From contig JBMOKY010000001.1 in NCBI GenBank assembly GCA_049325535.1, positions 299,386 to 363,385 of the forward strand: a stretch of DNA of 64,000 nucleotides, written 5' to 3'. This document shows positions 1 through 64,000 of the stretch, piece by piece. The notes beneath the pieces are model-generated. The model did no database searches and was not told the origin of the DNA. It worked only from the letters and a program-made list of their open reading frames with translations. A program made the position numbers and the translations under genes. Numbering within the stretch: the first letter of the stretch is position 1; the number at the start of each line of letters is the position of its first letter. This stretch comes from Patescibacteria group bacterium (lineage in GTDB: Bacteria; Patescibacteriota; Patescibacteriia; UBA10025; JAHIVO01).

Positions 1-306
1 ACTACCCGTGCGTTTACCGGCGGCGAGCTGGGGCATCTCATTGGTGAAATACAAAAAGGCCATCCCGTCATCATCTGGGGTACGGCCGGCAGTGGTACCC
101 GCATCGATTGGAAGACACCCGACGGTACGAATATTGTCGCTGTCAGCGGGGAACATACGTTTGTGGTCACCGGGTTTGTCGGGTCAGCTACCGCTCCGAC
201 TAAAATTATCGTCATCGATCCGCTGGCCGGAGAACGCTATCTGTCACTCGACCATTTTCTCTGGATGTGGGGGTTGCTGGGGAATAGCGGGGTAGTCGTT
301 TCATAA
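1..306 (+). CDS. C39-like (YvpB/BtrH-type) peptidase domain protein, C-terminal fragment; gene begins upstream of window
   Basis: Frame-1 open from window edge to TAA 304-306. Translation ...GHPVIIWGTAG...GEHTFVVTGFVG...IIVIDPLAGERYLSLDHF parallels C-terminal half of CDS 5458..6261 (HMFVVRGY...ITNDVG). Track ORF 8..295 is a different frame and looks spurious. Confidence 0.5.
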   Translation, partial: TTRAFTGGELGHLIGEIQKGHPVIIWGTAGSGTRIDWKTPDGTNIVAVSGEHTFVVTGFVGSATAPTKIIVIDPLAGERYLSLDHFLWMWGLLGNSGVVVS

Positions 307-318
307 TACTATACGTCT

Positions 319-1275
319 ATGGCTATCGTCACAAAAATTTTGAATCAAGGAAGCATCCGCAACGGTTCATTTACCGATTTGGAGGGCGGATCTCCCGCCT
401 GGGCTGACCTCGAGCACCCGACGGACCAGGAATTGACGCAGGTGGCTCGATTCGTGGGCATCGAACCGCAGGAGCTTCGGGAATACCTAGATCAGACGCA
501 GCGCCCGCTGGTGCACAATGTCGAGCACTATTCCATGATTATCGTCGCCGTTCCGGTGATGGTCGGATCGTTTGTCCGCAGCGCTCCGCTGGTCATTTTT
601 GTTTCAAAGAATCGACATGATTTCATCACCCTGCATGAGCAGCCGGTCCTGGCACTGCAGCGCATCGCTGGTTTTCCTTCGGAACGGATGGCGACCATGT
701 TCAAAGGCGGCATGACCCACATCTTATTCACCATGCTGGATGAGATCGTGGACACCTATTTTTCCACCATCGACACGCTCAGCGACCAGATCGAAAAAAT
801 CGAACAGCACATGTTTGATTACCGGGAAAGCAAACAGACCATGCAGCAAACATTCCGTACCAAAAAAAGCCTGATCTTCCTGCACAAAGCGCTGGTGGCA
901 AATCGTGACGTGGTGGCCGGCATCGAAAAAGAATACGCCGCTTTTCTGGAAAAGAAGCAGTTATCCGATTTTCGGGAATTAAATGGTAACATCGTCCAGT
1001 TGATTGAAATGGTGACTACCTACCGCGATATCTTGACATCGTCAATCGAGATCCACCTGTCCACCATTTCCAATAACCTCAACGTGACCATGAAACGCGT
1101 CACGTCCTGGGGCGCATTGATTCTGGTACCTAGTTTGATCGCTGGTATTTTTGGCATGAATTTCCGGGATATCCCGTTTTTGTATTCGCACTGGGGGTTT
1201 TGGCTATCGTTGGTGATGATGGTTGTCTCTGTATTTGTGCTCGCCCGGTATTTCAAACGGAAAGACTGGTTCTGA
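319..1275 (+). CDS. corA: CorA family Mg2+/Co2+ transporter
   Basis: 318 aa; C-terminal two TM helices with GMN signature (GIFGMNF); cytoplasmic N-domain. Confidence 0.9.
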   Translation: MAIVTKILNQGSIRNGSFTDLEGGSPAWADLEHPTDQELTQVARFVGIEPQELREYLDQTQRPLVHNVEHYSMIIVAVPVMVGSFVRSAPLVIFVSKNRHDFITLHEQPVLALQRIAGFPSERMATMFKGGMTHILFTMLDEIVDTYFSTIDTLSDQIEKIEQHMFDYRESKQTMQQTFRTKKSLIFLHKALVANRDVVAGIEKEYAAFLEKKQLSDFRELNGNIVQLIEMVTTYRDILTSSIEIHLSTISNNLNVTMKRVTSWGALILVPSLIAGIFGMNFRDIPFLYSHWGFWLSLVMMVVSVFVLARYFKRKDWF

Positions 1276-1279
1276 TTCT

Positions 1280-4200
1280 ATGACCGAATTACATACAACA
1301 AATGCATGCCATTACTGTGGCTACCCGATTGAGATTGGGGAGCATGATTGGAGTTTGCATCCCACCGATGAGCGACCTGATCAGACGGATACCGCGGTGG
1401 ATGAGCGGGGTGGCCATGACGAGAATGCGGCAGAGGATCCATTCATCGCTCTGATATCTCAGAACAGGGATCGAGTGGCGCAGCTGGGTGCGTATAGCCT
1501 CGAGCTGTTTCGGAGAAAAAATCTCGATGCCGCCAGCCAGTTACTGACCGAGGGGTTGACCGAAACGTCGGACGACGGAACGATATCAGCCGAGCATCGG
1601 GGGGAGCGGATGCAGCAGGCGATACAGGTGCTGGAAGCGGAGCTGTCAGCTATTCGGACTTCAATCGCCGAACCGCTCCGTGAGGGGGTTGAGCAGATCG
1701 ATGATGGATACCACAAAAGTGAGCCGCTGGGAATCGAAAATTTGCATTATTCCCTGAGCGTTTTGATGCCGCAGCTGCAATCATTGGAATCACGCATGAC
1801 GGAGGTTCGTCGGTCGTTGACGTCTCTGACTGACGCGTCAGAACGGTACACCAGTCGGGTGCTGCAGGAATTGGGCATAAGTGATAAAAATGAGTTGGAT
1901 GAAAAAATTTGGGATCTGGAGGCACAAACATGGCAGCTGCGCGAATCAATGGTCGGGCAGTGGTTTCACTATTTTAAGCGGCGGGGGATAGAAAAGGAAA
2001 AGAAACAATTACGCGCGCTCCGGCAGCCTGGCTGGAGTGAATCCTTTGAGCAGGCAAAGAGTGCACATCGGAGTATGGCATATACTGAAGGTGATATCGC
2101 GCGAAAATTAGAAACATTATCGCACCGTGAAATATTTTCGTATTTCCGATCATTAGTCGAGGAGGTAAATGCTAACTATGAGGAATCGCACCGGGAATCG
2201 CAGGCACTGCCCGCTACTGCTATAGACAGTATCAATGACGATTACATCGATCGGGTCGTCCGGCCCGCCATCACCGTAGCGCAGCAGGAACATCCTCGGG
2301 AGTGGATATCGGTGCGTCCAGAAGACATAGAGCAATTTCTCGGCGTGCTGAAACAGAGTTTTGATCTTACGCGGGATACGCAGGAGGGAGGCGACGGGGA
2401 TGAGCCTGAGAAGCGAGAGCGCATCATGCAGGCGTTTCAGAATTTTCCCGAGCCACTTCAGAATCTCCGCTTCCCATTTACCCGTAAAACAGGCGAAGCA
2501 CGACCCAATGATCATTATGATGCAATCTATGAGTTTCTGCATGATCACATACCCCGCACCCGCCGCACCCAAGCGGTCAAAGGTTTGATTGACTCGTATA
2601 TCCAGCCATTTCAGGACCACGCGCGGTCACTGCCCGAGGGGTCGACTGAGAAATATTACCTCAAAAATCATATTGAATATTTTAATGGGTATTCTGGTTT
2701 GGAACGGCAATTGGCCGGGACAACCTATGAAAAAACGTTTATCGAGCATCTTGATGCGCAGCGCTGGAGCGCATTCGTCAATAATCGTGAGATGGTTGAG
2801 GCATTTGGCGCTGAACGAATAGATGAAGGGACGCAATTCGTTGAGCAGCTGTTTCGCAGTAAATATTTGAAAGATACCGGGTATTCATATTCGGACCACC
2901 AGCGTACGTGGGCGTCTCTGGTCGAGATGGGGAGGGTGGAGAGCGCGCCGTATGTGGTACTGGGAGCCTACGCTGATCTGAACGCCCGTGGAGGATGGAA
3001 GCGTCATCCGGGCCTGGCTGATGGGACGACGCGAATTATCGGGGGGTATATCTCCCGGTTTGACTCATTGGACGAATCCGGCAAAGCCATACCGGGCATG
3101 ACCGAGCTGTTTGATTTAATTCGCTCACATCCCGATTCTTTCGCCCAGGAGAGTTTCTACGATCGTGAACGGGGCGAAGAAGTGAAAAATCCTCTTTTCC
3201 ATGAAACTGAATCCGCACTGAGCACTATGATTGTGTATTATCTGGAAAATGGCACTGACGAAGAGCAGCTGCTTGCCATCCGCGCCCTGGAAAACGTCAG
3301 CTTATGTACCGATGAGATACGCGAGTGGCTGTGCCGGCACCTTGCCCTGGTGCATCGCGATGAATACAATACCATGCCCGGCTGCGCTCGTCGGTATGTG
3401 CTGGAAGCGGTCAACCGGGGTGACATCGCCATGGCCCAAGCCCTGATGGAGAATGCGACAGGGGATCAGGCAGCGTCGGTATTGAATGAAAGTTTATCGT
3501 CGGGTAACCTGGCCGGGGTGGCTAAGATTTTTGAGCTGGCGGATCGCAGCCAGGTGGAAGCGACTGATGCAGCGGCTCAGCCGAGCGGAGACTCGGGATT
3601 GAGCCCTGAGCTCCTGCAGGACCTCTCGCAAAAGATAAAGGCGTTTATCCAGGAACATCCCGCGGGATTTGTGGGGCAGGCGAACCGCGAACTGTATCGG
3701 GAGGTATTTGGCCGGGAGCCAATCGACGCTTTCCTCGATGCGCTGCCGACGGATACCGACGAAAAGCGCAACGCGTTTACGCATAATCAGTATGATCGAG
3801 CCACGGCTTTTGTGCAGCACATGACCGCCTCTCAGGACGGGCGCTTTTCACTGGATGCGGAGCAGTGGCGCTATCTGACGGAGTACGTCAAGCAATTCAA
3901 ACTGTCGAAGACACCGGCTCTGTATCATCATTTCGTCGGATTGCGCAAACACGTAGAAACAGGCCAGCCGCTGACAGAGGAACAGCTGCAGACGGGTATT
4001 GCCACCGAGGGGCAGCTGGTGGAGCGATTCCGGTCGATGCGCGAACGGACGTATGGTACGGATCCGATTTTGGAGACCGGTGATTTCACCAAATTTGACC
4101 TGGAATTATTAAGCGCGGTGAGCGGTAAAAGCACCCATCGTTTTGATACCGGGCGGCCGTCGATGGAACAAATCGTCGCTGATTTTCAGGAGGCGCGGGA

Positions 4201-5404
4201 CCACGGACGGATAGCTGAACTGCCGGCGGAATATAAGCCTTTTACCCTTTCCCTGCAAAACGTAGAAATACAAATGGAAGCCGAAAAAATTTCTCATGAT
4301 TTTGACCAACTGCAATCAGAAATACTCAATGTGCTGGATGGGCGGAGCACTATCGAAACGCTGCGGGAGCGGGTCCAGGGCAGCCTGCAGACCGAGATTG
4401 ACCAGATCGAACAGTCGTTGATGAAAAAATCGGATAATCAGTTCATCCGTTCACGTCTCGAACAGCTGCGCATTATCGGTCAGGCGGTACAAGCCGCTGG
4501 CGACGCCGATTCCCTGATGGGCGCGTTGCTGGAGATCGACCTGAGTACAGGGAAAAAACTGGATATTTTTCCGGCAATCCGTGAGACGATACTCAGGCGG
4601 CTGATTGATAAAAATTATTCAGCTTTGCAGGCGGATCAATTGGCGGCGACACTACGGGGTGGGCTATCGGTTGAAGGGGTACTGCGTATGCTGACACTGC
4701 ATGATGATTTTATCAAAGATCACGTCCTCAATGTCAACCGTAAAAATGAGGAACACTACTGGTCGGATCAGACATGGGATAAGATACAGCGCGGCAGAAA
4801 GAGCAGTAAGCATATCAATCTGAGCAAGGCATTTGAGCCGCACATCGGCGTCCTCCGGGAAGCGTCGCGGAACATGACCGTCATCGAGCAGGGGAGCGCC
4901 CAGAAAATTGACGTGATTCCGGATCGGGGCCTGATCGGGGAGTTGTCCGGGTATCTGGCTGATGTGTGCTATACCGCAGAGACGAAAATGCTCGAGCGGT
5001 TTCCCAATGTTGTCCCCTTCAAATTTACTGCCCGCGACGCAGAGACCGGCGAAGCGGAATTCATCGGATCGGTATTGATTTTTGAATTATCGGATGCTGC
5101 CGGTGACCCGGTGATGCTCGTACGCGGATTTGACGTCCCCCATGAAGAAAAATACGATATTCCGAAATTTATGGAAAAGTTCATGGATCAATTGCAGTCA
5201 GTCGCCCGCCAGCGAGGCATCAAGAAGATTGTGCTACCGGGGATGACGGGCGCCATGAGTAACTACGCCATGACCAATCGCCATGTGGAGCAAGCCTACA
5301 AGCAGGACAAGCAAGCAGTGGGCCTGTCAGAGAAATTCGCGTTCAACGGGTATGATATAACTGATAATGTGTACGTGGCGCGTGATCTGAATAATTCTGC
5401 TTGA
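1280..5404 (+). CDS. very large (1375 aa) hypothetical cytoplasmic protein, N-terminal CxxC...H zinc-ribbon-like segment, otherwise helical/acidic, no TM
   Basis: Uninterrupted 4.1 kb ORF; ATG at 1280 (MTELHTTNACHYCGYPIEIGEHDW) chosen over track start 1223 which overlaps corA; no recognisable catalytic motifs. Confidence 0.7.
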   Translation: MTELHTTNACHYCGYPIEIGEHDWSLHPTDERPDQTDTAVDERGGHDENAAEDPFIALISQNRDRVAQLGAYSLELFRRKNLDAASQLLTEGLTETSDDGTISAEHRGERMQQAIQVLEAELSAIRTSIAEPLREGVEQIDDGYHKSEPLGIENLHYSLSVLMPQLQSLESRMTEVRRSLTSLTDASERYTSRVLQELGISDKNELDEKIWDLEAQTWQLRESMVGQWFHYFKRRGIEKEKKQLRALRQPGWSESFEQAKSAHRSMAYTEGDIARKLETLSHREIFSYFRSLVEEVNANYEESHRESQALPATAIDSINDDYIDRVVRPAITVAQQEHPREWISVRPEDIEQFLGVLKQSFDLTRDTQEGGDGDEPEKRERIMQAFQNFPEPLQNLRFPFTRKTGEARPNDHYDAIYEFLHDHIPRTRRTQAVKGLIDSYIQPFQDHARSLPEGSTEKYYLKNHIEYFNGYSGLERQLAGTTYEKTFIEHLDAQRWSAFVNNREMVEAFGAERIDEGTQFVEQLFRSKYLKDTGYSYSDHQRTWASLVEMGRVESAPYVVLGAYADLNARGGWKRHPGLADGTTRIIGGYISRFDSLDESGKAIPGMTELFDLIRSHPDSFAQESFYDRERGEEVKNPLFHETESALSTMIVYYLENGTDEEQLLAIRALENVSLCTDEIREWLCRHLALVHRDEYNTMPGCARRYVLEAVNRGDIAMAQALMENATGDQAASVLNESLSSGNLAGVAKIFELADRSQVEATDAAAQPSGDSGLSPELLQDLSQKIKAFIQEHPAGFVGQANRELYREVFGREPIDAFLDALPTDTDEKRNAFTHNQYDRATAFVQHMTASQDGRFSLDAEQWRYLTEYVKQFKLSKTPALYHHFVGLRKHVETGQPLTEEQLQTGIATEGQLVERFRSMRERTYGTDPILETGDFTKFDLELLSAVSGKSTHRFDTGRPSMEQIVADFQEARDHGRIAELPAEYKPFTLSLQNVEIQMEAEKISHDFDQLQSEILNVLDGRSTIETLRERVQGSLQTEIDQIEQSLMKKSDNQFIRSRLEQLRIIGQAVQAAGDADSLMGALLEIDLSTGKKLDIFPAIRETILRRLIDKNYSALQADQLAATLRGGLSVEGVLRMLTLHDDFIKDHVLNVNRKNEEHYWSDQTWDKIQRGRKSSKHINLSKAFEPHIGVLREASRNMTVIEQGSAQKIDVIPDRGLIGELSGYLADVCYTAETKMLERFPNVVPFKFTARDAETGEAEFIGSVLIFELSDAAGDPVMLVRGFDVPHEEKYDIPKFMEKFMDQLQSVARQRGIKKIVLPGMTGAMSNYAMTNRHVEQAYKQDKQAVGLSEKFAFNGYDITDNVYVARDLNNSA

Positions 5405-5457
5405 CAGTCGGGTAGCAATCGACTATAGTCCCAGATTAATAGAGCCGATACGAAACT

Positions 5458-6261
5458 ATGCGTAAAAGCATCTTTTTTCTGAATCTAGCGCTCCTGATTT
5501 TTATCCTGGCGGGGCTGGCCTTTTTGGGTCGCCATCGGATTGTCTCGATGTGGGAGACCTGGCTTACTGAACCGACGCCTGAGCCCGTCTCATTTTCCGA
5601 AATGGTCAATGAGCAGCGGGAAGCTCTGAATAAGCCACTCACCAATGACAATACCAATCAAGCGGTGGCCACGCCCGAGCCTGAACCGATCCCCGCTGAA
5701 TTCAATCTCGCGGTGCCGTTTACTACGCAGGCACCGCACGCGAATTGGGATTATCCGTACCAGGAAGCGTGTGAGGAAGCTTCTGCGCTGACCGTGCACT
5801 ATTATTATCAGGAACAGACATTCACTGTGGACATAGCCGACCGGGAAATTCTCGATTTAGTCGCCTGGGAAGAGGAGGTATTAGGATTTTATGAGGATAC
5901 GACCGCCGAGGAAACCGCCCGGGTGATGCGGGAGTATTGGGGCTATCAGCGGGTGGACGTGGAATACGATCCCACGGCGGATCAGATCAAACGGCATATC
6001 GCAGCCGGTCGCCCAGTGATCATCCCGGCGGCGGGCAAGCAGCTCGGGAACCCGAATTTCCGTAATGGCGGACCGCTGTACCACATGTTCGTGGTACGGG
6101 GGTATACTGCCGACACGTTTATCACCAATGATGTAGGTACGCGGAAAGGGGAGAACTATGTATATGACATCGACGTAGTGATGACGGCTATGCACGATTG
6201 GAATGGGGGAGACGTGGACAATGGCCGTCAGGCGATCGTGGTTGCCTACCCAAATATGTAA
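5458..6261 (+). CDS. C39-like peptidase domain protein (Peptidase_C39_2 / YvpB-BtrH type), N-terminal TM anchor
   Basis: N-terminal hydrophobic helix, then PYQEACEEASALTV (Cys-Glu as in NGCE of YvpB) and HMFVVRGY...ITNDVG C-terminal block. Confidence 0.65.
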   Translation: MRKSIFFLNLALLIFILAGLAFLGRHRIVSMWETWLTEPTPEPVSFSEMVNEQREALNKPLTNDNTNQAVATPEPEPIPAEFNLAVPFTTQAPHANWDYPYQEACEEASALTVHYYYQEQTFTVDIADREILDLVAWEEEVLGFYEDTTAEETARVMREYWGYQRVDVEYDPTADQIKRHIAAGRPVIIPAAGKQLGNPNFRNGGPLYHMFVVRGYTADTFITNDVGTRKGENYVYDIDVVMTAMHDWNGGDVDNGRQAIVVAYPNM

Positions 6262-6336
6262 TTACGTATTGATAATGGAGTCGTCTTTAGAGTATACTAG
6301 GGGGGCGACATACCTCAATCGTTTTTTCAGGCATAC

Positions 6337-7416
6337 ATGAAAAAAATTATATTCTTTGGTGTTTCGTTACTCGTGGGTCTCGCGTTGTTTGTTGGCGTTT
6401 TTTGGCGCTTAGGTTGGGATTCCATTTTCGCGGCGATCGAAGCCTTTTCGTTCGTGAAGTGGCTGATTATCGTTTTTTTCTACGCATTAGCCCTCGGGGT
6501 GACGCTATATCGTTGGAAGCTTATTCTCAAAAGCCAGGGGTATGATATTCCCACCCTGCGTCTGCTTCCCTCACGATTGGTTGGATTTTCTGTGGATTAC
6601 TGCACCCCGTCGCCAAATGTCGGCGGAGAGGCAATCCGCGCATACGTACTGAAAAAACACGCTGGCGTACCCATGTCGCAGGGGTTGGCGTCCGTCATCT
6701 TGGACAAGGTGATGGATTTTTCCTATGCGCTGCCATTTCTTATTTTCAGTATTTTTTATGCGTTGATTTATTTTGATTTGTCGGCAAAAATCATCCTTGG
6801 CCTACTCGCGGTCAGCGGAACGTTTATTTTTTTGCTTGGTTTGTTTTATTACCGCACCCTGACCCGGCAGCATTTTTTTGGCGGCATCATCCGTTTTGTC
6901 CATTTGCACCGGTTTTCATTCATGGCCAAGGCGATGGAAAAAATTGCGAATTTTGAGCAGATTATTGTGGAGTTTTTCCGAAACCATACCCGCATTTTTT
7001 GGCAGGGCATCGGCCTGTCCACGGTCGGCGGTTTTTCCACGCTGACGGCCATGTGGCTGATTACTCGTTTTATTGGTATGGACACATCGTTTCTCGATAT
7101 CATTTTAATTTCGACCCTGACGGTTATTACCTTTCTCTTGCCGATTCCTGGTTCCATCGGTTCCACGGAAACTGGCCTGGCGCTAATTTTTACCTTGATT
7201 GGGTATCCTGCCCAGCAGGGTGTCGTGTTTAGCCTGGTATTTCGTTCGGTCGATTTAGTGAAAGCCGCTGTTGGTTTGTATTTCCTTTCCCATTTTGGTC
7301 TGAAGCTCGGGACCACCATGTTTGCGCCAAAGGGTGCCGCGCTACCGGCTAATGGCAATGGCGCGGAAGCAGCGGCTGTGGTACCATCCACGCATGAATC
7401 CGAGCGTCATGAATAA
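6337..7416 (+). CDS. UPF0104 / lysylphosphatidylglycerol-synthase-TM-like (flippase-like) membrane protein
   Basis: Multi-TM; RWKLILKSQG...PSPNVGGEAIRAYVLKK...ILDKVMD signature typical of LPG_synthase_TM family. Confidence 0.8.
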   Translation: MKKIIFFGVSLLVGLALFVGVFWRLGWDSIFAAIEAFSFVKWLIIVFFYALALGVTLYRWKLILKSQGYDIPTLRLLPSRLVGFSVDYCTPSPNVGGEAIRAYVLKKHAGVPMSQGLASVILDKVMDFSYALPFLIFSIFYALIYFDLSAKIILGLLAVSGTFIFLLGLFYYRTLTRQHFFGGIIRFVHLHRFSFMAKAMEKIANFEQIIVEFFRNHTRIFWQGIGLSTVGGFSTLTAMWLITRFIGMDTSFLDIILISTLTVITFLLPIPGSIGSTETGLALIFTLIGYPAQQGVVFSLVFRSVDLVKAAVGLYFLSHFGLKLGTTMFAPKGAALPANGNGAEAAAVVPSTHESERHE

Positions 7417-7426
7417 TCTCATCTGT

Positions 7427-7496
7427 ATGAACAATACTCGACAGCAACACGGCGGCGATGACTGCCCGTGCGGCGGCAATTGCGGCTGCGGAGAAT
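7427..7496 (+). CDS. possible 22-aa Cys-rich micro-peptide (MNNTRQQHGGDDCPCGGNCGCGE)
   Basis: Short ORF in 190-nt gap between convergent genes; followed by perfect 10-bp hairpin 7513-7537; no SD seen; speculative. Confidence 0.15.
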
Positions 7497-7547
7497 AATC
7501 AGTTTCCGTTTGTGCATCACATGAGCGTTCATGTGATGGCAGCAAAT

Positions 7548-7580
7548 TTTAAAAACTCCCGCTCGCGTATGTAACGAGCG
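7548..7580 (-). terminator. rho-independent terminator for 7607..8383 gene
   Basis: ctcccgctcg-cgtatgtaa-cgagcgggag 10-bp stem; minus-strand reading followed by TTTTTAAAATTT. Confidence 0.6.
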
Positions 7581-7606
7581 GGAGTGCTGTCCGTAATCGG
7601 TGTGAA

Positions 7607-8383
7607 CTATTTTGAGTAGGAAATGAATTCCCACCCTTCTTTCGGTTTGGTGTATGCCGAAGTCGCCGAGTCCGGCAAGCGGAAACTGGCTCCACGGACG
7701 GGGCCGTAGCCGGGCGCCAGCCATATCTCGTAATTGCGAGTGCCAATATGTCCCGGCACGTTCATGAAAGGTATCCGGATGATGAACACCTCAGGGTAGG
7801 TGGTGCCACGGACGGTGACCCCTGTCAGACGCTGACATGTGGCATTTAGCGTGTCGGCCACCGCGCGTCGGCACTGGTCGATGTCCGTTTCGGCGTGGCC
7901 GATGGTCTGCCACTGGGCGCCATGAGCGAGCGGATAGGGAGCTACTCGGCCTGGCTGCGTCAGGGGCATGTCGAGGCCGCAGTATTGCCCGCCGTGCCAG
8001 TACAGGCCGGTCTGGTCGGCGCTGAAGTACAGCGTAAAGGTATAGGCCGGATCGGTATAGTGGCGCGCGATAGGAGCGGCTGAGACAGGATAGACCGTCG
8101 CGTCGTGGTAGGAGATCGGATTTCCGATGACCGGCGCAAATGTCCAGGCATCGACCGTATTGTTCAGCAGGAACTGACGCAGGCTGTCAGCGATGTAATT
8201 GACATAGCCGGCCTGGATGGTCCGTCCGGGAACCAGTCCGAAATATTCGGCTGGAGTGGAAGGGTCGGGCGGGTTGTCGTTTCCGGTGGGACCATCACCG
8301 TTACCGCCCGAACTGCAGGCGTAGAAGATGATCCCGGTGGTCAGCAGCGTCACCATCATCAGGGTCAGGTATACGCGTTTCAT
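7607..8383 (-). CDS. secreted/lipoprotein-like hypothetical protein
   Basis: Start MKRVYLTLMMVTLLTTGIIFYACSSGG (signal peptide plus Cys); track start 8422 less likely. Confidence 0.6.
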   Translation of the reverse strand: MKRVYLTLMMVTLLTTGIIFYACSSGGNGDGPTGNDNPPDPSTPAEYFGLVPGRTIQAGYVNYIADSLRQFLLNNTVDAWTFAPVIGNPISYHDATVYPVSAAPIARHYTDPAYTFTLYFSADQTGLYWHGGQYCGLDMPLTQPGRVAPYPLAHGAQWQTIGHAETDIDQCRRAVADTLNATCQRLTGVTVRGTTYPEVFIIRIPFMNVPGHIGTRNYEIWLAPGYGPVRGASFRLPDSATSAYTKPKEGWEFISYSK

Positions 8384-8588
8384 AGAGCCTCCTGGTATGG
8401 GTTTTTGGTCAAGAGCCGTCACCTGTGGCTTCTGGTAATTGTATAATTTTTTTGATGTCGAAGGGCTATGTAGTAATCGATAATCCTATCGTATGCCCCT
8501 ATAGCTGTCAATCTGAGAATGCGAGTCAACAAACTTATGGTTTTTTGCTATACTGACGCCATATCATCAATTTACCGTTTATTGACCT

Positions 8589-9131
8589 ATGCCATCTGTA
8601 CCGAATCAAAATCCTGTCCGCCGCGCACAAATTCAGCTGTGGCTTGGTCTGGGTGGAATTGTATTTATCGGCCTCGTGGTGGCGGTTTATTTCGTATTTG
8701 TCCGGGAGGCGACTGCGCCGACTACCACGGATACGGCAAATATAAATGCCAGTTTGACGGACGTAGAGGGGGACATTTTTCTGACTGATGCTACGCCGTC
8801 TGCTGGCAGCACCGTGACTTCCCTAGAATCGGTTTCAATAACTTATTCTGCGCCGATCAATCCGACGACGGTCACTATGGATACGTTTTATGTATTGCAG
8901 GGAGTAGATGAAAAAAGCCCAGGTTCCATTTCATTGAGTGACGATGGGAAAACAGCCACCTACCAACTGACTGATGCGATAGTAGCATCTGAGGACGGTT
9001 CAGTCACCGCTCTGACGGTGGTAGTGGATACGACGGGTATGCAGGGCACCGACGGTACCCCCGTGTATGTACCGGGTAGTACGGCCCAATGGAATGTGTA
9101 CGTGGCTAATCAACCCTACCTCGGGGATTAA
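8589..9131 (+). CDS. membrane-anchored protein with bacterial Ig-like (Big/SbsA-like) domain
   Basis: N-terminal TM; TVTSLESVSITYSAPINPTTV...TYQLTD pattern typical of Ig-like surface domains; extended -10 TGcTATACT upstream at about 8558. Confidence 0.6.
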   Translation: MPSVPNQNPVRRAQIQLWLGLGGIVFIGLVVAVYFVFVREATAPTTTDTANINASLTDVEGDIFLTDATPSAGSTVTSLESVSITYSAPINPTTVTMDTFYVLQGVDEKSPGSISLSDDGKTATYQLTDAIVASEDGSVTALTVVVDTTGMQGTDGTPVYVPGSTAQWNVYVANQPYLGD

Positions 9132-9144
9132 CATCTCAAACACT

Positions 9145-10107
9145 ATGGAGAATCTATCATCGAAACGCATGATATCTCCTCCGCCTCATACCCATCACGT
9201 CATCCTATGGCTCGTCTTGGTATTTATCACGGTAGTAGCGGTTGCGGCAGTTGCCTATGCGTATATCTTCCAGCCGACGGCGGAGGAGATGGACATCGCT
9301 GAATCGAGCATCGTCTGCGGTGACGGGATATGTACCGCCACTGAGCAGGAATGTATTCCGACTTTGTGCGGAGATGGTTCACCGAGCTGCCCTCAGTGCA
9401 CGAAATATTATTGCCCGGCTGATTGTGCCTATCCGGGATTTAATGACCAAAACGTGAATACCTCCACCACTGACGCGGAGGAATGGCTGACCTATACGAA
9501 TGATGAAATAGGCGTCAGTTTTGAATATCCCTCGTCATGGCAACCGGTGAACGAATCGCGCATCGAAGAAAGCGAATCTGACCAGGGCAGTCGGGTGCGT
9601 GTGGATTTTAGCGGTTCGCAAGGGGACAGCGGGTTTGACACCACTTTCCAGCTGCTCTATACCACTCCGGATTTTTCATCGGGTAGCGAACCGTGGCTGG
9701 GGGATCTGCTGGCGTCGCAGTATGACCAACACGGCATGTACGGTATCTGCACTCCCGCTGCTGATGATGAGCTGTATCTGTACCTCAAAGACGTACATCA
9801 TTGCGCTATCCGTGAGTGGGAGGGGCGCGCTACCGCCGAGTTTTTCACCCAGATCAACGGATTGGACGAAGCTGAAATAAGCTCGTTTGTGAAGGTGTTT
9901 GCATTTGAAACCGGAAACGAAACATACCCCCTGGCGCAGCTGGTAATGTATTTGCCGGAAGCAAATCCGGACAATGTGCCGGTAGCGGATACGGAAGCGG
10001 TCGAGGACATCTATGATGGCCTGCGCCTGGGCAGCTTGAATGCCGAAACCAACAAGCGAATTGCGGATTTCAGCATGATTCGTGAAAGTCTAACGGCAAT
10101 ACAATGA
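9145..10107 (+). CDS. membrane-anchored Cys-rich extracellular protein, paralog of 10104..11453
   Basis: ATG 9145 (MENLSSKR), TM helix, 12-Cys module (CGDGICTATEQECIPTLCGDGSPSCPQCTKYYCPADC) then TDAEEWLTYTNDEIGVSFEYPSSW motif; track start 9067 overlaps upstream gene. Confidence 0.6.
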   Translation: MENLSSKRMISPPPHTHHVILWLVLVFITVVAVAAVAYAYIFQPTAEEMDIAESSIVCGDGICTATEQECIPTLCGDGSPSCPQCTKYYCPADCAYPGFNDQNVNTSTTDAEEWLTYTNDEIGVSFEYPSSWQPVNESRIEESESDQGSRVRVDFSGSQGDSGFDTTFQLLYTTPDFSSGSEPWLGDLLASQYDQHGMYGICTPAADDELYLYLKDVHHCAIREWEGRATAEFFTQINGLDEAEISSFVKVFAFETGNETYPLAQLVMYLPEANPDNVPVADTEAVEDIYDGLRLGSLNAETNKRIADFSMIRESLTAIQ

Positions 10108-11453
10108 CACGTACCAACTACATACCGCTCACCGTAGTCACCGCTATCGCACTGGTGGCTGTTTTGATGCTGATGATCGCGGCGGTGTATGAACAGCACG
10201 CCTCTGATCCCGAGTCTGTTTCCAGTACGGCATCCAGCACCAAAGCCGCTTCAATATCTTGCGAGGAAATCAGCAGCCAGGCTGCGTGCGACGCTAGACC
10301 TGATTGCTATGCGGTGTATGATGCATGTCCATGCTACACGGCAAACAGCGCAGCGGGGAAATGCGGAGGAGAGCTGGATCAGTGCGAAGCCTGTGAGGAT
10401 GGCCGATTTACCCGATGCGCTGCAGGAGCGTGTGATACCATTCAGGGTTATTCAAACACCAACACGTATGCCGAAAGTACGGCGGTGGATACGTCGGATT
10501 GGCTGACGTATGAGAACGAGGAGTATCAGTACTCAATTCAATATCCCGCTACCTATAAGATTATTGAAAACGCAGATTCAAGCATTTCAATAGCGCCAAT
10601 AGATGGCAGCTACCCATATCCGCATATTTCTGTGGATACTACCCCATTGGAAGAAAAAATTACTGAGATAGTAGACGAATTTATTCGTAGGGAGACAATT
10701 TATGCTGGTACAATAGAGGGCGTAGCGGTGATTGAAAATATGGCCATCGGTGGTGAGGCGATCAATTATCTCTTTGAGCACAATCAATATACTTACCTTA
10801 TTCGAGGTGGAAATACTGAAGACAATCGCGCAATGTTTAACACGTTTAGCTTTCTTAATGACACCTCCGACTGGCTGACGTATGAGAATGAGGAGTATGG
10901 GTTTAGCTTTCAGTATCCGATTGAATGGGGCGCTGTCCAAGTTTCTGAAAAAGATTATAGGAATGACGAACGAAGTTATTATGAAGGGCGGGGAGTCAGT
11001 ATTACATTTGCAAACAACACAAAACCAAACATACGATTATCATCAAGTGATTATCGTGATTTTGCTTCACTCACTTCCTATAATGGTGGGGAGGATTTAG
11101 CGAAAGTGTGCACTTCACCTGGTATCGTCAACGACTTTTCTTATTGTATAAATAAAACGGTTGCAGGCCAAAGCACTTTTGATAGACTGCGCTTTGATGC
11201 GCCTGAATGCTCACCAATGTTTATTCGAGAAAGCTGGCTCAATATCGATTTGCCGGTTTATAAAAGCATTATCATCAGTTCAATATTATTTACCGGTGGG
11301 GGATGGGATTGTACCAGCGATGATGCTGCTGAATGGGACAGAATAACCAGTTCTGAATTACAAAGACTTATCAACAGAAATGACCTCACTCAGGATGAGA
11401 TGGCATTACTTCAGGGAATGGATATGGTCATTGAGACATTTCGCTTTCTGTAG
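10104..11453 (+). CDS. membrane-anchored Cys-rich extracellular protein with two TSDWLTYENEEY-x-S-x-QYP repeats
   Basis: ATGA overlap with upstream gene; TM; Cys module; motif repeated at aa about 130 and about 255. Confidence 0.65.
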   Translation: MTRTNYIPLTVVTAIALVAVLMLMIAAVYEQHASDPESVSSTASSTKAASISCEEISSQAACDARPDCYAVYDACPCYTANSAAGKCGGELDQCEACEDGRFTRCAAGACDTIQGYSNTNTYAESTAVDTSDWLTYENEEYQYSIQYPATYKIIENADSSISIAPIDGSYPYPHISVDTTPLEEKITEIVDEFIRRETIYAGTIEGVAVIENMAIGGEAINYLFEHNQYTYLIRGGNTEDNRAMFNTFSFLNDTSDWLTYENEEYGFSFQYPIEWGAVQVSEKDYRNDERSYYEGRGVSITFANNTKPNIRLSSSDYRDFASLTSYNGGEDLAKVCTSPGIVNDFSYCINKTVAGQSTFDRLRFDAPECSPMFIRESWLNIDLPVYKSIIISSILFTGGGWDCTSDDAAEWDRITSSELQRLINRNDLTQDEMALLQGMDMVIETFRFL

Positions 11454-11476
11454 CGGGTAATTGGCAAAAATACGCA

Positions 11477-11503
11477 TTAGCACTCTTGACGTGAGAGTGC
11501 TAA
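11477..11503 (+). promoter_or_regulatory. CIRCE operator (HrcA binding site) overlapping hrcA promoter
   Basis: TTAGCACTC-N9-GAGTGCTAA perfect inverted repeat; TTGACG inside spacer and TTATAAT downstream. Confidence 0.85.
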
Positions 11504-11530
11504 TTGATTTATAATACACTTGCGTAGCAT

Positions 11531-12238
11531 ATGAAAGAACGAAAAAGAGCTATACTTAGCGCAATTATAAAGGAACATGTGCATGGAGACGGAAAACCCG
11601 TTGCTTCCCAGGCGCTTGTGGATAAGTATAAGCTGGAATTATCATCGGCCACCGTACGTAATGAAATGGCTGACCTCGAGTCAGAAGGACTGATTTTTCA
11701 GCCACATACGTCTGCCGGACGCATCCCCACGGAAAAAGGCTGGCAGTACTATATCGAGAATTTCCTGGTAGAAAAGCAGCCGGCGCAGGCGCAAATGACG
11801 CTCCTCGAAAAAGCACTGCACAAGCGGGAACAGGCACAGACAGATGTGGCGGTGAAAAACGTCGCCCGCACGCTGGCGGAAATTTCACAGAACGCCGTGT
11901 TTGTCGGTTTTTCGCGAGACAATGTGTATTATACTGGTCTGTCGAATTTATTTAACCATCCGGAGTTTGCGGACATAGATCTGGTGCGACATTTGTCGGC
12001 TATTGTGGATCATCTAGATGATGTGATCGCGGAATTATTTTCAAAAGTTACTGACACCCCGCGCATTCTCGTCGGCTCAGAAAATCCCTTTGGTAAGGAG
12101 TGTAGTACTATTTTCAGCCCGTATCAGGTGAAAGGATGCGAACCGGGATTGATCGGTGTACTGGGGCCGGTACGGATGGATTATGAAGACGCATTTGCCC
12201 TCGTCAATTACACAAAAAAATTATTCGCACATGCGTAA
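11531..12238 (+). CDS. hrcA: heat-inducible transcription repressor HrcA (short form)
   Basis: N-terminal wHTH KRAILSAIIKEHVHGDGKPVASQALV...SSATVRNEMADLESEGLI...HTSAGRIPTEKGW; 235 aa. Confidence 0.85.
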   Translation: MKERKRAILSAIIKEHVHGDGKPVASQALVDKYKLELSSATVRNEMADLESEGLIFQPHTSAGRIPTEKGWQYYIENFLVEKQPAQAQMTLLEKALHKREQAQTDVAVKNVARTLAEISQNAVFVGFSRDNVYYTGLSNLFNHPEFADIDLVRHLSAIVDHLDDVIAELFSKVTDTPRILVGSENPFGKECSTIFSPYQVKGCEPGLIGVLGPVRMDYEDAFALVNYTKKLFAHA

Positions 12239-12245
12239 CCATAGT

Positions 12246-12758
12246 ATGGAAGACAAGAAAGAACCAAAAGATAGTTTGAAGGAAAAAATTACCGATGTGG
12301 AAAAAATCGCCGCTGAATTAAAACTGGCGCAGCAAAAGATGGAAGAGTACATGAACGGTTGGAAACGGGCGAAGGCGGATTATCTCAATCTGAAACGCGA
12401 ATCGGAAAAAAAAGAACAGGAACTTGTTCAATTCGCCAATGCGGGACTAATTTTGCAACTCTTGCCCGTCTATGACAATTTTAAACTCGCCTGGAAACAT
12501 ATACCAAATGAACAGGTGAAGGTCGAGTGGGTGATCGGCATCGAGCATATCAAAAAACAATTCGGCGATATTCTGAAAAATCTGGGTATCGAAGAGATCA
12601 AAACCGTCGGTGAATCATTTAACCCTGAACTGCACGAGGCGGTGGCCAAAGAAAAGAAAGACGGTTTGAAGACGGATGTGGTATTTGAAGAAGTGAAGTC
12701 CGGGTATACATTGTTCGGAAAAGTGCTGGAACCGGCCAAGGTGAAGGTTGCCGCCTAG
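12246..12758 (+). CDS. grpE: nucleotide exchange factor GrpE
   Basis: Coiled-coil N-term then conserved GrpE core; ATG 12246 chosen (track 12156 overlaps hrcA). Confidence 0.85.
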   Translation: MEDKKEPKDSLKEKITDVEKIAAELKLAQQKMEEYMNGWKRAKADYLNLKRESEKKEQELVQFANAGLILQLLPVYDNFKLAWKHIPNEQVKVEWVIGIEHIKKQFGDILKNLGIEEIKTVGESFNPELHEAVAKEKKDGLKTDVVFEEVKSGYTLFGKVLEPAKVKVAA

Positions 12759-12881
12759 GCAATCCTGAACTCGATTCAGGATCTGAACGATTTAACAATG
12801 GAGATCCCGAAACAAGTTCGGGATGAGGAATAGAAAATTACTAATTCATTAAGCCCATTCGGGCAGCAAGGAACCAAACCT

Positions 12882-13310
12882 ATGCGACAACTCATGCGCT
12901 GGAGACCATTCTGGGATGTGTCCGAATTCGATAAATTTTTCGAGGACATGCCCATGGTCCCCTCCACGGTCCATGCATTCATCCCGGCGGTGGATGTGTA
13001 CCAGGACAAGGATAACGTCATCGTGGAAACCCCACTGGCTGGCGTGGATCCGAACAAAGTCAGCATCACCATCGAGAACGACGTGCTGAAAATCGAAGGC
13101 TCGATGGAGCACAAATCAGAAATTGATGAAAAAAATTATTACCGTAAGGAAGTGCGGGTTGGCAGTTTCTATCGTGCCGTGGCCCTGCCGACTCAGGTAA
13201 AAGGCGGTGACGCAAAAGCTGATTTTGAGAATGGGATGCTGAAAATCACCATTCCCAAAGCGGAAGAGGTAAAACCCCGCTCTATCAAAGTAAACGTAAA
13301 AAATCAGTAA
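12882..13310 (+). CDS. Hsp20/alpha-crystallin family small heat shock protein
   Basis: PAVDVYQDKDNVIVETPLAGVDPNKVSITIENDVLKIEG...GMLKITIPK. Confidence 0.9.
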   Translation: MRQLMRWRPFWDVSEFDKFFEDMPMVPSTVHAFIPAVDVYQDKDNVIVETPLAGVDPNKVSITIENDVLKIEGSMEHKSEIDEKNYYRKEVRVGSFYRAVALPTQVKGGDAKADFENGMLKITIPKAEEVKPRSIKVNVKNQ

Positions 13311-13362
13311 ATAGCACCTCAATCGTGAGGAAGACGGGCGCGGCCAACCCACATCAAACGGG

Positions 13363-13842
13363 TTGGCGCCCCGAAGCCAGAAGTATGAATTAGAAACCCC
13401 CTTTCGTTCTGCTTCTGGCTCCGGAGCGAATGCTCCGCGCGCGATCATCATCCCTATGCCTATCCAATTCGACAATTTCAACAGTAACCGGTTTTCCGGC
13501 GCCAACGGCGCGGGTAACGGCAATGACAGCCGTTCGGAGCGTATCCGCATCGACGCGCGCTGTCCCGTCTGCCAGTCGCCGTACGATTTCAACCGCATCG
13601 ACGTGATCCAGGAAGCTGACGGCGCCACGCTGATGTATATCAAATGTGGCGTCTGCCAATCGGCCGCTATGTCACTGATCGCGCTCGGGGCGCAGGGTCT
13701 CAAAGTCGCCAGCACCCTGACTGATCTGGAGCGCCATGAAGTACTGCGGTTTCAGGACAACGAACGGGTGAAGAGTGAGGATGTCTTAGCACTGCATCAG
13801 TTGCTTGAGCAGCCGATTGATAATTTTCTTAATTCATTCTAA
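13363..13842 (+). CDS. hypothetical protein with CxxC...CxxC zinc-ribbon; start uncertain
   Basis: ORF in heat-shock locus; CPVCQSPYD...CGVCQS; low-complexity G/N-rich N-term; no SD identified. Confidence 0.45.
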   Translation: MAPRSQKYELETPFRSASGSGANAPRAIIIPMPIQFDNFNSNRFSGANGAGNGNDSRSERIRIDARCPVCQSPYDFNRIDVIQEADGATLMYIKCGVCQSAAMSLIALGAQGLKVASTLTDLERHEVLRFQDNERVKSEDVLALHQLLEQPIDNFLNSF

Positions 13843-13913
13843 ACCCTCATTGTCGCCTCGACTGAAACGGAGAGGCCCTCATGACCGCAGTGACGGGCAG
13901 CCAACGGCATAAT

Positions 13914-13941
13914 GATCTCTCCACTTCGGTCGAGATGACAG
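13914..13941 (+). repeat. 28-nt palindromic repeat copy A (GATCTCTCCACTTCGGTCGAGATGACAG)
   Basis: 27/28 identical to 18168..18195; contains CTTCGG tetraloop hairpin. Confidence 0.6.
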
Positions 13942-14009
13942 ATGGGCAGTATCATCCATCTCACCAATAGTAATTAACCAACCATTAGAAAGCAATTAAC
14001 CAAACAACT

Positions 14010-15923
14010 ATGTCAAAAATACTCGGTATTGATCTCGGAACAACCAACTCCTGCATGGCTATCATCGAGGGTGGTGAGCCGAAAGTTCTCGAAAACAAAG
14101 AAGGTAATCGCACCACGCCCTCGGTGGTCGCTATCTCCAAAACCGGCGAACGCCTGGTTGGGCAAGTAGCTAAGCGCCAAGCCGTTACCAATCACCAGAA
14201 CACCGTTTTTTCCGTGAAGCGTCTGATCGGTCGCCACTGGAATGACGAAGAAGTACAGCATGATGTGAAAACCATGCCGTACTCTATTGAGCAAGCAGGG
14301 GAAGGTGTCAAAGTAAAAATGGTAGATAAACTCTACACACCGCAAGAAGTCTCAGCCATGATTCTTCAGAAATTGAAAGCTGATGCAGAGGCAAAGCTGG
14401 GTGAAAAAATCGAAGAAGCAGTGATTACCGTTCCTGCCTATTTTGACGACTCACAGCGCCAGGCCACCAAGGACGCAGGTGAAATCGCCGGCCTTAAAGT
14501 AAAACGTATTATCAATGAACCAACCGCCGCCGCACTGGCCTACGGATTTGATAAGAAAAAGAATCAGCAAGTAGCAGTCTACGACCTGGGTGGTGGTACG
14601 TTTGATATTTCCATCTTGGACATTTCCGAAGACACGGTCGAAGTGAAATCAACCAATGGTGACACCCACTTGGGTGGTGACGACTTTGACAAGCGGATCA
14701 TCGACTGGTTGGTTGAGGAATTCAACAAAGACCAAGGTATCAATCTCGGCAATGACCAAATGGCACTCCAGCGCCTGAAGGAAGCCGCAGAAAAAGCCAA
14801 GATTGAATTATCCACCACCAGTGAAACTGAAATCAATCTGCCCTTCATTACCACGGATGCTTCTGGTCCGAAACACATGAATCTCAAACTCACTCGCGCC
14901 AAACTTGAGACGCTCGTGGCTGACCTCATCGAAAAAACTATTGAACCAGTCAAGAAAGCACTGGCTGACGCTAAACTGGAAACCAAAGATATCGAAGAGG
15001 TGATCATGGTCGGTGGTATGACCCGTATGCCCAAAGTGCTGGAAACCGTAGAACAATTCTTCGGCAAAAAACCCCACATCGGTGTGAATCCTGACGAAGT
15101 GGTCGCTGTCGGCGCTGCAGTACAAGCTGGCGTGCTCCAAGGTGATGTAAAAGATGTGCTCCTGCTCGACGTGACTCCGTTGACTCTCGGTATCGAAACC
15201 CTCGGTGGCGTCTCCACTCCACTCATCGAACGCAACACCACCATCCCGACGACCAAATCGCAAGTATTCTCCACCGCAGCTGACAATCAGACTTCAGTAG
15301 AGGTCCACGTATTGCAGGGCGAACGTCCCATGGCCGGGGATAATAAAACGCTGGGACGATTTATCCTCTCTGGCATTCCGCCATCACCACGTGGCGTACC
15401 GCAGGTGGAAGTATCATTCGACATTGATGCCAACGGTATTCTCAACGTGAAGGCAAAAGACAAAGCATCTGGCAAAGAGCAATCCATCACTATTACGGCT
15501 TCATCAGGCCTATCCAAGGAAGAAGTCGAGAAAATGAAACAGGATGCCCAGGCGCATGCAGCCGAGGATACCAAGAAGAAAGAATTGATTGACCAGCGCA
15601 ATACTGCAGAAACCCTCGTCTACACCGCGGAAAAAGCACTGAAGGATGCGGGTGACAAAGTCAAAGATGATGTGAAGAAAGAAATTGAAGAAAAGATCAA
15701 AGTGGTCAAAGACGTGAAAGATAAGGATGATGTGGCAGCTATCAAGAAAGCAGTGGAAGATCTGAATCAAACGGTGCAGAAGATTGGTCAAGCGATGTAT
15801 GGTCAGCAACAGAAGGCTCCAGAAGGCGCAAAAGGCACGGAAGGCGATAAGGCTCAAGGTGCAAAAGGCTCTGCTCCAGTCGATGCAGAGTACGAGGATG
15901 TCAAAAAGGAAGACAAGAAGTAA
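14010..15923 (+). CDS. dnaK: molecular chaperone DnaK (Hsp70)
   Basis: Full-length Hsp70: [24 protein letters not shown]-like motifs. Confidence 0.97.
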
Positions 15924-15959
15924 TTAACAACCGCGCCCTCGGCTAACCACCGGGGGCGT

Positions 15960-16571
15960 TTGAGGGAAAATAATATGACATTTCAAGACGATATTAATGG
16001 AGCTATTCGAGAGATAGAGGGGCGAGGTTCGCAAGATTTATTTTTGAAAATTATTGAAGCTCGTAGTTTTTTGGCTGTTTCTTTTGAGCAGTATACTCAA
16101 AATAAAAACCAGAGCGTTCAATTATTTACCGATTCGTATTACACTTATCATTATTTTGCTTATGTAAATTTCTTTTATTCCTTGAAGGAAAGAACTGCTC
16201 AATTCATTAATAAATATTTGCGACTAGGCAATCCAATAGATGACGTAAGTTATCATAGAATTAGTCATAATGAGGAGGCACAAAAGGTTTTTAAAAAAAT
16301 ATTTGATTTCTTTGCTGATCCAGAATTTAAGTCAATTTCATCTGCAAGAAAAACGATGGTTCATCGTAGTCAAGATTATATTTCAGCAATACAGATAAAG
16401 GATTCAGCTAGCGCTCCTCAGCAAACTCCTCAGGTAAAGTTAGATAAAGATATTCTAGATAAGCCGAATGAAAAACTTAGTATTATTTTGATAAAAATAG
16501 TTGAATGTATTATTGATGAATTAAAGGAAGCTCAAAGTGAAAAGGGTGCAATTGATAAAGGTTCAGCCTGA
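15960..16571 (+). CDS. AT-rich orphan gene, possible HEPN-like (R-x4-H) protein
   Basis: GC visibly far below flanks; 203 aa helical; SARKTMVHRSQ contains R-x4-H; own hairpin terminator downstream. Confidence 0.55.
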   Translation: MRENNMTFQDDINGAIREIEGRGSQDLFLKIIEARSFLAVSFEQYTQNKNQSVQLFTDSYYTYHYFAYVNFFYSLKERTAQFINKYLRLGNPIDDVSYHRISHNEEAQKVFKKIFDFFADPEFKSISSARKTMVHRSQDYISAIQIKDSASAPQQTPQVKLDKDILDKPNEKLSIILIKIVECIIDELKEAQSEKGAIDKGSA

Positions 16572-16628
16572 ATTATGCAGAGATGAACAATTTTACGTCC
16601 TAATTCATCATAAGGGTGCGGTAGTGGG

Positions 16629-16695
16629 GGCCCGCCTCGGCTCGCGCCCGCTTCGACGAATCGAGGCGAGTCGACGCGAGGCGGGTTTTTGGTAC
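16629..16695 (+). terminator. extended GC hairpin followed by GGGTTTTTGG
   Basis: cccgcctcg...cgaggcggg 9-bp outer stem plus inner pairing, then T-run. Confidence 0.5.
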
Positions 16696-16702
16696 GAAAA
16701 AT

Positions 16703-16798
16703 GCTTGTCATCGCGAGCTCCGTCTGCGGAGCGTGGCGATCTCCGTGACTATCCAACCGAGATTGCCGCGTCGCCTACGGCTCCTCGCAATGACAAGC
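16703..16798 (+). repeat. long hairpin element: inverted GCTTGTCATCGCGAG / CTCGCAATGACAAGC arms around about 66-nt loop
   Basis: 14/15 complementary arms; arms share GATGACAAG core with repeats at 13914, 18033, 18076, 18168. Confidence 0.5.
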
Positions 16799-16817
16799 GC
16801 TGTGGTATACTAATCGC

Positions 16818-17582
16818 ATGGAAGTGTATCAGGACATAATTAAATACATTAAAACTGCAGGTCAGAGGCTGAAAGAGCGCTCGGGGCATATTGAGGATAT
16901 TGGCATTCGAAAAAGGAATTTGACGGAAGAGGACATTCGGATTGAGCGGGAACTGAAAGAAATCATTACCAAAAATGATCCAACACATCAGGTGTACGCG
17001 GAAGAGGAGAACGCCGATTTTTTTGATGCCGAGGAAGTGTGGGTGATTGACCCGATCAGTGGCACGCATTTGTTTATCCAGGGCAAACCACATTACGCTA
17101 TCGTGGTGTCGCATCTCCATAAGGGCATTGTGCAGTTTGCCGCGGTGTACGATACATCTGCTGATGAATTATTTACTGCACAGCGAGGCAGTGGGGCATT
17201 CTTAAATGGCACGAAAATAATGGTTCAGCCTGCAAGCCCTGATAGACTGCGCGTGGTATTTAATAAATCAAATAAGTGGCCAGATGAAGTATTGGTGCAG
17301 AAAGTTTTGGATGGTTTACAGACGTACGAAGTGTTTCGTTTAGAAGCCTCGCATGCGTTGGGGGATTGCTACATAGCTTGTGGGCGATATAACGGTGTTA
17401 TCGTTTTGGCAAAAGATAGTTTTCCATCGTTTGCTGGAAGTCTCATGGTTCAGGAAGCTGGTGGAGAATACACCAATCAAAAAGGTGAGTCAGATATTAA
17501 ACCAGATAATCGGATATTTGTGGGTGGAGATCACGGCACACATTTTCGACTATTGGGGATGGTGCAAGAGATGCTGAAATAA
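16818..17582 (+). CDS. inositol monophosphatase family protein
   Basis: EEENADFFDAEEVWVIDPISGT (WxIDPIDGT motif). Confidence 0.85.
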   Translation: MEVYQDIIKYIKTAGQRLKERSGHIEDIGIRKRNLTEEDIRIERELKEIITKNDPTHQVYAEEENADFFDAEEVWVIDPISGTHLFIQGKPHYAIVVSHLHKGIVQFAAVYDTSADELFTAQRGSGAFLNGTKIMVQPASPDRLRVVFNKSNKWPDEVLVQKVLDGLQTYEVFRLEASHALGDCYIACGRYNGVIVLAKDSFPSFAGSLMVQEAGGEYTNQKGESDIKPDNRIFVGGDHGTHFRLLGMVQEMLK

Positions 17583-17617
17583 ATTCAGCATGAGGGCAAT
17601 TGTGATATACTGCCAAC

Positions 17618-17953
17618 ATGTCCCACACCATTAAACTAAAAAAGGACAAGTACAAAAGCGCACGGGGAGGGTACTCGCGGTTGCTAGATATTTCCTGCCA
17701 GAAATGCCAGAAGCCGGTTTTGGTGTACCAGAAGGACGGGCCGGGGAATTTGCGGCGGTTGTATCTGGATCGAATTATGAGTCCGGAGAAGCTGGTTGGG
17801 TTACAACAGCAGAGCATCGCCAGCCTCGCGCCGCTGAAGTGCGCGGGGTGCGGATTTGTGATGGGCATTCCGTATGTCTACGAAAAAGAAAAGCGAAAGG
17901 CCTTCCGCATTTTTCAGGACGCGGTGATAAAGAGGATTAGGAAGGTGGGGTAA
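17618..17953 (+). CDS. small basic C4 zinc-ribbon protein
   Basis: CQKCQ...CAGCG; 111 aa. Confidence 0.5.
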   Translation: MSHTIKLKKDKYKSARGGYSRLLDISCQKCQKPVLVYQKDGPGNLRRLYLDRIMSPEKLVGLQQQSIASLAPLKCAGCGFVMGIPYVYEKEKRKAFRIFQDAVIKRIRKVG

Positions 17954-18167
17954 GGGGTACATACATCTGTCATGCTGAATGTAATGAAGCATCCCCTGAC
18001 CGAAGGTCAGGAAATCCTTCGCGTCCGCTCAGGATGACAAGTGCGGAGAGGTGCTGGGGATCAAAGAATAAAAAACGTTTGTCACTTCGAGCCCATTCGA
18101 CTCCGCTCAGGGCAGGCTTCGTCGAGAAGTCTTTACGACGTCGGTTGCATGTAATAGGGGTCATAAG

Positions 18168-18195
18168 GATCTCTCCGCTTCGGTCGAGATGACAG
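18168..18195 (+). repeat. 28-nt palindromic repeat copy B (GATCTCTCCGCTTCGGTCGAGATGACAG)
   Basis: Near-identical to 13914..13941; sits in 350-nt repeat-dense non-coding stretch 17954-18306. Confidence 0.6.
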
Positions 18196-18306
18196 TCGGT
18201 GGTCAGCATTTCATGGCCCCTCGCCATAACAGGCATATCGTAAGACATGCCAAATCTTGCTCAAAAGGCCTATTTGGCGTACAATGGGTAGTTCCAGGAG
18301 AGGTTA

Positions 18307-18800
18307 ATGAATTGGTACTATTTGCCGCTCATATGATAAAGAAACACGCGAAACACATAAAACCAAATGAATTGCTGGAAAAGGTGATGAACGCAGGGAC
18401 GAGTTGGCATCATCATTGCCTGTCCCCACGGTGCTATGTCAATGATACCGGCCAGGAGATCGTTTTACTGGAGGCGGGGAATGACATGTTTTACTGCGGC
18501 AGTACCGCAGAATTGCGAGAACAGCTGGAGGAGCATGCCTATCAGATTTCCAAACCGAAACGTAAAAGCGCTCAACCTATCGCGCACGAAGCTTTGAACA
18601 TCGTTCGTGGGTATCACCGCCAGGGCGTCAAATGGCATTTCCATATTGCGATGCCGCGTTGTTTTCTCAGTATGCAGGATCAGTATTTGCTCATAATCGA
18701 AAATGACGATACGTCCACCAAGCATGAGTGGACATTTGCCCAGCATCCGGTGGAGCTGGTACGGGCGATTGATGACTACTATCTCGGACGGAAACGGTAG
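18307..18800 (+). CDS. hypothetical protein with duplicated W-H-x-H...PRC motif
   Basis: SD AGGAGAGG 5 nt upstream of ATG 18307; TSWHHHCLSPRCY and VKWHFHIAMPRCF. Confidence 0.55.
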
Positions 18801-18921
18801 CACCACTCGGAGGCAGAGGGGATCCCGGATGGATACACGTGACCCTGAGCCAGAGGCCATGCTGAGTACGGTGAGCAGCATACCCAGCGAAATTGGCGTA
18901 AAAAAGTGCTATACTATACGC

Positions 18922-19506
18922 ATGGGTATATACGGAAAAGCCATGGATAATTTTTTTATGAGAAGGCCGCATACTGCTGGGTGGCTGATGTTTGGATTAA
19001 CCGTCATCGCCGTAGTCGGTGCGCGGCTGGTCGTCATCGGGTATTTTCTGACCGGGATGATCATCACGGTGATAGCAGGATGCGTAGTCCTGTCTATGAT
19101 TGGTACATTTTTTTCGAAGAAAATGGATGCGACCATGGATCTCTTTCGAAATAACCCCTGGAGCCATGCGCTACTTCTCGGTATTGGCATTTTCACCATT
19201 CTTTTTTATGAATCGATGGAGGGTATCCAGCAGTTTGTGGTCGAATGGCTCTGGTTTTTTATTCCTTTCCTTATTATTTATGTGATCATTTTTACGGGTA
19301 TGTGGCATGAGCGTCGCACAGGGATAAATAGTTATACCCGCATGATGGATCGGCTGCCCGCTCATTCCGTGCGCCATAAAATAATGCTCATGATTACTGT
19401 CGTCAGCGCCTTTGTTTTTATATTTGGATTATTAGGGCTTATCGTGATAGATAGTGTCGGTATGATTATTGGTCTGTATGAGTGTGCAGTTTGGGTAATT
19501 CGGTAG
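18922..19506 (+). CDS. hypothetical membrane protein (start uncertain, possibly leaderless)
   Basis: TATACT -10 box immediately upstream of ATG 18922; several TM helices. Confidence 0.45.
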   Translation: MGIYGKAMDNFFMRRPHTAGWLMFGLTVIAVVGARLVVIGYFLTGMIITVIAGCVVLSMIGTFFSKKMDATMDLFRNNPWSHALLLGIGIFTILFYESMEGIQQFVVEWLWFFIPFLIIYVIIFTGMWHERRTGINSYTRMMDRLPAHSVRHKIMLMITVVSAFVFIFGLLGLIVIDSVGMIIGLYECAVWVIR

Positions 19507-19624
19507 TATACTATTTTTCGGAAATAAGATGAACTGCACCCTCTGAAAAAAGCATGCCGTACAAAAAAGCAAAACCCCCGCACGCGATATTGGGCGGAGC
19601 GTTTTGCTTTGCGCTATGATGGTG

Positions 19625-20593
19625 CTATTCGGTGGGAATAAGCACAGCGTCGATGACATGGATTACGCCATTTGAACCAGTGATGTCTGTTTGGGTTACA
19701 TTTGATTCATTGACGCGCACGCCGTTTGAGGCATCAATTGAGACTGTTGAACCCTCGAGGGTTTTGGCAGATTCCAATGTGACGACATCAGCGGCCATGA
19801 CTTTTCCAGAGACGACGTGGTAGGTAAGGATTTTGGTCAGGCGGGGAACATCATTTAAGAGTTCATCGATGGTGTCCTGCCCGAGCTTGGCAAATGCTGC
19901 ATCTGTCGGAGCAAAGACCGTGAAAGGTCCAGTGCCCGAGAGGGTCTCAACCAAACCGGCTGTTTGGAGCGCGGTGACCAGCGTATTGAATGTGCCTGCA
20001 TTCTGAGCAATCTCGACTATCGTTTGCGAGTCGAGTTTAGCCAATTCAGCACTGACTGATTCTGGTACGAGTACGCTATCGATCACATGGATGATACCAT
20101 TTGATGCGCGGATGTCAGTATTGGTTACCATGGCGGTGCCAACCTTGACGCCGTCTGAAGTGTCAATCGTGAGTGACTCACCCTGGACCGTTTTCGCGCT
20201 AGTAAGATTTACTACGTCAGCTGCGGATACTGATCCGGAGACCACGTGGTAGGTGAGCACATCACTGAGTAAGTCTGGATTTGCCAAAAGTGTATCCAGG
20301 GTACCCTCAGGAAGTGTGGCAAAGGCGGCATCCGTCGGAGCAAAGACCGTGAAAGGTCCAGTGCCCGAGAGGGTGTCGACTAAACCAGCTTCTTGTACGG
20401 CAGTCACCAAAGTTGTGAATGTACCGGTCGATTGAGCGGTTTCAACGATTGTTTTGAGGGAACTATTTGAATTGTTTGTGGTTGCTGCGGTATTCGTATT
20501 TGCCGCATCGTCGGATGAGGTCAGGAGAAATACCGCGATGGCGCCAACCAACAGCACCAGTACTGCAATCATGAGAGTTGAATTTCTTTTCAT
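19625..20593 (-). CDS. secreted protein with two fasciclin (FAS1) domains
   Basis: Signal/TM then two copies of ...[10 protein letters not shown]...TYHVVSG...[11 protein letters not shown]. Confidence 0.85.
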
Positions 20594-20748
20594 AGTGAGA
20601 ATATTTTAGTGAATGAGATATTTTCGACCTTGCAATGGTTATAGTAGGGGATATTTTGAAAAGGTGCAAAACGTGCATTTTAATCAGAATTTAAACTTCC
20701 AAACAAAGTTGATTTAGATGTGGATTGCATAAGATTGAGATTATTGTA

Positions 20749-20791
20749 ATTAAAAAAATCCCCGCAGCGGAGCAATGAAAGTGCTGCGGGG
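20749..20791 (-). terminator. rho-independent terminator of small membrane-protein gene
   Basis: tccccgcagc-N-gctgcgggga stem, minus strand followed by TTTTTTT. Confidence 0.6.
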
Positions 20792-20820
20792 ACAGACGGC
20801 GACGGGGTAACCGTCAGGCT

Positions 20821-21000
20821 TCAGATGGCTGTCGGGTCAGCCGGTTTGGGAGCGGCATTTGCGCGCTCTTTACGCTCTCGTTTTATGGCCAGATAATAGG
20901 CATGGCGAATCAACTGCACTTTGAATAGCGGGCCAATCACGGCTATGAGCATCACGGCGCAGACGGCGACGATTTGCCAAAAGGACGGAGAGTGGTCCAT
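20821..21000 (-). CDS. 59-aa small membrane protein (absent from ORF track)
   Basis: MDHSPSFWQIVAVCAVMLIAVIGPLFKVQLIRHAYYLAIKRERKERANAAPKPADPTAI; GGAGG SD; own promoter and terminator. Confidence 0.5.
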   Translation of the reverse strand: MDHSPSFWQIVAVCAVMLIAVIGPLFKVQLIRHAYYLAIKRERKERANAAPKPADPTAI

Positions 21001-21036
21001 GTTCCTCCAAACAGGTGATAGGTATCAACGCATCCT

Positions 21037-21065
21037 AGTGTAGTGAAGTAGTGGCGCGCTGTCAA
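21037..21065 (-). promoter_or_regulatory. sigma70-like promoter (TTGACA-17-TACACT) for 20821..21000
   Basis: Consensus -35 and near-consensus -10 with 17-nt spacer on minus strand. Confidence 0.45.
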
Positions 21066-21067
21066 TG

Positions 21068-21104
21068 TAATAAAACGGCCCATTTCTCGAAAGAGAAACG
21101 GGCC
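21068..21104 (-). terminator. hairpin GGCCCGTTTCTC-TTTC-GAGAAATGGGCC followed by GTTTTATT (minus-strand reading)
   Basis: 12-bp stem with one mismatch; would terminate a minus-strand transcript of the 21115-21445 region. Confidence 0.5.
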
Positions 21105-21114
21105 TGGTTGAGAA

Positions 21115-21445
21115 TTAACTTCCCATAACTGGGAAGTCGTGGCAGAAAAACCATAACCGTGCGTCAGACGACACACGCCGTGTCCCGGTTACGGAGCCAG
21201 GGGATGGCACAGGACACCAGGGGAGGTACGGAACAGTGGCTTCCGAGCCACTGAAAAATTTAGATAAAGAACAGTATATGGGCTGCGGCGTTCTCCCGTG
21301 CGGAAGAAACGCAAACCTCGGCATGTGCTTAAGCCATAAGCTGGTTTACATAGGCGTACCGCCGCAGCCCGGTGAATAGGTGAAACGTGCGTAGAGTGCC
21401 GTGTGAACCATGTCATCAGGCAGTGAGCACTATAGCATATATGAG
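21115..21445 (+). ncRNA. structured non-coding RNA candidate; local similarity to bacterial RNase P RNA (type A) P10-P12 region; strand and identity unresolved
   Basis: 330 nt with no credible ORF. ACATAGGCGTACCGCCG...GGTGAATAGGTGAAACGTGCGTAGAGTGCC resembles E. coli M1 ACAGARA...AACCGCC...GGTAAGGGTGAAAGGGTGCGGTAAGAGCGCACC. Hairpin CTTCCCAtaaCTGGGAAG then AGTCGTGGC resembles P3/P4. P15-P18 and 3' P4 strand not found. Minus-strand extended -10 TGcTATAGT at about 21427-21435 and flanking minus-strand terminators favour the minus strand instead. Confidence 0.3.
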
Positions 21446-21446
21446 T

Positions 21447-21486
21447 AAAAAATAAAAACCCGCTCGAACGACATGCGCTCAAGCGG
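21447..21486 (-). terminator. rho-independent terminator of 21490..22110 gene
   Basis: 12-bp stem cccgcttgagcg/cgttcgagcggg followed by TTTTTATTTTTT on minus strand. Confidence 0.65.
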
Positions 21487-21489
21487 GTG

Positions 21490-22110
21490 CTAGGAAATGT
21501 GCTGACGGAATCGCCGGCGGAACTCGAGTGAGATCCGATAGAAAATGAGATCCGCGATGATCTTGCCGGTGACGATACCGATTTTGAATAGCGGCAGTTG
21601 GATTATCAGGATGCCTACTCCAAATAACGGAATCCCGCCGTATCCTGTCGGAATCATCACGGTGGTCATCGTATCAGCGGACCAGATGAGTACTTGGGGC
21701 ATCGACCACAGGGTGAATGGTCGAATCAGGAGATCGTCGAGAAATCCGGCCACTCCATGCTCGATGACCATAGCACGGAATGCGAGACCGATTGAGTTAA
21801 TCAGTCTCCGGTATTGTCCCGAATGAGTGGCACGGTAGAACCTCCACACTTGACGTATGAATCCCGATCCGTAAAATCCCACCATCTCGCCCATGGTACC
21901 AGCGACTGCCGCTGATGCGAAATTTTCCGTCTGCGAATACATGATGAACGCAAAGGTGTATGAGAATGCCAGTGCAAATACTTCCAGTGGCCAGTATGCT
22001 TTGAACATTTCCCGCAGTGTATTGTGTTGCTGAGGATACTGTTCCAAGCGATATTCCTTTTTTAAATGTGCCTTTTTTTGTACGGTAGTAGCGTGCGAGA
22101 TTACTGCCAT
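21490..22110 (-). CDS. hypothetical polytopic membrane protein
   Basis: 206 aa, multiple hydrophobic helices; no family recognised. Confidence 0.5.
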   Translation of the reverse strand: MAVISHATTVQKKAHLKKEYRLEQYPQQHNTLREMFKAYWPLEVFALAFSYTFAFIMYSQTENFASAAVAGTMGEMVGFYGSGFIRQVWRFYRATHSGQYRRLINSIGLAFRAMVIEHGVAGFLDDLLIRPFTLWSMPQVLIWSADTMTTVMIPTGYGGIPLFGVGILIIQLPLFKIGIVTGKIIADLIFYRISLEFRRRFRQHIS

Positions 22111-22307
22111 ACTCTTTGGCGTTTCACCGCATCGACGTATGATATCTCATATTGGGCATTGAGTCAATGGTACATATTCTGTCCGATCTCGCTGGATCAT
22201 TATTTGGGAAACCGTATGTGCCGTAATGCCGATACGCTATTTTCATAAAAAAAAGAAGGCCCACAATCCTATTGCAGGCCCGTACGAGAGATGATGTCAT
22301 CCTATGT

Positions 22308-22551
22308 TTAGTCCGCGTTTTTCAGCGCGGAACCGATCTGCACGACGCTGATGGAAATGCCCCACAGCGCCAGCAGCATGATGGCCGCGTGTTTGCCGTC
22401 CACCGTACTCAGGTGGCTCAGCGAATCGGCGGTCTCTGCCGCATGGTGGAAAATGTTTGACAACGTTCCCTGGTACGGACCGGAAATGGTCCAGCAGAAG
22501 AAGGGAATGAGGCAAACGATGAGGATAAAGAGCCACACCACTGGTTTCATA
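22308..22551 (-). CDS. small two-TM membrane protein
   Basis: MKPVVWLFILIVCLIPFF...; GGAGG SD before ATG 22551. Confidence 0.45.
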
Positions 22552-22702
22552 CGGAAACCTCCTTTCGGGTTTTTGTGGTGAACGATGTATACTAGCATCT
22601 GTCCATCTTTTTGTCAATACCTTTCACCTGATCGACGGATGAAACAAACAGGCGGAGGTGTGGTACCGCCGCCTGGGTTTATTGGATTTGGCATCCGTGT
22701 GT

Positions 22703-23503
22703 CTATCGGACGAGCTGGGTAGCCGTGTCGTGCAGCAGGCCATTCGTGGCGATGATGCGTTTGACCGAGCGATCGCTCGGGTCGAGCTGGTTTCCCGCCA
22801 GATCGGTGACGCGTCCGCCCGCTTCCTCCAGGATGAGAGAGGCCGCTGCCACGTCGATGAACCGTGTGTCGCAGGTCATCAGGTCGAAATGCCCCCGTGC
22901 CACATGGACCATGTCCAGTGCCGTAGAGGAGATATAGCGCATCTTCAGGGCATGTCGGGCGAATTCCTGAAAAGTGGCCATGCCCCGATGCATCAGCTCG
23001 GGCTGGTCGGCACGTGACCACCAGGAGGCGCTCACTGCCGCTTGCTCCAGCTGTGTGGTTTTCGAAACGGCAAGCGGGAGCTGGTGTGCCGCATCTGAAT
23101 TGAGGTAGGCGCCATGTCCCCGTGCGGCTGTTATCATCTCCCGGGTGATCGGATTCATGATGACGCCGACCGTGGTTTCACCAGCGATGACCAGCGCCAC
23201 CGAGATGCAGAACCAGGGGATGGAAAGCGTGAAATTGGTGGTGCCGTCGATGGGGTCGATGAACCATTGTTCCGCGCCATCACCGATGGTGTCGGTTTCC
23301 TCCTCCCCGAAAATTCCGTGGCTGGGGAAGCGCCGGCGGATGATATCCACGATCCGCCGCTCTGCCTGACGGTCCGATTGGGTGACGAAGTCACCCGCCA
23401 CACTTTTGGTCTCGACCAGCATCTGTCGACCAAATGCCGGCCTGACGATGTCCGCGGCGCCGAGCACCGCTTCTACCGCACAATCAAGGTACTCTTTGAA
23501 CAT
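22703..23503 (-). CDS. inositol monophosphatase family protein (second paralog)
   Basis: FGEEETD...EQWFIDPIDGTTNF; start MFKEYLD at 23503. Confidence 0.85.
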   Translation of the reverse strand: MFKEYLDCAVEAVLGAADIVRPAFGRQMLVETKSVAGDFVTQSDRQAERRIVDIIRRRFPSHGIFGEEETDTIGDGAEQWFIDPIDGTTNFTLSIPWFCISVALVIAGETTVGVIMNPITREMITAARGHGAYLNSDAAHQLPLAVSKTTQLEQAAVSASWWSRADQPELMHRGMATFQEFARHALKMRYISSTALDMVHVARGHFDLMTCDTRFIDVAAASLILEEAGGRVTDLAGNQLDPSDRSVKRIIATNGLLHDTATQLVR

Positions 23504-23651
23504 GATGGTTCCTTTCTGTTTTTGGTGAATGCTGGATAGTACCATGCGCTGAGCCTGGGCGTCAACTGTCGACCCAGCATAAAAAAAATCCGCCGGGGAG
23601 GGTAGTATACCCCGGCGGTATGGAGGAACCAGTGGTCGTACATGACGACCG

Positions 23652-23882
23652 TCACTGATGGCACGTCGCTCGACAATGGAGCGCGTGGTGGAGGTGGTAG
23701 TGCAGGTGCGGGATGCGGCTCCGCCGGCGGAATTCGACATACTGCCGACGGTTGTCGGTGCAGACGCGTACCAGGGTAACCCCATCATAGGGAATGCGAA
23801 TCAGTCGTCCGCCGGCGCAGGTTATCACGCACTGCTTGCGGCGGAAAACGACGCGGTTGATGCGGACACGGCGTGGTCGCAT
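23652..23882 (-). CDS. small Arg-rich basic protein (76 aa)
   Basis: AAGGAGAT SD 7 nt upstream; MRPRRVRINRVVFRRKQCVITCAGGRLIRIPYDGVTLVRV...; no family assigned. Confidence 0.5.
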   Translation of the reverse strand: MRPRRVRINRVVFRRKQCVITCAGGRLIRIPYDGVTLVRVCTDNRRQYVEFRRRSRIPHLHYHLHHALHCRATCHQ

Positions 23883-24029
23883 AGTATCTCCTTCTGGGAA
23901 GGTGCTGGTGAGTTATGTCCTACCTGTAGCCTAGTCCGATGGCGCATGATTTGTCAATTCGGGAGGACCTGGTATGATGGAGGAAGTAAGCAGAAGTGCG
24001 CACTCATAATTAAAGTAAGAAGCAATACT

Positions 24030-24344
24030 ATGAATGGTCAACCGCAAACACAGCCGAATCAGCAACAGATAAACATAAAAATAGACGACGTCACCATGAA
24101 GGGCGCGTATTCGAATGCGATGGGCGTGTCCCATTCAAAAGAAGAATTCGTCCTGGATTTCATGAATATCTACGCACACCAACGATCGGGCATCGTGTCA
24201 GCGCGCGTCATCACCAGCCCCGGGCACATGAAGCGGATTTACAAAGCCCTGGAGGAAAACATCAAGAAATACGAAGATCGCTTTGGAAAAATTGAGGAAG
24301 CGGCCGCGCCGGGAGCCGGTGACATCGGCTTTCGAACGGTGTAA
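24030..24344 (+). CDS. DUF3467 family protein
   Basis: INIKIDDVTMKGAYSNAMGVSHSKEEFVLDFMNI...ARVITSPGHMKRIYKALEENIKKYEDRFG matches DUF3467 pattern; upstream part of track ORF 23658.. rejected. Confidence 0.65.
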   Translation: MNGQPQTQPNQQQINIKIDDVTMKGAYSNAMGVSHSKEEFVLDFMNIYAHQRSGIVSARVITSPGHMKRIYKALEENIKKYEDRFGKIEEAAAPGAGDIGFRTV

Positions 24345-24405
24345 AAAAAAGACCCGAGTCGTGCGAAGTGCGAAACTCGGGTTGTTGGTTTGAGCAATTG
24401 TTTCT

Positions 24406-25089
24406 TTAGGTGGCATTGAGCTGCTCGACGGTTTTGTCGAAAAGCCAGTTGACGGCGGTGCTGAAGAGTTGCGTGCGCTCTTCGCGCTGCGCTGCGGTCA
24501 AGCCGGGACGTTCCACGATGTTGGCGCGGTAGTGCGGCCGTTCGCCCGGCTTTTTGCCGAACATCAGGATGTCCATGCGCAGGCCGGCTATCTGGATGAG
24601 CAGCGCTAGATAGACTTTGCGCCATTCGCGCGTCATTTCGAGACGCCGGTGGTGGAGCATCGACCAGATTAGTGCGGGTTCAGCCAGGTGGGCATTCTTC
24701 TCGTGGTAGATGAACTGGAAGAGGGTGTATGCCACCCCGCGGCCTACCGGATGGTAGGCGCTTTCGAGCCCGTCGATGATCCGGACGTCGGTTGCTTTCA
24801 GATACTGATTGAGGAGGGCGGCGTGCCGCATGCGGATGTGGCTCATATCGAGTGAATAGTACGGCCTGGGGTCGTACTGCTCGGCGAACGCCATGATCTG
24901 TTCCAGGTCGTTGTCGGTGAGCGTCTTTCCGGTGAGGTACACCTCGAGCGCTGGCGGCGGCGCGGGCGGCGCGGGCGGATTGACGCGGTAAGCGAACCGG
25001 ATGGCCTGCTCCACGAATTTCGGCATATCCACGATGCCAAAAGCGCCCTGGCAGCAGTCCGTCAGCGAGATTCTGTTCTTCGTATTCAC
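24406..25089 (-). CDS. hypothetical protein (227 aa), operon partner of 25120..25485
   Basis: Pro-rich linker PPAPPAPPP; no known motif. Confidence 0.55.
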   Translation of the reverse strand: MNTKNRISLTDCCQGAFGIVDMPKFVEQAIRFAYRVNPPAPPAPPPALEVYLTGKTLTDNDLEQIMAFAEQYDPRPYYSLDMSHIRMRHAALLNQYLKATDVRIIDGLESAYHPVGRGVAYTLFQFIYHEKNAHLAEPALIWSMLHHRRLEMTREWRKVYLALLIQIAGLRMDILMFGKKPGERPHYRANIVERPGLTAAQREERTQLFSTAVNWLFDKTVEQLNAT

Positions 25090-25119
25090 GATATTCTCCT
25101 TGTACGGGTAGTGGCGGTT

Positions 25120-25485
25120 TTAGAGCCGATCCGTGAAATGGGTTTTGAAGAGCGCGGGTCCAAATGCCACAGCGGATTCGTTTCGATTCGGAAATACATT
25201 GATCCGATCCGTGTCGATGCCGGTGGCCCAGTACGATGTTCCGGTGCGGAATACAATCCTGCCGCCGGAGGCATAGTCCCTGGTGCAGCGCACCTGAGTG
25301 GCTTCCTGAAAATGGGCGACCATCTCTTCGTCGCTGAATGCCGTGACCCCGCCGCCGTCCTTATCCAGGATAGCGCCGGTCTGGCTGGGCAGGCGACGAT
25401 GGTAGATGTGCCCGATGGTAAAATCACAGCCATCTCGGGTGATCGGTGAGATACACCGGAAATAGCTGGTTTTGGTAATGTTCAT
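25120..25485 (-). CDS. hypothetical protein (121 aa)
   Basis: GGAGGTG SD before ATG 25485 (MNITKTSYFRC...); 30-nt gap to downstream gene. Confidence 0.5.
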   Translation of the reverse strand: MNITKTSYFRCISPITRDGCDFTIGHIYHRRLPSQTGAILDKDGGGVTAFSDEEMVAHFQEATQVRCTRDYASGGRIVFRTGTSYWATGIDTDRINVFPNRNESAVAFGPALFKTHFTDRL

Positions 25486-25574
25486 AGCACCTCCGTGCGA
25501 TATTCTATGTTGATTTTTGTTTTGCCTAAATCTAGTGTACACTACTAGTAGAATATGTATTTGTCAATGCCCTC

Positions 25575-26639
25575 ATGCGCGTGGAGCAAACAAAAAAAGA
25601 AATTCCGAAAGCCGAAGATTTTAAGGCTCCGCAACCAGTGCACAAGCTGCTAGTGCTGTTTGGATTGATTATCGGCGCCACGGCCCTTTTTTGGCTGGCT
25701 TGGCGCTATGCCCTGACCACCATCGATTTTTCCCTCGGCGCCAAGAATATTTCCACGGTAATAATAACACTGCTCGCTTTCACGCTAATGTGCGCGCTGG
25801 TGGCCCTGACCGGCGTACTCGTGACGCAGCGGCGGTATTTGTTGCCGGCATGCGCTATCGCGTCAGCTACCGGCGTGGTATTTTTTGGAGTGTCGTGGTG
25901 GAGCGTGGCGGCGGTTGTCATCATGGCGCTCGGCTGGATGTACTGGTTACGGGAAATCCGTAATGATATCAAAACGCGCATCAAACTTATCCCGCAGCGC
26001 ACGACCAGCGCCGGATTGACCGGTGTAGTCGTCTGTATGCTGCTGGCAATTTCCCTGATGTATTATGGGTTTTTGGTGGGACAGCGCGATTTCCAATCAA
26101 ATGTCACTGACGGCTTGGTCGATACCGGTGTCGGGGTGGTGAATATTGTACTGGGCAAGGTGTACGGTGAGCAGTATAATCCGGACATGACCCTGGATGC
26201 TTTTCTCGGATCGGTTGCACGGCTGGAATCCCTGAAGCAGCAGGGGATGGATGAGGTGAACGCGCTTGCTCCGGCCGAGGACATCGAGGCGCTGAACGAC
26301 GTCATTGCCCAGGGAATATCCCAGGCAGAGCAGGAGATCATCAGTCAGGCGCGCCAGGAATTCCTCGATACGTTCAAAATCGAGGCCGGTGGTGACGAGC
26401 ATATGGAATCGGTAGTGAAGAAGATTGCTACTCAAAATATCACTACGTACGTCGATCCATATCGGCGGTTTATTCCGGCTTTGTTGGCCGTCAGTTTATT
26501 CTTTCTGCTTAATGTTTTTTCCATCCTTTACCGCGAATTGATTAAATCATGCGCTGTAATCCTTTTTTATATATTGTCCTGGACACATTTTATAAAGAAA
26601 ACCGAAGTGCAGACGACGGTGGAAAAGGTAACCCTCTGA
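25575..26639 (+). CDS. hypothetical membrane protein with helical C-terminal domain
   Basis: 354 aa; 4-5 TM then soluble region. Confidence 0.55.
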
Positions 26640-26649
26640 ACTGCACGAC

Positions 26650-26678
26650 TTGACAGGACGCTTGCGTGCGCGTAGACT
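26650..26678 (+). promoter_or_regulatory. sigma70-like promoter TTGACA-17-TAGACT for dnaJ
   Basis: Consensus -35, 17-nt spacer, -10 TAGACT, about 20 nt before ATG 26698. Confidence 0.5.
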
Positions 26679-26697
26679 GTTATATTTAGAGTATCCT

Positions 26698-27801
26698 ATG
26701 GCAAAAGATTTATACGAAATTTTAGGCGTCAGCAAAACAGCATCGGCGGATGAGATCAAGAAAGCCTACCGCAAACTGGCTCACCAGCACCATCCGGATA
26801 AACAGGGTGGCAACGAAGAAAAATTCAAGGAGATCAACGGTGCGTATCAGGTCCTGAGCGATCCAGAGCGCCGGCAGCGCTATGATCAATTCGGCAGCCA
26901 ATATGAGCAGGCAGCCGGTGCCCGCGGACAAGGGTTCTCCTGGGAAGATTTCGCTCGTGCGGCGGGTGGTGGTTTTGGTCAGGGTCAGCAGACCAGCTAT
27001 GACTTCGGGGATTTCGGTGACATTTTCGGAGATATTTTCGGGTTTGGTCGCAGGAGTGGAGGTCGCGCTGCACGCAGTCGCGGTCAGGACATCCAGGCTG
27101 ACCTGCGGATTACTATTCGGGAAGCGGCATTCGGCGTGGAGAAACAGGTGAGTTTATACAAATATGTCGAGTGCGGTCACTGCGCCGGTAATGGCGCTGA
27201 GCCCGGAAGCAGCATCGAGACCTGTCGTACTTGTGGGGGTCGCGGGCAAGTAGAGCAAATCCAGCAGACGATCCTCGGCCAGTTCCGTACCGCGGCGGTG
27301 TGTCCGGACTGCCACGGCGAGGGCAAGAAAGCGAGTACGAAATGTTCCGTCTGTGGGGGAACCGGTCGAAAACGCGCCAGTGAGGAAATTCGTATCAAGA
27401 TCCCGGCAGGTATCAGCGACGGGGAAGCAATCCGCGTTTCCGGTAAGGGTGAGGCGGGAATACGGGGCATCAGCGCTGGGGATCTGTATATAACCGTTCA
27501 TGTCGATTCGGATCCGGCATTTACCCGTGAAGGAGATGATATTCTTTCTACGGTCGAGATTAGTTTCAGTCAGGCCGCGCTCGGCACGAAGGCTCCGGTA
27601 GAGACCCTGGACGGTGAAGTTATGCTCAAAATTCCCGCTGGTACCCAATCCGGCAAAGTGTTCAAATTAGCCGGTAAAGGCGTGACGCATCTGCGATCGC
27701 GCGGTCGCGGCGACCATCTGGTGACTGTTGTCGTCCTGACCCCGACGAAATTGTCACGTAAACAAAAGCAGCTGCTCGAAGAGCTCGCCGAAGAAGAGTA
27801 G
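26698..27801 (+). CDS. dnaJ: molecular chaperone DnaJ
   Basis: J-domain with HPD, G/F region, four CxxCxGxG repeats, C-terminal domains. Confidence 0.93.
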
Positions 27802-27851
27802 CGGTTCCCGGGCATCGTACAATCAATGCAATAACCCTTACCGTCACTGGT

Positions 27852-28799
27852 TTAGGGCAGATATTCGGTATTGAACGTTATCTGACTGATGAGAAAGAGG
27901 ACATAGATCCCAAACAGGATGAACCCTTCCAAGCGTGATAGTTTTCTCCCCGTCCGGTAAAAAATGACGATCAAAACGAGCGTGACGATGATGGCGCCTG
28001 CTGCCAGAAAAAAAGAGGTGCGCGGCACGACGGTGATCGGGGTCCAGAGGGCGATACCCCCGAGAACCCATATATTTGTGGCGGCTGAGCCGAGCAGGTG
28101 ACTGATGGACAGATCGCTCGCTCTTTTGCGCCATGATTTGATGGTAATGATGAGTTCCGGGAGGTTTGTGCCGAGTGAAAAGATAAGCAAACCGATGAGG
28201 AAGGGGGGTATGTCAAATCGGTGCAGCAGATCGACGGTGATGTCGACGATGAAATGCGAAGCCAGGATGACCACGGCAATGCCGGCAATAATTTTTACTA
28301 GGTCAATCATGATTTTGCTTTCACGTATGAAAATCAGACGAAAATCAGGCAGCGAGTGCTGATTCCGATAGAGCAGGTATATCATCACCGGGTAGAGGCC
28401 AAACAAAATAATTCCCTCATACAGCCGGTACGACCCGTCTGCACCGGCGAGGATCCCGGTCAGCAAATATCCGGCCAGGGGAAGTATATTGCGCATCTTG
28501 CCGTCAGTGTGGATTGATCGATTGACGATTGCGCCAATGCCGAGAATGCAGCATATGATAACTAACACCCCGCCCATAAGGTTGCCGACTGACAAATTAG
28601 GCACGTCATCAAAGAGCGAATTGATGCTGACCGCGATTTCCGGCATGCTGGTCATCAGCCCTAAAATCAATCCCACCACAAAAAGAGGCAGGGCCAGTTT
28701 TTTTGAGATGATTTGGGCGTTTTCCACCAATACATCCGCCCCCTTTCCGAGGGCGTAAAAGAGTGGAATCAGCGCTAGGAGGGCGAGGTAGGTCGGCAT
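27852..28799 (-). CDS. CaCA family sodium/calcium antiporter
   Basis: Alpha-repeat signatures TSMPEIAVS and GTNLPELII; about 10 TM. Confidence 0.85.
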   Translation of the reverse strand: MPTYLALLALIPLFYALGKGADVLVENAQIISKKLALPLFVVGLILGLMTSMPEIAVSINSLFDDVPNLSVGNLMGGVLVIICCILGIGAIVNRSIHTDGKMRNILPLAGYLLTGILAGADGSYRLYEGIILFGLYPVMIYLLYRNQHSLPDFRLIFIRESKIMIDLVKIIAGIAVVILASHFIVDITVDLLHRFDIPPFLIGLLIFSLGTNLPELIITIKSWRKRASDLSISHLLGSAATNIWVLGGIALWTPITVVPRTSFFLAAGAIIVTLVLIVIFYRTGRKLSRLEGFILFGIYVLFLISQITFNTEYLP

Positions 28800-28904
28800 A
28801 GGTAATGTCTTACAGTAAGTATATCATATATAGTGGCGGATTGATTTTTTTCATATTTTGTGCTAGTATTACCGTAGAATTAACAAATTTTTAGCAATAA
28901 TGAT

Positions 28905-29177
28905 ATGGAACGCGGCGAAATGTCCATGGAGCAGATGGCTGAGAAGCCAAAAGTATACGATCTGACCAAAGCCGAGTGGGATACGTTAATACATAGTGAC
29001 GTTCAAAGTCCTGAATTTCAGGCAGTTCAGCAGGAAAAAGGCATTGAGTTTTCTGACCATTTTTTCTTTCGGGTTGATGGTGGTGATATACGGGTGGTAA
29101 CTGGTACGGCTGAGGATTTCGGTACCGCATCTGATGATCCTGAAATGAATCAGTCGCTCCTGAAGCAGGTAGAGTAA
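28905..29177 (+). CDS. small acidic hypothetical protein
   Basis: 90-aa ORF, no motif. Confidence 0.4.
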   Translation: MERGEMSMEQMAEKPKVYDLTKAEWDTLIHSDVQSPEFQAVQQEKGIEFSDHFFFRVDGGDIRVVTGTAEDFGTASDDPEMNQSLLKQVE

Positions 29178-29295
29178 CGAAATGCATAATCAGAAATATC
29201 GCTCATGCCGGCATGGGCGATATTTTGATGTGTGGGTATTTTGATTTTTTTTGATTTTTGTGCTATACTATAATCGTTCTGATTAAACAAACACA

Positions 29296-29919
29296 ATGGT
29301 AGCATTTATACCCACGGCATTTGCGCAGGAAGCGGGCTCGGCGGCCGTCCAGTCGGCGAATTTTATGCAGACCGTCGATTGGACCAGGCCAACCTGGGAT
29401 TTGTTTATTATCCTATTTTTTATAGTGGCGGCATTCCTCTATGGTTTGTCGCTTGGGCGTGATCGGATCATTGTTATACTGATCAGTTTGTATGTGTCCC
29501 TGGCTCTCGTCGACCATGCACCGTTTCTCAATTCACCGGCGCTGCAGGATTGGCTGAATAATTTTCTGGGTCAGTTTTTTGTGGTGCAGATTTCAGCGTT
29601 TTTATTCATTTTCATATTTCTGTTCGTGGTGATTACCCGGTCAGCACTGATGCGTTCGATCGGTTCGGCGGATACCGCCGGCCCATGGTGGCAGGTGCTT
29701 TTATTCAGCGTGATGCATGTTGGTCTGCTGGTCAGTATCATCATTTCCTATTTGCCCGCGGAAACTGTCACCGATGTCCTGGCCCCACTGACCAAGCAGG
29801 TATTTGCCACCGAATCGGCTCAATCATTTTGGATCCTGGCGCCCATCGTGCTGCTGTTTGTATTGAAAGGCACCGGCGCTAAGAAACGAAAAGTCCGCGA
29901 GCAGGCAGATGAGACGTAG
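29296..29919 (+). CDS. hypothetical membrane protein with signal peptide
   Basis: MVAFIPTAFAQEAGS signal then several TM. Confidence 0.5.
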   Translation: MVAFIPTAFAQEAGSAAVQSANFMQTVDWTRPTWDLFIILFFIVAAFLYGLSLGRDRIIVILISLYVSLALVDHAPFLNSPALQDWLNNFLGQFFVVQISAFLFIFIFLFVVITRSALMRSIGSADTAGPWWQVLLFSVMHVGLLVSIIISYLPAETVTDVLAPLTKQVFATESAQSFWILAPIVLLFVLKGTGAKKRKVREQADET

Positions 29920-30045
29920 TTCTCAGCAACACCCAAACGGTTGTCCGTACGTTCGTTTCTGCTTAAGGATCTGCGACGTTGTCCTTGTTTTCCTATAGTT
30001 GCACGCTTCGCCTAAGGTACATGCGATGTAGGACATTTCGTTATT

Positions 30046-30672
30046 ATGGAATACACCATCACTACCGCAGAACTGAAACAGCGAGAAGGTAACCGCTATC
30101 GCATGGCAGCCGCTCTTACGGTGTTTCCGGTGCTTTTTGCGCTGACCATGACGTACGTGGCTGGTGGGCAGGGTGCTTTCATCATCTCAGTAGGAGTAGT
30201 CGGGGCCATACTCCTGCTTCTTTTGGGGTACTATCGACGGCAACTGCGCGACCGGCATGTGACACTGACACCCGATGGCGTGACAATCCGATCTGACGAA
30301 GTCAGGGAGTATCATGCCTGGACGGAGTTTAATTTTTTTATGGGTATCGTGGAATATGTGGATCAGTTCGGCGGTCCGCGGTACCGGGCATCGGAGGTGC
30401 GCGGGACGAGACTGATGAAGAAGAGTCACGGTAATGTGTTTAAACTCATGTACAAAAACCAACCATGGTATTTGGGCACTCGGGCCTTTACCCTGTATGC
30501 CGAGCCAGAGAACAGCGGGCAGGTGGAAACATTTATCCGTCAGTATGTGCCGCTCTACGATCCGTTGCATCCGCCCGTGCTGACTATTTCACAAAAATTG
30601 GTCAAATATGGCCAATTCTTGCTGATAGCCGCATATGCCATACTGATACTCATCGTGTTAATTTTCTCATGA
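30046..30672 (+). CDS. hypothetical membrane protein (possible bacterial PH-like domain)
   Basis: Two TM hairpin then soluble domain, C-terminal TM. Confidence 0.5.
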   Translation: MEYTITTAELKQREGNRYRMAAALTVFPVLFALTMTYVAGGQGAFIISVGVVGAILLLLLGYYRRQLRDRHVTLTPDGVTIRSDEVREYHAWTEFNFFMGIVEYVDQFGGPRYRASEVRGTRLMKKSHGNVFKLMYKNQPWYLGTRAFTLYAEPENSGQVETFIRQYVPLYDPLHPPVLTISQKLVKYGQFLLIAAYAILILIVLIFS

Positions 30673-30694
30673 GGTGATTTTTACTCTTTGTATG

Positions 30695-30730
30695 CAAAAC
30701 CCCCGGAGCATGATGAACCGGGGGTTTTTG
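30695..30730. terminator. bidirectional terminator between convergent genes
   Basis: aaaacccccgg-N10-ccgggggtttt with A-run on one side and T-run on the other. Confidence 0.6.
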
Positions 30731-30748
30731 AGTACGGCAGGTGGTGTA

Positions 30749-32008
30749 TTACTGCGCGTCTGGTGAGACCGGGGCGGCGATACAGCAGGCGTGTTTTGGG
30801 TACTTCACACAGTTGACACTGGCGCAGCTGTTGGTGGTGCCGCAGCTGACTGCTTGGGTCAGCGTCATATCGCTGTATGGTTTGCCATTTTTGTCATAAA
30901 AATAGACGAACCATTCGTCATCCTGCAGCTGTTTGCCGGGCAGACAGAGGTTTTTCGTGCCGAGATCGCTGGTGACGGTGAGCGTAGCTTCGGGTAGTGT
31001 CGTGGTGTCACCGGTGGCATTGGTACCCAAAATAAATAGCGGTGCTCGGTGGCCCAATACGTCTGCTGCCATATCGGTAAATCCATCAGCGGTGTTGAAT
31101 AATCCCAGGACAGTCGCCCATGATTTTGCCATTACCAGATTTGAATACTGGCCGAGGTCTATTGTTCTATTGGCACTCACGGCGGTGAGGTCATTTGGCG
31201 CGTACCCTTTGGCGATTTGCGCCGCACAGTCCACAGTATTTACCCGGTGGAGCAGCGCCGCATCGGTATATACATTGCCAGCGTCAGACACATAATAGCG
31301 GGTTGCAGTACTTCCGGCACAGCCGGGTATGGTCGAATCGTACTGCCATTGGTTCTCGGTACAGATATAGCACCCGTTAATTTGACCCTCGGTACAGGTG
31401 TTGGTATTCACGTTGACTTGAGCGTGTGCGGTGGGAAGCCAGCGAGGAGCCTGGGACTCCGGAGCAACCGTGACTGAGGCGGTTGTTTTTTCCGGTATAC
31501 ACACCATGGTTGGGGTGCCGATATATACTTGTGCGTTCGCCGTCGGGATACCCGGAATGGCTTGCGCGGACGGGGCGTTGTTCACAATACCAAGAGAGAG
31601 GAGGGTGGCCGGGTGTGTTGTGGTGGTAAAATCAACCACGATGGCACGCGCTGTGGCACTGGGGCTGCCCGCAATATATTCATATGATCCATTGTCATCC
31701 GTATAGGCTCCAAACTGCGTGGTTATATTCCCACTGGCATCAGCTCCGCTGATGATGATGTCCGATGACGCATCCTCAACCCCAGCGCTTGGCGGGTTGC
31801 CTGAAACTTGCATGGTGTGTACCGCAGTCGCGTACAGCGGCTGGGCTGTCGACACCGGCGATTCTTCCGGTTCGGCGACCGTGCTCACCGATTGTGAGAT
31901 TGACATGATAAACCCCATGCCCACTGCAAACGCGCCGATCATGCCGGTGACGAGTAGGACGGCAGCGCGCGTATCAGTAGCAAGCTGGGTCTTGGTTGTT
32001 TGTTCCAT
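30749..32008 (-). CDS. membrane-anchored Cys-rich secreted hypothetical protein, paralog of 32171..33526
   Basis: N-terminal TM anchor, Thr/Ala/Gly-rich extracellular region, C-terminal Cys cluster (CIAAP, NCVKYPKHACC). Confidence 0.6.
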   Translation of the reverse strand: MEQTTKTQLATDTRAAVLLVTGMIGAFAVGMGFIMSISQSVSTVAEPEESPVSTAQPLYATAVHTMQVSGNPPSAGVEDASSDIIISGADASGNITTQFGAYTDDNGSYEYIAGSPSATARAIVVDFTTTTHPATLLSLGIVNNAPSAQAIPGIPTANAQVYIGTPTMVCIPEKTTASVTVAPESQAPRWLPTAHAQVNVNTNTCTEGQINGCYICTENQWQYDSTIPGCAGSTATRYYVSDAGNVYTDAALLHRVNTVDCAAQIAKGYAPNDLTAVSANRTIDLGQYSNLVMAKSWATVLGLFNTADGFTDMAADVLGHRAPLFILGTNATGDTTTLPEATLTVTSDLGTKNLCLPGKQLQDDEWFVYFYDKNGKPYSDMTLTQAVSCGTTNSCASVNCVKYPKHACCIAAPVSPDAQ

Positions 32009-32110
32009 AAGACCTTCTTATTACGAATTAATTATGAGATGATTTTTATTTTCTTACCTAAGCATAGCATAAAAAAGCGGTTTTGTATAGATAGATTGTA
32101 CTTTTGTATT

Positions 32111-32142
32111 AACAAAACCCCGGCTTTTTATTAGTCGGGGTT
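32111..32142 (-). terminator. rho-independent terminator of 32171..33526
   Basis: aaccccg-loop-cggggtt followed by TTTTGTT on minus strand. Confidence 0.55.
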
Positions 32143-32170
32143 GATTGCTGATTAACGATATAGGATTCAT

Positions 32171-33526
32171 CTAGGAGCAGGGAACAGGATTCTGGAGCAA
32201 ATTATCACTGTATGGCTTGCCATCCATATCGTAGAAATAATCGACATAACCCATGTCTTCGGTATCAAATACAGTCACGGTAGAGGCGGGTACGCACAGG
32301 CTGAGATTGCCCGCATCGCTTTCCAGGCTGATGAGCCGTTCGTCAGTTTGGATAATATCTCCCGTATCATTTTTCAAATGGACGATTAATGGGGACCGGC
32401 TATTGACGAGCCCGTTCCATTCGCCCGATTCAGAGCTGGTACTATCGGAAGCGAAGGTGCGCACTATGCCGTTATCTTTGATCAATTGTACGGAGAAGCC
32501 ATTTTTAGGTTCCGCAAGAAATGGTTGTGCTACGGTAGCCAGACTGATAGTCTGCGGGGAAAATGATCGGGCTACTATGCTGTGGCACGATTCACTGATT
32601 GCCTGATGTTGCAACAATGGGTCGGTATAGGGAGTGCCCAGCGTATCAAAGAAATACGATAGTGCGGGAGCCCTGCCCAGTACAGCTGTCTCGGGAATGC
32701 AGAGCGTCTGGACTCCGGCAAATGTTTCGTATTTTATTGTCCGCGCGGGGAATGTTACATCATTTTCGTTGCTGTGGAAAAAGATTTCCAATGGCGATCG
32801 TGACACTTCCTGGGAATTTGTATTGTCTGATCGGAAAACATCTTCGTCAAAGCGGTAGTGGAATTGTTGGACGCCATTGTGCTCAAAAGCAATGGTCAGT
32901 ATTGAAGCGGTCAGGTAGGGGTAAAACGTGTTTGGTGCCACATGATAGGCTATGCCTGGATTGTAAGCTCTTTGCTTTACATCCATACAGTCGGTCAGGG
33001 CGGGCTCGCTCAGATCATATGAACCATAGGCGTTCCCGAGGGCATCGAACCAGAGAAACTGATGATTCGTATTTCCCGGGGCACAGACGGTATTGGTTAT
33101 CTGGCCATTGGTCGTGATAGTGGCCAAATAGGCTGGCTCGCTATTGTAGGGAACGTGTTCACGGGCGATTGCCAGTCGGTATTTAGTGGCATACGCCGCT
33201 CCGTCGTCGTAGGTACCATCAACGAATCGGCCGAGTGGTTCATAGTAGCTGGGGGAATGACTGGCATCCGTGGCATAGAGAGCTAGACTGGTGTTTTGAT
33301 GGGCAGCCGTAGTCAGTCCGCCACTGATGATATCCATCACTGTCAGCGGTTTTTTGATAATCAATATTTGCGGTGGTTGGTCAATGAGATCAAGCCGAAG
33401 CAGCGCCATGGCGAGAGTCGCACCGACGGCAAAGGCACTCATCATGCCAATACCTAAAATAATCCGTGTTTTCGTGTCCACGGCCTGGGTCGTAGCGGTC
33501 TGCGTGAGGGTAGTTTGGCCCTTCAT
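32171..33526 (-). CDS. membrane-anchored secreted hypothetical protein, paralog of 30749..32008
   Basis: Same N-terminal architecture; conserved upstream TTTTCTTAyCTAAGyATAGCAyAAAAAG block. Confidence 0.6.
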   Translation of the reverse strand: MKGQTTLTQTATTQAVDTKTRIILGIGMMSAFAVGATLAMALLRLDLIDQPPQILIIKKPLTVMDIISGGLTTAAHQNTSLALYATDASHSPSYYEPLGRFVDGTYDDGAAYATKYRLAIAREHVPYNSEPAYLATITTNGQITNTVCAPGNTNHQFLWFDALGNAYGSYDLSEPALTDCMDVKQRAYNPGIAYHVAPNTFYPYLTASILTIAFEHNGVQQFHYRFDEDVFRSDNTNSQEVSRSPLEIFFHSNENDVTFPARTIKYETFAGVQTLCIPETAVLGRAPALSYFFDTLGTPYTDPLLQHQAISESCHSIVARSFSPQTISLATVAQPFLAEPKNGFSVQLIKDNGIVRTFASDSTSSESGEWNGLVNSRSPLIVHLKNDTGDIIQTDERLISLESDAGNLSLCVPASTVTVFDTEDMGYVDYFYDMDGKPYSDNLLQNPVPCS

Positions 33527-33632
33527 ACGCGTATTCCTTTATATTTAATACTAATTTTTGTTTTCTTATCTAAGTATAGCACAAAAAGAGCTGTTTGTCC
33601 ATCTACATTCGCTGGTTTTGGGAGTTTCTAGG

Positions 33633-34505
33633 CTATCGCCAGATAAGGATCATCGCCACACCAATGAGCATAATGCATCCGGCCAGCAGCCGATGACGGT
33701 AGCCGGCCTCTTTGAAATATATAGCGCCGATGCCGATACCGCCCAGTATTGATCCTGCCCGTTTGATGGTGATGACATACGGTACCAGAATGAGCTGGAT
33801 AGCATACATCTGGAGCAGGGTAGCGGTCCCGGTTAGCAGGCCGGTAAGTACCAGCGCCCGAACATTACCCGTGAATCCTGCGCGGAAAGATATGTTTCGC
33901 CGGAGTAAAATGTAGCCGGTAAATAAAATAAGCGAAGCCACTTCTGATACCAGCAAGTAAAACATGGGGGAGGAGTGGTCGATGCCGATTTTATCGAAAT
34001 TTGCCGTGACACTCCAGATGCCCGCAACTATCAGCGCGTACCAAGACCCACGTTCATGGATGAGGGAGCGTACGGGAGCCAGCCAGCCAGCCGCTCGTCC
34101 CTGAAAATGGATCAGATATGACCCGATGGTGACGATGCCGATTCCGAGCATACCCCATACACTGGGTACTTGGTCAAGGATAATCCACGATGTCAGGAGC
34201 ATGAAAACCGGACTAAACCCCAGAAATGGAATGGTGGCTGAAAGCGGCGAGATGTGGATGGCGCGTACTAGGAGGACACTGGAAAAAATAAATAATGGAA
34301 CGCTGACGGCAATGACATACCAAAATGGTTCCGTGACCGTGGGGATGCCCTGCACCACCACGCCTGCGACAAATATTGGTATAGAAAAACATACCGCGCT
34401 CCAATATATCACATAGATATGCGTCCGGTCAGTCAAAAATTTTTGTACGCCATCCCTCGCCGTAAAAAGCGCTGCGGCTATGATAGCCAGGGTGAAACCG
34501 AGCAT
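33633..34505 (-). CDS. DMT superfamily (EamA-like) transporter
   Basis: 10-TM, duplicated EamA halves; similar to 36703..37581. Confidence 0.75.
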   Translation of the reverse strand: MLGFTLAIIAAALFTARDGVQKFLTDRTHIYVIYWSAVCFSIPIFVAGVVVQGIPTVTEPFWYVIAVSVPLFIFSSVLLVRAIHISPLSATIPFLGFSPVFMLLTSWIILDQVPSVWGMLGIGIVTIGSYLIHFQGRAAGWLAPVRSLIHERGSWYALIVAGIWSVTANFDKIGIDHSSPMFYLLVSEVASLILFTGYILLRRNISFRAGFTGNVRALVLTGLLTGTATLLQMYAIQLILVPYVITIKRAGSILGGIGIGAIYFKEAGYRHRLLAGCIMLIGVAMILIWR

Positions 34506-35884
34506 TATCTTTTCTTTATCACCGGACCGGCCGGGGTATCATCCACGCGGAATCCGTTCTGTAGGATTTGATCGCGAAGGGCGTCCGCACCAGCAAAGTT
34601 CTTTTTCTCGCGGAGTTCTTCGCGTTGCTGAGCGAGATTGCGGATGTCGTCTGGCACTTCAATCGGCTGAGCGTCCTTCAGATTCAATCCCAGCACTTCG
34701 TCGAATTTGAGCAATGATGCTTTTTTGGCAGTAGGCGGGTTGTGTGATTTGAGCATATCCCAGACCACGGCTAGGGCCTGCGGCATGTTGAGGTCGTCAT
34801 TCACCGCATCCATAAATCGTTGCTCAAATTCAGCGCAGCCTGTTGTAGCTTCGCCCAAATCAGCCATGAGTGCCATCAGGTTTTCGTAGGCATTTTGGGC
34901 GGCCGCCAGCGCTTCCCAGGAGAATGTCAGCGGCTTGCGGTAGTGTGTACCCAATGTGAAATAACGGTAGGCGAGTGGGAGAATTCTATTCTTTTTGACA
35001 GTTTCGAGGGTAATGAAGTTACCGCCAGACTTTGCCATTTTCGTATCTTTGAGCACCAAGAATTCGCCGTGGATCCAGTATTTCACGAATTGTTTGCCCG
35101 TGACGGCCTCGGTCTGTGCGATTTCATTGGTATGGTGGATGGGGATGTGGTCGATACCGCCGCAGTGGATATCAAATTGTTCGCCGAGGTATTTTGCAGC
35201 CATGACTGAGCATTCCAAGTGCCAGCCGGGGAAGCCGGTGCCCCAGGGGCTCGGCCATTCCATTTGGCGTTTTTCGCCGGCGGGTGAAAATTTCCATAAT
35301 GCGAAATCTGTCGGGTGGCGCTTTTCGTCGTTTTTTTCCACCCGGGCGCCCTCCTGGAGTTTGCTCAAATTTTGACCGGTTAATTTGCCGTAGTCAGCAA
35401 GTTTGCCGGTGTCAAAATAGACGCCGTCGCTGGTGCGGTAGGTAAATCCTTTTTCTTCTAATTTTTTCACCCAGTCTATTTGTTCAGAAATATGGTCAGT
35501 GGCTTTCGCCCAGATATTTGGCTCCAGGATATTGAGCTCGCGCATGTTTTCTTTGAATGCGTCGGTATACAGCCGAGCTATATCCCATACGGATTTTTTT
35601 TGGGCAGCGGCGCTTTTTTCTATCTTATCGTCGCCGCTATCTGCGTCATCAGTGAGGTGACCGACGTCAGTGATATTCATGACATGGTTGACTGAATAAC
35701 CATCGGCGACCAATACCCGCTTCAGTATGTCCTCGAAAAGATAGGTACGCAAATTACCGATGTGAGCGAAATTGTACACCGTGGGGCCGCAGGTATACAG
35801 CCCGACTTGCTGGGCATGCCGCGGGGTAAAGGGTTCCTTTTTTCGTGTGAGCGTATTGTAGAGTCGCAACGTCATATGAGGCAA
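34505..35884 (-). CDS. cysS: cysteine--tRNA ligase
   Basis: CGPTVYNFAHIGN (HIGH motif), KMAKSGGN (KMSKS), class-I fold. Confidence 0.93.
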   Translation of the reverse strand: MPHMTLRLYNTLTRKKEPFTPRHAQQVGLYTCGPTVYNFAHIGNLRTYLFEDILKRVLVADGYSVNHVMNITDVGHLTDDADSGDDKIEKSAAAQKKSVWDIARLYTDAFKENMRELNILEPNIWAKATDHISEQIDWVKKLEEKGFTYRTSDGVYFDTGKLADYGKLTGQNLSKLQEGARVEKNDEKRHPTDFALWKFSPAGEKRQMEWPSPWGTGFPGWHLECSVMAAKYLGEQFDIHCGGIDHIPIHHTNEIAQTEAVTGKQFVKYWIHGEFLVLKDTKMAKSGGNFITLETVKKNRILPLAYRYFTLGTHYRKPLTFSWEALAAAQNAYENLMALMADLGEATTGCAEFEQRFMDAVNDDLNMPQALAVVWDMLKSHNPPTAKKASLLKFDEVLGLNLKDAQPIEVPDDIRNLAQQREELREKKNFAGADALRDQILQNGFRVDDTPAGPVIKKR

Positions 35885-35976
35885 TTGTAGCCTTTTTCAA
35901 GCCCGTCGGCAATCCGAAAAAAAAGATGGGAGCGGCATGCCGCGTCCCATCCTCGTTCACATGAATGTCGGTAATC

Positions 35977-36552
35977 TCAGGAACCGTCAGGTTTGATGCG
36001 AAAGAGCACTTGATCTTTGAGTACGGCTGAGCCGTTTGACACAAGTATTTCCACGATGGTGCCTCCGACTGGTGCCAGTATTTCATTGAATACCTTCATG
36101 GCTTCGATGATACAGACTGGCTGGTCGAGCGCGACATGGCTTTTTGGCGTGACATACGGCGGTGCGTCAGGAGCCGGCGCGGCGTAAAACGTTCCCGGCA
36201 AGAGCGCGGTTACCTCGACCAGGGTCGGATCGGCCGGTGCAGCGGTTTTTGGTGCGGCGACGCGGCAGTTGGTGATCACCGGTGCGTGCGCCGTTTCGAT
36301 AAGCATGAGCGGCTGGCCGAATTCTACCGGCTGTCCATCGCTTACCAGCAGATTGACTACCGTGCCGGGCACGTCCGCGATGACATCGTGACAGATGCCG
36401 AGCTGGGCGATTGAGCCGATTCGGTCGCCGATGCGGATTTGCGCGTGCACGCTGGTGCCGGTATGAAAAGTGCCCACAGTTTGCGAAATGATTGCGGCAA
36501 CGTATTTTGTCGTCGTAATCGGATTACCGGTATTCACCTTTTGTTCAGCCAT
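35977..36552 (-). CDS. biotin/lipoyl-attachment domain protein (BCCP-like), two tandem domains
   Basis: C-terminal domain has CIIEAMKVFNEI biotinyl-lysine motif; N-terminal domain degenerate. Confidence 0.7.
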   Translation of the reverse strand: MAEQKVNTGNPITTTKYVAAIISQTVGTFHTGTSVHAQIRIGDRIGSIAQLGICHDVIADVPGTVVNLLVSDGQPVEFGQPLMLIETAHAPVITNCRVAAPKTAAPADPTLVEVTALLPGTFYAAPAPDAPPYVTPKSHVALDQPVCIIEAMKVFNEILAPVGGTIVEILVSNGSAVLKDQVLFRIKPDGS

Positions 36553-36702
36553 AAACAGGCCTCCTGAGGTGAGTAATTGGGGGTAAGTACTAGAAAGTAC
36601 AGTTTAGATGTTCGGGAAAAAGACCGCCGCCAGCGTATCATGGCTGCCGGTGTTTGTCAATCGATACGGAGTTTACTTTCTCTCGCGTGATGCAAGCCAC
36701 TC

Positions 36703-37581
36703 CTATTGCCCGAAGACGAGGATAAAGAGGAGTCCGACAATAGTCACCAGCGCACCGCCAATGCGGTATCTGATATTATGCTCATGAAAAAAAGCCGCTC
36801 CCAGGACAATGCTTCCGGAAATGAGAAAGGCCCGCTTGATAGCGATGACATAGGAGACGAAGGTCGTCTGCAGCCCCATAAATACCAGAACGTCGGCGAT
36901 GACCGCCAGTCCGGCGATGATCAGGAGCAGCCGTGATTGGCGCCGGTGAAACGTCTGCACTATATCCTGCCGGCGTTTGCTGAGCATCCATACGTTCATG
37001 AATACAGCTTCAGCGATAATGGTGACACCGAGAAAAAACCACACACTGCTCTGACTGATCGCCATCTTGGCGAAGACCGCTGAGAAACTGTACATGAAGG
37101 CGATGGTCAGGATGTACAGGCTGGATCGGTGGGTGAAGATATCGCGGATGCGCCGCGTCAGTCCCTGGCGCAGCTCCTCACCTTTGAGCAGGATGGCGCC
37201 CAGGACGACCAGGAATATGCCCATCACCCCGTAGCTATTGGGCAGTTCTCCGAGCAGGAAGAATGATGTAAAAATGAGAAAGACGGGAGTGAAGGAAAGT
37301 AACGGGAGTGTCGTGGAGAGAGGCGCGATTTTTTCATCTTTGATGAGCAGGATATTACCGATGATGAGCAGGGGGGTATTGATACCGATGAGCAGCCAAA
37401 AATGAGGCCCTAGGTCAGGGATACCGGTGAATACTATATAGATGAGGTAGAGCGGCGCGGTCAGGCTGGCGATGGCCCAGAAAATCGCCGGGACCGGGAT
37501 GGTCTGGGTGGCTTTCTTTTTGAGGGCTTCGATGAGGGGGAAGAAGACCGCTCCCAGGATGACCAATACTAAACCGGGCAT
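36703..37581 (-). CDS. DMT superfamily (EamA-like) transporter
   Basis: 10 TM; paralogous to 33633..34505. Confidence 0.7.
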   Translation of the reverse strand: MPGLVLVILGAVFFPLIEALKKKATQTIPVPAIFWAIASLTAPLYLIYIVFTGIPDLGPHFWLLIGINTPLLIIGNILLIKDEKIAPLSTTLPLLSFTPVFLIFTSFFLLGELPNSYGVMGIFLVVLGAILLKGEELRQGLTRRIRDIFTHRSSLYILTIAFMYSFSAVFAKMAISQSSVWFFLGVTIIAEAVFMNVWMLSKRRQDIVQTFHRRQSRLLLIIAGLAVIADVLVFMGLQTTFVSYVIAIKRAFLISGSIVLGAAFFHEHNIRYRIGGALVTIVGLLFILVFGQ

Positions 37582-37611
37582 ACGGTGATGTTGGGTAGGT
37601 TATGAGATTGA

Positions 37612-38580
37612 TTATGCGTCACGGTGTCCAGCCGCTTGGATATCTATCTCTTCGCTGCGCCACTCGGACATGACTTCTTCCACGTCCGCGGGTTCGACGG
37701 TTAGTCCGGCTTGGTTTTTTTGCTGTTTGATGGCGCGGAGCTTTACCAGTGACGCGGCTTCGTCCATCAGATCGATGGCTTTATCAGGAAAATGCCGGTC
37801 ACGGATATTTTTATCAGCTAGTTCGACGGATCGAGCCAGTGCGGCGTCGCTGATTTTCAGCTGGTGGTGCGTTTCATAACGCGACCGGACACCTTTGAGA
37901 ATCGCCAGCGTTTGCTCTGGCGTGGCCTCCTCGACCATCACCGGCTGAAACCGGCGCTCCAGCGTGGTGTCTTTTTCCACGTAGGCGGTATAGTCATCGA
38001 GGGTGGTGGCACCGATTACCTGCAGATCGCCTCGAGCCAGCGCTGGTTTGAGGATATCAGCCGCATCGATAGCGCCGGTGGCCTGGCCAGCCTCGGCCAG
38101 CGTGTGAATCTCGTCGATAAATAATATGATAGATCGTTTGGCCGCTATGATTTCGTCCACCAGGGATTTGAGGCGTTTTTCGAATTCACCGCGGTATTTG
38201 GTGCCGGCCACCAGTCCGCTCAGGTCGAGGGCCAGCAGTTTTTTATCGAGCAGCATACTGGTGACACTGCCGTCCGCTATTTTTTGGGCCAGGCCTTCCA
38301 CGATGGCAGTTTTGCCGACACCGGATTTACCGATGAGAACGGGATTATTTTTGGTACGGCGCGATAAAATTTGAATGACGCGTTCCACTTCGTGTTCCCG
38401 GCCAATGACGGGATCAAGCTGGTTTTGGTGGGCGAGCGCGGTCAGGTCTTTTGAATACAATTTGAGCACGCCGATATTTGATCGGGATTTGATATTTTCT
38501 CGGTATAACCAAAAGATAACCACCCCAAGCACAAGGAGGATAATCAGCAGCGATGTGGATGCTGGTTGCAAGTCGAACAT
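37612..38580 (-). CDS. membrane-anchored AAA+ protein homologous to ClpA/ClpB/ClpC D1 module only
   Basis: TM helix then LDPVIGREHEVERVIQILSRRTKNNPVLIGKSGVGKTAIVEGLAQ...ILFIDEIHTL...LKPALARGDLQVIGATT...ERRFQPV; ends before middle domain/D2. Confidence 0.8.
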   Translation of the reverse strand: MFDLQPASTSLLIILLVLGVVIFWLYRENIKSRSNIGVLKLYSKDLTALAHQNQLDPVIGREHEVERVIQILSRRTKNNPVLIGKSGVGKTAIVEGLAQKIADGSVTSMLLDKKLLALDLSGLVAGTKYRGEFEKRLKSLVDEIIAAKRSIILFIDEIHTLAEAGQATGAIDAADILKPALARGDLQVIGATTLDDYTAYVEKDTTLERRFQPVMVEEATPEQTLAILKGVRSRYETHHQLKISDAALARSVELADKNIRDRHFPDKAIDLMDEAASLVKLRAIKQQKNQAGLTVEPADVEEVMSEWRSEEIDIQAAGHRDA

Positions 38581-38733
38581 ATGGTTTTTGTTTTGTATAT
38601 GTAATGAGTATAGCATTTTTTTTCAGTTTTGGCAAGGCGTTACAATAAAGAAAAAAGCGCCTCAGAAGTTTTAGTAAACTGAGAGGCGCCTTTTATTTGG
38701 CAGGTGCCAGATCGATCAAATTCATCGGTAGTA

Positions 38734-39213
38734 TCATCGGTAGTATTTGATCTGATACATGGCACTGGCGGTAGCCACTCGGTCGGTCTGGTCGGTCTGA
38801 ACTTGGCCGTGATTGTCGATACCGGCTGATACATACGCCCAGGTCACTTCTACGATGAGGAATGTCTCAGAGTTGTTTCTCTGATTATTCACCGTAATCA
38901 TGAACCGGTGGCCATGGCGCTCCTTCTTGACCTTGACCCATTTGCCGTTTCCGATTTTGTATCGGATGGACTGGACGCGGTAAGCGCCGTACAGAGAGCC
39001 GTGAGGCTGGTCGAAGGTGACTTCGAATCGCTGGGACTTTCCCTTGATCGGGATGAAGTCGCCGAAGATCTGAGAGCCACCCTGGGCGAGGCGGACCGAG
39101 AACAGAGGCGACTGCCGCTGTTCTGATTTCACCTTCTGGGCGGCCAGGCACCCGGACGTCGAGAAAGCCACCACCAGGGCGGCGACCAAAGCAATGATTG
39201 TGCGCGGATTCAT
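38734..39213 (-). CDS. lipoprotein-like hypothetical protein
   Basis: MNPRTIIALVAALVVAFSTSGC signal. Confidence 0.5.
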   Translation of the reverse strand: MNPRTIIALVAALVVAFSTSGCLAAQKVKSEQRQSPLFSVRLAQGGSQIFGDFIPIKGKSQRFEVTFDQPHGSLYGAYRVQSIRYKIGNGKWVKVKKERHGHRFMITVNNQRNNSETFLIVEVTWAYVSAGIDNHGQVQTDQTDRVATASAMYQIKYYR

Positions 39214-39469
39214 TGAATCCTCCTTATTACAGTATTTTGTTTTCGGTGTTATGGGAGCACTTGTTGCCAAATAATATGACAATGAGCACAAAGAACTAAA
39301 CATCCTATCATGGCTGTCAAGAAATGTCAATACCTAGGGGGTGGTAATCATAGCCATTTTCTAACTATGTGTATAACTTTTCTAGTAAATCGGAATGATT
39401 TGATTTTTCAAATCTTGATTATTTACAGAAAAAATGATATAATATGTACATTCATACGTAACGGCCAGT

Positions 39470-40006
39470 ATGCCTGACATACAAAAAGTACAACCAGAAA
39501 ATCAGAGTCCTGAGGTAGAGGACATTTTTGGATTTGATGAGGCTGCCACTGAGCGTCCTGTCCCACAGCCGGAGCAACCGCCGGTGCCTGACACCCTACC
39601 GGAGCGTGAGGCGATGCCGGAGTTGGCTCCGGAAACGATGCCCGAACAGCAGCCTGAGTCAGAACAGTCGCGTCTGCAGTATGCACCACCTGCACCACCT
39701 GTTCAGACGCAGCCAGTGAGCAAAGATCCACAGGTGGAGCATATTGAAAATATTTTAGCAGAGCATTTGGAGGGGATATTCGTCAATATGTCGCCGCAGG
39801 AGCAGATGGCTTTTAAAGTAAAAGGCGAGGAGACGGCCACGAAAATCAATGTGTTATTGCAGGAGACCAAGATTAAAGTTCGCTCTATCCTGGATCTGAT
39901 CCGCGAGTGGCTCCAGCTGATTCCCGGGGTGAATAGATTTTTCGTGGAGCAGGAAGCGAAGATAAAGACCGATCGTCTGCTCAATCTTCGCGAGCAACAG
40001 AAGTAG
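39470..40006 (+). CDS. Pro/Glu-rich acidic hypothetical protein upstream of coupling-ATPase gene
   Basis: Low-complexity PEQPPVPD repeats then helical C-term. Confidence 0.5.
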   Translation: MPDIQKVQPENQSPEVEDIFGFDEAATERPVPQPEQPPVPDTLPEREAMPELAPETMPEQQPESEQSRLQYAPPAPPVQTQPVSKDPQVEHIENILAEHLEGIFVNMSPQEQMAFKVKGEETATKINVLLQETKIKVRSILDLIREWLQLIPGVNRFFVEQEAKIKTDRLLNLREQQK

Positions 40007-40027
40007 CACCATAAGTTTTCGCGCGGC

Positions 40028-42571
40028 ATGACGCCCCAGACCACTATCGTACAATCACTCGGTGATTTTTTTACCCGGCTGCTGGGGAGCGGAAGTTTTG
40101 CGGTACTCCTGGCAGGTGTTTCGGTCCTGGTGACTGTCATCGCCGGATTTTTTTTGCTGCGTCGGCATCTGCGGAGCGAAAAAGCGTTACCGCAGGCACT
40201 GCAAAAAGTAGTCCTGCTGGTGACCGTACCGAAGGAATCCGAGATGGCAGACGGAGAGGGTCGGAGCATGCCTGAGGTACAGGAACTGTTGGCGCAGGCC
40301 GAAGCCTGGTTTTCCACGCTGGGCGGCATGCGAGCGCAGCGCGGCATGACCGCGGCGGTGGCTGGCCGTACCGATCATTTTTCTCTGGAGCTGGTCGCGG
40401 CCCACGGGTTGATTTCATTTTATGTGGTGGTGCCGCGCTACCTCCGGGACTACATGGAGCAGCAAATTCACGCGCAGTATCCGCGGGCGAATATCGATCC
40501 GGTAGAGGATTTTAATATATTTACCCCGCAGAGTGTGGTGGTGGGCACAACCTTGCAATGCAAGAAAGAATATATATTTCCCATCCGCACCTATCGCCAG
40601 CTGGAGGTAGACCCGCTGCAATCCATCACGAATGTATTGGCCAAGGTGCCTGCTGGTGAGAGCGCGGTGATCCAATACGTCGTGCGCTCCGCCCGCGGCG
40701 AATGGCATGCATATGGGGCACGGGTAGCCACCCAGATCCATCAGGGCAAGACACTGAAAGAAGCGATTGGTCGGCACGGCGCCAGTGCGATCATCGGGGA
40801 GGTATTTCGTACATTTTTTCCGAAAAAAGAGCGATCGACTGAGTACCAAACCCCCCACACTCCCTCGGCCCGCGATGAGGAAATCGCTAAAAGTATAGAG
40901 GAAAAAACATCAAAAGCCGGGATGGACGTGAATATCCGCATTATCGTCTCGGCCCAGTCCGAGGCTCGGGCACGGGCACATCTGACCAATATCGTGGATG
41001 CCTTCAGTCAATATAACATGTACGAATACGGCAATGGGTTCATGCGTAAAGATGCTTTTCGGCGTGACGCGTTGATCCATGATTATATTTATCGTCGGTT
41101 CACTGACAAACACGCGGCACTGCTCAATGCCGAAGAAATGGCGTCAGTGTTTCATTTCCCACTGCCAATCACGGAGACGCCAAATATTCGGTGGCTGTCA
41201 TCTCGGAAAGCGCCCGCACCACTGAACGTGCCGAGTGAGGGGGTCATCCTCGGTCATAGTCCCTATCGCGGTCAGGACCAGGACATCCGTATCTCCCGCA
41301 GCGACCGCCGACGGCATGTGTATGTCATCGGTAAATCAGGCGTCGGTAAATCGGTACTGCTGTCGAATATGATCATTCAGGATATTCAGAATGGCGAAGG
41401 GGTCGGCGTGGTCGACCCGCATGGTGATTTGGTCAGTACGGTGCTGGAACACATCCCGCGGGAGCGGGCTGACGACGTCATTTATTTCAATCCGTCCGAT
41501 ATGGATCGACCGGTCGGGCTGAATATGCTGGAGGCGCGTACACCCGAGGAAAAAGATTTTGCGGTGCAGGAAATGGTGGCGATATTCTATAAATTGTTTC
41601 CGCCGGAAATGATCGGCCCGATGTTTGAGCATAACATGCGCAATGTCATGCTCACCCTGATGGAGGACGAGGAACACCCGGGAACCATAGCTGAGATTCC
41701 GCGCATGTTCACCGATCCGGCATTTCAAAAATACAAGCTCACCAAAGTCAAGGATCCGGTGGTGCGTTCGTTTTGGGAAAAGGAAATGGCCAAGACATCC
41801 GATTTTCACAAATCAGAAATGCTCGGCTACCTCATTTCAAAAGTAGGGCGGTTTGTAGAGAATGCGATGATGCGAAATATCATTGGCCAGCCGAAGTCCG
41901 GTTTTGATTTTGATGACGTGATGAATAACAAAAAGATACTCCTGGTCAATCTAGCCAAAGGTACTACCGGTGAGGTCAATAGCAATCTGCTCGGCCTGAT
42001 CATCGTGTCAAAATTGCAAATGGCGGCCATGAAACGGGTGGCCATGCCCGAGGACCAACGCAACGATTTTTATCTCTATTTGGATGAATTTCAAAATTTC
42101 GTGACCGACAGCATTGCCACCATATTGTCCGAAGCCCGGAAATACCGGCTCGACCTGACTATGGCCCATCAATACACGAGCCAGCTGGTCCGCGACAATA
42201 ACGATACACGTATCCGCGACGCCGTATTCGGGAATGCCGGCACTATGATTATGTTCCGGGTCGGCGTGGAGGACGCGGAAACATTTGCACGGGAGTTTGA
42301 CCCGGTATTCAACCAATACGACATTATTAATGTCGACATGTACACGGCACTCGTAAAATTATTGATCAACAATACCGCTTCAAAGCCGTTTAGCATGCAG
42401 ACCTATCCACCCCAACCAGGCGACCCAGCACTGGCTCGTCAGATCATTGAGCTATCCCGCATGAAGTTTGGTCGCGATCGGGGAGCTATCGAGCAGGAAG
42501 TCATGGAGAAATCTAAGCTTGGCGCACCGGCTCCTCGTCAGGGTCCGGTCATCGGCCAGCGAAGCCTCTAA
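40028..42571 (+). CDS. TraG/TraD/VirD4-like type IV coupling protein family ATPase, N-terminal TM
   Basis: Walker A VIGKSGVGKS at about aa 440; Walker B YLYLDEFQNF; LTMAHQYTSQL and FGNAGTMIMFRVG resemble T4CP C-terminal (TrwB/TraG-D_C) motifs. Confidence 0.65.
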   Translation: MTPQTTIVQSLGDFFTRLLGSGSFAVLLAGVSVLVTVIAGFFLLRRHLRSEKALPQALQKVVLLVTVPKESEMADGEGRSMPEVQELLAQAEAWFSTLGGMRAQRGMTAAVAGRTDHFSLELVAAHGLISFYVVVPRYLRDYMEQQIHAQYPRANIDPVEDFNIFTPQSVVVGTTLQCKKEYIFPIRTYRQLEVDPLQSITNVLAKVPAGESAVIQYVVRSARGEWHAYGARVATQIHQGKTLKEAIGRHGASAIIGEVFRTFFPKKERSTEYQTPHTPSARDEEIAKSIEEKTSKAGMDVNIRIIVSAQSEARARAHLTNIVDAFSQYNMYEYGNGFMRKDAFRRDALIHDYIYRRFTDKHAALLNAEEMASVFHFPLPITETPNIRWLSSRKAPAPLNVPSEGVILGHSPYRGQDQDIRISRSDRRRHVYVIGKSGVGKSVLLSNMIIQDIQNGEGVGVVDPHGDLVSTVLEHIPRERADDVIYFNPSDMDRPVGLNMLEARTPEEKDFAVQEMVAIFYKLFPPEMIGPMFEHNMRNVMLTLMEDEEHPGTIAEIPRMFTDPAFQKYKLTKVKDPVVRSFWEKEMAKTSDFHKSEMLGYLISKVGRFVENAMMRNIIGQPKSGFDFDDVMNNKKILLVNLAKGTTGEVNSNLLGLIIVSKLQMAAMKRVAMPEDQRNDFYLYLDEFQNFVTDSIATILSEARKYRLDLTMAHQYTSQLVRDNNDTRIRDAVFGNAGTMIMFRVGVEDAETFAREFDPVFNQYDIINVDMYTALVKLLINNTASKPFSMQTYPPQPGDPALARQIIELSRMKFGRDRGAIEQEVMEKSKLGAPAPRQGPVIGQRSL

Positions 42572-42577
42572 CGCTAT

Positions 42578-43108
42578 ATGTCAGGCACGACCAGTTCGCT
42601 ACTGCTGATGGTTGGGGTAGTTGTTATTTTTGGCACCGCGGCCTACGCCGGGATCAAGGCGGCACCCTGGCTCCCGGTATTCAAGCGGGATATCAAACGG
42701 ATCGTCACTCTGGCGAATCTGAAGCAAAACGACGTGGCCTATGATCTAGGCTCGGGTGACGGACGTGTTGTATTGGCATTGGCTCATAATTCGTCAGCAA
42801 CCATTTGCGGGTATGAGGTATCATTTGCTCTGTACCTGTGGTCATGGCTGAAAGTAGTATTGCTGGGATTGTCGCGTCAGGTGGAGATTCGTTTTGGGGA
42901 TTTCCTCTCGCGTGATTTGAGTCAGGCTACCGTTATTTTTTGTTTCCTCACCCCGAAAGCCATGGCCAAACTCGGACCGAAATTTAGAGCCGAGCTCCGC
43001 CCAGGGACACGGGTGATTTCTTACAGTTTTGCCATACCCGGCTGGGTGCCTGCCGCGGTCAGCCGACCTGCAGCTGATCGGATTCCCATTTATACCTATA
43101 TCTGTTGA
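42578..43108 (+). CDS. small class-I SAM-dependent methyltransferase with N-terminal TM
   Basis: Motif I VAYDLGSGDGRVVLALA. Confidence 0.65.
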   Translation: MSGTTSSLLLMVGVVVIFGTAAYAGIKAAPWLPVFKRDIKRIVTLANLKQNDVAYDLGSGDGRVVLALAHNSSATICGYEVSFALYLWSWLKVVLLGLSRQVEIRFGDFLSRDLSQATVIFCFLTPKAMAKLGPKFRAELRPGTRVISYSFAIPGWVPAAVSRPAADRIPIYTYIC

Positions 43109-43197
43109 TATCTGTTGACGAGTGGATTGAAATACGGTACACTGGAAACGCAAAAAGTCTCATAAAACAAACGATAACACATACACAATTAGCGCGT

Positions 43198-43839
43198 ATG
43201 GCGGCAAAACAAAACAAATTGCAACAGATAAAAAAACTGGTGGAAGCAGCTCATGTCTCGCTGGAGAGTGCGCGGCAGCTTTTGGTGCAGGTAGCGGGGG
43301 ACGATGGCGCTGATCTCGAAGTCGCGTCAAAAGCACATGCCGTCGGTAGTGTGTCCGCTTCGGAAAATGAAAAGATCATCGAAGGGGTATTTGACGGGCA
43401 AAATATGATCGGCCCGGACGGTAAGCAGTACAGCGTTCCCGCAAACTACGCTTCGAAGTCAAAACTGGTGGTGGGCGATACGCTGAAATTGACCATCACT
43501 GCTGACGGATCATTCATGTATAAGCAAATTGGACCTGTCGAGCGTCAACGGGTGGTGGGGCTGCTGGCGAAAGATGAGACAACTGACGAATACCGCGTGG
43601 TGGTGGGCGAGACGGCGTACAAAGTGCTGCTGGCTAGCGTCACCTATTTTAAAGGGGAACAGGGGGACGAGGTCGTGTTGCTCGTGCCGAAAGACAAAGA
43701 ATCAGTCTGGGGAGCAGTGGAAAACATCATCAAAGTGCACGACGGGCAGGCTTCAGCTACTGCGGCAGCTCCCGCTCAATTGGCGGCGGAAGCCACGACG
43801 CCAACACCCGCCGTTGAAGATATCGAGGATTTAGGGTAG
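43198..43839 (+). CDS. hypothetical protein with OB/KOW-like repeats
   Basis: ATG 43198; two VVGDTLKL / VVVGETAYKV beta-rich segments; Ala-rich tail. Confidence 0.5.
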   Translation: MAAKQNKLQQIKKLVEAAHVSLESARQLLVQVAGDDGADLEVASKAHAVGSVSASENEKIIEGVFDGQNMIGPDGKQYSVPANYASKSKLVVGDTLKLTITADGSFMYKQIGPVERQRVVGLLAKDETTDEYRVVVGETAYKVLLASVTYFKGEQGDEVVLLVPKDKESVWGAVENIIKVHDGQASATAAAPAQLAAEATTPTPAVEDIEDLG

Positions 43840-43923
43840 TTTTTACACTGACGGTTGCCAAATACAAATCGCTTGTATACAATGAATTCGCACGGTTGAT
43901 CCCAAATTGCGATTTTTTTATAT

Positions 43924-45483
43924 ATGCCCGCCCTCTATCGAACGTATCGGCCAAAGGATTTCAGTGAGGTCGTCGGTCAGGAGCCTATCATGGCTACCCT
44001 GCAGCACGAACTCACGCATAATCGGGTAGCGCATGCCTACTTGTTTTCCGGTCCGCGGGGAGTGGGCAAAACCACTACCGCCCGGCTGCTGGCTATGGCC
44101 GTCAATACGAAGGATATTCGCGGGGAACAGCGCGAGCGGACGGTAGCCGATATTTTATCGGGAAAATCGATTGACGTCATTGAAATCGACGCTGCGTCAC
44201 ATACGGGGGTTGATAATGTTCGGGAAAACATCATCGAAAACGCTCGGTTTACCCCGCAGCAATTGCCGTATAAGGTTTTTATCATCGACGAAGTGCACAT
44301 GCTGTCATCGAGTGCTTTTAATGCTCTCCTCAAAACACTCGAGGAACCGCCGGCGCATGTTATTTTTATTCTGGCGACGACGGAGATTCATCGGGTGCCG
44401 GAGACCATCATTTCCCGGTGTCAGCGTTTTGATTTCAAGCGGGTCGGTATACCCGAACTGGTCGCGCGGCTCGAGAAACTGGCTGCGGCAGAAAAGGTGC
44501 ATGTCGAACCAGAAATTCTTCAGGCAGTGGCTCGCCGTGCCGATGGCTCGGTACGTGACGCAGAAGTACTTTTGGGGCAGCTGTTGTCGCTGGGCGCAAA
44601 AAATATTACCGCTGAACAGGCGTCACTGGTACTGCCGCGGTCAAATATTCAGTCGGTGGTACAATTATTCCTGGCGCTGGCGGCTCGGGACGCGCGGCAG
44701 GGGATTTTGATTGTTCATCAGCTGATGGATGATGGGGTCCACTTGCAGGACTTTACCAAGGAGCTGATTGAGTTTTTACGAACCATATTATTGGCGCGGG
44801 CCCATGCATTTGACGATGAATTGAATGCGTATGGACTGGCGCCGGATCAGCGACAGCAGGTGGAGGGTATTTTAGAATCTATGTCCGTGCCGCAGCTGCT
44901 CCATATCATAGAAACTTTCGTGGTTGCAGAAAAGGCATTGCGGTCGAGCACCATACCACAATTGCCGTTGGAGCTGGCTATCGTGACCGTGGCACATGCC
45001 GACGACACCGATGAGCAGCACCCAGATGTACCGCCACCGCCCGCTGAGCCGCCGACTACACCAGAGCGCCCGGCACCGTCGTCGCGTCCCCGTCCGAAGA
45101 ACGATGACACAACCGTTCATCGGACCACTAGCGACGGTTCACTGGAAGCAATCGTCCAGCAGTGGCCGACCATCGTGGATACGGTCAGCACGACCCACCG
45201 GTCTATTGCCATGTCTCTGAAAGTCGGCGTGCCGTATAAACGCACGAATGACACGCTCACGATCGCATTTCAGCATGCGTTTCATGCAGAACGGATTGCT
45301 CAGCCGACGGTACGGGCGGCGCTCCAAGATATCATAGCGACATTGACCGGTTTGACGGTGCATATAAGCACGGTTGTCCTGGAGCCCGACGAATTTGATA
45401 AAGCGCAGCCGGCAGGAACGGGAGATGACGCCGTGCGCGACGCTCTGGAAGTGTTTGGCTCCGAGGCCGTGGCGGAGGATTGA
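43924..45483 (+). CDS. dnaX: DNA polymerase III subunit gamma/tau
   Basis: Walker A GPRGVGKTT, FIIDEVHMLS, sensor motifs, SRC region. Confidence 0.9.
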   Translation: MPALYRTYRPKDFSEVVGQEPIMATLQHELTHNRVAHAYLFSGPRGVGKTTTARLLAMAVNTKDIRGEQRERTVADILSGKSIDVIEIDAASHTGVDNVRENIIENARFTPQQLPYKVFIIDEVHMLSSSAFNALLKTLEEPPAHVIFILATTEIHRVPETIISRCQRFDFKRVGIPELVARLEKLAAAEKVHVEPEILQAVARRADGSVRDAEVLLGQLLSLGAKNITAEQASLVLPRSNIQSVVQLFLALAARDARQGILIVHQLMDDGVHLQDFTKELIEFLRTILLARAHAFDDELNAYGLAPDQRQQVEGILESMSVPQLLHIIETFVVAEKALRSSTIPQLPLELAIVTVAHADDTDEQHPDVPPPPAEPPTTPERPAPSSRPRPKNDDTTVHRTTSDGSLEAIVQQWPTIVDTVSTTHRSIAMSLKVGVPYKRTNDTLTIAFQHAFHAERIAQPTVRAALQDIIATLTGLTVHISTVVLEPDEFDKAQPAGTGDDAVRDALEVFGSEAVAED

Positions 45484-45533
45484 CACAAAGGTTACTGCTT
45501 GGTAGAGTGTGGCAATATCATTGTCCGCACTGC

Positions 45534-45604
45534 TGCGGGATCGTCTAATGGTAGGACGCATGACTCTGAATCATGTAATCCTGGTTCGAATCCAGGTCCC
45601 GCAG
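45534..45604 (+). tRNA. tRNA-Gln (anticodon CUG)
   Basis: Cloverleaf: acceptor TGCGGGA/TCCCGCA (U1-A72 as in bacterial tRNA-Gln), D stem GTCT/GGAC, anticodon stem CATGA/TCATG with loop CTCTGAA, T arm CCTGG-TTCGAAT-CCAGG; CCA not encoded. Confidence 0.85.
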
Positions 45605-45710
45605 CAGTGCGGATGATTTATCCTTGCCAAAAAGCATCGTATCCCGTATGGTGGATGTATTCTCAGATGTGTGCTATACTGCTGGCAACCTTTTTTTAAC
45701 AACACTTTCC

Positions 45711-46787
45711 ATGTCTACACCCCGCATCCGCCAAGGTATTACCTTTGACGACGTGCTCCTGGAGCCACGGAAATCCGGGGTGGACCGTGATCGGATACGA
45801 TTACGGACCCGTCTCACCAGGACGGTTTTTTTGGATATCCCGATTCTAGCTGCGGCTATGGATACAGTTAGCGAAGCGAAAATGGCCATTGCTCTGGGTA
45901 CGATCGGTGGGATGGCCGTACTGCACCGGAATTGCAGCATCGGGGATCAGGTGGGATGGGTGCGGCACGCGCGGCATGCTGGGGTGCAGGTCGGAGCTGC
46001 GGTCGGACCGCATGATATAAAACGGGCAACTGCACTCGACCGAGCTGGTGTGACTGCGATATTCGTCGACTGTGCCCATGCGCACCATACGAAGATTATG
46101 GCCAGCGCCCGGAAAATCAAACGGGCTATCACCACCCCACTCGTCATGGGTAATATCGCTACTCGGGAAGCAGCTCGAGATTTATTGCCATTTGCCGATG
46201 GACTGAAGGTTGGTATCGGACCAGGCGCGATCTGCACTACCCGGGTGGTGGCCGGCATCGGCGTCCCGCAGCTGACCGCGATTTTGGACGTCGTCTCTAT
46301 TGCCAAACAAAAGAAGATTCCGGTGATTGCCGATGGGGGAATTAAATATTCGGGTGATATCGTCAAAGCACTAGCCGCCGGCGCCGAAGCGATTATGGCT
46401 GGCTCACTTTTTGCTGGAACTGATGAAGCTCCGGGAAAGATCATCACAGTCAAGGGCAAGCGGTATAAGGTATTTCGCGGGATGGGTAGTTTGGGCGCCA
46501 TGAAGAGCGGAATTTCCAGCGATCGGTATTTCCAAAAAGGCAAGACTAAATATGTACCAGAAGGGGTTGAGGCATACACACCGTATAAGGGTTCGCTCGA
46601 TGATATCGTTTGGCATCTGATCGGCGGATTGAAGAGCGGTATGGGATATATTGGCGCTTCATCGATTGCCGATATGCCTCGCCAGGCGCGATTTATCCAG
46701 ATCACCAATGCCAGCCTGAAGGAATCACATCCGCACTCCATCACCATTGCTAAGAAAGCCCCTAATTATGACGCGTATGGCTCCTAA
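45711..46787 (+). CDS. guaB: IMP dehydrogenase/GMP reductase family protein lacking CBS subdomain
   Basis: GIGPGAICTTR catalytic loop, IADGGIKYSGD, GSLFAG; extended -10 TGcTATACT at 45671-45679. Confidence 0.8.
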   Translation: MSTPRIRQGITFDDVLLEPRKSGVDRDRIRLRTRLTRTVFLDIPILAAAMDTVSEAKMAIALGTIGGMAVLHRNCSIGDQVGWVRHARHAGVQVGAAVGPHDIKRATALDRAGVTAIFVDCAHAHHTKIMASARKIKRAITTPLVMGNIATREAARDLLPFADGLKVGIGPGAICTTRVVAGIGVPQLTAILDVVSIAKQKKIPVIADGGIKYSGDIVKALAAGAEAIMAGSLFAGTDEAPGKIITVKGKRYKVFRGMGSLGAMKSGISSDRYFQKGKTKYVPEGVEAYTPYKGSLDDIVWHLIGGLKSGMGYIGASSIADMPRQARFIQITNASLKESHPHSITIAKKAPNYDAYGS

Positions 46788-47775
46788 TCCTCGCAAACCA
46801 ACTGTCGAATTGCACGCCCATCTCGGGTCATCGGTGGATCCGGCAATGCTCTGGTCGATAGCCCATCAGCACGGAATCAAATTACCCAGCAAAGATTACT
46901 GGGATTTTGAGGCGATGATTACCATGGATAAGGATGAAAAGAATCCCAATCTGAATAAAATGCACTATGATTTCTTTTACTGGACCGAATTAATCCAGTC
47001 GTCGCCAGAGCCGATTCGTAATTCAGTGCGGAGCGTCATCGGTGGGGGATACCGGGCCAGTAATATTGTTCTCCACGAACTGCGATTCAATCCCATGTTT
47101 CGCAATCGTGGTGGTGAAAAAGATCTCGACCATATCATCATGTCCGCCATCTGGGGCATGCAACAGGCGCAGCTGGAGTATCCACAGGTAAAGGCCGGTT
47201 TGATATTGATGATGGACCGGATGCTGACATTCAAACAGAACGAAATCATCCTCAAAAAAGCCATCAAATACCGCCGCTTAGGTATTGTTGGCGTGGACGT
47301 GGCCGGCCCACAGCGGAAATCATTTTCCATGAAACGCCACGCGCCACTGTTCCGGAAGGCGCGCGAGGCCGGTCTTGGCGTGACTATCCACACCGGTGAA
47401 GAGGGAAATATTCCGGAGATGCGGTATGTGGTCAGGCAGATCAAGCCAGATCGGATCGGCCATGGGTTCCTCTGTACGAAGGATCCGGCACTGATGCGGG
47501 ATATCGTCAAGCAGAATATCACTTTGGAGATGTGTCCGACGTCAAACCTCAAAAATTCGGTGGTGCGCAATATCGGCGATTTGCGCTCGATTGTTCGCAA
47601 GTATCTACAGCATAAAATAAAGTTCACCATCAACACCGATGGGCCGGAGATGTACCGGACTAATATTCTCGGTGAGCAGCAGTTGCTGATGCACAATCGA
47701 ATTTTGAACCAGCGGCAGATCGACCAATGCACCAAGTGGGCATTTGAGGCTACGTTTGTCCGGGAGACGCTATGA
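46768..47775 (+). CDS. adenosine/AMP deaminase family amidohydrolase
   Basis: VELHAHLGS metal-binding motif near N-term; start ambiguous (46747/46768/46777). Confidence 0.7.
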   Translation: MTRMAPNPRKPTVELHAHLGSSVDPAMLWSIAHQHGIKLPSKDYWDFEAMITMDKDEKNPNLNKMHYDFFYWTELIQSSPEPIRNSVRSVIGGGYRASNIVLHELRFNPMFRNRGGEKDLDHIIMSAIWGMQQAQLEYPQVKAGLILMMDRMLTFKQNEIILKKAIKYRRLGIVGVDVAGPQRKSFSMKRHAPLFRKAREAGLGVTIHTGEEGNIPEMRYVVRQIKPDRIGHGFLCTKDPALMRDIVKQNITLEMCPTSNLKNSVVRNIGDLRSIVRKYLQHKIKFTINTDGPEMYRTNILGEQQLLMHNRILNQRQIDQCTKWAFEATFVRETL

Positions 47776-49304
47776 AGGAAATGATCTACGTCCTTGATTT
47801 CGGATCACAGTACTCGCACCTCATTGTGCGGCGGATCCGTGAATTGGGCGTTTACGCAGAATTAGTGCCGTATAACACACCGTTGAAAACATTGGCACAT
47901 GCACGCGGTATTATCCTCTCTGGCGGACCGAGAAATTTGTCAGGATCGTCTGCGCTGATTCCTGACAAGCGTATCTACACGCTTGGCCTGCCCGTGCTGG
48001 GCATTTGTTATGGATTACAGCTGATGGCTCACCAGCTGGGCGGTAAGGTGACGCGTGGTACCAAACGAGAATATGGACCATCCACCGTGCATATCAGACG
48101 CCCCGGCGTACTGTTTCATTCACTGGCAAAAAACCAGGAGACCTGGATGTCGCACGGCGATAATGTGACGCGATTGCCTCGTGGATTTCAGGCCCTCGCC
48201 AGTTCGGACAATTGTCCCTATGTGGCCGTGGCTGAAGAAAGGCGTCAGTTATTTGGTTTGCAGTTTCATCCCGAGGTATCCCATACGAAACGCGGCATGG
48301 TGATGCTGCGTAATTTTGTCCGGCTCACTGGCGCGCGTAAGACGTGGTCAATGAAAAAATTTGTTGACCAAAAGATTGCAGCAGTCCGGGAGCAGGTAGG
48401 GAAGGATCATGTCGTCTGCGCTTTGTCCGGCGGTGTTGATTCCTCGGTTGCCGCCACACTGGTGCACAAAGCAGTCGGCAAGCAACTGACCTGCATATTT
48501 GTCGATACCGGATTATTACGCGCAGGAGAAGTGGAGCAAGTACAAAAAACATTCCGCAGTTACCAGCGGGTTAATTTGCGAGTGATTCGGGCGGAAAAGG
48601 AATTTCTCCGTGCATTGGCTGGTGTGACTGATCCAGAGCGGAAGCGCAAAATTATTGGCGAATTATTTATCCGTATTTTTGAACGGGAGGCGAAGAAACT
48701 TGGCAGAAACGTGAAGTGGCTGGTGCAGGGCACGCTGTATACCGACGTGATTACGTCTGGGGTGAGCGTGGGAAAGACTGCCGCAGTGATTAAATCTCAC
48801 CATAACGTGGGAGGGTTGCCTAAAAAATTTGGTTTTACCTTGATTGAACCATTTCGGGAACTTTATAAAGACGAGGTGCGCCGGGTTGGCCGCGTACTGG
48901 GCTTACCGGAGAGTGTAGTTGAGCGACAGCCATTTCCCGGTCCAGGACTGGCCGTCCGAATCATTGGCGACATTACGAAACCCAAGTTGGGTATTCTTCG
49001 CCGGGCTGACGCGATTGTTCGCGAAGAGATAGATCGTCTGCCACTTGCTAAACGACCGCAGCAATATTTTGCCGTGCTGCCCACTGTCCGTTCGGTTGGG
49101 GTGCAGGGGGATTCTCGTACCTATGGGTATCCGATTATTGTGCGAGCCGTTTCTACGGTCGATTTCATGACTGCTGATTGGACACGGTTATCAGAGAAAA
49201 TGTTGTCTCACATTGCCACGCGCATTACCAATGAAGTCCATGAGGTGAACCGGGTACTGTACGACATTACCTCCAAGCCGCCGGGCACTGTAGAATGGGA
49301 ATAA
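47772..49304 (+). CDS. guaA: GMP synthase (glutamine-hydrolysing)
   Basis: GATase domain (GICYGLQ), ATP-PPase SGGVDSSV, C-terminal dimerisation domain; ATGA overlap with upstream gene. Confidence 0.95.
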   Translation: MKEMIYVLDFGSQYSHLIVRRIRELGVYAELVPYNTPLKTLAHARGIILSGGPRNLSGSSALIPDKRIYTLGLPVLGICYGLQLMAHQLGGKVTRGTKREYGPSTVHIRRPGVLFHSLAKNQETWMSHGDNVTRLPRGFQALASSDNCPYVAVAEERRQLFGLQFHPEVSHTKRGMVMLRNFVRLTGARKTWSMKKFVDQKIAAVREQVGKDHVVCALSGGVDSSVAATLVHKAVGKQLTCIFVDTGLLRAGEVEQVQKTFRSYQRVNLRVIRAEKEFLRALAGVTDPERKRKIIGELFIRIFEREAKKLGRNVKWLVQGTLYTDVITSGVSVGKTAAVIKSHHNVGGLPKKFGFTLIEPFRELYKDEVRRVGRVLGLPESVVERQPFPGPGLAVRIIGDITKPKLGILRRADAIVREEIDRLPLAKRPQQYFAVLPTVRSVGVQGDSRTYGYPIIVRAVSTVDFMTADWTRLSEKMLSHIATRITNEVHEVNRVLYDITSKPPGTVEWE

Positions 49305-49368
49305 TAAATGACCCGCCAGTGCAGATTTGCACAGGCGGGTTTTTTTGTTTGCGCGGGAAGCACACGTG

Positions 49369-49866
49369 TCACTCTATGGAGTAGTGGATCGCTCCGCGGC
49401 TGGTGACGTACTCGTAGTAACGAGCTCCACTTGCCGGACAATAGGTGAGGTGGACGATGGGCAGATGATAGTCGGAGGTGTGGCGGTAGGCGCACATATC
49501 CAGAATACGGCAGGGCGCATCTCCATAGTCGTCACTGCGGCGATAGGTGATGACGATATAGAAGTCAGGACCGGTGATCAGGCTCGGCGGAAGCGTACAC
49601 GAAAGTTTTTGTGCAATTTGCTGAAGTGTCATCTCCCCATTCACCGTGGCGCAAATATACGATTTCTGCGTATCGACTGCCGAACTCCTTTCGTAGTAGA
49701 TTTGTTCTGCTGCAAGCAGCGCATCCATCGTCTGAAACGTGGCGATTACCGAATCGGCATCCAGTCCGATCCGGGCGCATTGGATATCCACTGACGGAGT
49801 CTGGATACTGTCGGAGCCCGGGTGAGGCAGCGTGACGACGAGTGAAAAGAGCAGTGTGAGAACCAT
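49369..49866 (-). CDS. secreted hypothetical protein
   Basis: Signal peptide MVLTLLFSLVVTL. Confidence 0.5.
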   Translation of the reverse strand: MVLTLLFSLVVTLPHPGSDSIQTPSVDIQCARIGLDADSVIATFQTMDALLAAEQIYYERSSAVDTQKSYICATVNGEMTLQQIAQKLSCTLPPSLITGPDFYIVITYRRSDDYGDAPCRILDMCAYRHTSDYHLPIVHLTYCPASGARYYEYVTSRGAIHYSIE

Positions 49867-50080
49867 GGCATCCTCCTATGAATCCATGTACATGGCTTGT
49901 GTGTTGGTTTGCCGTATTGTACGTCTTGCTCGGTCGTTTGGTCAAGTGGTCATATTTAAAAAATTGAATCATGTTCCATAGGATTGACGGTGGAGCCGGG
50001 GAAGTGCTAAGGTAAGATAATTTGAAACAAAGACACTAATAGCAACTTTCACATCTATTCTTCAGAAAGGCAGGTATCTC

Positions 50081-51646
50081 ATGCATGATGCATCACAGTG
50101 GCTGGATGTGCTCTCTAGCCAGAATCACGGACGACGGTGGCTCACCCTTTTTGGTGGGGACTGGGGAGATGGGGGCAAAGGTAACGTGGAAAGCGTGATA
50201 GCCCCTCATTTTGAGGTGTTTGTTCGTGTTTCCGGCGGTGCCAATACCGGCCGAACCCGATTTGTCCACACCGACAATGGTGACAAGGAATTCATTTTCC
50301 ATCTCATTCCCAGCGGCTGGGCAGATGACAAGGAATCGATCATCGGTGACTGGGTGCTGATCGATCTGCCCCGACTGACCGCAGAGATTGACCAATTGGC
50401 GAGCGTCATGGGACGCACGCCCCATGCGCCGCTGCGCATTAGCCCGCGGGCGCCACTGTATCTGCCGTACCATGGTATCTGGGAGGCCCTGATCGAGTGG
50501 CGGAAAGGTGCTGACGCAGTCGGCACCACCAAGCGCGGTATCGCGCCCATGATCGCGGGTATTGACCTGCGGATTGGGCCGGTGATGAGTCATCTCCAGC
50601 ATCCGGACGTGTTGCGGAAATTCGTGGAGCAATTCTACGCCATCTTCGCGACCGATTTTCAGCAGTTCCACGATCATCTCGAGCGTGAGGCTGACCGGAT
50701 AGCGGAGGCGGGAGGTGAAGCGCCCGTGGTGTTTTCGATGGACGAACTGGCGCCGGCGACGGTGCTGGAGCAGCTGCTGGCGGATGCCGCACCGGTACTC
50801 GAGTATGTCGATTACCATATCGGCAGACGGCTCATCGATCTGGGTGAGCAGAACGTACCGACGCTGTTTGGCCTGACTCAGGGTTGGGGCCTGACGCGGT
50901 GGGGGACCTACCCGTTCAATTCCAGCACGCAGACGACACCGCAGGCGGCTCCGTTTTGCGCCAATATCCCGTCGAAGTATTTTGGCGGCAGTATCCTGGT
51001 ACTCAAGCTCGACCCGACCCGGGTCGGCTGGGGTGGATTTCCGACTGGCCTCTGGAACCGTCGTGACGCCGAAGCGTTTCCGAAGCAGCACCCGGAACTT
51101 TTCAGTGCGTTGCCGGGACATGATCCGCTGGCGCGTGAGCAGTTTCTGGCCGAGATGCGGCAGACGATCATGGACACCGACGGAACAGATCGTGTGGCCT
51201 TAGCAAAGTACATTCAGGTCTTCCTGAATGAACTGGGCGCCACGAGTGGTCGTGGCCGCGAGCCGGGGTTACCGGATCTCTTCAGTGCAGCCTGCGCGGC
51301 TCAGTCCAGCGGCGCCGACACTATCGCCTTGACGCGGGTGGATTTCCTTTCCGGTCTGAAACTGTCATTCAAACTGGGGACGACTTACCGTATCGACGGG
51401 GAGCCGTGTATGCCACCAGACTACCCGTGTCCTATCGAACAATTGGATCGGGTGACGGTCGATTACGCCACGGTGCCGGTCGATCTGCGTGGCGTTGATC
51501 TCTATGGCGCCACTGAGCTGCCTGATTGCTTCGAACAGATACTCAGTCTGTACGAGCAGCATACGGGGGTGCCGGTCGGCCTGGTCTCCACGTCTCCCAA
51601 GCCCGGTGAGGGTAAAATCTTTCGCCTGGGCGTCGAACGCTGCTAG
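50081..51646 (+). CDS. purA: adenylosuccinate synthetase-like protein, divergent and long (521 aa)
   Basis: GGDWGDGGKG (GDEGKG P-loop), HLIPSG, GTTKRGIAPM, ALTRVDFL (TKLDVL), GATSGRGRE; the GGHNAGH motif is GGANTGR here. Confidence 0.75.
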   Translation: MHDASQWLDVLSSQNHGRRWLTLFGGDWGDGGKGNVESVIAPHFEVFVRVSGGANTGRTRFVHTDNGDKEFIFHLIPSGWADDKESIIGDWVLIDLPRLTAEIDQLASVMGRTPHAPLRISPRAPLYLPYHGIWEALIEWRKGADAVGTTKRGIAPMIAGIDLRIGPVMSHLQHPDVLRKFVEQFYAIFATDFQQFHDHLEREADRIAEAGGEAPVVFSMDELAPATVLEQLLADAAPVLEYVDYHIGRRLIDLGEQNVPTLFGLTQGWGLTRWGTYPFNSSTQTTPQAAPFCANIPSKYFGGSILVLKLDPTRVGWGGFPTGLWNRRDAEAFPKQHPELFSALPGHDPLAREQFLAEMRQTIMDTDGTDRVALAKYIQVFLNELGATSGRGREPGLPDLFSAACAAQSSGADTIALTRVDFLSGLKLSFKLGTTYRIDGEPCMPPDYPCPIEQLDRVTVDYATVPVDLRGVDLYGATELPDCFEQILSLYEQHTGVPVGLVSTSPKPGEGKIFRLGVERC

Positions 51647-51834
51647 GTCAGCCCGCATGTATCTGCTTTTTCGTTTAGTGTCCCGGCTTTCCGTGTATGG
51701 AAGTCGGGACTTTTTTTATTGTGGTGTCGTCAGACATTCATCTCGATAAGGATTTGACGAGTGGCCATCCCGGTGATAAGGTAGGGTAATTTGAAAACAG
51801 AACCTTGAAACCTGATTCAGTAGGAGGACAAAAC

Positions 51835-53193
51835 ATGCTCAAACGTTATTCTCGAAGCGCCATGGCGGATTTCTGGACTGACTCGGCGAAATTTAAGCGC
51901 TGGTATGATGTCGAACGAGCCGCCATCAGGGCGAAAGTGGAGATGAACATGTTTCCGGCAAATGTGTTGGAACAGTTTCCGGAGATGATTCTGATCGATG
52001 CTGATCGGATCAATGAGATCGATAAGCAGATCGAGCACGATCTGCTGGCCTTTCTGATGTATGTCTACACCCAGATACCCGCTGAATTTCAGCACTTTCT
52101 GCACGAGGACATGACGTCCTATGATACCGAGGAACCCGCGCTCGGCCTGATCCTTCGGGACGTAGGGCAGGTGCTCGATGTTGATCTGGATCGGCTGGAG
52201 TGTGCGCTCCGTCACCGGGCCGGCCAGTCGTACCGGATCTATAAGATGGCTACGACACACGGCCAGGATGGCGAACCGGATGTGCTGTTACACACGTTCT
52301 GCGTATTTCTCGATGCGGTGATTTCGGCACGGGAATTGCTGCGGGCCGCGACGCTCCGGGTGCAGCGGGTGAAATTCTCCGGGGCAATGGGCAACTGGTT
52401 GAACATCACCCCTGAACTGGAGGCGCGGGTAGTCTCGATCCTCGGTTTGGAGGCGCGAGCCGCGAACGGCCAGATCACCCTGCGCGACAATATCGCGAAT
52501 TTTCTGTCCGTGGTGGGCATCATTGGCGGTATCCTGGAGAAATTTGCCACCGATATGCGTCTGCATGCGACGACGGCCTATGGCGAGTATCGCGAACCGC
52601 GAAAGGCTGGGCAAAAGGGGTCGTCCGCCATGCCGCATAAACGGAATACTATCCTGCTGGAGCGCATCAGCGGCCAGGCGATCGCACTGCGTGGCTATGC
52701 GGTGATGGGGCAGGAGCTGATCCGTACGTGGGATGAGCGGGATATCTGCCATTCCAGCGTGGAGCGTATCTGCCTGCCGGATGCTACCATCCTGCTCGAT
52801 TACATGCTGGATAAGATGACGTGGGTAGTGGAACATCTGGAAATCAATGCCGGACGAATGGCCGAGAATATCGGTCGCACCCACGGGTGCTGGGCATCCG
52901 AAAACGTCAAATCCATGCTGGGGCGGCTCGGCTACGAGAGTAATGCCGTGTACAAGTTTGTACAGGCGTGCGCGTTTCAGGCTATGGATTCCCGGACTTC
53001 GTTTCGGCAGGTGCTGGGACAAACGGTTTTCGAGCCGGCGGGCAAGCCGCTCGGTGAACTGGTAACAGCTGACGAGATCGACGCGTGTTTTTCTTTCGCG
53101 GACAAACTGGCCACCGCACAGCGAGTACTGGCGGAGCGCTTCAAACTGGATATACACGAAGCGTTGCCGTCAAACTTGCCGGCAGTGCAGTAG
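51835..53193 (+). CDS. purB: adenylosuccinate lyase
   Basis: MLKRYSRSAMADFW...; fumarate lyase signature GSSAMPHKRN; AGGAGGA SD before ATG 51835. Confidence 0.9.
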   Translation: MLKRYSRSAMADFWTDSAKFKRWYDVERAAIRAKVEMNMFPANVLEQFPEMILIDADRINEIDKQIEHDLLAFLMYVYTQIPAEFQHFLHEDMTSYDTEEPALGLILRDVGQVLDVDLDRLECALRHRAGQSYRIYKMATTHGQDGEPDVLLHTFCVFLDAVISARELLRAATLRVQRVKFSGAMGNWLNITPELEARVVSILGLEARAANGQITLRDNIANFLSVVGIIGGILEKFATDMRLHATTAYGEYREPRKAGQKGSSAMPHKRNTILLERISGQAIALRGYAVMGQELIRTWDERDICHSSVERICLPDATILLDYMLDKMTWVVEHLEINAGRMAENIGRTHGCWASENVKSMLGRLGYESNAVYKFVQACAFQAMDSRTSFRQVLGQTVFEPAGKPLGELVTADEIDACFSFADKLATAQRVLAERFKLDIHEALPSNLPAVQ

Positions 53194-53220
53194 TGATCGA
53201 GTATCGTTATTTGTCAGTAC

Positions 53221-53255
53221 ACACCCTGAGTGAGGAGGCTCGGGGTGTTTTTATA
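53221..53255 (+). terminator. rho-independent terminator of purB
   Basis: acaccctgag-N-ctcggggtgt then TTTTTAT. Confidence 0.6.
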
Positions 53256-53290
53256 TAAAAAAACGGCTCGTGCTGGTGATGCACGAGCCG
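53254..53290 (-). terminator. rho-independent terminator of 53314..53547
   Basis: cggctcgtgc-loop-gcacgagccg followed by TTTTTTT on minus strand. Confidence 0.55.
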
Positions 53291-53313
53291 AAGAATCGAT
53301 ACGCAGAGGGTTT

Positions 53314-53547
53314 TTACCCGAGCTTGGTGACCACCGTGGAGGCGGAAAGAGTGACCCGAGTCGGTGAATTACTCAGGCGCGGGTCGGGGAATTCGACACG
53401 AACGCCGTCAGATGTTCGTTTTTTGACCGTGGCGGTCACTGTTTCACCGAGCCCATCAGGCTGGAACTGGATTCGGGTGTTTTGCGGGGCTCGACCCGAT
53501 CCCTTCGGGAAAAGGTCCCCAAGCCTTACTTGCGTACATTTGGTCAT
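53314..53547 (-). CDS. small hypothetical protein (77 aa)
   Basis: GGAGG SD before ATG 53547; MTKCTQVRLGDLFPKGSG... Confidence 0.4.
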   Translation of the reverse strand: MTKCTQVRLGDLFPKGSGRAPQNTRIQFQPDGLGETVTATVKKRTSDGVRVEFPDPRLSNSPTRVTLSASTVVTKLG

Positions 53548-53744
53548 GCATTCCTCCGATGACGAAAGTTTTTTACTCTTTCTGTTGGCACTTGAGTGAC
53601 GCCAGTCTCGGTGGACCATGACTGTGAGGTAAAAGGTTCACATTGCCTCCCAAAGGTGGAGAGGTTGGCGGTTCGCATTCCCGATGAATGCATATCAATA
53701 ATTCATCAAAATGAATTACTGATATGCCCTCATCACCGGTGTCG

Positions 53745-53764
53745 TTTCGGGGTGGTGGGACTCG
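53745..53764. repeat. 20-nt exact direct repeat of tRNA-Pro 3' end (TTTCGGGGTGGTGGGACTCG)
   Basis: Identical to 53920..53939; att-like duplication, 154 nt between copies. Confidence 0.55.
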
Positions 53765-53921
53765 GTCACCCGTCAAATTCCTGACGGAATTTACGGTCGA
53801 CCCCGCCTCGCGACGCTCGCCGGTCGCCTCCTGGGCGACAACTCGCGTATCGCTGTGGCTTTCTCGTCCCAACGCGGCACAAGCAGTTGTGCCGCTCATC
53901 CCTCAATTGATAAAGCTCATT

Positions 53922-53995
53922 TCGGGGTGGTGGGACTCGAACCCACGACCTCACGCACCCGAAGCGTGCGCGCTAGCCAACTGCGCTACACCCCG
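53922..53995 (-). tRNA. tRNA-Pro (anticodon CGG)
   Basis: Reverse complement CGGGGTG-TA-GCGC-AGTTGGCTA-GCGC-G-CACGC-TTCGGGT-GCGTG-AGGTC-GTGGG-TTCGAGT-CCCAC-CACCCCG-A; C1:G72 typical of tRNA-Pro; G37. Confidence 0.85.
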
Positions 53996-54134
53996 ATATG
54001 CTCATTATTCTACATGTATTTACACTAAAAATAAAGAGATTTTTCAGGTGCGACCAGCAACCGTACCAGAATTCCTAGAATGTGTCAATGCGCTATACTG
54101 ACCGCCGATGAAATGCTACAATACAGCTATATTT

Positions 54135-54890
54135 ATGCGAATACAAGCGTATAAAACTCGTGTTTTCGAGCCACCTCAGGATGATCTCTATGAAGTTTTT
54201 CGGACAGCAATCAAAAAGCTCTCAGAAGGTACGGTGGTGGCCATTGCTTCAAAGGTAGTGAGTATCCACCAGGGGCGGTGCGTGCGGAAGGACTCGGTGA
54301 AGAGTAAAGATGAGCTTATTATCAGGGAAGCGGACAAATATATACCCCGGCGGTATGTACCGGGGCACTACGCGGTCCTGACCGTCAAACATAACATTCT
54401 CATACCATCTGCCGGTATCGACGCTTCAAATAGTGGCTCTTATTATGTGCTTTGGCCGAAACATCCAGAAAAAATAGCAAAAGAAATCTGGCAATGGTTG
54501 CGAAAAACCTATCACGTAAAAAAAATTGGCATCGTCATCACTGACAGTCATACGGTGCCGATGCGGCGCGGCGTTCTGGGCGTCGGATTGGGGTATTATG
54601 GGTTTCGGCCGATCAATGATTATCGAGGTACCAAGGATTTGTTTGGCAGGAAATTTAAAGTCTCTACCACCAATGTTGTGGATGCACTAGCAGGTGCGGC
54701 GGTGTTTGCCATGGGCGAGGGGACGGAGCAAACGCCCATCGTGATAATTTCCGACGTCCCTTCCGTACAGTTTTCCAGCCGTCCGTATCGCCCGAAAGGG
54801 AGATATAGTAAATTTGAAATCGGATGGGATGAGGATCTGTATGGGCCACTTTTAAAACGTGTTGTGTGGCGTAATCGAAAAAAAAGATGA
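54135..54890 (+). CDS. CofE-like gamma-glutamyl ligase family protein
   Basis: VVAIASKVVSIHQGR and IPSAGIDASNS match F420-0:gamma-glutamyl ligase family core. Confidence 0.7.
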   Translation: MRIQAYKTRVFEPPQDDLYEVFRTAIKKLSEGTVVAIASKVVSIHQGRCVRKDSVKSKDELIIREADKYIPRRYVPGHYAVLTVKHNILIPSAGIDASNSGSYYVLWPKHPEKIAKEIWQWLRKTYHVKKIGIVITDSHTVPMRRGVLGVGLGYYGFRPINDYRGTKDLFGRKFKVSTTNVVDALAGAAVFAMGEGTEQTPIVIISDVPSVQFSSRPYRPKGRYSKFEIGWDEDLYGPLLKRVVWRNRKKR

Positions 54891-55675
54891 TCGTTAATGT
54901 AATTTTATTAATAGCGTTCGTGCTGCTGGTTCTTTTGTATTTCGGTATGCATGTGTTCGGTCCGTCGTGGGCGCGAGTCGTTGAATGGGTGCGCGGGCGT
55001 CAGGAAAAAAGTGATCTGCTAATCCACTGGGGCAGATCCCGCGGCTTGAGGGTTCATGAGGGATATACGATGTGGCATATCACTGATCGGTTCCGGGCCA
55101 ATCCGGGTAAAACGTTCTTTGAGGCGGAAAAATTTATGATGGAATCGGATATGCGCACGATGCTGGAAGGTCAGTCGGCAGGCCGTACTCTCTGGGTATA
55201 CCCGATTGTGGGGAAGGTGTTTTATGGGAGCATGATGGGATTTTCTCGTTCGTACGTAATCGACGTACATCGTCAAACAGATCACCTCAGCGGACACGTG
55301 ATTGAGCGAAATCAACACGGGAACGTGAGAGTATTCCGCGGGTGGTGCATGGAAATAAGCACAAAAAGAATTCCGCAAAATATTACGCTAACGAAGAAAT
55401 TTTTTCGCGCCCCGGACGTGCTCGATACGGAAAGCCGGGATTTTGAAAAAACATACGATGTGCACGGCATGCAGGACAGTATGGTATTACAATTGCTGGA
55501 TCCGGCGATGATGAGCTTGATTTTGGACAGTGGTGCGGCAGCGGTCGAGATTTCCGACGCGAGCCTGGTACTCTATCATACGGCGGAGGAGCCGGATTTG
55601 GATATGCTGGAAAAATATTATACGTATGGCCTCAAAATCGCCGAGCAGATTGACCGTAATTTTCCTAAAGCATAA
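54887..55675 (+). CDS. membrane protein, paralog of 57505..58548 (possibly DUF3137-like)
   Basis: N-terminal TM; C-terminal block QLLDPAMMSLILDSGAAAVEISDASLVLY aligns with QVFDPQMMHLITQIQKADLIGLEISDSSVMLS. Confidence 0.55.
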   Translation: MIVNVILLIAFVLLVLLYFGMHVFGPSWARVVEWVRGRQEKSDLLIHWGRSRGLRVHEGYTMWHITDRFRANPGKTFFEAEKFMMESDMRTMLEGQSAGRTLWVYPIVGKVFYGSMMGFSRSYVIDVHRQTDHLSGHVIERNQHGNVRVFRGWCMEISTKRIPQNITLTKKFFRAPDVLDTESRDFEKTYDVHGMQDSMVLQLLDPAMMSLILDSGAAAVEISDASLVLYHTAEEPDLDMLEKYYTYGLKIAEQIDRNFPKA

Positions 55676-55680
55676 GTATT

Positions 55681-56223
55681 ATGGAAATTGAAATTAAAGC
55701 ACATATTCGCAATCGCCCCGAGCTGGAACGCCGGCTCAAAAAGCTTGGCGCTCGATATGTCGGTAAAAAACTGCAGATAGATCGGTATTATGAACCGTAT
55801 GGTTTATCGTATACCAAACGTTCAGGAAAAATACTGCGGGTGCGTCATGATTATCTGAGCAAGGAAACTCGATTAGAATTACATGTCAGCTCCAGTCGCT
55901 TTGCCGCAACTGAGATTGAAGTCCCCGTTGCAGATGAAAAGACGCTGCGTACAATATTGCACGGATTAAAAATGAAAGAGGCATATGCAGTTAAGAAAAA
56001 ACGGCGTGTTTTCCGCTTCGGTACTATTGAGATTGTCATTGACCAGGTGAAAGGATTAGGGTGGTTTGTGGAAGTGGAGATCCAAGGGGCTCATACGAAG
56101 AGTAATCGATTGAGACTTGCGCAGACGTTGGAGCGGCTTGGCGTGGCGCGTGCAGATTGGTGTCGGGAGCACTATAATGAAATGGTCGGGGAGAAGAAGG
56201 GTTATCGATATGGGTATTTCTAG
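55681..56223 (+). CDS. CYTH domain protein (CyaB/ThTPase-like)
   Basis: N-terminal MEIEIKA (ExExK signature). Confidence 0.8.
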   Translation: MEIEIKAHIRNRPELERRLKKLGARYVGKKLQIDRYYEPYGLSYTKRSGKILRVRHDYLSKETRLELHVSSSRFAATEIEVPVADEKTLRTILHGLKMKEAYAVKKKRRVFRFGTIEIVIDQVKGLGWFVEVEIQGAHTKSNRLRLAQTLERLGVARADWCREHYNEMVGEKKGYRYGYF

Positions 56224-57508
56224 GCAGAAACAAAAAAAAGACCTGTTTGACCTTACCCTTGAGCGTACGTTGCGCACCGAGGCGCCGCTGGCTGACCGAA
56301 TCCGACCGGAGACGCTAGCTGATTTTGTGGGACAAGAGGGCATCATCGGTACGGGGAAAATCCTTCGGAAAGCGATTGAGAATGACGAAGTATTTTCCAT
56401 CATATTCTGGGGGCCCCCGGGATCGGGTAAGACCACTCTGGCGCGGATCATCGCGCAGATGACCAAATCGCATTTTGAAAGCATGAGTGCCGTGACGTCG
56501 GGGATCAAGGATTTGCGCATGGTGGCGCTGGAAGCCGAGAACCGGCGCAAATTTCATAATGAACGGACGATATTATTTGTGGATGAAATCCATCGCTGGA
56601 ATAAAGCCCAGCAGGACGCTTTTTTACCTTTTGTGGAAAACGGTACTATCACGCTGATCGGTGCGACCACTGAAAACCCGTCATTTGAGGTCATCGCGCC
56701 ATTACTGTCACGCTCGCGGGTTTTTGTCATGCAGCGGCATGGCGTGCCTGAGCTGTCCCGCATCATCAAACGCGCCCTCACGGACCCTGACAAAGGACTG
56801 GGCCGGCAAAAAATAACAATCGCGCCAAAAGCCCTGGATATTCTGATTGACGGGTCTAATGGCGATGCGCGTACGGCACTGAATGCGCTGGAGATCGCCG
56901 TCAAAGCCAGTAAGCCGGACGCCAAAGGTATAGTCCATCTGGATGCCGCGCTGATCGAGGATGCGCTCCAGCATAGAGCTTTGCAGTATGATAAAAAAGG
57001 TGAAGAGCACTATAATGTCATTTCTGCGTTTATTAAGTCGATGCGGGGGAGCAATCCAGACGGCGCCCTGTACTGGTTAAATCGGATGGTAGAGGCAGGG
57101 GAGAGTCCCGAATTCATCGCGCGCCGGATGGTGGTATTTGCCAGCGAAGACGTGGGCATGGCCGATCCCCAGGCGCTCCGTATAGCCCTGGATGTATTTG
57201 CAGCCGTAGAAAAAATAGGTTACCCGGAGTGCCAGATTAATTTAGCTCATGGGGTGGTGTACTTGGCGAATGCGCCAAAAGATAATAGCGCGTATCTCGG
57301 GTTGCTGGAAGCAAAAAAGGACGTGAAAGAGAGCATGAACGAGCCGGTACCGCTGCATTTGCGCAATGCCGTGACCGATCTGATGAAGGATTTGCAGTAC
57401 GGTAAAGATTACAAATATTCGCATGATTACTCACCGGAGGAAGGGCGGCAAGAATATCTGCCGAAAAAATTGACAGGGAAGAAATATTATAAACCAAAAA
57501 AGAAATGA
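56210..57508 (+). CDS. rarA: replication-associated recombination protein A (MgsA/RarA)
   Basis: GPPGSGKTTLA, FVDEIHRWNKAQQD, C-terminal MgsA domains; 14-nt overlap with CYTH gene. Confidence 0.9.
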   Translation: MGISRQKQKKDLFDLTLERTLRTEAPLADRIRPETLADFVGQEGIIGTGKILRKAIENDEVFSIIFWGPPGSGKTTLARIIAQMTKSHFESMSAVTSGIKDLRMVALEAENRRKFHNERTILFVDEIHRWNKAQQDAFLPFVENGTITLIGATTENPSFEVIAPLLSRSRVFVMQRHGVPELSRIIKRALTDPDKGLGRQKITIAPKALDILIDGSNGDARTALNALEIAVKASKPDAKGIVHLDAALIEDALQHRALQYDKKGEEHYNVISAFIKSMRGSNPDGALYWLNRMVEAGESPEFIARRMVVFASEDVGMADPQALRIALDVFAAVEKIGYPECQINLAHGVVYLANAPKDNSAYLGLLEAKKDVKESMNEPVPLHLRNAVTDLMKDLQYGKDYKYSHDYSPEEGRQEYLPKKLTGKKYYKPKKK

Positions 57509-58548
57509 AGTTCAATTTTTTCTCATTGAGTACCCGTGCCCCGTTTACCGATAAAATTTTTCCAGCAACCCATGATGAACTGATGCATGTTCGTGGGTAT
57601 TTTGAGTCACAAAGGAAACAAGGGGTCGCCGCAACGCACATTATCACAGAACTGCTGGATGACGGCTGGACCAGCGGCGAGGTGGATCAGGCGATCCCCG
57701 GTGCGTATCAAGGATTTTATCGATATCATATTCGTCGGATTAAGGTGGACGTGGCACTGTTGGTACTATTGTTGGTTTGTATAGCCATGATTGGCGTATA
57801 TGTCCAGCTTTTTGCGTTTCAGTATTTGTTTACCATTCCGTTTTTGATCATCATTTTAGACGTAATCCGTTTGATGGGCGCCGTGAGCTCGAGTAATGTC
57901 GTGGAGCGCCGCATAATTTTATTTTTAAATAGATTGGGCGCCCAATTTCCGCTGGATGATATCGCGCAAAGCCGACAGGATAGTACTGAAATCGTCAAAC
58001 GCAACCCGACGAAACTGTTTTTACCTACCAAAGACATGGAGTATTTCAAAATCTTTGGCGGGTCAGGCACCTATCAGGGTCGCCAGTTTCGTGTCTATAT
58101 CGCGAAAAAATTTTCACACACCCAGGGTCGCCGCTCAGAAAATGTATATCGTTATTTTATTTTTTATGAGTTTATGATGCGTCCGGTACCGTTTTACTTT
58201 TCCGTTGTCCGAGAAAACGTATTTGAGGCCCAGTCGTTGCGGCTGCAAAACAAGAAGCTTAGATCCGGAGAGTTCCAGGATATGGATTTTGCAGCACGGG
58301 AATTTAATGAGCACTGGCGGCTCCGGGGCACCGACAAAAAACTCGCCTATCAGGTATTTGATCCGCAGATGATGCACCTGATCACACAGATTCAAAAGGC
58401 CGATTTGATCGGCCTGGAGATTTCTGACAGCAGTGTCATGCTGTCCAACCGTTTTAATTATCCGGCAATCAATCGATACACGACTGATATGAAACTCGTT
58501 TATGAAATCGCCGTACAGGTAGAGCGCAATTATCGTTCCATTTATTAA
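57505..58548 (+). CDS. membrane protein, paralog of 54887..55675
   Basis: See 54887..55675; ATGA overlap with rarA. Confidence 0.55.
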   Translation: MKFNFFSLSTRAPFTDKIFPATHDELMHVRGYFESQRKQGVAATHIITELLDDGWTSGEVDQAIPGAYQGFYRYHIRRIKVDVALLVLLLVCIAMIGVYVQLFAFQYLFTIPFLIIILDVIRLMGAVSSSNVVERRIILFLNRLGAQFPLDDIAQSRQDSTEIVKRNPTKLFLPTKDMEYFKIFGGSGTYQGRQFRVYIAKKFSHTQGRRSENVYRYFIFYEFMMRPVPFYFSVVRENVFEAQSLRLQNKKLRSGEFQDMDFAAREFNEHWRLRGTDKKLAYQVFDPQMMHLITQIQKADLIGLEISDSSVMLSNRFNYPAINRYTTDMKLVYEIAVQVERNYRSIY

Positions 58549-58562
58549 TATATAAAAAATCT

Positions 58563-58946
58563 ATGGCACGACATCCGAAAAAAGTATTTGAAGAAAAATT
58601 GACCTGGTCTGACAAGCTCGCCATCCGCATTGCCGCATTTACCGGCAATATGGCATTTGTGTGGTTGCACGCCGGAATATTCATTATTTGGGTGATATTG
58701 AATTGGTATGCTGCGGAGAACGCATGGGATCCGTACCCATTTGTCTTCATGACCTTCATCGTTTCTCTCGAGGCGATTTTTCTATCTACCTTCGTTTTGA
58801 TCGCGCAAAACCGGGAAGCGCGGCGGAATGAAATCCGGGAAGCGCTCGACTATGAGGTCGACCAGCGCGCCGAATCTGCTATTCAGGAAATAAAATTGAT
58901 GGTAACCAAAATGTCAGCCGACATCGAGGAGCTCAAAAAGAAATGA
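58563..58946 (+). CDS. DUF1003 family membrane protein
   Basis: WDPYPFVFMTFIVSLEAIFLSTFVLIAQNREARRNE matches DUF1003 core. Confidence 0.75.
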   Translation: MARHPKKVFEEKLTWSDKLAIRIAAFTGNMAFVWLHAGIFIIWVILNWYAAENAWDPYPFVFMTFIVSLEAIFLSTFVLIAQNREARRNEIREALDYEVDQRAESAIQEIKLMVTKMSADIEELKKK

Positions 58947-59836
58947 ATCCGGCGTTCGGTTTCGCATTGGCGCTGGCGGCCGGGCTTATCTGGTCGGTAG
59001 GCAATATCATCCATAAGATACTTGCGAGCCGCCTGGTACGGAGTACACCCCTAATGGTGGCGGTGTTTAGCCTGGTTTCGGTGCTGGTCGGAGGTGTGCT
59101 GCTCATCTGGTTTCCGCTGGTCAGTAGTGCGGCAGCCTGGGTATGGGCGGTGGCTGGCGGGGTGTGTTATGTACTGGCGGTGTGGGCGTATTTGAGCGCG
59201 ATGCGGACTGAAGAGGCGTCGCGGATCGTGCCGCTCTTCAGCATCGGGTCGGTGTTGATCGTCATTTTGAGCGCCATCCTGCTCGGGGAGGTATTTAGTG
59301 TCATCACATATATTGGCATCGGACTGGTACTGGTGGGCGCGGTATTGATATCTATAACCACCACGGCTCGCTCGCTGTTTTCCAGCCAGCTGCTGCGGTA
59401 TATGTTTTTAAGTGGTTTATTTTTTGCTGGTCATGCGCTTATCGTCAAATATTTACTCGGGTTTTATTCATACGGAACGGTGTTTGCCAGTCTCGCCATG
59501 GTGCAGGGGCTGATGGGTTTAGGTATCGTGATCATAGCGCGTCGACAGATTCGGCAGACTCTACGCCAGGTGACCGTCAAAGCGATTGGACTGAATATCG
59601 TCACCGACATCGTCGGATTTGGCGCTGAATTGCTGTATACATTTGCCCTGACGGTGTGGTATTTGGCACTGGTGGAGACGATCGCATCACTGCAGTATCT
59701 TTTCATTTTTCTCTGGGGTCTGGTCCTGTCGCGTTGGTTTCCCCAAATATTGCGCGAGTCGCTGACTCGGGCGGTGGTGGTGCGAAAAGCTGTTGCCGTG
59801 ACTATCATCATTATCGGGATATATCTCATTTCATAA
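58943..59836 (+). CDS. DMT/EamA-like membrane transporter
   Basis: 10 TM, ATGA overlap. Confidence 0.6.
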   Translation: MNPAFGFALALAAGLIWSVGNIIHKILASRLVRSTPLMVAVFSLVSVLVGGVLLIWFPLVSSAAAWVWAVAGGVCYVLAVWAYLSAMRTEEASRIVPLFSIGSVLIVILSAILLGEVFSVITYIGIGLVLVGAVLISITTTARSLFSSQLLRYMFLSGLFFAGHALIVKYLLGFYSYGTVFASLAMVQGLMGLGIVIIARRQIRQTLRQVTVKAIGLNIVTDIVGFGAELLYTFALTVWYLALVETIASLQYLFIFLWGLVLSRWFPQILRESLTRAVVVRKAVAVTIIIIGIYLIS

Positions 59837-59842
59837 ATATAT

Positions 59843-60604
59843 ATGCAGCGTGCCTTTTCGCTCACCAATAATCGCGGCATGACTATCCGGGGAACCCAGG
59901 AATGGTATGGCAGCCCCCACGGTACGCCGGTCATATTGGCCCACGGCATGATCGCCACCCACAATCAGCCGCAAATCCGTGAAGTGGCAAAAATGCTTGC
60001 CCAAGCTGGTTTTGTCACCTTTCGTTTTTCCGCAACCAATAACGTCGGATCGAGCCAGGGGCGCCTCATTAATTTTACTGTGGGAGGTTTTGTGGACGAT
60101 ATGCGCAGTGTAGTGGAGTATGCGCTGTCCGAATCGCGGCACGCCACGTGCGATGTGGTAGGGTATTCTCTGGGCGGCATGGTCGCCACCATCGTCGCAG
60201 CGGACGATGCGCGTATTAAACACGTGGCGGTGCAGGCACCGACGTATGACCTAAAAAAGGAAATGGAACGGACGACGATATTTCCACCGTATCGGCTGCT
60301 GGGGTGGACATTGCGGTATAGCCATACACTTGACCGAAAGTTTAAACTGGGGTTTCATTTCTATGAAGAGGGCATCCTCTATGACATGAGGCAATATGTT
60401 GCCAGGCTCCACGCGCCCACACTCATCGCTTACGGTACCCGCGACAAATATTTGCGACATGCAAATTTCAGCCAAGCGTTCCAGCGATTGGGCGGGAGAA
60501 AAAAAATCGTTCGGATCCCCGGGGCAGGTCATACGTTCCGTCGCCAGACGCACATCGTACAGTTTGCCGATTGTGTTACCAATTGGTTTCATGACAATGA
60601 ATAG
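59843..60604 (+). CDS. alpha/beta hydrolase
   Basis: GYSLGG nucleophile elbow, HG oxyanion. Confidence 0.75.
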   Translation: MQRAFSLTNNRGMTIRGTQEWYGSPHGTPVILAHGMIATHNQPQIREVAKMLAQAGFVTFRFSATNNVGSSQGRLINFTVGGFVDDMRSVVEYALSESRHATCDVVGYSLGGMVATIVAADDARIKHVAVQAPTYDLKKEMERTTIFPPYRLLGWTLRYSHTLDRKFKLGFHFYEEGILYDMRQYVARLHAPTLIAYGTRDKYLRHANFSQAFQRLGGRKKIVRIPGAGHTFRRQTHIVQFADCVTNWFHDNE

Positions 60605-61151
60605 AAAAAAAATTAAATGCATCAAAAGCATACCGCTGCTGACTAACCAGTACGTCAATTTTCACAAGGACATCATTGAACTGCCTGATGGTACCCGGAC
60701 CGAGTATTATCTGACAAACCGTGGCGGCAAGGCTTCGTTCGTTTTGCCAGTAGATACTCGTGGTCGGATTTTGGTACTGTATGAATATCGGTACCCAGTC
60801 GGCAGGCATATCATCGGTCCCGTTGGCGGGTCAGTCGAAGAGGGCGAGACTCCGCTCCGTGCCGCCCGGCGGGAACTCAGAGAGGAGGCCGGAATAATTG
60901 CTCGGCGATATCGTCTGCTTGGCACGTTTTATGCCGGGCCGGCCAAGAGCGATACGCTATTTTATGCTTATGTGGCTATGGGTTTGACCCCCGGACAGCC
61001 CCAGCCAGATATAGCCGAATACGTGGAGTGCCGCTGGTATACCCTGGCAGAGCTCGAGCGGCTAATCCGCCATGGAGAGGTCAGAGACCCCTATTTATTG
61101 GCCATTTATTCGCTTTATCGGTTGAAGTACCGCCATCGGCTGCCTAGCTAG
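60597..61151 (+). CDS. NUDIX hydrolase
   Basis: GGSVEEGETPLRAARRELREEAGI Nudix box. Confidence 0.8.
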   Translation: MNRKKIKCIKSIPLLTNQYVNFHKDIIELPDGTRTEYYLTNRGGKASFVLPVDTRGRILVLYEYRYPVGRHIIGPVGGSVEEGETPLRAARRELREEAGIIARRYRLLGTFYAGPAKSDTLFYAYVAMGLTPGQPQPDIAEYVECRWYTLAELERLIRHGEVRDPYLLAIYSLYRLKYRHRLPS

Positions 61152-61216
61152 ACCGGATGGGCGAAATGCGATAAACTGTAGCTAGATATAGCTAATCAAT
61201 CGCTAAGGGGATTCAT

Positions 61217-61363
61217 ATGGAAGAGCAACAACAGCCCCAACAGCCGATGCAAACGCCACCATCGGGACAGGACCAACCGCAGAAGAGCGGCATGGGCACC
61301 TGGCTCGTCGTGCTTGTGGTGATTATTGTCGTCGGTGTGGTAGTCTGGCTCGTGTTCAAATAA
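61217..61363 (+). CDS. 48-aa Gln/Pro-rich single-TM micro-protein (absent from track)
   Basis: AAGGGGA SD; MEEQQQPQQPMQTPPSGQDQPQKSGMGTWLVVLVVIIVVGVVVWLVFK. Confidence 0.4.
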   Translation: MEEQQQPQQPMQTPPSGQDQPQKSGMGTWLVVLVVIIVVGVVVWLVFK

Positions 61364-61371
61364 GTTAATTA

Positions 61372-61836
61372 TTGGCCGGTGTGCCACGCGCTCATTTTAT
61401 GGTACACGAAAAATCAGTCGGCGCTGTCATTTTTATCGATCAGCCGAAGCCCATCAAGTATCTGGTGGTTCAATATCGGCATCGGGGATGGGAATTCGTT
61501 CGGGGACACGTCGAACGTGGGGAATCGGAAATAGAAACCGCTCGCCGGGAGATTTACGAGGAAACCGGCTTGACCAAACTGGATCTGATCGACGGCTTCC
61601 GCGAATCTCGGGTTTGGCAGTTTCGTAAAAACGACGGTCAGCGCATTTCAAAAGAAGCAGTTTTTTTCCTGGCGCGCGCCCCCCGCACCCGGGTACGGCT
61701 GAATGAAGAAAATCTGGCCTTCGCCTGGTTATCGTATCGGGCGGCCTATCATCGCCTGGCATTCAGTCAATCAAAAAAAATATTGACCCGCGCGCATGCC
61801 CGATTGACCCATAAACGTACTACGATCTATGCATGA
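61372..61836 (+). CDS. NUDIX hydrolase (second)
   Basis: RGHVERGESEIETARREIYEETGL Nudix box. Confidence 0.8.
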   Translation: MAGVPRAHFMVHEKSVGAVIFIDQPKPIKYLVVQYRHRGWEFVRGHVERGESEIETARREIYEETGLTKLDLIDGFRESRVWQFRKNDGQRISKEAVFFLARAPRTRVRLNEENLAFAWLSYRAAYHRLAFSQSKKILTRAHARLTHKRTTIYA

Positions 61837-62158
61837 TGATCGCTGGAATGAAATACTCGCCATGGTGGAGGAAAAGTTTTCCGTAGCTGAGCGACGGACG
61901 GAGGCTCTTGCCGACGTGCCGCGGGGTACGGTTGAGTATATCATATTTACGGGGCCAGTCGGTCGGATGAAGCTGGAGCGGACGAGCAAGCCAAAAGTGT
62001 TGGGTACCCGGGGAATGGGGTCGAAACGAATTGGTGGGGATACTTCGGTCTCGTACCAGTATTCCGATACGGAGTTCGTAAAAACTTTCACCGCATACCG
62101 GTGGGACGAATCCGTCGGCCAATGGACGGAAATAGACGCTGGTGCATTTGGCGTATGA
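61829..62158 (+). CDS. hypothetical protein
   Basis: 109-aa ORF with overlaps on both sides. Confidence 0.45.
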   Translation: MHDDRWNEILAMVEEKFSVAERRTEALADVPRGTVEYIIFTGPVGRMKLERTSKPKVLGTRGMGSKRIGGDTSVSYQYSDTEFVKTFTAYRWDESVGQWTEIDAGAFGV

Positions 62159-62421
62159 CCCCAGCTCAGGCACAGCTAAATCAGGATATTGCCGATCTTT
62201 TTTTAGCAAAAGCGCATGTCCTCGAAGCAAAAGGGGAGCGATATAAATTCCGGGCGCTGGCGTACCTGCGCGCCGCGCGCGCGATCCAGCAGCTCGATCG
62301 CGGACTGGATGATATCTACCTCCACGGCTGGCTAACTGGGCTGGAGAAAATCAAAGGCATCGGCAACAGGCTAGCGCATGACATCGAAACCGAGCTCCGC
62401 CAGCGGGGTATTCATAAATAA
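62155..62421 (+). CDS. stand-alone PolX-type 8-kDa/helix-hairpin-helix domain protein
   Basis: NQDIADLFLAKAHVLEAKGERYKFRALAYLRAARAIQQL...KIKGIGNRLAHDIE resembles Pol beta/PolX N-terminal lyase plus HhH. Confidence 0.55.
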   Translation: MTPAQAQLNQDIADLFLAKAHVLEAKGERYKFRALAYLRAARAIQQLDRGLDDIYLHGWLTGLEKIKGIGNRLAHDIETELRQRGIHK

Positions 62422-62433
62422 TCAATTTAACCT

Positions 62434-63624
62434 ATGTTTCCAAAAGAATTTCAGGAGTCGCTCGTATCCGAGCTCGCATCGATCAAAGAGCAGGGATTGT
62501 TCAAAGCTGAGCGGGTGCTGGAGGGGCCCCAAGGGGTGACAATCACCGTCAATGGCCGCCAGGTGCTCAATTTTTGCGCCAATAACTACCTGGGGCTAGC
62601 CAACCATCCGGCTCTGGTGGCTGCGGCACAAGCGGCACTGGAACGCTGGGGCTACGGTATGTCCTCAGTTCGTTTCATTTGTGGCACCCAGGCGATTCAC
62701 AAGGAGCTCGAGCAGACGATCAGCCGGTTTCTGGAGACCGACGACACGCTCCTGTATTCATCATGTTTCGATGCCAATGGCGGTCTATTTGAGACTTTAC
62801 TCGGGCCCGATGACGCCATCATCTCGGATAAGCTGAATCATGCCAGCATCATCGATGGTATCCGCCTGTGTAAAGCGAACCGCTTGCTCATCGAGCATGA
62901 CAATATGGATGACCTGGAGGCGAAACTGAAAGAGGCGCAGCAGTACAAACGGCGGCTCATAGTGACAGACGGGGTATTTAGCATGGATGGAGATATTGCC
63001 CATATTGATGCGGTGGTCGCTCTGGCCGAGCGCTATAATGCGCTCGTCATGGTGGATGATTCACATGCCACCGGGTTTGTCGGAGAACAGGGCAAGGGAT
63101 CAGCGGAATACCGAGCAGTGCTGGGGAAGGTGGACATCATCACCAGTACCCTGGGCAAAGCACTCGGTGGCGCTTCCGGTGGATTTACCAGCGGTCGGCA
63201 GGAAATTATCGACTATCTCCGTCAGCGATCACGTCCGTACCTTTTTTCAAATACCCTGGCGCCAGCCATCGCCGCCACGTCGGTCGCCGCCATTTCATTG
63301 ATCCAGGAGGACGCGTCACTCCGTCAGACACTTCGCCAAAATACCCAGCATTTCCGACAGGGCATTTCGCAGATCGGACTGGATGTCCGGCCGGGGGAGC
63401 ATCCGATTGTCCCGGTGATGCTGTATGATGCGAAACTGGCAACCGCAATGGCTCAGGATCTGCTGGCAGAAGGTATTTACGTCATCGGGTTTTCATTTCC
63501 GGTAGTCCCTGAAGGTCAGGCACGTATCCGCGTACAGGTATCAGCGGCCCATACTACGGCGCAGCTGGATCAGGCGATTGCCGCATTTGAAAAAGTCGGT
63601 AAAAAGCATGGCGCTATCAAATAA
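62434..63624 (+). CDS. kbl: glycine C-acetyltransferase (2-amino-3-ketobutyrate CoA ligase)
   Basis: Near-colinear identity blocks with E. coli Kbl ([39 protein letters not shown] Lys in [12 protein letters not shown]). Confidence 0.93.
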
Positions 63625-63645
63625 ATCGTAACCATTCAGCACACT

Positions 63646-64000
63646 ATGAGTTTTAAAACACTGTTCATCTTCATCTTCCTCTTCAGTATCGGAGGCATGG
63701 GTTTGTCCGGGTATCTCTCCTGGTACACGCTCTGGGGTCCGGGGTGCACGGAAACTATCGTCAGTTGCGGCGGGCCTGAGCCGATTCTCATCGCTGGCCA
63801 GCCGACCTGTGTGTATGGGTTTTTTATGTTTCTGATGACGGGTATTTTAGCTCTCCTCGGCATAGCCGATAAAAATAAACGCGCGGTACTTCGCTGGCTT
63901 TTGGGGGTATCTATTGTTGGTGTCGGTTTTTCCGGGTTCCTCACCTACTATGAGATGGTGGTGCAAAAACTCGATACCTTGCCCGCATGTGCCTATGGTT
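63646..64000 (+). CDS. vitamin K epoxide reductase (VKOR) family protein, N-terminal fragment (runs off window)
   Basis: TM1 then loop Cys pair (CTETIVSCGG), further TMs; typical VKOR topology. Confidence 0.65.
   Translation, partial: MSFKTLFIFIFLFSIGGMGLSGYLSWYTLWGPGCTETIVSCGGPEPILIAGQPTCVYGFFMFLMTGILALLGIADKNKRAVLRWLLGVSIVGVGFSGFLTYYEMVVQKLDTLPACAYG

Follow-up and report, generated by a model that had tools for sequence, protein, structure and literature searches.

A candidate free-standing structured RNA gene on the minus strand of a patescibacterial insert, at a locus first read as RNase P-like

We posit, tentatively and at a probability of roughly 45%, that the 64-kb stretch of DNA analysed here (the window), which comes from an uncultivated Patescibacteria (CPR) bacterium, carries on its minus strand a free-standing gene for a structured non-coding RNA of ~355 nt, one that would be confined to a single lineage, would regulate mRNAs in trans by base pairing and would not be an RNase P RNA. 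The predicted primary transcript (53.7% GC), its domains and its neighbors are collected in Table 1. A preliminary description of this DNA had outlined a ~330-nt locus bracketed by terminators. The non-coding and structured character of the locus held up, as did the two terminators (21488..21458 and 21104..21077), but the hairpin at 21458-21488 belongs to the upstream gene, and the unit is redrawn here to ~21070-21424.

Table 1. Features of the candidate RNA locus and its flanks, in window coordinates.
Feature	Position	Strand	Remarks
185/206-aa membrane-protein gene	21490-22047/22110	-	Upstream neighbor of the RNA
Upstream intrinsic terminator	21458..21488	-	13-bp stem with 8 GC pairs, then TTTTTATTTTT
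Extended -10 element TGcTATAGT (TGCTATAGT)	21429..21437	-	One of two TGNTATART matches in 64 kb
Predicted primary transcript	21070..21424	-	From MFE, lack of a credible ORF, and promoter and terminator signals
5′ region, weakly structured, C/A/U-rich, G-poor, ~55 nt	21371..21424	-	Alone: -7.1 kcal/mol, z -0.1
Three-way-junction domain	21280..21370	-	11-bp closing helix GGGCUGCGGCG/CGCCGCAGCCC around two hairpins
Single-stranded A/U-rich linker, 26 nt, AUAUACUGUUCUUUAUCUAAAUUUUU	21254..21279	-	Mean unpaired probability 0.94
Perfect 8-bp hairpin, CGGA loop	21234..21253	-	Pair probability 0.96
C-rich domain, two UCCCCUGG copies	21178..21231	-	UCCCC hairpin loop at 21200-21204; other copy inside ACCUCCCCUGG
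8-bp hairpin, then GUUAUGGUUUUUCU	21158..21177	-	Flagged terminator-like; pair probability 0.95
9-bp hairpin, GUUA loop	21117..21138	-	Pair probability 0.97
Intrinsic terminator of the RNA	21077..21104	-	12-bp stem, UUUC loop, then GUUUUAUU; pair probability 0.99
Sigma-70-type promoter of the 59-aa gene, TTGACA-17-TACACT	21037..21065	-	Outside the RNA
59-aa single-transmembrane protein gene, ACOYUK_01655 (hypothetical protein)	20821..21000	-	GGAGG Shine-Dalgarno 6 nt before ATG

The signals that would delimit such a gene all lie on one strand. The extended -10 element noted in the preliminary description is present on the minus strand and is rare; the second TGNTATART match in the window, at 39435-39443 (+), lies directly 5′ of a gene, and both matches are intergenic and oriented toward the downstream unit. 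The accompanying -35 region is poor and A/T-rich, making for a weak -35 element. The start is predicted at ~21421-21424, and the promoter of strain L002 is changed only at 21439, in the spacer, and at 21424, approximately at the start site. The terminator of the upstream membrane-protein gene, which sets the upstream boundary of the RNA, is identical across all aligned same-species contigs. In both terminators the T-runs lie 3′ of the stems on the minus strand only, and between 21060 and 21490 no promoter-like or terminator-like site was found on the plus strand. The terminator proposed earlier at the minus-strand end is real, but it does not carry a GNRA loop, GAAA being the plus-strand complement of the loop that is transcribed. 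Since the downstream 59-aa gene is served by a promoter of its own and the upstream gene ends in a strong terminator of its own, the RNA would form a separate unit. The locus thus presents what is generically expected of a free-standing sRNA gene, namely a promoter and a Rho-independent terminator on one strand of an ORF-free, intergenic region, and the GC content of the RNA body compares with 30-46% in most short intergenic spacers.

The fold favors the same strand. Minus-strand 21070-21424 has a minimum free energy of -144.3 kcal/mol (z -6.4), below that of every shuffle, as against a z of -4.1 for the plus strand, and in a composition-corrected scan the locus ranks ~12th of 2,548 windows of 350 nt (top 0.5%), with the spacers at 16572-16817 and 53194-53920 folding equally or more strongly. 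Folded domain by domain, the minus strand is the better in each case: the three-way-junction domain reaches -46.3 kcal/mol (z -3.7) versus -40.1 (z -2.3) on the plus strand, and the 3′ hairpin block a z of -4.45 versus -3.6. The confident helices include six G-U pairs, each of which the plus strand would turn into an A-C mismatch, so that these pairs are compatible with the minus strand only. The closing helix of the junction is a perfect inverted repeat (21280-21290 and 21360-21370; pair probability 0.99), preceded in the transcript by a 5′ region of composition C20 U14 A12 G9. In the C-rich domain, TCCCCTGG occurs at 21197-21204 and again at 21217-21224; the UCCCC loop has an unpaired probability of 0.99 and ACCUCCCCU one of 0.61, so an unpaired C-rich motif is predicted to be displayed, and ACCUCCCCUGG resembles an anti-Shine-Dalgarno sequence. 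Of the remaining hairpins, that at 21158..21177 is possibly an internal or early terminator. The earlier suggestion of a minus-strand RNA of unknown class, running from the extended -10 element to the terminator, is supported by every test that could be run.

A protein-coding function finds no counterpart here, in agreement with the preliminary description. The overlapping ORFs of 97, 69, 74, 47 and 31 aa have no Pfam match at E ≤ 1, gene callers place nothing at the locus in six spanning same-species contigs (L001-L003, L086-L088), and the RNA region, read by eye, holds no combination of a Shine-Dalgarno sequence with a start codon. When 273 proteins and the 24 window proteins were compared with the spacer by tblastn, only noise was returned, and the spacer is therefore not a recognizable gene remnant.

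The locus lies in a lineage-specific, recombination-prone insert of ~7.7 kb within the hrcA-grpE-dnaK-dnaJ cluster, close to a recombination boundary at 21055 and a presence/absence polymorphism of a fasciclin gene; the insert is absent from the relatives L007 and L008 and from the 80 Patescibacteria loci reached by a DnaK search, the closest of which is 89% identical. Neither nhmmer nor blastn found a homolog of the RNA in these 80 loci and others (1.35 Mb), and a covariance model of 259 nt (R1) matched nothing in 1.35 Mb or in L092 and L093, two relatives discussed below. Relatives of both flanking genes likewise have no RNA homolog, the nearest IMPase relatives (L004, 57% identical; L005, 41%) included; a contig search with the IMPase as query found nothing, and three routes through flanking proteins led no further than same-species contigs (L001-L003, L086-L090). 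No match came from phages, plasmids or viral contigs, the window contains no paralog, and the lone match of a metagenome pattern scan (L091) is a chance hit in GC-rich coding DNA. The RNA, as judged from these searches, appears restricted to one species-level lineage, and because homologs outside the species were not found, covariation lends no support to the fold. Divergence within the species is equally silent: the flanks in the same block differ by ~0.47%, so that ~1.7 changes would be expected in the RNA body, and the 0 substitutions seen in seven other same-species contigs are not significant and are uninformative because local divergence is only ~0.5%.

The same observations suit a non-functional structured spacer, a patchwork assembled from old terminators and the scars of rearrangements within a variable, lineage-specific insert, whose promoter-like box would be fortuitous or would drive a spurious transcript only. 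We consider this unlikely, but it is a reading to be taken seriously. An insert prone to recombination is a place where a non-functional spacer could persist, and the absence of the insert from L007 and L008, the adjoining boundary and polymorphism, the want of homologs beyond the species and the equal or stronger folding of the two other spacers all fit it; terminator remnants, too, typically form perfect hairpins free of bulges, and two of the hairpins are terminator-like. A patchwork accounts less readily for a promoter and a terminator that match in orientation and are sensibly spaced, for an extended -10 motif that occurs just twice in 64 kb, each time ahead of a downstream unit, or for a three-way junction and a CGGA-loop hairpin that do not look like terminators. 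It also sits uneasily with a GC content above that of typical spacers and with the lack of any detectable protein remnant.

The preliminary description had considered a degenerate RNase P RNA on the plus strand. The strings it quoted are truly present (ACATAGGCGTACCGCCG at 21349, GGTGAATAGGTGAAACGTGCGTAGAGTGCC at 21371 and CTTCCCATAACTGGGAAGTCGTGGC at 21120) and look like the J11/12 and J12/13-P13 part of type A RNAs, but the resemblance proved to be at chance level. The two strands of P4 have the consensus strings CR-I, GGAAAGUCCGGGC, and CR-V, ACAGAAnnCGGCUUA. A match to CR-I, the 5′ strand, lies at 21131 (+) with 3 mismatches, and across the window 17 matches of this kind occur where chance predicts 18.4; CR-V has no match within 3 mismatches in the locus, confirming that the 3′ P4 strand, which the earlier reading had failed to find, is missing. 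Smith-Waterman alignment with the E. coli M1 RNA reaches a score of 20, level with that of shuffles (19.4 +/- 2.3), and a score at least this high is attained by 217 of 636 window tiles. Rfam release 15 gave no RNase P match at gathering score, nor, at E ≤ 10 on 1,001 nt and 401 nt of both strands, any match to RF00010 or RF00011.

The prior for an RNase P reading is not negligible, because CPR RNase P RNAs often escape Rfam: in 10 of 35 circular CPR genomes the RNA went undetected at Rfam thresholds, and P12 is lacking in some (Lui et al. 2021, PMC8172020). The missed RNAs, however, were recovered with RF00010 at lowered thresholds and keep many conserved features (PMC8172020). At this locus, a plus-strand RNase P RNA so degenerate as to lack P12 and P15-P18 would have to do without any RF00010 or RF00011 match at E ≤ 10 on 401 nt, without P4 strands or M1 similarity above chance, on a strand that lacks transcription signals, folds worse in every domain and is opposed by the G-U pairs. 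Its 'P3' and 'S-domain' motifs would lie 200 nt apart (the former is the 9-bp hairpin at 21117..21138 seen from the opposite strand), and the sequence downstream is too short for P15 and the 3′ strands of P4, P2 and P1. We regard this reading as close to untenable.

Other known classes fare no better. The Rfam screen that the preliminary description had proposed led to no accepted family on either strand, which excludes known families only and not an RNA as such; the searches at E ≤ 10 also gave no tmRNA, 6S, SRP, riboswitch, intron or OLE match. Chance matches in the locus to Histone3 (11.8 bits) and PK-repBA (14.1 bits) were not accepted, nor were matches at 20752-20839, which are terminator look-alikes. 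ARAGORN detected neither a tRNA nor a tmRNA at the locus. A 6S RNA was rejected on shape as well as on the Rfam result, the predicted fold being multi-hairpin and not the 6S rod. A group I intron or an intron-containing tRNA was rejected on the lack of an Intron_gpI match at E ≤ 10 and the negative ARAGORN result; by eye, both ends of the locus showed no D-arm, T-arm or acceptor complementarity on either strand, and no convincing group I core elements (P, Q, R, S) were seen.

If the locus is a trans-acting RNA gene, its organization suggests how it could work. Transcription would start ~7 nt past TGcTATAGT, just 3′ of the terminator of the preceding membrane-protein gene, and would end at the 12-bp intrinsic terminator, the earlier terminator-like hairpin possibly yielding an isoform of ~275 nt. 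From 5′ to 3′ the RNA would comprise an unstructured arm of ~55 nt, the three-way junction, the 26-nt A/U linker and four perfect hairpins, and it would expose the UCCCC hairpin loop together with the segment ACCUCCCC, whose core is identical to the anti-Shine-Dalgarno sequence. In Staphylococcus, the UCCC loops of RNAIII and the Rsa RNAs pair with ribosome-binding sites and block translation initiation. By analogy, we infer an anti-Shine-Dalgarno-like mode of action in trans, in which the loop and ACCUCCCC would pair with the G-rich ribosome-binding sites of mRNAs and so block translation initiation. Among the 57 translation-initiation regions of the window (64 kb of a ~1.15-Mb genome), target prediction singled out no outstanding candidate, and the sense mRNA strands of the window are free of CCAGGGGA sites. 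A quite improbable variant would make the RNA the first representative of a novel class of large structured RNAs, restricted to a lineage of Patescibacteria that has been poorly sampled, the junction serving as a ligand- or protein-binding module, or else a radically reduced replacement for a housekeeping ribozyme; the junction might then work, for example, with the flanking uncharacterized membrane proteins, and the class would be invisible so far only because sister genomes are unsequenced.

The neighbors allow further readings in which the RNA would act locally. The 59-aa protein, one hydrophobic helix with a basic tail, is probably genuine: between the window and a divergent variant (P0123, 88% identical), 21 nucleotide differences translate into ~7 amino-acid changes, a pattern that fits purifying selection on a real protein. 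In the divergent group (L086-L089) the promoter of this gene is changed in its spacer, at 21055, 21054 and 21052, and keeps both hexamers, which thus survive 9% local divergence. A 12-nt repeat common to the 59-aa and 206-aa genes does not reflect homology. The RNA is co-oriented with the 59-aa gene, lies immediately 5′ of it and ends in a terminator, and its three-way junction broadly recalls aptamer architectures; it could on these grounds be a cis-acting leader or attenuator that senses a ligand or condition and controls read-through at 21104..21077. We consider such a role improbable. The gene's own promoter stands between that terminator and the Shine-Dalgarno sequence, its hexamers conserved while its spacer diverges, and the recombination boundary splits the RNA from the gene. 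Between junction and terminator, moreover, lie ~200 nt with four further hairpins, and inspection revealed no convincing antiterminator pairing. The minus-strand riboswitch for the 20821..21000 gene that the preliminary description had allowed for falls on the same intervening promoter and on the lack of any riboswitch family match even at E ≤ 10.

Alternatively, the RNA and the 59-aa protein could be the antitoxin and the toxin, respectively, of a type I toxin-antitoxin pair. The protein, with its single helix and basic tail, is of a size typical of type I toxins, the gene adjoins an untranslated RNA, and the locus varies between strains. This reading is nonetheless very improbable: the RNA can pair with the 59-aa mRNA over at most 7 nt in Watson-Crick pairs, or 11 nt with G-U, at or below the level of shuffles, the gene's translation-initiation region does not stand out from those of the 57 genes compared, and the toxin candidate diverges by 9% while the RNA is invariant. 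The tandem layout is atypical as well; known type I pairs are antisense or divergent.

On the other side, the upstream membrane protein is one of a real, uncharacterized family that counts 173 representatives. Its structure is modeled with confidence (pLDDT 90) and finds no significant match in the PDB, the best being the membrane domain of dolichyl-phosphate mannose synthase (TM-score 0.40, E 2.7). PADLOC and NCBIfam searches of the neighboring proteins returned nothing relevant to the locus; a sub-threshold PADLOC match (E 0.006) concerns a distant 354-aa protein. With co-oriented genes for small membrane proteins on both sides, one of them from a real family with a confident model and no match among solved structures, the RNA might be a ribonucleoprotein scaffold working with these proteins in the manner of OLE RNA and oapA. 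We rate this, too, as highly improbable. Family homologs could be placed in context in the two relatives L092 and L093, the contigs of two further members being too short to show it, and there they adjoin an ordinary tRNA gene and not a homolog of the RNA, so that no conserved linkage between RNA and protein exists; nor is there an Rfam match to OLE or any other large RNA.

The candidate merits attention because of its host. The non-coding RNAs of the CPR are almost unexplored, and small CPR genomes leave little room for idle DNA, which makes a structured, self-contained unit of 355 nt a reasonable candidate regulator. The organism is unculturable; if transcribed, the RNA would be among the few candidate trans-acting RNAs described for the phylum and would give metatranscriptome mining something definite to look for. 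Orphan sRNA candidates, on the other hand, abound in all genomes, and the main practical value of the analysis is that the RNase P reading can be set aside and that the candidate now has a defined strand and defined ends.

Set beside known systems, the locus shares features with several. With type A RNase P RNA (RF00010) it has in common a length of ~350 nt, a few short strings like those of J11/12 and J12/13 and a host phylum in which RNase P RNA is often hard to detect, but it differs in lacking a covariance-model match, P4 pseudoknot strands beyond chance level, a P1/P2 closure and P15, and its motifs lie on the signal-less strand, opposite the better fold and the G-U pairs. Patescibacteria also have tRNA genes with group I introns that escape standard tRNA finders (Nakagawa et al. 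2026, PMC13011429); the total length here would fit a tRNA plus intron, and in L092 the equivalent slot, 3′ of the homologous gene for the membrane protein, carries a tRNA-Lys gene, but tRNA arms, an ARAGORN prediction, an Intron_gpI match and a visible core are all missing. OLE RNA (RF01071) is similarly a large structured RNA adjoining co-oriented genes for small membrane proteins; unlike OLE, the candidate has no Rfam match, is about half the size and is not conserved across species, and homologs of the neighboring protein lie beside tRNA genes in relatives. Type I toxin-antitoxin loci resemble it in pairing a single-transmembrane protein of <60 aa with a non-coding RNA in a strain-variable region, and differ from its tandem arrangement and chance-level complementarity. 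Finally, RNAIII and the Rsa sRNAs come from a different phylum and have no sequence or structural homology to the candidate, which contains no embedded peptide gene and a single clearly looped C-rich motif; like them, it would be several hundred nucleotides long, fold into multiple hairpins and be transcribed from its own (here predicted) promoter to an intrinsic terminator, with a UCCCC hairpin loop and an anti-Shine-Dalgarno-like CCUCC segment free to pair with ribosome-binding sites.

The candidate RNA occupies the spacer separating two co-oriented minus-strand genes, and its extent can be read from the transcription signals. In a consensus scan, the locus shows a pair of strong intrinsic terminators, both functional on the minus strand only, and neither promoter nor terminator on the plus strand; the bracketing terminators, the minus-strand extended -10 box and all the sequence strings quoted in the preliminary description are found where it had placed them. 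The GNRA-loop terminator described there stands as a terminator but not as a GNRA loop, which is UUUC on the transcribed strand, GAAA being its complement. TGNTATART occurs twice in the 64-kb window, both matches being intergenic and facing a downstream unit. The terminators, the extended -10 box and the separate promoter of the 59-aa gene thus define the unit to be explained as 21070-21424 on the minus strand, a predicted transcript of ~355 nt.

Positions of the features discussed (in the window unless a contig is named)
Feature	Position	Strand	Details
185/206-aa membrane-protein gene	21490-22047/22110	minus	upstream neighbour
Terminator of upstream gene	21488..21458	minus	13-bp stem, then TTTTTATTTTT
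Extended -10 box	21429-21437	minus	TGCTATAGT; between the two terminators
3' terminator of candidate RNA	21104..21077	minus	12-bp stem, then GTTTTATT
Promoter of 59-aa gene	21065..21037	minus	TTGACA-17-TACACT; between 3' terminator and Shine-Dalgarno site of the 59-aa gene
59-aa single-transmembrane protein gene	20821-21000	minus	downstream neighbour
Region folding more strongly	53501-54000		spacer adjoining tRNA-Pro
Region folding more strongly	16451-16900		spacer with long palindromes
Region folding more strongly	7401-7850		terminator spacer and end of adjoining gene
tRNA region	L092 5681-5960		tRNA-Lys; tRNA 3'-end duplicate and terminator ~150-250 nt on
tRNA region	L093 4408-4790		tRNA-Glu; tRNA 3'-end duplicate and terminator ~150-250 nt on

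Folding favors the same strand, with an MFE of -144.3 kcal/mol on the minus strand (z -6.4; 0 of 100 shuffles as good) against -137.5 kcal/mol (z -4.1) on the plus strand. All structured domains fold better on the minus strand, including the three-way junction (-46.3 versus -40.1 kcal/mol) and the 3' hairpin block (-29.6 versus -22.2), and 6 G-U pairs, all in helices with pair probabilities of 0.9 or more, would become A-C mismatches if the plus strand were transcribed. When every 350-nt window on both strands is ranked by MFE corrected for base composition, the locus comes ~12th of 2,548, and GC content is 53.7% in the RNA body versus 30-46% in most short spacers of the window. Coding potential is lacking, as had been stated: Pfam gives nothing at E<=1 for any of the overlapping frames (97, 69, 74, 47 and 31 aa), inspection of the sequence reveals no start codon with a preceding Shine-Dalgarno site, no gene is called at the locus in the 6 related contigs spanning it, and tblastn with 273 proteins and 24 window proteins yields only noise in place of a protein remnant. 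The structured locus is real and its strand is minus; promoter, terminator and fold all support, as a prediction, the minus-strand non-coding RNA suggested earlier.

The competing suggestion, a degenerate RNase P RNA on the plus strand, merited a real test because the host is a member of the Patescibacteria (CPR) and RNase P RNAs were missed at Rfam thresholds in 10 of 35 circular CPR genomes, some of these RNAs being without P12 (Lui et al., PMC8172020). Across the window, Rfam 15 matches at gathering thresholds are limited to two tRNAs; in searches of 1,001 nt and 401 nt at E<=10, there is no match to RNase P, tmRNA, 6S, SRP, riboswitch, intron or large-ncRNA families, only obvious chance matches inside the locus. 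The RNase P models RF00010 and RF00011 give no match even at the most permissive setting (E<=10, 401 nt), and ARAGORN reports no tmRNA or tRNA at the locus. The P4 5'-strand consensus is met with 3 mismatches at 21131(+), a quality of match seen 17 times in the window versus 18.4 expected, and its 3'-strand counterpart has no match within the locus. Local alignment to E. coli M1 RNA scores 20 versus 19.4 +/- 2.3 for shuffles, and one third of window tiles score at least as high as the locus. The RNase P-like motifs of the preliminary description are at chance level, as P4 and M1 similarity shows; given also the Rfam result and the signals and better fold on the minus strand, we reject this interpretation as exceedingly improbable.

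Exact look-up of the 59-aa protein (NCBI ACOYUK_01655, 'Patescibacteria group bacterium', 1.148-Mb contig) retrieved 3 contigs from public sequencing runs (L001-L003), and an 88%-identical variant led to 5 more (L086-L090), of which L090 falls short of the locus; the remaining 7 same-species contigs were compared there. The RNA body (21072-21423) has 0 substitutions among them, and one strain differs at 21439, in the promoter spacer, and at 21424, approximately the start site. Selection cannot be deduced from this invariance, because the block containing the candidate RNA (21055-26999) diverges by only ~0.47% between strain groups, which predicts just ~1.7 changes in the RNA. The main rival reading is a non-functional, scar-like spacer; we consider it unlikely, if the most serious competitor. 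Exactly at 21055, between the promoter hexamers of the 59-aa gene, divergence leaps to 9%, falling to 4-8% further on; the hexamers are kept across this boundary and the spacer between them is changed. With ~2 synonymous changes per non-synonymous change, the 59-aa gene is marked as truly protein-coding; it has a promoter of its own, and the conservation of that promoter argues against the candidate RNA being a cis-leader of this gene, a reading we disfavor. Strain divergence, followed over 18219-21055 in L001, L002, L086 and L087, is a mosaic: ~0.5% over 21055-26999, then 9% across the 59-aa gene in the L086/L087 group, with L001 and L002 near the window sequence, and 4-8% past that gene in all four alike. 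The window carries a fasciclin gene (19625-20593) that L003 shares, as far as L003 extends, and that the other four contigs lack. These sequence comparisons suggest that directly downstream of the candidate RNA lie a recombination breakpoint and a polymorphism for the presence or absence of a gene.

Searches with nhmmer, blastn and R1, a covariance model of 259 positions built from the candidate RNA, find no homolog in 1.35 Mb of Patescibacteria loci, and there is none in phages, plasmids or viral contigs; the sole metagenome pattern match was dismissed as a chance one within coding DNA. The locus is part of a lineage-specific ~7.7-kb insert, the ancestral order in 80 Patescibacteria dnaK loci being hrcA-grpE-dnaK-...-DUF3467-x-dnaJ; the DnaK shares 89% identity with its counterpart in MAG POMEDNA-B28. 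The insert (15960-23503) breaks the hrcA-grpE-hsp20-dnaK ... DUF3467-x-dnaJ cluster conserved in two relatives (L007, L008) and carries, besides the candidate RNA locus, a Cthe_2314-like HEPN protein, 2 inositol-monophosphatase (IMPase) paralogs, a two-domain fasciclin protein and several family-less proteins; its gene at 18189-18800 has a homolog in L008. A scan of 185,579 species genomes brings up no close relative of the flanking IMPase, the nearest homologs (57% and 41% identical) lying in unrelated contexts; the contig of the former, L004, encodes a heliorhodopsin at 1937-2716.

The 185/206-aa protein encoded upstream falls into an unannotated membrane-protein family of 173 representatives (E<=1e-3, full HMMER search), mostly ~120-250 aa, for which there is no Pfam or NCBIfam model. 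Its AlphaFold model is all-helical (pLDDT 90) and has no significant match in the PDB, the best being the membrane domain of dolichyl-phosphate mannose synthase (TM-score 0.40); R17, Y18, E22, G57, Y59, E96, G98, D104, R109, P110, K162, D166, F169 and Y170 are invariant or nearly so in the family. The two closest members (52% and 45% identity, on contigs L092 and L093 from two other Patescibacteria genomes) each adjoin an ordinary tRNA gene, after which an incomplete second copy of the tRNA 3' end resembles an attachment-site scar; just upstream, L092 also encodes a tyrosine integrase and a tRNA-Arg. Small elements that integrate at tRNA genes may carry members of this family or lie next to them. 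Because the tRNA-Lys gene of L092 fills exactly the slot held by the candidate RNA in the window, the latter was checked as an intron-bearing tRNA, a kind recently described in this phylum (PMC13011429), and rejected: it is without acceptor, D-arm and T-arm features on both strands and without an Rfam intron match, and no convincing group I core elements are seen by eye. R1 is silent in L092 and L093, and the candidate RNA therefore has no conserved linkage to the upstream family.

Elsewhere in the window, the 3' end of the tRNA-Pro gene (53921-53996, minus) recurs 175 nt off as part of a 23-nt direct repeat (53742-53764 and 53917-53939, 96% identical), which resembles an attachment-site scar left by an integrative element; the 727-nt spacer around it (53194-53920) is the strongest-folding region of the window and contains at least one Shine-Dalgarno-preceded small minus-strand ORF, starting at ~53560. 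Among the strongest folding signals is also spacer 16572-16817 (57% GC), with a long terminator hairpin (~16625-16690) and an imperfect ~100-nt palindrome, GCTTGTCATCGCGAGC...CTCGCAATGACAAGC (~16700-16800). A 1,393-aa ORF (1223-5404, plus) without a Pfam or NCBIfam match is followed by genes for a C39-like peptidase and then a lysyl-phosphatidylglycerol-synthase-like membrane protein, and weak VirD4/TraD-type coupling-protein matches of an 847-aa protein (40028-42571, plus) hint that this small genome harbors genes related to conjugation or type IV secretion.

In its predicted fold, the candidate RNA begins with a weakly structured, G-poor 5' arm of ~55 nt (z -0.1), followed by a three-way junction whose closing helix is perfect over 11 bp. 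Next come an A/U-rich linker of 26 nt (94% unpaired), an 8-bp hairpin and a C-rich domain bearing two copies of UCCCCUGG. One copy is exposed in a UCCCC loop that is 99% unpaired; the second lies inside ACCUCCCCUGG, which has CCUCC in common with the anti-Shine-Dalgarno sequence. Two further hairpins, both perfect, lead to the terminator at the 3' end, and a U-rich tract after the first of them is possibly an early terminator. With its good transcription signals and strong predicted structure, the locus is a candidate for an orphan, lineage-restricted sRNA gene, free-standing and of a type known in bacteria, whose modest interest is slightly raised because regulatory RNAs of CPR bacteria are barely known. 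A type I antitoxin role is opposed by the complementarity to the three neighboring mRNAs, which is at chance level, and a target scan of the 57 initiation regions of the window yields no outstanding target. As the most economical mechanism, we infer that the candidate sRNA may be a trans-acting regulator whose exposed C-rich elements, possibly together with the 5' arm, would bind G-rich ribosome-binding sites by base pairing. In Staphylococcus, RNAIII and the Rsa RNAs use UCCC loops to pair with G-rich ribosome-binding sites, and the exposed C-rich elements of the candidate RNA are proposed to act in the same mode.

Follow-up and report, generated by a model that had tools for sequence, protein, structure and literature searches.

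A membrane-anchored Clp/Hsp100-like ATPase family of Patescibacteria built on a D1 module without D2

Background

The classic AAA clade includes the D1 modules of Hsp100 proteins as well as FtsH, Msp1 and p97. Its members form hexamers that pull polypeptide through a central channel by means of pore-loop tyrosines; Hsp100, FtsH and Msp1 take up their substrate at the N-terminal face. To our knowledge, every characterised Hsp100/Clp ATPase with a D1 ring also has a D2 ring, and the division of labour between D1 and D2 is a long-running question in the field. The IGF/IGL loop through which ClpA and ClpC dock on ClpP sits in D2. FtsH has two transmembrane (TM) helices, and Skd3, the human CLPB, keeps a D2-type ring together with ankyrin repeats. 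As far as we know, and as far as the literature searched goes, no bacterial AAA+ extractase has been described that is anchored in the membrane and free of a protease in the manner of Msp1. The Patescibacteria, or CPR, have very small genomes, host-attached lifestyles and a poorly understood envelope biology.

Several single-ring or membrane-tethered machines are among the closest described systems. Msp1 is presented as an extractase of membrane proteins with a single AAA ring that faces the membrane (PMC12793716). Two further papers propose that an anchor of the FtsH/YME1L type aids hexamerisation (PMC7949044, PMC5095350), and the second of these attributes the hexamerisation of YME1L to its membrane anchor (PMC5095350). 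Skd3/human CLPB is treated as a single-ring, stand-alone disaggregase (PMC9934407). Here we describe a gene from a patescibacterial contig, of which a stretch of 64 kb (the window) was analysed, encoding a 322-aa protein in which a TM helix is followed by a Clp/Hsp100 D1 module, and we compare this protein and its family with the systems above.

Results

Gene and transcription signals

Features of the locus are collected in Table 1. The TAA stop of the gene occupies positions 37612-37614 (-), and the open reading frame extends from 37612 to 38616 (-), offering two candidate ATGs, at 38616 and 38580. All close homologues begin with MFDLQ or MF.., matching the ATG at 38580, and the ATG at 38616 is overlapped by the -10 element of a promoter-like site (38635-38607). 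The upstream start is therefore ruled out and 38580 taken as the true start, so that the extent of 37612-38580 given by an earlier, sequence-only reading of this DNA proves exact. That reading had also placed the next gene 30 nt further on, and the ATG of the downstream neighbour, an EamA transporter gene, does lie at 37581, 30 nt past the TAA.

Between the promoter-like site and the upstream gene (38734-39330), a hairpin with an RNA fold of -20.4 kcal/mol, absent from the output of the consensus scan, is followed by UUUUUU and is likely the terminator of that upstream gene. Given this hairpin and the promoter-like site, the D1-only gene appears to have its own transcription start. The consensus scan returned no terminator-like site between the stop of the D1-only gene and the EamA gene. 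No CIRCE heat-shock operator was found near the D1-only gene; the sole one in the window precedes hrcA, of the hrcA-grpE-dnaK genes, which do carry this operator.

Table 1. Positions of the gene, its encoded domains and motifs, and nearby signals (window coordinates)
Feature	Coordinates	Strand	Basis
Gene for 322-aa membrane-anchored, D1-only Clp/Hsp100-like ATPase	37612..38580	-	ORF; homologue starts; Pfam, NCBIfam and PDB matches; dN/dS 0.03
Hydrophobic core of TM helix, L11-Y26	38503..38550	-	Kyte-Doolittle; modelled helix; charge pattern
Short basic tether from TM helix to first D1 helix, residues 27-37	38470..38502	-	Spacing in relatives
D1 large (nucleotide-binding) subdomain, residues 38-218	37927..38469	-	Pfam AAA; ClpC D1 alignment; model and Foldseek
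Walker A, GKSGVGKT, residues 84-91	38308..38331	-	G84, S86, G87, V88, G89, K90 and T91 invariant
Pore loop 1, GTKYRGEFE, residues 126-134, including Tyr129	38179..38205	-	Invariant in 45/45 aligned relatives
Walker B, ILFIDE, residues 152-157	38110..38127	-	I152, L153, F154, D156 and E157 invariant
Sensor-1 region, GATT, residues 190-193	38002..38013	-	G190, A191 and T193 invariant; T192 at least 90% conserved
Presumed Arg-finger pair R209/R210 in LERRFQP	37951..37956	-	Invariant
D1 small (lid) subdomain with final helix, residues 219-317	37630..37926	-	Pfam AAA_lid_9, E 2e-24
Promoter-like TTGCCA-17-TATACT with extended TG	38607..38635	-	Consensus scan, 10/12 matches; consensus match only
Hairpin then T-run, between upstream gene and promoter-like site	38652..38694	-	RNA fold

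Protein architecture

An 8-residue N-terminal stub opens the 322-residue chain; one TM helix comes next, and a short linker joins it to a complete AAA+ module of the Clp/Hsp100 D1 type. Pfam returns AAA (2e-12) and AAA_lid_9 (2e-24) and nothing further of substance. The NCBIfam ClpB model is matched only over positions 150-399 of its 853 (E 6e-115), for a score of 385 bits against a cut-off of 1232; the ClpA model scores 340 against 993, and ClpV, ClpG, ClpK and other models all fall far under their curated cut-offs. When PDB sequences were searched, the best match was to residues 155-419 of B. subtilis ClpC (E about 8e-94), with ClpB at 1e-89 and ClpA at 1e-73, and all 45 PDB sequences at E<=1e-3 are Hsp100/Clp chains. 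The alignment to ClpB/ClpC D1, described earlier from the letters as almost residue-for-residue, is thus borne out by Pfam, NCBIfam and the PDB, at about 58% identity to ClpC D1, and each of the motifs quoted at that time is present (LDPVIGR, NNPVLIGKSGVGKTAIVEGLAQ, ILFIDEIHT and ERRFQ).

An AlphaFold model built on an alignment of 45 relatives (pLDDT 84) consists of a helix at residues 6-33, a four-residue break and then the complete large and small subdomains of D1, with lid helices at 266-285 and 297-317. Its best Foldseek matches in the PDB are the D1 modules of M. tuberculosis ClpC1 and B. subtilis ClpC (56-58% identity, rmsd 2-3 A), the top structures being chains of substrate-bound ClpC/ClpC1 hexamers. 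Across an alignment of 121 sequences, Walker A, AGTKYRGEFEKRLK, ILFIDE, GATT, LERRFQP and FPDKAID are conserved at 95% or above, and DR.FPDKAID is invariant or nearly so among relatives. Comparison of the family with full-length proteins marks Ser86 of Walker A, in place of the usual Pro, as family-specific. From its position, Tyr129 is the predicted substrate-gripping residue of the pore loop, while R209 and R210 are taken by us to be Arg fingers on the strength of established knowledge of ClpB/Hsp104 D1. The D1 module is complete and, with activity predicted from the invariant motifs, catalytically intact.

Carboxy-terminal end

The protein had been thought to stop where the middle domain or D2 would begin. 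This stands as regards the end itself, which coincides with the D1-D2 junction, but not as regards the M-domain, whose absence is an internal one. The D1 small subdomain retains its last helix: V295, D299 and W307, invariant in the family, match the V-x3-D-x7-W of ClpC and have the spacing of its canonical VTxxDIAxVVSxW. A profile of the family tail matched 39 of 62 full-length ClpC proteins and aligned, in 35 of the 39, to the segment that follows the M-domain. The gap from DKAID to V295 is 29 residues, versus 70-89 in 35 of the 39 profile-matched full-length proteins. Pairwise alignment of the tail with ClpC gave no significant score (31 versus 29+-4 for shuffles), the placement coming from the family profile only. 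Since the final post-M helix is kept, the D1-only protein ends at the D1-D2 junction, and the profile placement in conjunction with the residue spacing indicates that the whole of D1 has been kept and that the M-domain insert is absent. The chain ends 15 residues past W307.

Pfam finds no match in the 322-aa protein to AAA_2 (D2), to Peptidase_M41 or to Clp_N (PF02861), the N-terminus being occupied by the TM helix instead. Direct reading of the 322 residues likewise reveals no IG[FL] tripeptide, as in the IGF/IGL ClpP-docking loop, and no HEXXH. Having no D2, the protein lacks the part of the Clp chain in which that docking loop resides.

Membrane anchor

A single N-terminal TM helix, the other main element of the sequence-only reading, is a family-wide feature. 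It is seen as a Kyte-Doolittle segment with a maximum above 1.6 in 112 of 120 relatives (lowest value, 1.36) and, in the window protein, as the long N-terminal helix of the model. In 119 relatives, the segment preceding the helix has a median length of 8 residues and a net charge of -0.5, and the 12 residues following it carry a net charge of +2.2. This positive-inside pattern argues for an anchor, not a cleaved signal peptide, with a predicted N-out, C-in topology under which the ATPase would be cytoplasmic. Between the end of the 17-residue hydrophobic window and the YSKDLT helix, the first of D1, lie 14-15 residues in 107 of 119 relatives; a tether so short and fixed suggests that the ring would sit near the membrane.

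Distribution and selection

A search for related clusters was performed against a database of 5.8 billion proteins, and the best 120 clusters were taken. All of them share the truncated architecture: each is 303-367 aa long, 58-98% identical and of the TM plus D1 layout, and many are found inside contigs of 0.2-1.1 Mb. The named relatives among these clusters are Kerfeldbacteria or Patescibacteria group. A scan of species-representative genomes located the D1-only gene in 14 of them, including the complete Kerfeldbacteria chromosome CP181398.1, and its next-best matches were ordinary ClpC proteins of ~820 aa from Atribacterota, Halanaerobiales and Thermotogota. Long contigs with the gene include JACROE010000002.1 (1.12 Mb), JAKAGM010000001.1 (0.88 Mb) and ERZ1286166 contig_2308 (1.09 Mb). 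Lineages with TM-D1 proteins are the Patescibacteria, including Kerfeldbacteria, Buchananbacteria, Parcubacteria and Uhrbacteria.

Relative to its closest, 98%-identical relative, the gene shows 46 synonymous and 5 non-synonymous differences (dN/dS 0.031), with three of the five amino-acid replacements in the variable C-terminal tail, a pattern indicative of strong purifying selection on a functional D1-only gene. In a neighbour-joining tree of D1 cores, the 40 family tips are monophyletic (40/40), with no full-length protein nested inside the clade, and the window protein falls within it. D1 cores of the family share on average 70% identity with one another and 65% with the nearest ClpC D1 (Atribacterota, Halanaerobiales); the pace of change is therefore as slow as that of a working D1, and the constraints are the same. 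Six substitutions are diagnostic of the family relative to full-length D1 (P86S, V162A, G163E, N175D, A206T and L264F), and the window protein carries all of them (S86, A162, E163, D175, T206 and F264). P86S lies in Walker A, and V162A and G163E lie in the HTxVGAG region of pore loop 2. These six positions are candidates for adaptation to a one-ring function.

Two possibilities had been left open by the sequence-only reading, a domesticated half-Clp tethered to the membrane and a decaying gene. The family-wide layout, the purifying selection and the intact motifs support the former, and the latter is rejected given a dN/dS of 0.03, intact motifs and the same layout in relatives. Taken as a whole, these proteins form a Patescibacteria-wide family with an anchor, a tether of 14-15 residues and one D1, and with no N-domain, M-domain, D2 or protease-docking element.

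Search for D2 and N-domain sequences

No reading frame within +-10 kb of the gene encodes D2 (AAA_2-type) or Clp_N at 26 loci (536 kb), these being the 64-kb window and 25 fetched loci, with a few near-duplicates; the N-domain query, used with phmmer, was that of ClpC. The check for a separate D2-like gene, suggested in the first reading, covered these flanks and was negative there. No D2-like or Clp_N-like ORF occurs in any frame of the whole window, none within +-10 kb at 17 Kerfeld-type loci (the 412 kb set), and none near the gene at eight loci of more distant family members (125 kb). Five other AAA+/P-loop genes in the Kerfeld-type loci, dnaX for instance, scored in the D2 search at noise level only. 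Frameshifted remnants of D2, which the first reading had proposed as a check, were not seen around the gene, nor were N-domain remnants. When a full ClpC was compared by tblastn with a Doudnabacteria locus, D1 and M were matched and residues 490-820 were left unmatched. The D2 of L067 ('Saccharibacteria'), the one full-length Clp with a CPR label that was found, retrieved in a protein search mostly fragments from other phyla and no CPR D2-only family, and so was uninformative.

Gene neighbourhoods and a Doudnabacteria orthologue

A full-length ClpB or ClpC at the syntenic position in relatives would have made the gene a pseudogene fragment; what occupies this position in 18 loci is the same D1-only gene, and no full-length ClpB/C turned up there. 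The block around it is conserved, with cysS downstream (14/18), a protein of ~200 aa (14/18), dnaJ (12/18), dus (9/18) and corA immediately upstream (7/18). At 11 of the 18 Kerfeld-type loci the gene adjoins a divergent cluster with a TrwB/T4SS-coupling-like DUF8128 ATPase, which is accompanied by a 178-aa protein and two small proteins. The neighbours (cysS, dnaX, dus, dnaJ and corA) are housekeeping genes, and they differ in more distant members. Synteny was also used to look for an operon partner, and no candidate was retained, the neighbours being housekeeping genes that change between subfamilies. Anchored proteins are encoded downstream in four loci and are unrelated to each other. More distant family members are found in unrelated neighbourhoods, and the family therefore persists independently of context.

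In Doudnabacteria, the slot DUF8128 - 173 aa - corA - X - cysS - dus is filled at X by a 440-aa TM-D1-M protein. This orthologue (P0216) combines a TM helix and D1 with a longer linker and with an M-like insert of ~88 residues, and is without D2. A search seeded with it added 30 TM-D1 proteins, 318-462 aa long, in Patescibacteria, Parcubacteria and Uhrbacteria; their tail after DKAID falls into three length classes of about 50-60, 102-121 and 153-163 residues. The simplest reading is that D2 and the N-domain were lost and the anchor gained early in the radiation, and that the lineage of the window protein lost the M-domain later.

Comparison with described AAA+ systems

Against ClpC, ClpB, ClpA and ClpE, the D1 module is homologous throughout, with 55-65% identity to ClpC D1. 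The AAA_lid_9 lid, Walker A and B, KYRGEFE, GATT, ERRFQ and the fold are common to the family and class-1 Hsp100 proteins, but the window family is one-ring, without D2, Clp_N or the M-domain coiled coil, and has an N-terminal TM helix instead. Because those proteins are two-ring and every curated cut-off was failed, the family should not be filed as ClpB, ClpC or ClpA.

Msp1/ATAD1 offers the same architecture and predicted geometry, namely one N-terminal anchor, a short linker, a single classic-clade AAA ring and no protease. The sequence family is nevertheless another one, as none of the 45 PDB matches (E<=1e-3) is Msp1 or ATAD1 and the lid belongs to AAA_lid_9. The two are alike by convergence, and for the window family an extraction activity would be a prediction by analogy. 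With FtsH/YME1L the family shares a membrane-tethered AAA ring whose entry face is predicted to be directed toward the membrane; it differs from FtsH in having neither M41 nor HEXXH, one TM helix, no periplasmic domain and an AAA module of the Hsp100-D1 type. Skd3/human CLPB is likewise an Hsp100 derivative reduced to one AAA+ ring, but there it is the D2-type ring that was kept and here the D1 ring, so that the two are mirror-image reductions, and the window family is, in addition, membrane-anchored.

Discussion

The residues for hydrolysis and threading are invariant and the N-terminal face is held on a short tether, from which we infer a single ring with its entry pore facing the membrane. 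As we picture it, six copies would assemble into one AAA+ ring. Six anchors would hold its N-terminal, substrate-entry face against the membrane on the cytoplasmic side, and the Tyr129 pore loops, powered by ATP hydrolysis, would draw polypeptide through from the membrane towards the cytoplasm. Such a ring might extract or unfold membrane-embedded or membrane-proximal proteins, speculatively in quality control or in the disassembly of complexes, and would amount to a protease-independent dislocase with the geometry of Msp1/ATAD1 and descent from ClpC D1. With neither a protease domain nor a ClpP-docking loop, the protein presumably works by extraction, unfolding or disaggregation and not by proteolysis. 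By analogy with related machines, we consider a membrane-anchored single D1 hexamer that threads polypeptides from the membrane side to have an even chance of being correct. The more specific proposal, a one-ring, ClpC-derived Hsp100 that acts autonomously and independently of any protease as a dislocase or disaggregase of membrane proteins, and so as an independently evolved bacterial counterpart of Msp1/ATAD1, is a tentative one that we would not yet favour. Some two-ring Hsp100s have D1 modules that, once isolated, are poor at forming oligomers and at hydrolysing ATP, which counts against an autonomous ring; in this family, the anchor may, like that of YME1L, supply the drive to oligomerise that two-ring Clps obtain from N- and M-domains, adaptors and D2. 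Also counting against the main proposal are the lack of a functional partner in the gene neighbourhood and of a CIRCE element at the D1-only gene.

That the gene is a decaying fragment or an assembly artefact of a full-length ClpB/ClpC might be entertained because a Clp ATPase that stops after D1 is odd a priori, and because NCBI names it a Clp protease ATP-binding subunit. This we regard as practically excluded: more than 120 clusters share its length and layout, coming from independent samples and assemblers on contigs of up to 1.1 Mb; dN/dS is 0.03; the motifs for catalysis are intact; a promoter-like site of its own precedes the gene, which has a clean stop and a next gene 30 nt away; the TM-D1 family is monophyletic; and no D2 remnants were seen around the gene, either within +-10 kb at the loci searched or in the Doudnabacteria locus. 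A further alternative is a split Clp. Here the D1 protein would pair with a separately encoded D2-type ATPase, or dock on another AAA+ protein or protease, FtsH or ClpX/ClpP for example, and so rebuild a machine of two tiers at the membrane. In its favour, the ring would leave its C-terminal, exit face free and turned to the cytoplasm, and constraints on the D1 sequence are as strong as in full-length ClpC. Furthermore, other phyla have, on long contigs, proteins with Clp_N and D1 but no D2, so that D1 and D2 may exist in nature as separate genes. However, neither D2 nor Clp_N is encoded within +-10 kb at the 26 loci or in the 64-kb window, D2 remnants are not found downstream in the Doudnabacteria locus, and what follows the last D1 helix is a short, unconserved tail in which no docking motif is visible. 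The genomes that carry the gene also yielded no second Clp, which is weak evidence, the scan being pattern-limited. We therefore think a split Clp unlikely.

A role other than threading would make the protein, instead of a general unfoldase, a membrane-bound factor for the assembly, remodelling or regulation of a specific machine, for example that encoded by the neighbouring CPR-specific TrwB/T4SS-coupling-like cluster. ClpV provides a precedent, as an Hsp100 relative specialised on one secretion machine. The divergent DUF8128/TrwB-like cluster adjoins the gene in 11 of 18 Kerfeld-type loci, and a DUF8128 ATPase with a small upstream protein does so in Doudnabacteria, a different class. Yet the association is lost in other family members (L088, L089, L090, L095 and L096), and the cluster is divergently transcribed and lies inside a housekeeping block, so the linkage may be inherited gene order. 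The invariance of Tyr129 and its flanks, moreover, argues for threading, and we find a dedicated, non-threading factor quite improbable. Assignment as an anti-phage defence ATPase was also tried and set aside, as PADLOC gave only generic AAA matches (TRIP13 and IetA; E ~1e-6 over ~85-120 residues).

Conclusions

Full-text searches of the literature turned up no account of a Clp reduced to D1 and anchored in the membrane, be it in the CPR or elsewhere; the TM7x paper mentions clp genes of the host only. Public records name these proteins 'AAA family ATPase' or 'ATP-dependent Clp protease ATP-binding subunit (ClpC)'. The latter, automatic annotation overstates their capability, because the part that docks on ClpP is missing. 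The architecture is clear, conserved and previously unremarked, and the function proposed for it is a prediction. A natural and strongly conserved D1-only protein offers a direct test of what a D1 ring does alone. Should it act as an extractase of the Msp1 type, it would be a new element of membrane-protein quality control in bacteria, and should it work as an autonomous dislocase or disaggregase, the D1 ring of Hsp100 would be an autonomous threading motor.

Gene neighbourhood of the TM-D1 gene

The TM-D1 gene, which encodes a membrane-anchored 322-aa protein with a single Clp-type D1 module and no D2, is followed directly by cysS in most relatives (feature coordinates are collected in the table). 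Because of this arrangement, the EamA and lipoyl genes that intervene in the window look like an insertion, also found in locus L001. In four divergent loci, a gene for an N-terminally anchored protein lies 4-39 nt downstream of the TM-D1 gene; the four proteins are mutually unrelated in sequence, and their placement may be fortuitous, such proteins being abundant in these genomes.

On the other side, the product of the gene immediately upstream contains an internal Met and then, as judged by eye, a signal-peptide-like stretch ending in FSTSGC, and would possibly be a lipoprotein; its sole Pfam match is a weak one to Laminin_G (E 2e-3). Beyond it is a divergently transcribed cluster encoding, in order, a 178-aa protein with an N-terminus rich in Pro and Glu, an 847-aa TrwB/T4SS-coupling-like ATPase with DUF8128, and proteins of 176 and 244 aa, neither with a firm Pfam match. 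This cluster adjoins the TM-D1 gene in 11 of the 18 loci of the Kerfeldbacteria-type synteny comparison, and a DUF8128 ATPase and a small protein are likewise adjacent in the Doudnabacteria locus, L092.

Five MAG records from TPA, each bearing the title 'uncultured Gammaproteobacteria bacterium', also carry the TM-D1 gene. Four of these (L008, L009, L011 and L016) have in common parts of the Kerfeldbacteria synteny block, namely cysS, the ~200-aa protein and dnaJ, with DUF8128 and dnaX also common to three of the four; the fifth, L017, shares the TM-D1 gene alone. The Gammaproteobacteria labels of all five are probably wrong.

Other features of the window

The perfect CIRCE operator preceding hrcA is the sole copy in the whole window, a search allowing up to 3 mismatches having returned no second one. 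Near the window start, a 1393-aa ORF has no Pfam match at E<=1e-3; it may encode one of the large surface or secreted proteins typical of CPR.

Features of the window and of related loci
Feature	Position	Strand	Remarks
1393-aa ORF	window 1223-5404	+	adjoins Peptidase_C39-like protein
Peptidase_C39-like protein	window 5458-6261		next to 1393-aa ORF
CIRCE, TTAGCACTC-N9-GAGTGCTAA	window 11477-11503	+	precedes hrcA (11531)
hrcA-grpE-dnaK	window 11531-15923		downstream of CIRCE
HEPN-domain protein, 203 aa	window 15960-16571	+	immediately 3' of dnaK; Cthe_2314-like HEPN, E 1e-7
dnaJ	window 26650-27801		10 kb beyond hrcA-grpE-dnaK
EamA-family transporter paralogue 1	window 33633-34505	-	
cysS	window 34505-35884		between EamA paralogues
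191-aa stand-alone protein	window 35977-36552		between EamA paralogues; two biotin/lipoyl-attachment-like stretches
EamA-family transporter paralogue 2	window 36703-37581	-	
Gene upstream of TM-D1	window 38734-39330	-	protein of ~160-198 aa
Divergent DUF8128 cluster	window 39470-43839	+	dnaX comes next
Gene 3' of TM-D1	L004 10993-11457		anchored protein, no Pfam match
Gene 3' of TM-D1	L088 10949-12058		anchored protein, no Pfam match
Gene 3' of TM-D1	L089 10994-12826		anchored protein, no Pfam match
Gene 3' of TM-D1	L096 11207-12379		anchored protein, no Pfam match
P0216, 440-aa TM-D1 orthologue	L092 4786-6108		Candidatus Doudnabacteria; same syntenic slot as window gene
P0229, 712 aa	L094 586-2724		5-kb contig

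D2-less Clp architectures

Four proteins of 453-598 aa (P0128, P0423, P0439 and P0504), encoded on contigs of 0.6-2.4 Mb, combine Clp_N with D1 and lack D2; they fall outside the TM family and may represent split or truncated ClpC genes of other lineages. P0229 has D1 and an M-domain, then a transmembrane helix and, where D2 would be expected, a C-terminal region of ~300 residues for which no Pfam family, AAA+ or otherwise, is recorded. It may be an alternative route to a membrane-bound, D2-less Clp, or it may be an artefact of gene calling or assembly.

Within the TM family, 30 further anchored D1-only proteins of 318-462 aa (among P0395-P0480; loci L095 and L096), from Patescibacteria, Parcubacteria and Uhrbacteria, occur in unrelated gene neighbourhoods. 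They fall into three length classes, distinguished by how large an insert or tail follows the conserved DKAID motif of D1. In the Doudnabacteria orthologue, P0216, a longer linker (~35 residues) joins the TM helix to D1, and there is an M-like coiled-coil insert (~88 residues) but no D2; the protein looks like an evolutionary intermediate on the way from ClpC to the minimal 322-aa form.

Follow-up and report, generated by a model that had tools for sequence, protein, structure and literature searches.

A predicted VirD4-family coupling ATPase with a small acidic neighbour upstream of dnaX in Patescibacteria

Type IV coupling proteins (T4CPs) have been proposed in a review to assemble generally with auxiliary proteins, and the N-domains of VirB4 contact VirB3 and VirB8 (PMC12857230). 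The type IV secretion systems (T4SSs) of Patescibacteria derive from the monoderm MPF-FATA class and come without relaxases (PMC12102498). T4CP homologues occur in 2,918 of 3,035 Patescibacteria genomes (96%), merely 148 of them near virB4, and VirB4 in 2,417 of the 3,035 (80%) (PMC12102498), an excess of T4CP homologues that would suit a gene at least partly independent of the T4SS, although some of it could come from incomplete MAGs. Southlakia epibionticum requires its T4SS, whereas a distant t4cp homologue, perhaps not of the DUF8128 type, is dispensable (PMC12102498; PMC10633639). An earlier note on the DNA studied here held that the set of genes around its coupling ATPase was not a described operon, and we found no description of the operon, of DUF8128 or of the partner proteins in the searchable literature. 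The widespread T4CP gene family itself is already catalogued (PMC12102498); its domain make-up, partner and role are not. We favour, at about an even chance of its being correct, a domesticated long-form T4CP with an acidic partner, coupled to a Patescibacteria T4SS encoded elsewhere.

In the window, the 64-kb stretch of DNA that was analysed, the ORF listing has four same-strand (+) ORFs directly 5' of dnaX, where the earlier note had placed a four-gene cluster; dnaX itself (43924..45483, +; clamp-loader tau/gamma subunit) was recognised by Pfam DNA_pol3_delta2 (E 1.9e-36). A promoter-like site by consensus match (39415..39443, +; TTGATT, a 17-nt spacer and a TATAAT -10 element extended by a preceding TG; 10/12 in the consensus scan) lies directly 5' of the first gene, which encodes a 178-aa acidic, Pro-rich protein (39470..40006, +). 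It is followed by the genes for an 847-aa membrane-anchored ATPase (40028..42571, +), a 176-aa membrane-anchored methyltransferase (42578..43108, +) and a 213-aa acidic protein (43198..43839, +). The tight coupling described earlier holds for the first three genes, with gaps of 21 nt between the 178-aa and ATPase genes and 6 nt between the ATPase and methyltransferase genes, but not for the fourth. Its longest ORF (43105-43839, 244 aa) opens with a TTG at 43105, and its overlap with the methyltransferase gene is an artefact of taking that TTG as the start. The orthologue consensus, the lengths of homologues (about 180-220 aa) and independent gene calls (212-213 aa) place the start at ATG 43198, which leaves 213 rather than 244 residues and an 89-nt gap holding a weak promoter-like site.

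By sequence profiles and matches to solved structures, the 847-aa ATPase is a VirD4-family T4CP. Its Pfam matches, all above the Pfam cut-offs, are T4SS-DNA_transf (38 bits), TrwB_AAD_bind (36.8) and TraG-D_C (25.9); the T4CP families match 44-50 of 50 members of the ATPase family, and TrwB and DotL are the best sequence matches among solved structures, a search in which no VirB4 chain was matched. It falls short of the NCBIfam TraD/VirD4 equivalog cut-offs. The motor is a member of the FtsK/HerA/TrwB DNA-pump superfamily. The earlier note had called the protein TraG/VirD4-like; with T4CP families giving the best profile matches, VirB4 not favoured and partner genes linked in relatives (see below), that reading survives at both points where its authors had said it could fail.

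A hydropathy scan finds the single N-terminal transmembrane (TM) segment that had been claimed, at residues 26-44 (40103..40159, +), and the predicted structure spans it with one long helix, residues 22-58. The C-terminal flank of the segment has a net charge of +4 in the window ATPase, with family medians of -1 for the N-flank and +3 for the C-flank; the positive C-terminal flank points to an N-out/C-in topology in which everything past the helix is cytoplasmic. What had been described as a spacer of about 400 aa is instead, in the structure models, a folded domain resembling the VirB4 N-domain: an alpha/beta DUF8128 (PF26449) domain at residues 59-409 (40202..41254, +), which both models predict confidently and whose fold gives strong structural matches to VirB4/TrwK only. 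The motor follows, with a Pfam TrwB_AAD_bind match over residues 422-754. Both nucleotide-binding motifs that had been reported are present: Walker A, GKSGVGKS, at residues 435-442 (41330..41353, +), with G435, G438, G440 and K441 invariant in 50 sequences, and the Walker B region, LDEFQNF, at residues 685-691 (42080..42100, +), with D686, E687, F688, Q689 and N690 invariant. Between them the model has only helices from strand 484-487 to strand 637-641, and this all-helical insertion (residues ~506-633; 41543..41926, +) would sit where other T4CPs carry their all-alpha domain. The Walker A motif comes late because the DUF8128 domain precedes the motor. The earlier remark on this late position was correct, but the position is not an oddity, since T4CPs encoded on conjugative plasmids of monoderms and archaea share the layout.

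Relatives of the ATPase were found in 522 plasmid records. A homologue on a plasmid of Embleya sp. NBC_00896 (WP_331738717.1; E 1e-69, 27% identity over query residues 143-815) sits between a VirB4 (AAA_10, TraC_F_IV) and a Replic_Relax protein, and one on Bacillus subtilis plasmid CP120602 (WEZ26732.1, 'DUF87 domain-containing protein'; E 7e-37, 24% identity) lies within a TcpC/D/E locus. The N-domain profile of the ATPase family matches both proteins alike. The combination of DUF8128 and motor is thus not CPR-specific, as Bacillus, relatives of Streptomyces and archaea have conjugative plasmids whose T4CPs are built alike. Beside these plasmid T4CPs no partner family of the Patescibacteria was found.

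The VirB4-like fold raises the question of whether the ATPase, instead of receiving substrates, acts in assembly as a second ATPase of the VirB4 type, and was simply caught by T4CP profiles. Besides the exclusive fold match, a Walker A at residue ~435 of ~850 is the VirB4 layout, and the alignment to the VirB4 profile TIGR00929 agrees, pairing ATPase residues 430-451 with profile positions 439-460 of 792. That match (E 1e-3), however, covers the Walker A stretch only, and CagE_TrbE_VirB and TraC_F_IV are both missing from the top families of 50 ATPase-family members. The family's motor profile scores 227 bits on a plasmid T4CP against 15.8 on the adjoining VirB4, and its N-domain profile gives no match on true VirB4. 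Moreover, on plasmids the homologue occupies the place of a T4CP, beside a relaxase-type gene, and a separate VirB4 is present, and Patescibacteria have a distinct VirB4 clade of their own, encoded elsewhere (PMC12102498). We therefore regard a VirB4-type function as improbable.

The 178-aa protein is acidic and Pro-rich, as first noted, with 32 D/E against 18 K/R and 22 prolines, 19 of them within residues 1-85. Its N-terminal half is Pro/Glu-rich low-complexity sequence; its C-terminal half is conserved and helical, and ends in W-L-x-x-I-P-G-V-N-K/R-F-F-L-E-Q-E-A-K-I-K-T-D, with W147, L148, P152, G153, N155, F158, Q161, E162, K164-K166 and D168 among the family invariants. No match was found in Pfam, NCBIfam, PDB or PADLOC. 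The 120 homologues listed of 240 matches are 135-226 aa long, the named ones being Patescibacteria 'hypothetical protein' entries. As a gene, this partner is small and fast-evolving and its product acidic.

In 74 of 80 related species this gene lies immediately 5' of the ATPase gene on the same strand, with gaps mostly of -4 to +27 nt, an adjacency that far exceeds chance. In a more divergent branch a small same-strand ORF ends at the ATPase start in 61 of 80 loci. Homology between the upstream partners of different lineages is undetectable (hhalign probability <1%), so a shared role is suggested by position only. The linkage of the partners that the earlier note assumed is accordingly near-universal for the 178-aa gene, but not for the methyltransferase gene (32 of 80), and the 213-aa gene is probably separate. 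Within the explanation that we favour, and at the same even chance, the ATPase and the 178-aa protein form a two-gene module, with the methyltransferase and the 213-aa protein as its lineage-restricted syntenic neighbours.

The 176-aa protein was correctly taken for a membrane methyltransferase: it has a TM segment at residues 8-26 and a methyltransferase fold. Profiles and PDB sequence matches relate it, as a class I enzyme, to aKMT4, a DOT1-like protein-lysine methyltransferase of Crenarchaeota (5fa8, 5jwj; E about 1e-22, 84 bits over residues 28-164), from which it differs by its extra N-terminal TM helix. It also matches NCBIfam NF041081 (E 1.5e-22, 80 bits, below the equivalog cut-off of 200). 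Another close PDB match (5bxy) was deposited as an RNA methyltransferase. Its gene stands 3' of the ATPase gene in 32 of the 80 species.

This pairing bears on whether the two belong to an anti-phage defence akin to HerA-type systems or to MADS (methylation-associated defence), whose operon of eight genes includes an N6-DNA methyltransferase (bioRxiv 10.1101/2023.03.30.534895). PADLOC does match the ATPase to mad8 (E 1e-15, 56 bits) and the adjacent methyltransferase to mad2 (E 1.6e-10). However, the other six MADS genes are all missing at the locus, where no nuclease gene was found either, and the methyltransferase fits aKMT4 far better and is missing from 48 of 80 loci. An ATPase that is near-universal, set in housekeeping synteny and conserved above DnaX is the opposite of what patchy, fast-turnover defence islands present, and a defence role is very improbable.

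The fourth protein, previously described as OB-like, gives just weak, sub-threshold though consistent matches to small beta-barrel families, one of them MazE/AbrB, a DNA-binding fold. It is acidic with a conserved core predicted to be beta-rich, and belongs to a very large, unannotated Patescibacteria family of at least 8,000 homologues, with no Pfam domain in the 120 listed. Its gene, present in 53 of 80 species, keeps beside dnaX where insertions occur, and is probably a separate unit travelling with dnaX. The latter lies 3' of the cluster in 46 of 80 species and has a promoter-like site of its own by consensus match (43855-43883); it is a syntenic neighbour, context for the module rather than an established member. 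Common ancestry, and not a common function, may be what keeps the methyltransferase gene, the 213-aa gene and dnaX in synteny.

The earlier note had suggested looking elsewhere for T4SS genes. No T4SS, relaxase or integrase gene was found across the 64-kb window, and the annotated recurrent neighbour families at 80 close loci are all housekeeping (cysS, corA, dus, prfA, prmC, rpmA, dnaX), with no T4SS gene among them. Over the same 25 genome pairs the ATPase has a median identity of 58.7% and DnaX 43.9%, the ATPase being higher in 25 of 25; its motor half reaches a median of 70.6%. Our favoured explanation, at even odds, takes the gene to have been domesticated in Patescibacteria: a chromosomal gene passed on vertically, kept by very strong purifying selection and away from relaxase and virB4.

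We also considered whether the cluster is left over from an integrated conjugative element, with a decaying T4CP. The closest non-Patescibacteria relatives of the ATPase are indeed plasmid-borne T4CPs, but the reading frame is intact, the catalytic motifs are all invariant, full-length identity is 56-80% over many lineages with chromosomal synteny kept, the GC content is native, and searches for an integrase, a relaxase, repeats and island borders flanked by tRNA genes found none. Conservation and synteny effectively refute it.

The same conservation would also suit an exapted, T4SS-independent translocase, in which a membrane-anchored hexamer, alone or with other machinery (for instance ComEC together with type IV pili, or the apparatus of division), acts as a pump that takes up, exports or segregates DNA, with the small partner as a plug or adaptor. 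Conservation above DnaX is as expected for a core cellular function; no T4SS gene was identified close to the gene in the window or among the annotated recurrent neighbour families of the 80 loci, and its motor belongs to a superfamily of DNA pumps. The larger number of genomes with T4CP homologues than with VirB4 (2,918 against 2,417 of 3,035) points the same way, and its authors left exaptation open (PMC12102498), but incomplete MAGs could produce that difference. Likewise, synteny with dnaX recurs in 46 of 80 loci and the 213-aa neighbour weakly resembles barrels that include a DNA-binding fold, yet dnaX has its own promoter-like site and the synteny is one of position only. Against it, no DNA-binding element of the kind of the FtsK gamma domain was detected, those full-length relatives that come closest among non-Patescibacteria are all in conjugation modules beside VirB4, and the VirB4-like N-domain suggests docking onto T4SS-type membrane partners. 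We consider such a translocase possible, though unlikely.

Returning to a domesticated T4CP coupled to a distant T4SS, we infer its function as follows. The ATPase would form a membrane-anchored hexamer, with its VirB4-like N-domain serving oligomerisation or docking to membrane partners, much as VirB4 N-domains engage VirB3 and VirB8. The 178-aa protein would bind the ATPase via its conserved C-terminal helix as a lineage-specific auxiliary subunit, an adaptor or regulator comparable to CagZ/CagF for Cag-beta or DotM/N/Y/Z for DotL. ATP hydrolysis would then pass a substrate other than a relaxase, whether a protein or a nucleic acid, to the T4SS channel encoded elsewhere. DNA uptake or host interaction, the roles that the earlier note named for such ATPases in CPR bacteria, may apply here. 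The methyltransferase might modify a membrane-proximal protein, and the 213-aa protein would be assigned to dnaX rather than to the module.

Like VirD4-family T4CPs (TrwB of R388, VirD4 of Ti, DotL, Cag-beta), the window ATPase combines an N-terminal membrane anchor with a motor of the FtsK/HerA superfamily that carries both Walker motifs, A and B, and a helical insertion. It has one TM helix, against two each in TrwB and VirD4, and it adds a 350-residue DUF8128 domain between anchor and motor; in contrast to theirs, the Patescibacteria gene is chromosomal, housekeeping-like and very highly conserved, without nearby relaxase or T4SS genes. VirB4 (TrwK of R388; VirB4 of Thermoanaerobacter pseudethanolicus) is likewise a two-domain protein with Walker A near residue 435, but sequence-profile similarity is confined to the Walker motifs, the window ATPase has its own TM helix, VirB3, VirB6 and VirB8 are not encoded alongside it, and its homologue coexists on plasmids with a separate VirB4. 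The long-form plasmid T4CPs are collinear homologues over the DUF8128 region and motor and of similar length (812-913 aa), although identity is just 22-28% and, unlike the Patescibacteria gene, they lie inside conjugation modules (VirB4, PrgI, TcpC/D/E, a Replic_Relax protein, cell-wall hydrolases). The known T4CP auxiliaries (CagZ and CagF with Cag-beta; DotM/N/Y/Z and IcmS/W with DotL; TraM with TraD) are likewise small and T4CP-associated. The 178-aa protein has sequence similarity to none of them and its likeness is one of gene position; it is itself small and acidic, and its gene is tightly coupled to that of the ATPase.

Over residues ~420-755, the 847-aa ATPase encoded at 40028-42571 (+ strand) scores above the curated cut-offs of three Pfam families of type IV coupling proteins (T4CPs), namely PF02534 (T4SS-DNA_transf; 38.0 bits, cut-off 20.1), PF10412 (TrwB_AAD_bind; 36.8 bits, cut-off 20.5) and PF12696 (TraG-D_C; 25.9 bits, cut-off 22), and these are its best profiles. 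TrwB_AAD_bind and TraG-D_C are likewise found in all of 50 relatives and T4SS-DNA_transf in 44 of them; NCBIfam TraD/VirD4 equivalogs match up to E 7e-16, with scores far under the equivalog cut-offs, and NCBI annotates the family as a 'type IV secretion system DNA-binding domain-containing protein'. The Walker A (GKSGVGKS, residues 435-442) and Walker B (LDEFQNF, 685-691, including DEFQN at 686-690) motifs are invariant. When a profile of the family was compared with all PDB sequences, TrwB (E 6e-7) and DotL were matched and no VirB4 chain was found, and the VirB4 profile TIGR00929 aligns to the ATPase (E 1e-3) only over the Walker A stretch, residues 430-451. DUF87 is borderline (23.9 bits, cut-off 23.2) and confined to residues 427-508, FtsK_SpoIIIE stays under its cut-off of 24 at 14.3 bits, and the HerA model NF040819 gives only E 0.07. 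Thus, at the level of sequence, the T4CP profile scores, the PDB matches and the restriction of VirB4 to Walker A uphold the assignment made in the earlier note; the best profile is not HerA/FtsK or VirB4, which the note had named as grounds for refutation. A HerA or FtsK identity was rejected on profile scores, synteny and conservation; the motor resembles T4CPs more than it does VirB4, HerA or FtsK, and sequence and architecture are those of a VirD4-family T4CP. The single TM segment (residues 26-44) has a positive-inside C-flank, so that the rest of the protein after this helix should lie in the cytoplasm.

The ~400 residues before the Walker A motif, which the earlier note had described as a spacer, are instead predicted to be a folded domain. 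Modelled alone, residues 59-409 reach a pLDDT of 84.6 and a pTM of 0.83, and in the AlphaFold2 model of the full-length ATPase (pLDDT 84.5, pTM 0.76) the stretch ~60-410 is built from repeats of a beta-beta-alpha unit. In an independent Foldseek search with the isolated domain, TrwK chains took the first 13 ranks (E 7e-6 to 1e-3, probability 1.00), with modest TM-scores of 0.41-0.45. Structure comparison of the domain gave no match to HerA or FtsK. The predicted likeness to the VirB4 N-terminal domain is one of fold only; a profile of the family's N-domain gave no match to a real VirB4 protein. Comparison of the full-length model with PDB folds placed the VirB4 C-terminal domain (4ag5) first with a score of 29.2, followed by TrwB and DptH-C (27.5 each), HerA (24.3), DotL (23.6) and Cag-beta (22.3). 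The motor model also contains a helix-only insertion at ~506-633, a possible counterpart of the T4CP all-alpha domain that lies inside the TrwB_AAD_bind match (422-754); a comparable bundle is present in the VirB4 C-terminal domain. Precomputed annotation assigns region 59-409 to PF26449 (DUF8128), of which we found no mention in the searchable literature. An exhaustive search for the domain returned 1,947 representative clusters; it is always N-terminal among the best 150 of these, and all six long members that we checked carry the same T4CP-type P-loop directly after it. Some DUF8128 proteins are 1,000-2,000 aa long.

This long form, consisting of a TM segment, DUF8128 and a T4CP motor, is not specific to CPR bacteria. 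A tblastn search of 72,556 plasmids found relatives in 522 records, aligned over query residues ~118-824 with 22-28% identity and E-values down to ~1e-59, from genera including Bacillus (287), Streptomyces (68), Clostridium (20) and Lactobacillus (12) as well as from haloarchaea and Sulfolobus. On a linear plasmid of Embleya, the gene for a homologue of 812 aa (BLASTP E 1e-69; residues 143-815 aligned collinearly) has a true VirB4 gene (AAA_10, TraC_F_IV, P-loop_TraG) on one side and a Replic_Relax gene on the other, with PrgI and an NlpC/P60 hydrolase close by. A 65-kb Bacillus subtilis plasmid encodes a 913-aa homologue (E 7e-37) in a locus with TcpC, TcpD and TcpE-type genes. Against the Embleya T4CP, the motor-domain profile of the family reaches 227 bits, compared with 15.8 bits for the adjoining VirB4. 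These plasmid contexts and profile scores identify the long form as the protein that serves coupling in a group of conjugation systems from monoderms and archaea. They also bear on the idea that the ATPase functions as a VirB4-type protein, which its fold would fit; given that neither its sequence nor the plasmid context does, we regard such a function as unlikely. This role of the long form fits the published derivation of the Patescibacteria type IV secretion system (T4SS) from the monoderm MPF-FATA class (PMC12102498). As a separate observation, MOB-suite types 361 of the 522 plasmids with a T4CP relative as 'non-mobilizable', a set that includes both the 65-kb Bacillus plasmid with its TcpC/D/E-type genes and the 325-kb Embleya plasmid with its PrgI, VirB4, T4CP and Replic_Relax genes (loci L081 and L082), and conjugation modules of this class may be missed by standard mobility typing.

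In Patescibacteria, the same architecture is found as a chromosomal core gene. A large-database search with the ATPase gave more than 2,800 matches, the best 120 of which are full-length, with 56-80% identity, and come from the Kerfeld-, Uhr-, Komeili-, Kuenen- and other Patescibacteria groups; Falkow-, Magasanik- and Buchananbacteria are also among the genome loci with the gene. In each of the 25 genome pairs that allowed a comparison of all genes, conservation of the ATPase exceeds that of the clamp loader subunit DnaX (median identity 58.7% vs 43.9%), with medians of 70.6% for the motor half and 46.3% for the N-domain. The window itself is ordinary chromosome, with hrcA, grpE, dnaK, dnaJ, cysS, dnaX, guaB, guaA, purA and purB-type genes and an even GC content; Rfam and tRNA scans of it gave nothing besides tRNA-Gln and tRNA-Pro, both unrelated to the cluster. 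Exact and near-exact protein matches assign the window to a Patescibacteria metagenome-assembled genome, and the closest named relatives among the matches listed are Candidatus Kerfeldbacteria. When every ORF lying within 6 kb of the gene in 80 related species was clustered without bias, the recurrent families that were annotated were cysS (40 loci), corA (37), dus (11), prfA (10), prmC (10), rpmA (9), dnaX and the cluster genes, so that the recurrent neighbors beyond the cluster are housekeeping genes only. No T4SS, relaxase or integrase genes were found in the 64-kb window or in the annotated recurrent families of the 80 loci, nor were VirB3, VirB6 or VirB8-type genes found in the window or these loci. 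Such conservation and synteny exclude the proposal that the cluster is the remnant of an integrative and conjugative element (ICE).

The association with relaxase and T4SS genes that marks T4CPs is present for the plasmid homologues; for the Patescibacteria gene it was not seen in the window or in the annotated families of the 80 loci, and such linkage is not a strict requirement. A T4CP gene distant from virB4 is no rarity: a published survey of 3,035 Patescibacteria genomes counted 5,713 T4CP homologues spread over 2,918 of them, with only 148 of the homologues near virB4, and VirB4 in 2,417 of the same genomes (PMC12102498). The existence and dispersal of these homologues were thus already known. 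The greater number of genomes with T4CPs than with VirB4 favors the main rival to our reading, namely that the ATPase is an exapted translocase working independently of any T4SS; so does the finding that a t4cp homologue of Southlakia is non-essential and its T4SS essential (PMC12102498; PMC10633639), and the authors of the survey write that exaptation of Patescibacteria T4CPs 'cannot be ruled out' (PMC12102498). We consider this explanation rather unlikely.

The most constant neighbor of the ATPase is a small gene immediately upstream. In the window it encodes a 178-aa protein (39470-40006, + strand) and ends 21 nt before the ATPase gene, as the earlier note had given; in 74 of the 80 species, a gene of this kind (A178) directly precedes that of the ATPase on the same strand, mostly with gaps of -4 to +27 nt, and most of the exceptions are loci cut off at that end. 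No TM segment was found in the protein. Its N-terminal half is acidic, rich in Pro and Glu and poorly conserved; the C-terminal half is conserved and ends in the invariant motif W-L..I-P-G-V-N-K-F-F-L-E-Q-E-A-K-I-K-T-D, and comparison with Pfam, NCBIfam, PDB and PADLOC gave nothing significant. We also considered a divergent branch of 80 metagenome loci with 37-52% identity to one distant member. There, an A178-type partner is recognizable in only 8 loci, yet a small same-strand ORF ends at the start of the ATPase gene in 61, and these ORFs fall into at least four families among which no mutual homology was detected (hhalign probability <1%). One apparent hhalign match between partner families proved circular, as genuine A178 proteins had been included among the targets, and fell to 0.1% once they were removed. 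Thus, the constant feature is not A178 itself but a small, fast-evolving upstream gene, whose position leads us to infer a lineage-specific auxiliary subunit. A possible natural fusion was rejected as evidence: at 5428-8505 of locus L041 (Candidatus Kerfeldbacteria contig JACPUP010000068.1), partner and ATPase form one 1,025-aa ORF, and the window genes likewise share a reading frame, with TAG and 21 nt between them. Fusions are absent elsewhere among the listed partner homologues, and the topology is implausible because the acidic domain would be N-terminal to an N-out membrane helix; the ORF probably reflects a sequencing or assembly error.

Downstream, the coupling is looser than the earlier note had it. 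The 6-nt gap between the ATPase gene and that of the 176-aa membrane methyltransferase (42578-43108, + strand) was borne out, whereas the overlap reported at the fourth gene gives way to a gap of 89 nt. The longest ORF of the latter (43105-43839, + strand, 244 aa) begins with TTG 43105; its start is almost certainly ATG 43198 (43198-43839, 213 aa) because the orthologue consensus starts there, homologues are ~180-220 aa long (including a 99%-identical protein of 212 aa) and independent gene calls give 212-213 aa. A further 84 nt separate it from dnaX (43924-45483, + strand, 519 aa). Three promoter-like sites were noted from consensus matches: a near-consensus one just upstream of the partner gene at 39415-39443 (TTGATT, 17-nt spacer, TG-extended TATAAT), a weaker one before the fourth gene at 43115-43143 and one with a 10/12 match before dnaX at 43855-43883. 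Their positions suggest that partner, ATPase and methyltransferase genes form the co-transcribed core.

The methyltransferase is present in 32 of the 80 loci. It is homologous to the crenarchaeal DOT1-like protein-lysine methyltransferase aKMT4 (E ~1e-22; 5fa8, 5jwj), from which it differs by an added TM helix, and its NCBIfam equivalog score of 80 bits is under the cut-off of 200. Since the ATPase and the methyltransferase match the PADLOC models mad8 (E 1e-15) and mad2 (E 1.6e-10), a defense role like that of MADS was considered for the adjacent pair. MADS, however, is an eight-gene operon, mad1-mad8, with an N6-DNA methyltransferase (bioRxiv 10.1101/2023.03.30.534895). Here the methyltransferase is aKMT4-like and absent from 48 of the 80 loci, no further mad genes were found beside the pair, and gene content, distribution and conservation all speak against such a role, which is unlikely; we rejected the assignment as a domain-level resemblance. 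The match itself suggests that mad8 is a T4CP/HerA-like P-loop protein.

The 213-aa protein is found in 53 of the 80 loci. It adjoins dnaX even when insertions part it from the ATPase (e.g. loci L002, L052 and L062), and in several divergent loci its gene directly follows that of the ATPase. Since its gene constantly adjoins dnaX, the protein may have a role related to replication. A homology search gave at least 8,000 candidates, all significant, and thus a very large unannotated Patescibacteria family, one of the largest in this analysis. No Pfam domain was present among the 120 homologues listed, and for the protein itself no significant match was obtained in PDB, Pfam, NCBIfam or PADLOC. 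Sub-threshold matches to small beta-barrels are consistent across the family (UPF1-1B in 27 of 41 members, MazE/AbrB in 21 of 41), as is a nearly invariant core, EGVFDGQNM.GPDGK.YSVPANYASKSKLVEGD.LKLTI.

Several other genes of the window deserve a brief description. On the - strand at 37612-38616 lies a gene for a protein of 334 aa (322 aa according to an independent gene call) with an N-terminal hydrophobic segment, a single ClpA/ClpB-D1-like AAA+ module and AAA_lid_9, and no second ATPase domain, which looks like a membrane-anchored truncated Clp-type ATPase; its gene is conserved in 22 of the 80 related species, where it precedes the T4CP gene by 1.5-3 kb and is read from the opposite strand. 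A 1,393-aa ORF (1223-5404, + strand) directly follows a CorA-like gene; it lacks Pfam matches at E <= 0.001 and, by inspection, any obvious TM segment or repeats. Adjacent - strand genes at 30749-32008 and 32171-33526 encode proteins of 419 and 451 aa, both with N-terminal hydrophobic segments, without a Pfam match and ending in a similar '...FYDxxGKPYSD...' motif, which may be paralogous surface proteins; the 451-aa gene is missing from one same-species contig (L165). Overlapping + strand genes at 9067-10107 and 10104-11453 encode Cys-rich proteins with N-terminal hydrophobic segments and a common repeated motif, 'DWLTYxNxEyxxSxxYP', for which a sub-threshold PsbP_2 match is the sole database signal.

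Patescibacteria, which live as epibionts, account for much of bacterial diversity. No other T4SS had before theirs been shown to be essential to the bacterium that carries it; it was described without a recognizable coupling protein, and the T4CP homologues scattered through their genomes have so far had no assigned role. In the reading that we prefer, the ATPase would assemble into a membrane-anchored hexamer and would serve as the motor of a relaxase-less Patescibacteria T4SS encoded elsewhere. DUF8128 may mediate oligomerization or docking, because VirB4 N-domains are known to dimerize, to embed in the membrane and to contact VirB3 and VirB8, and the upstream partner would act as an adaptor or regulator by analogy with known T4CP auxiliaries (PMC12857230). 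Taken as a whole, this reading seems to us evenly balanced between right and wrong. A bolder proposal, which we think improbable, is that DUF8128 T4CPs survive as an intermediate form linking VirB4 to VirD4, having retained the VirB4 N-terminal domain, and that in Patescibacteria they became, together with a rapidly diversifying small acidic partner, a universal non-conjugative chromosomal machine, perhaps independent of the T4SS. Such a machine could be a motor moving nucleic acid or protein between epibiont and host. If this proposal is true, the VirB4-like N-domain would also hint at docking of T4CPs on the secretion channel via VirB3/VirB8-type contacts, a step called undefined in a 2025 review of T4SSs.

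Within the searches made, the predicted VirB4 N-domain-like fold of DUF8128, its link to the long plasmid T4CPs and the conserved small partner appear to be undescribed. The analysis provides Pfam DUF8128 with a predicted fold, ties the family to the T4CPs of Gram-positive and archaeal conjugative plasmids, adds a dedicated, fast-evolving partner gene and offers handles for genetics in cultivable Saccharibacteria and for structural work on coupling-protein docking. Compared with its relatives on conjugative plasmids, the Patescibacteria module differs in its surroundings, as none of the cluster's partner families was found beside the plasmid T4CPs examined. Compared with textbook T4CPs, it differs in the ATPase itself: TrwB and VirD4 have two TM helices, whereas this protein has one, carries a DUF8128 domain between that helix and the motor, and has been domesticated into the chromosome.
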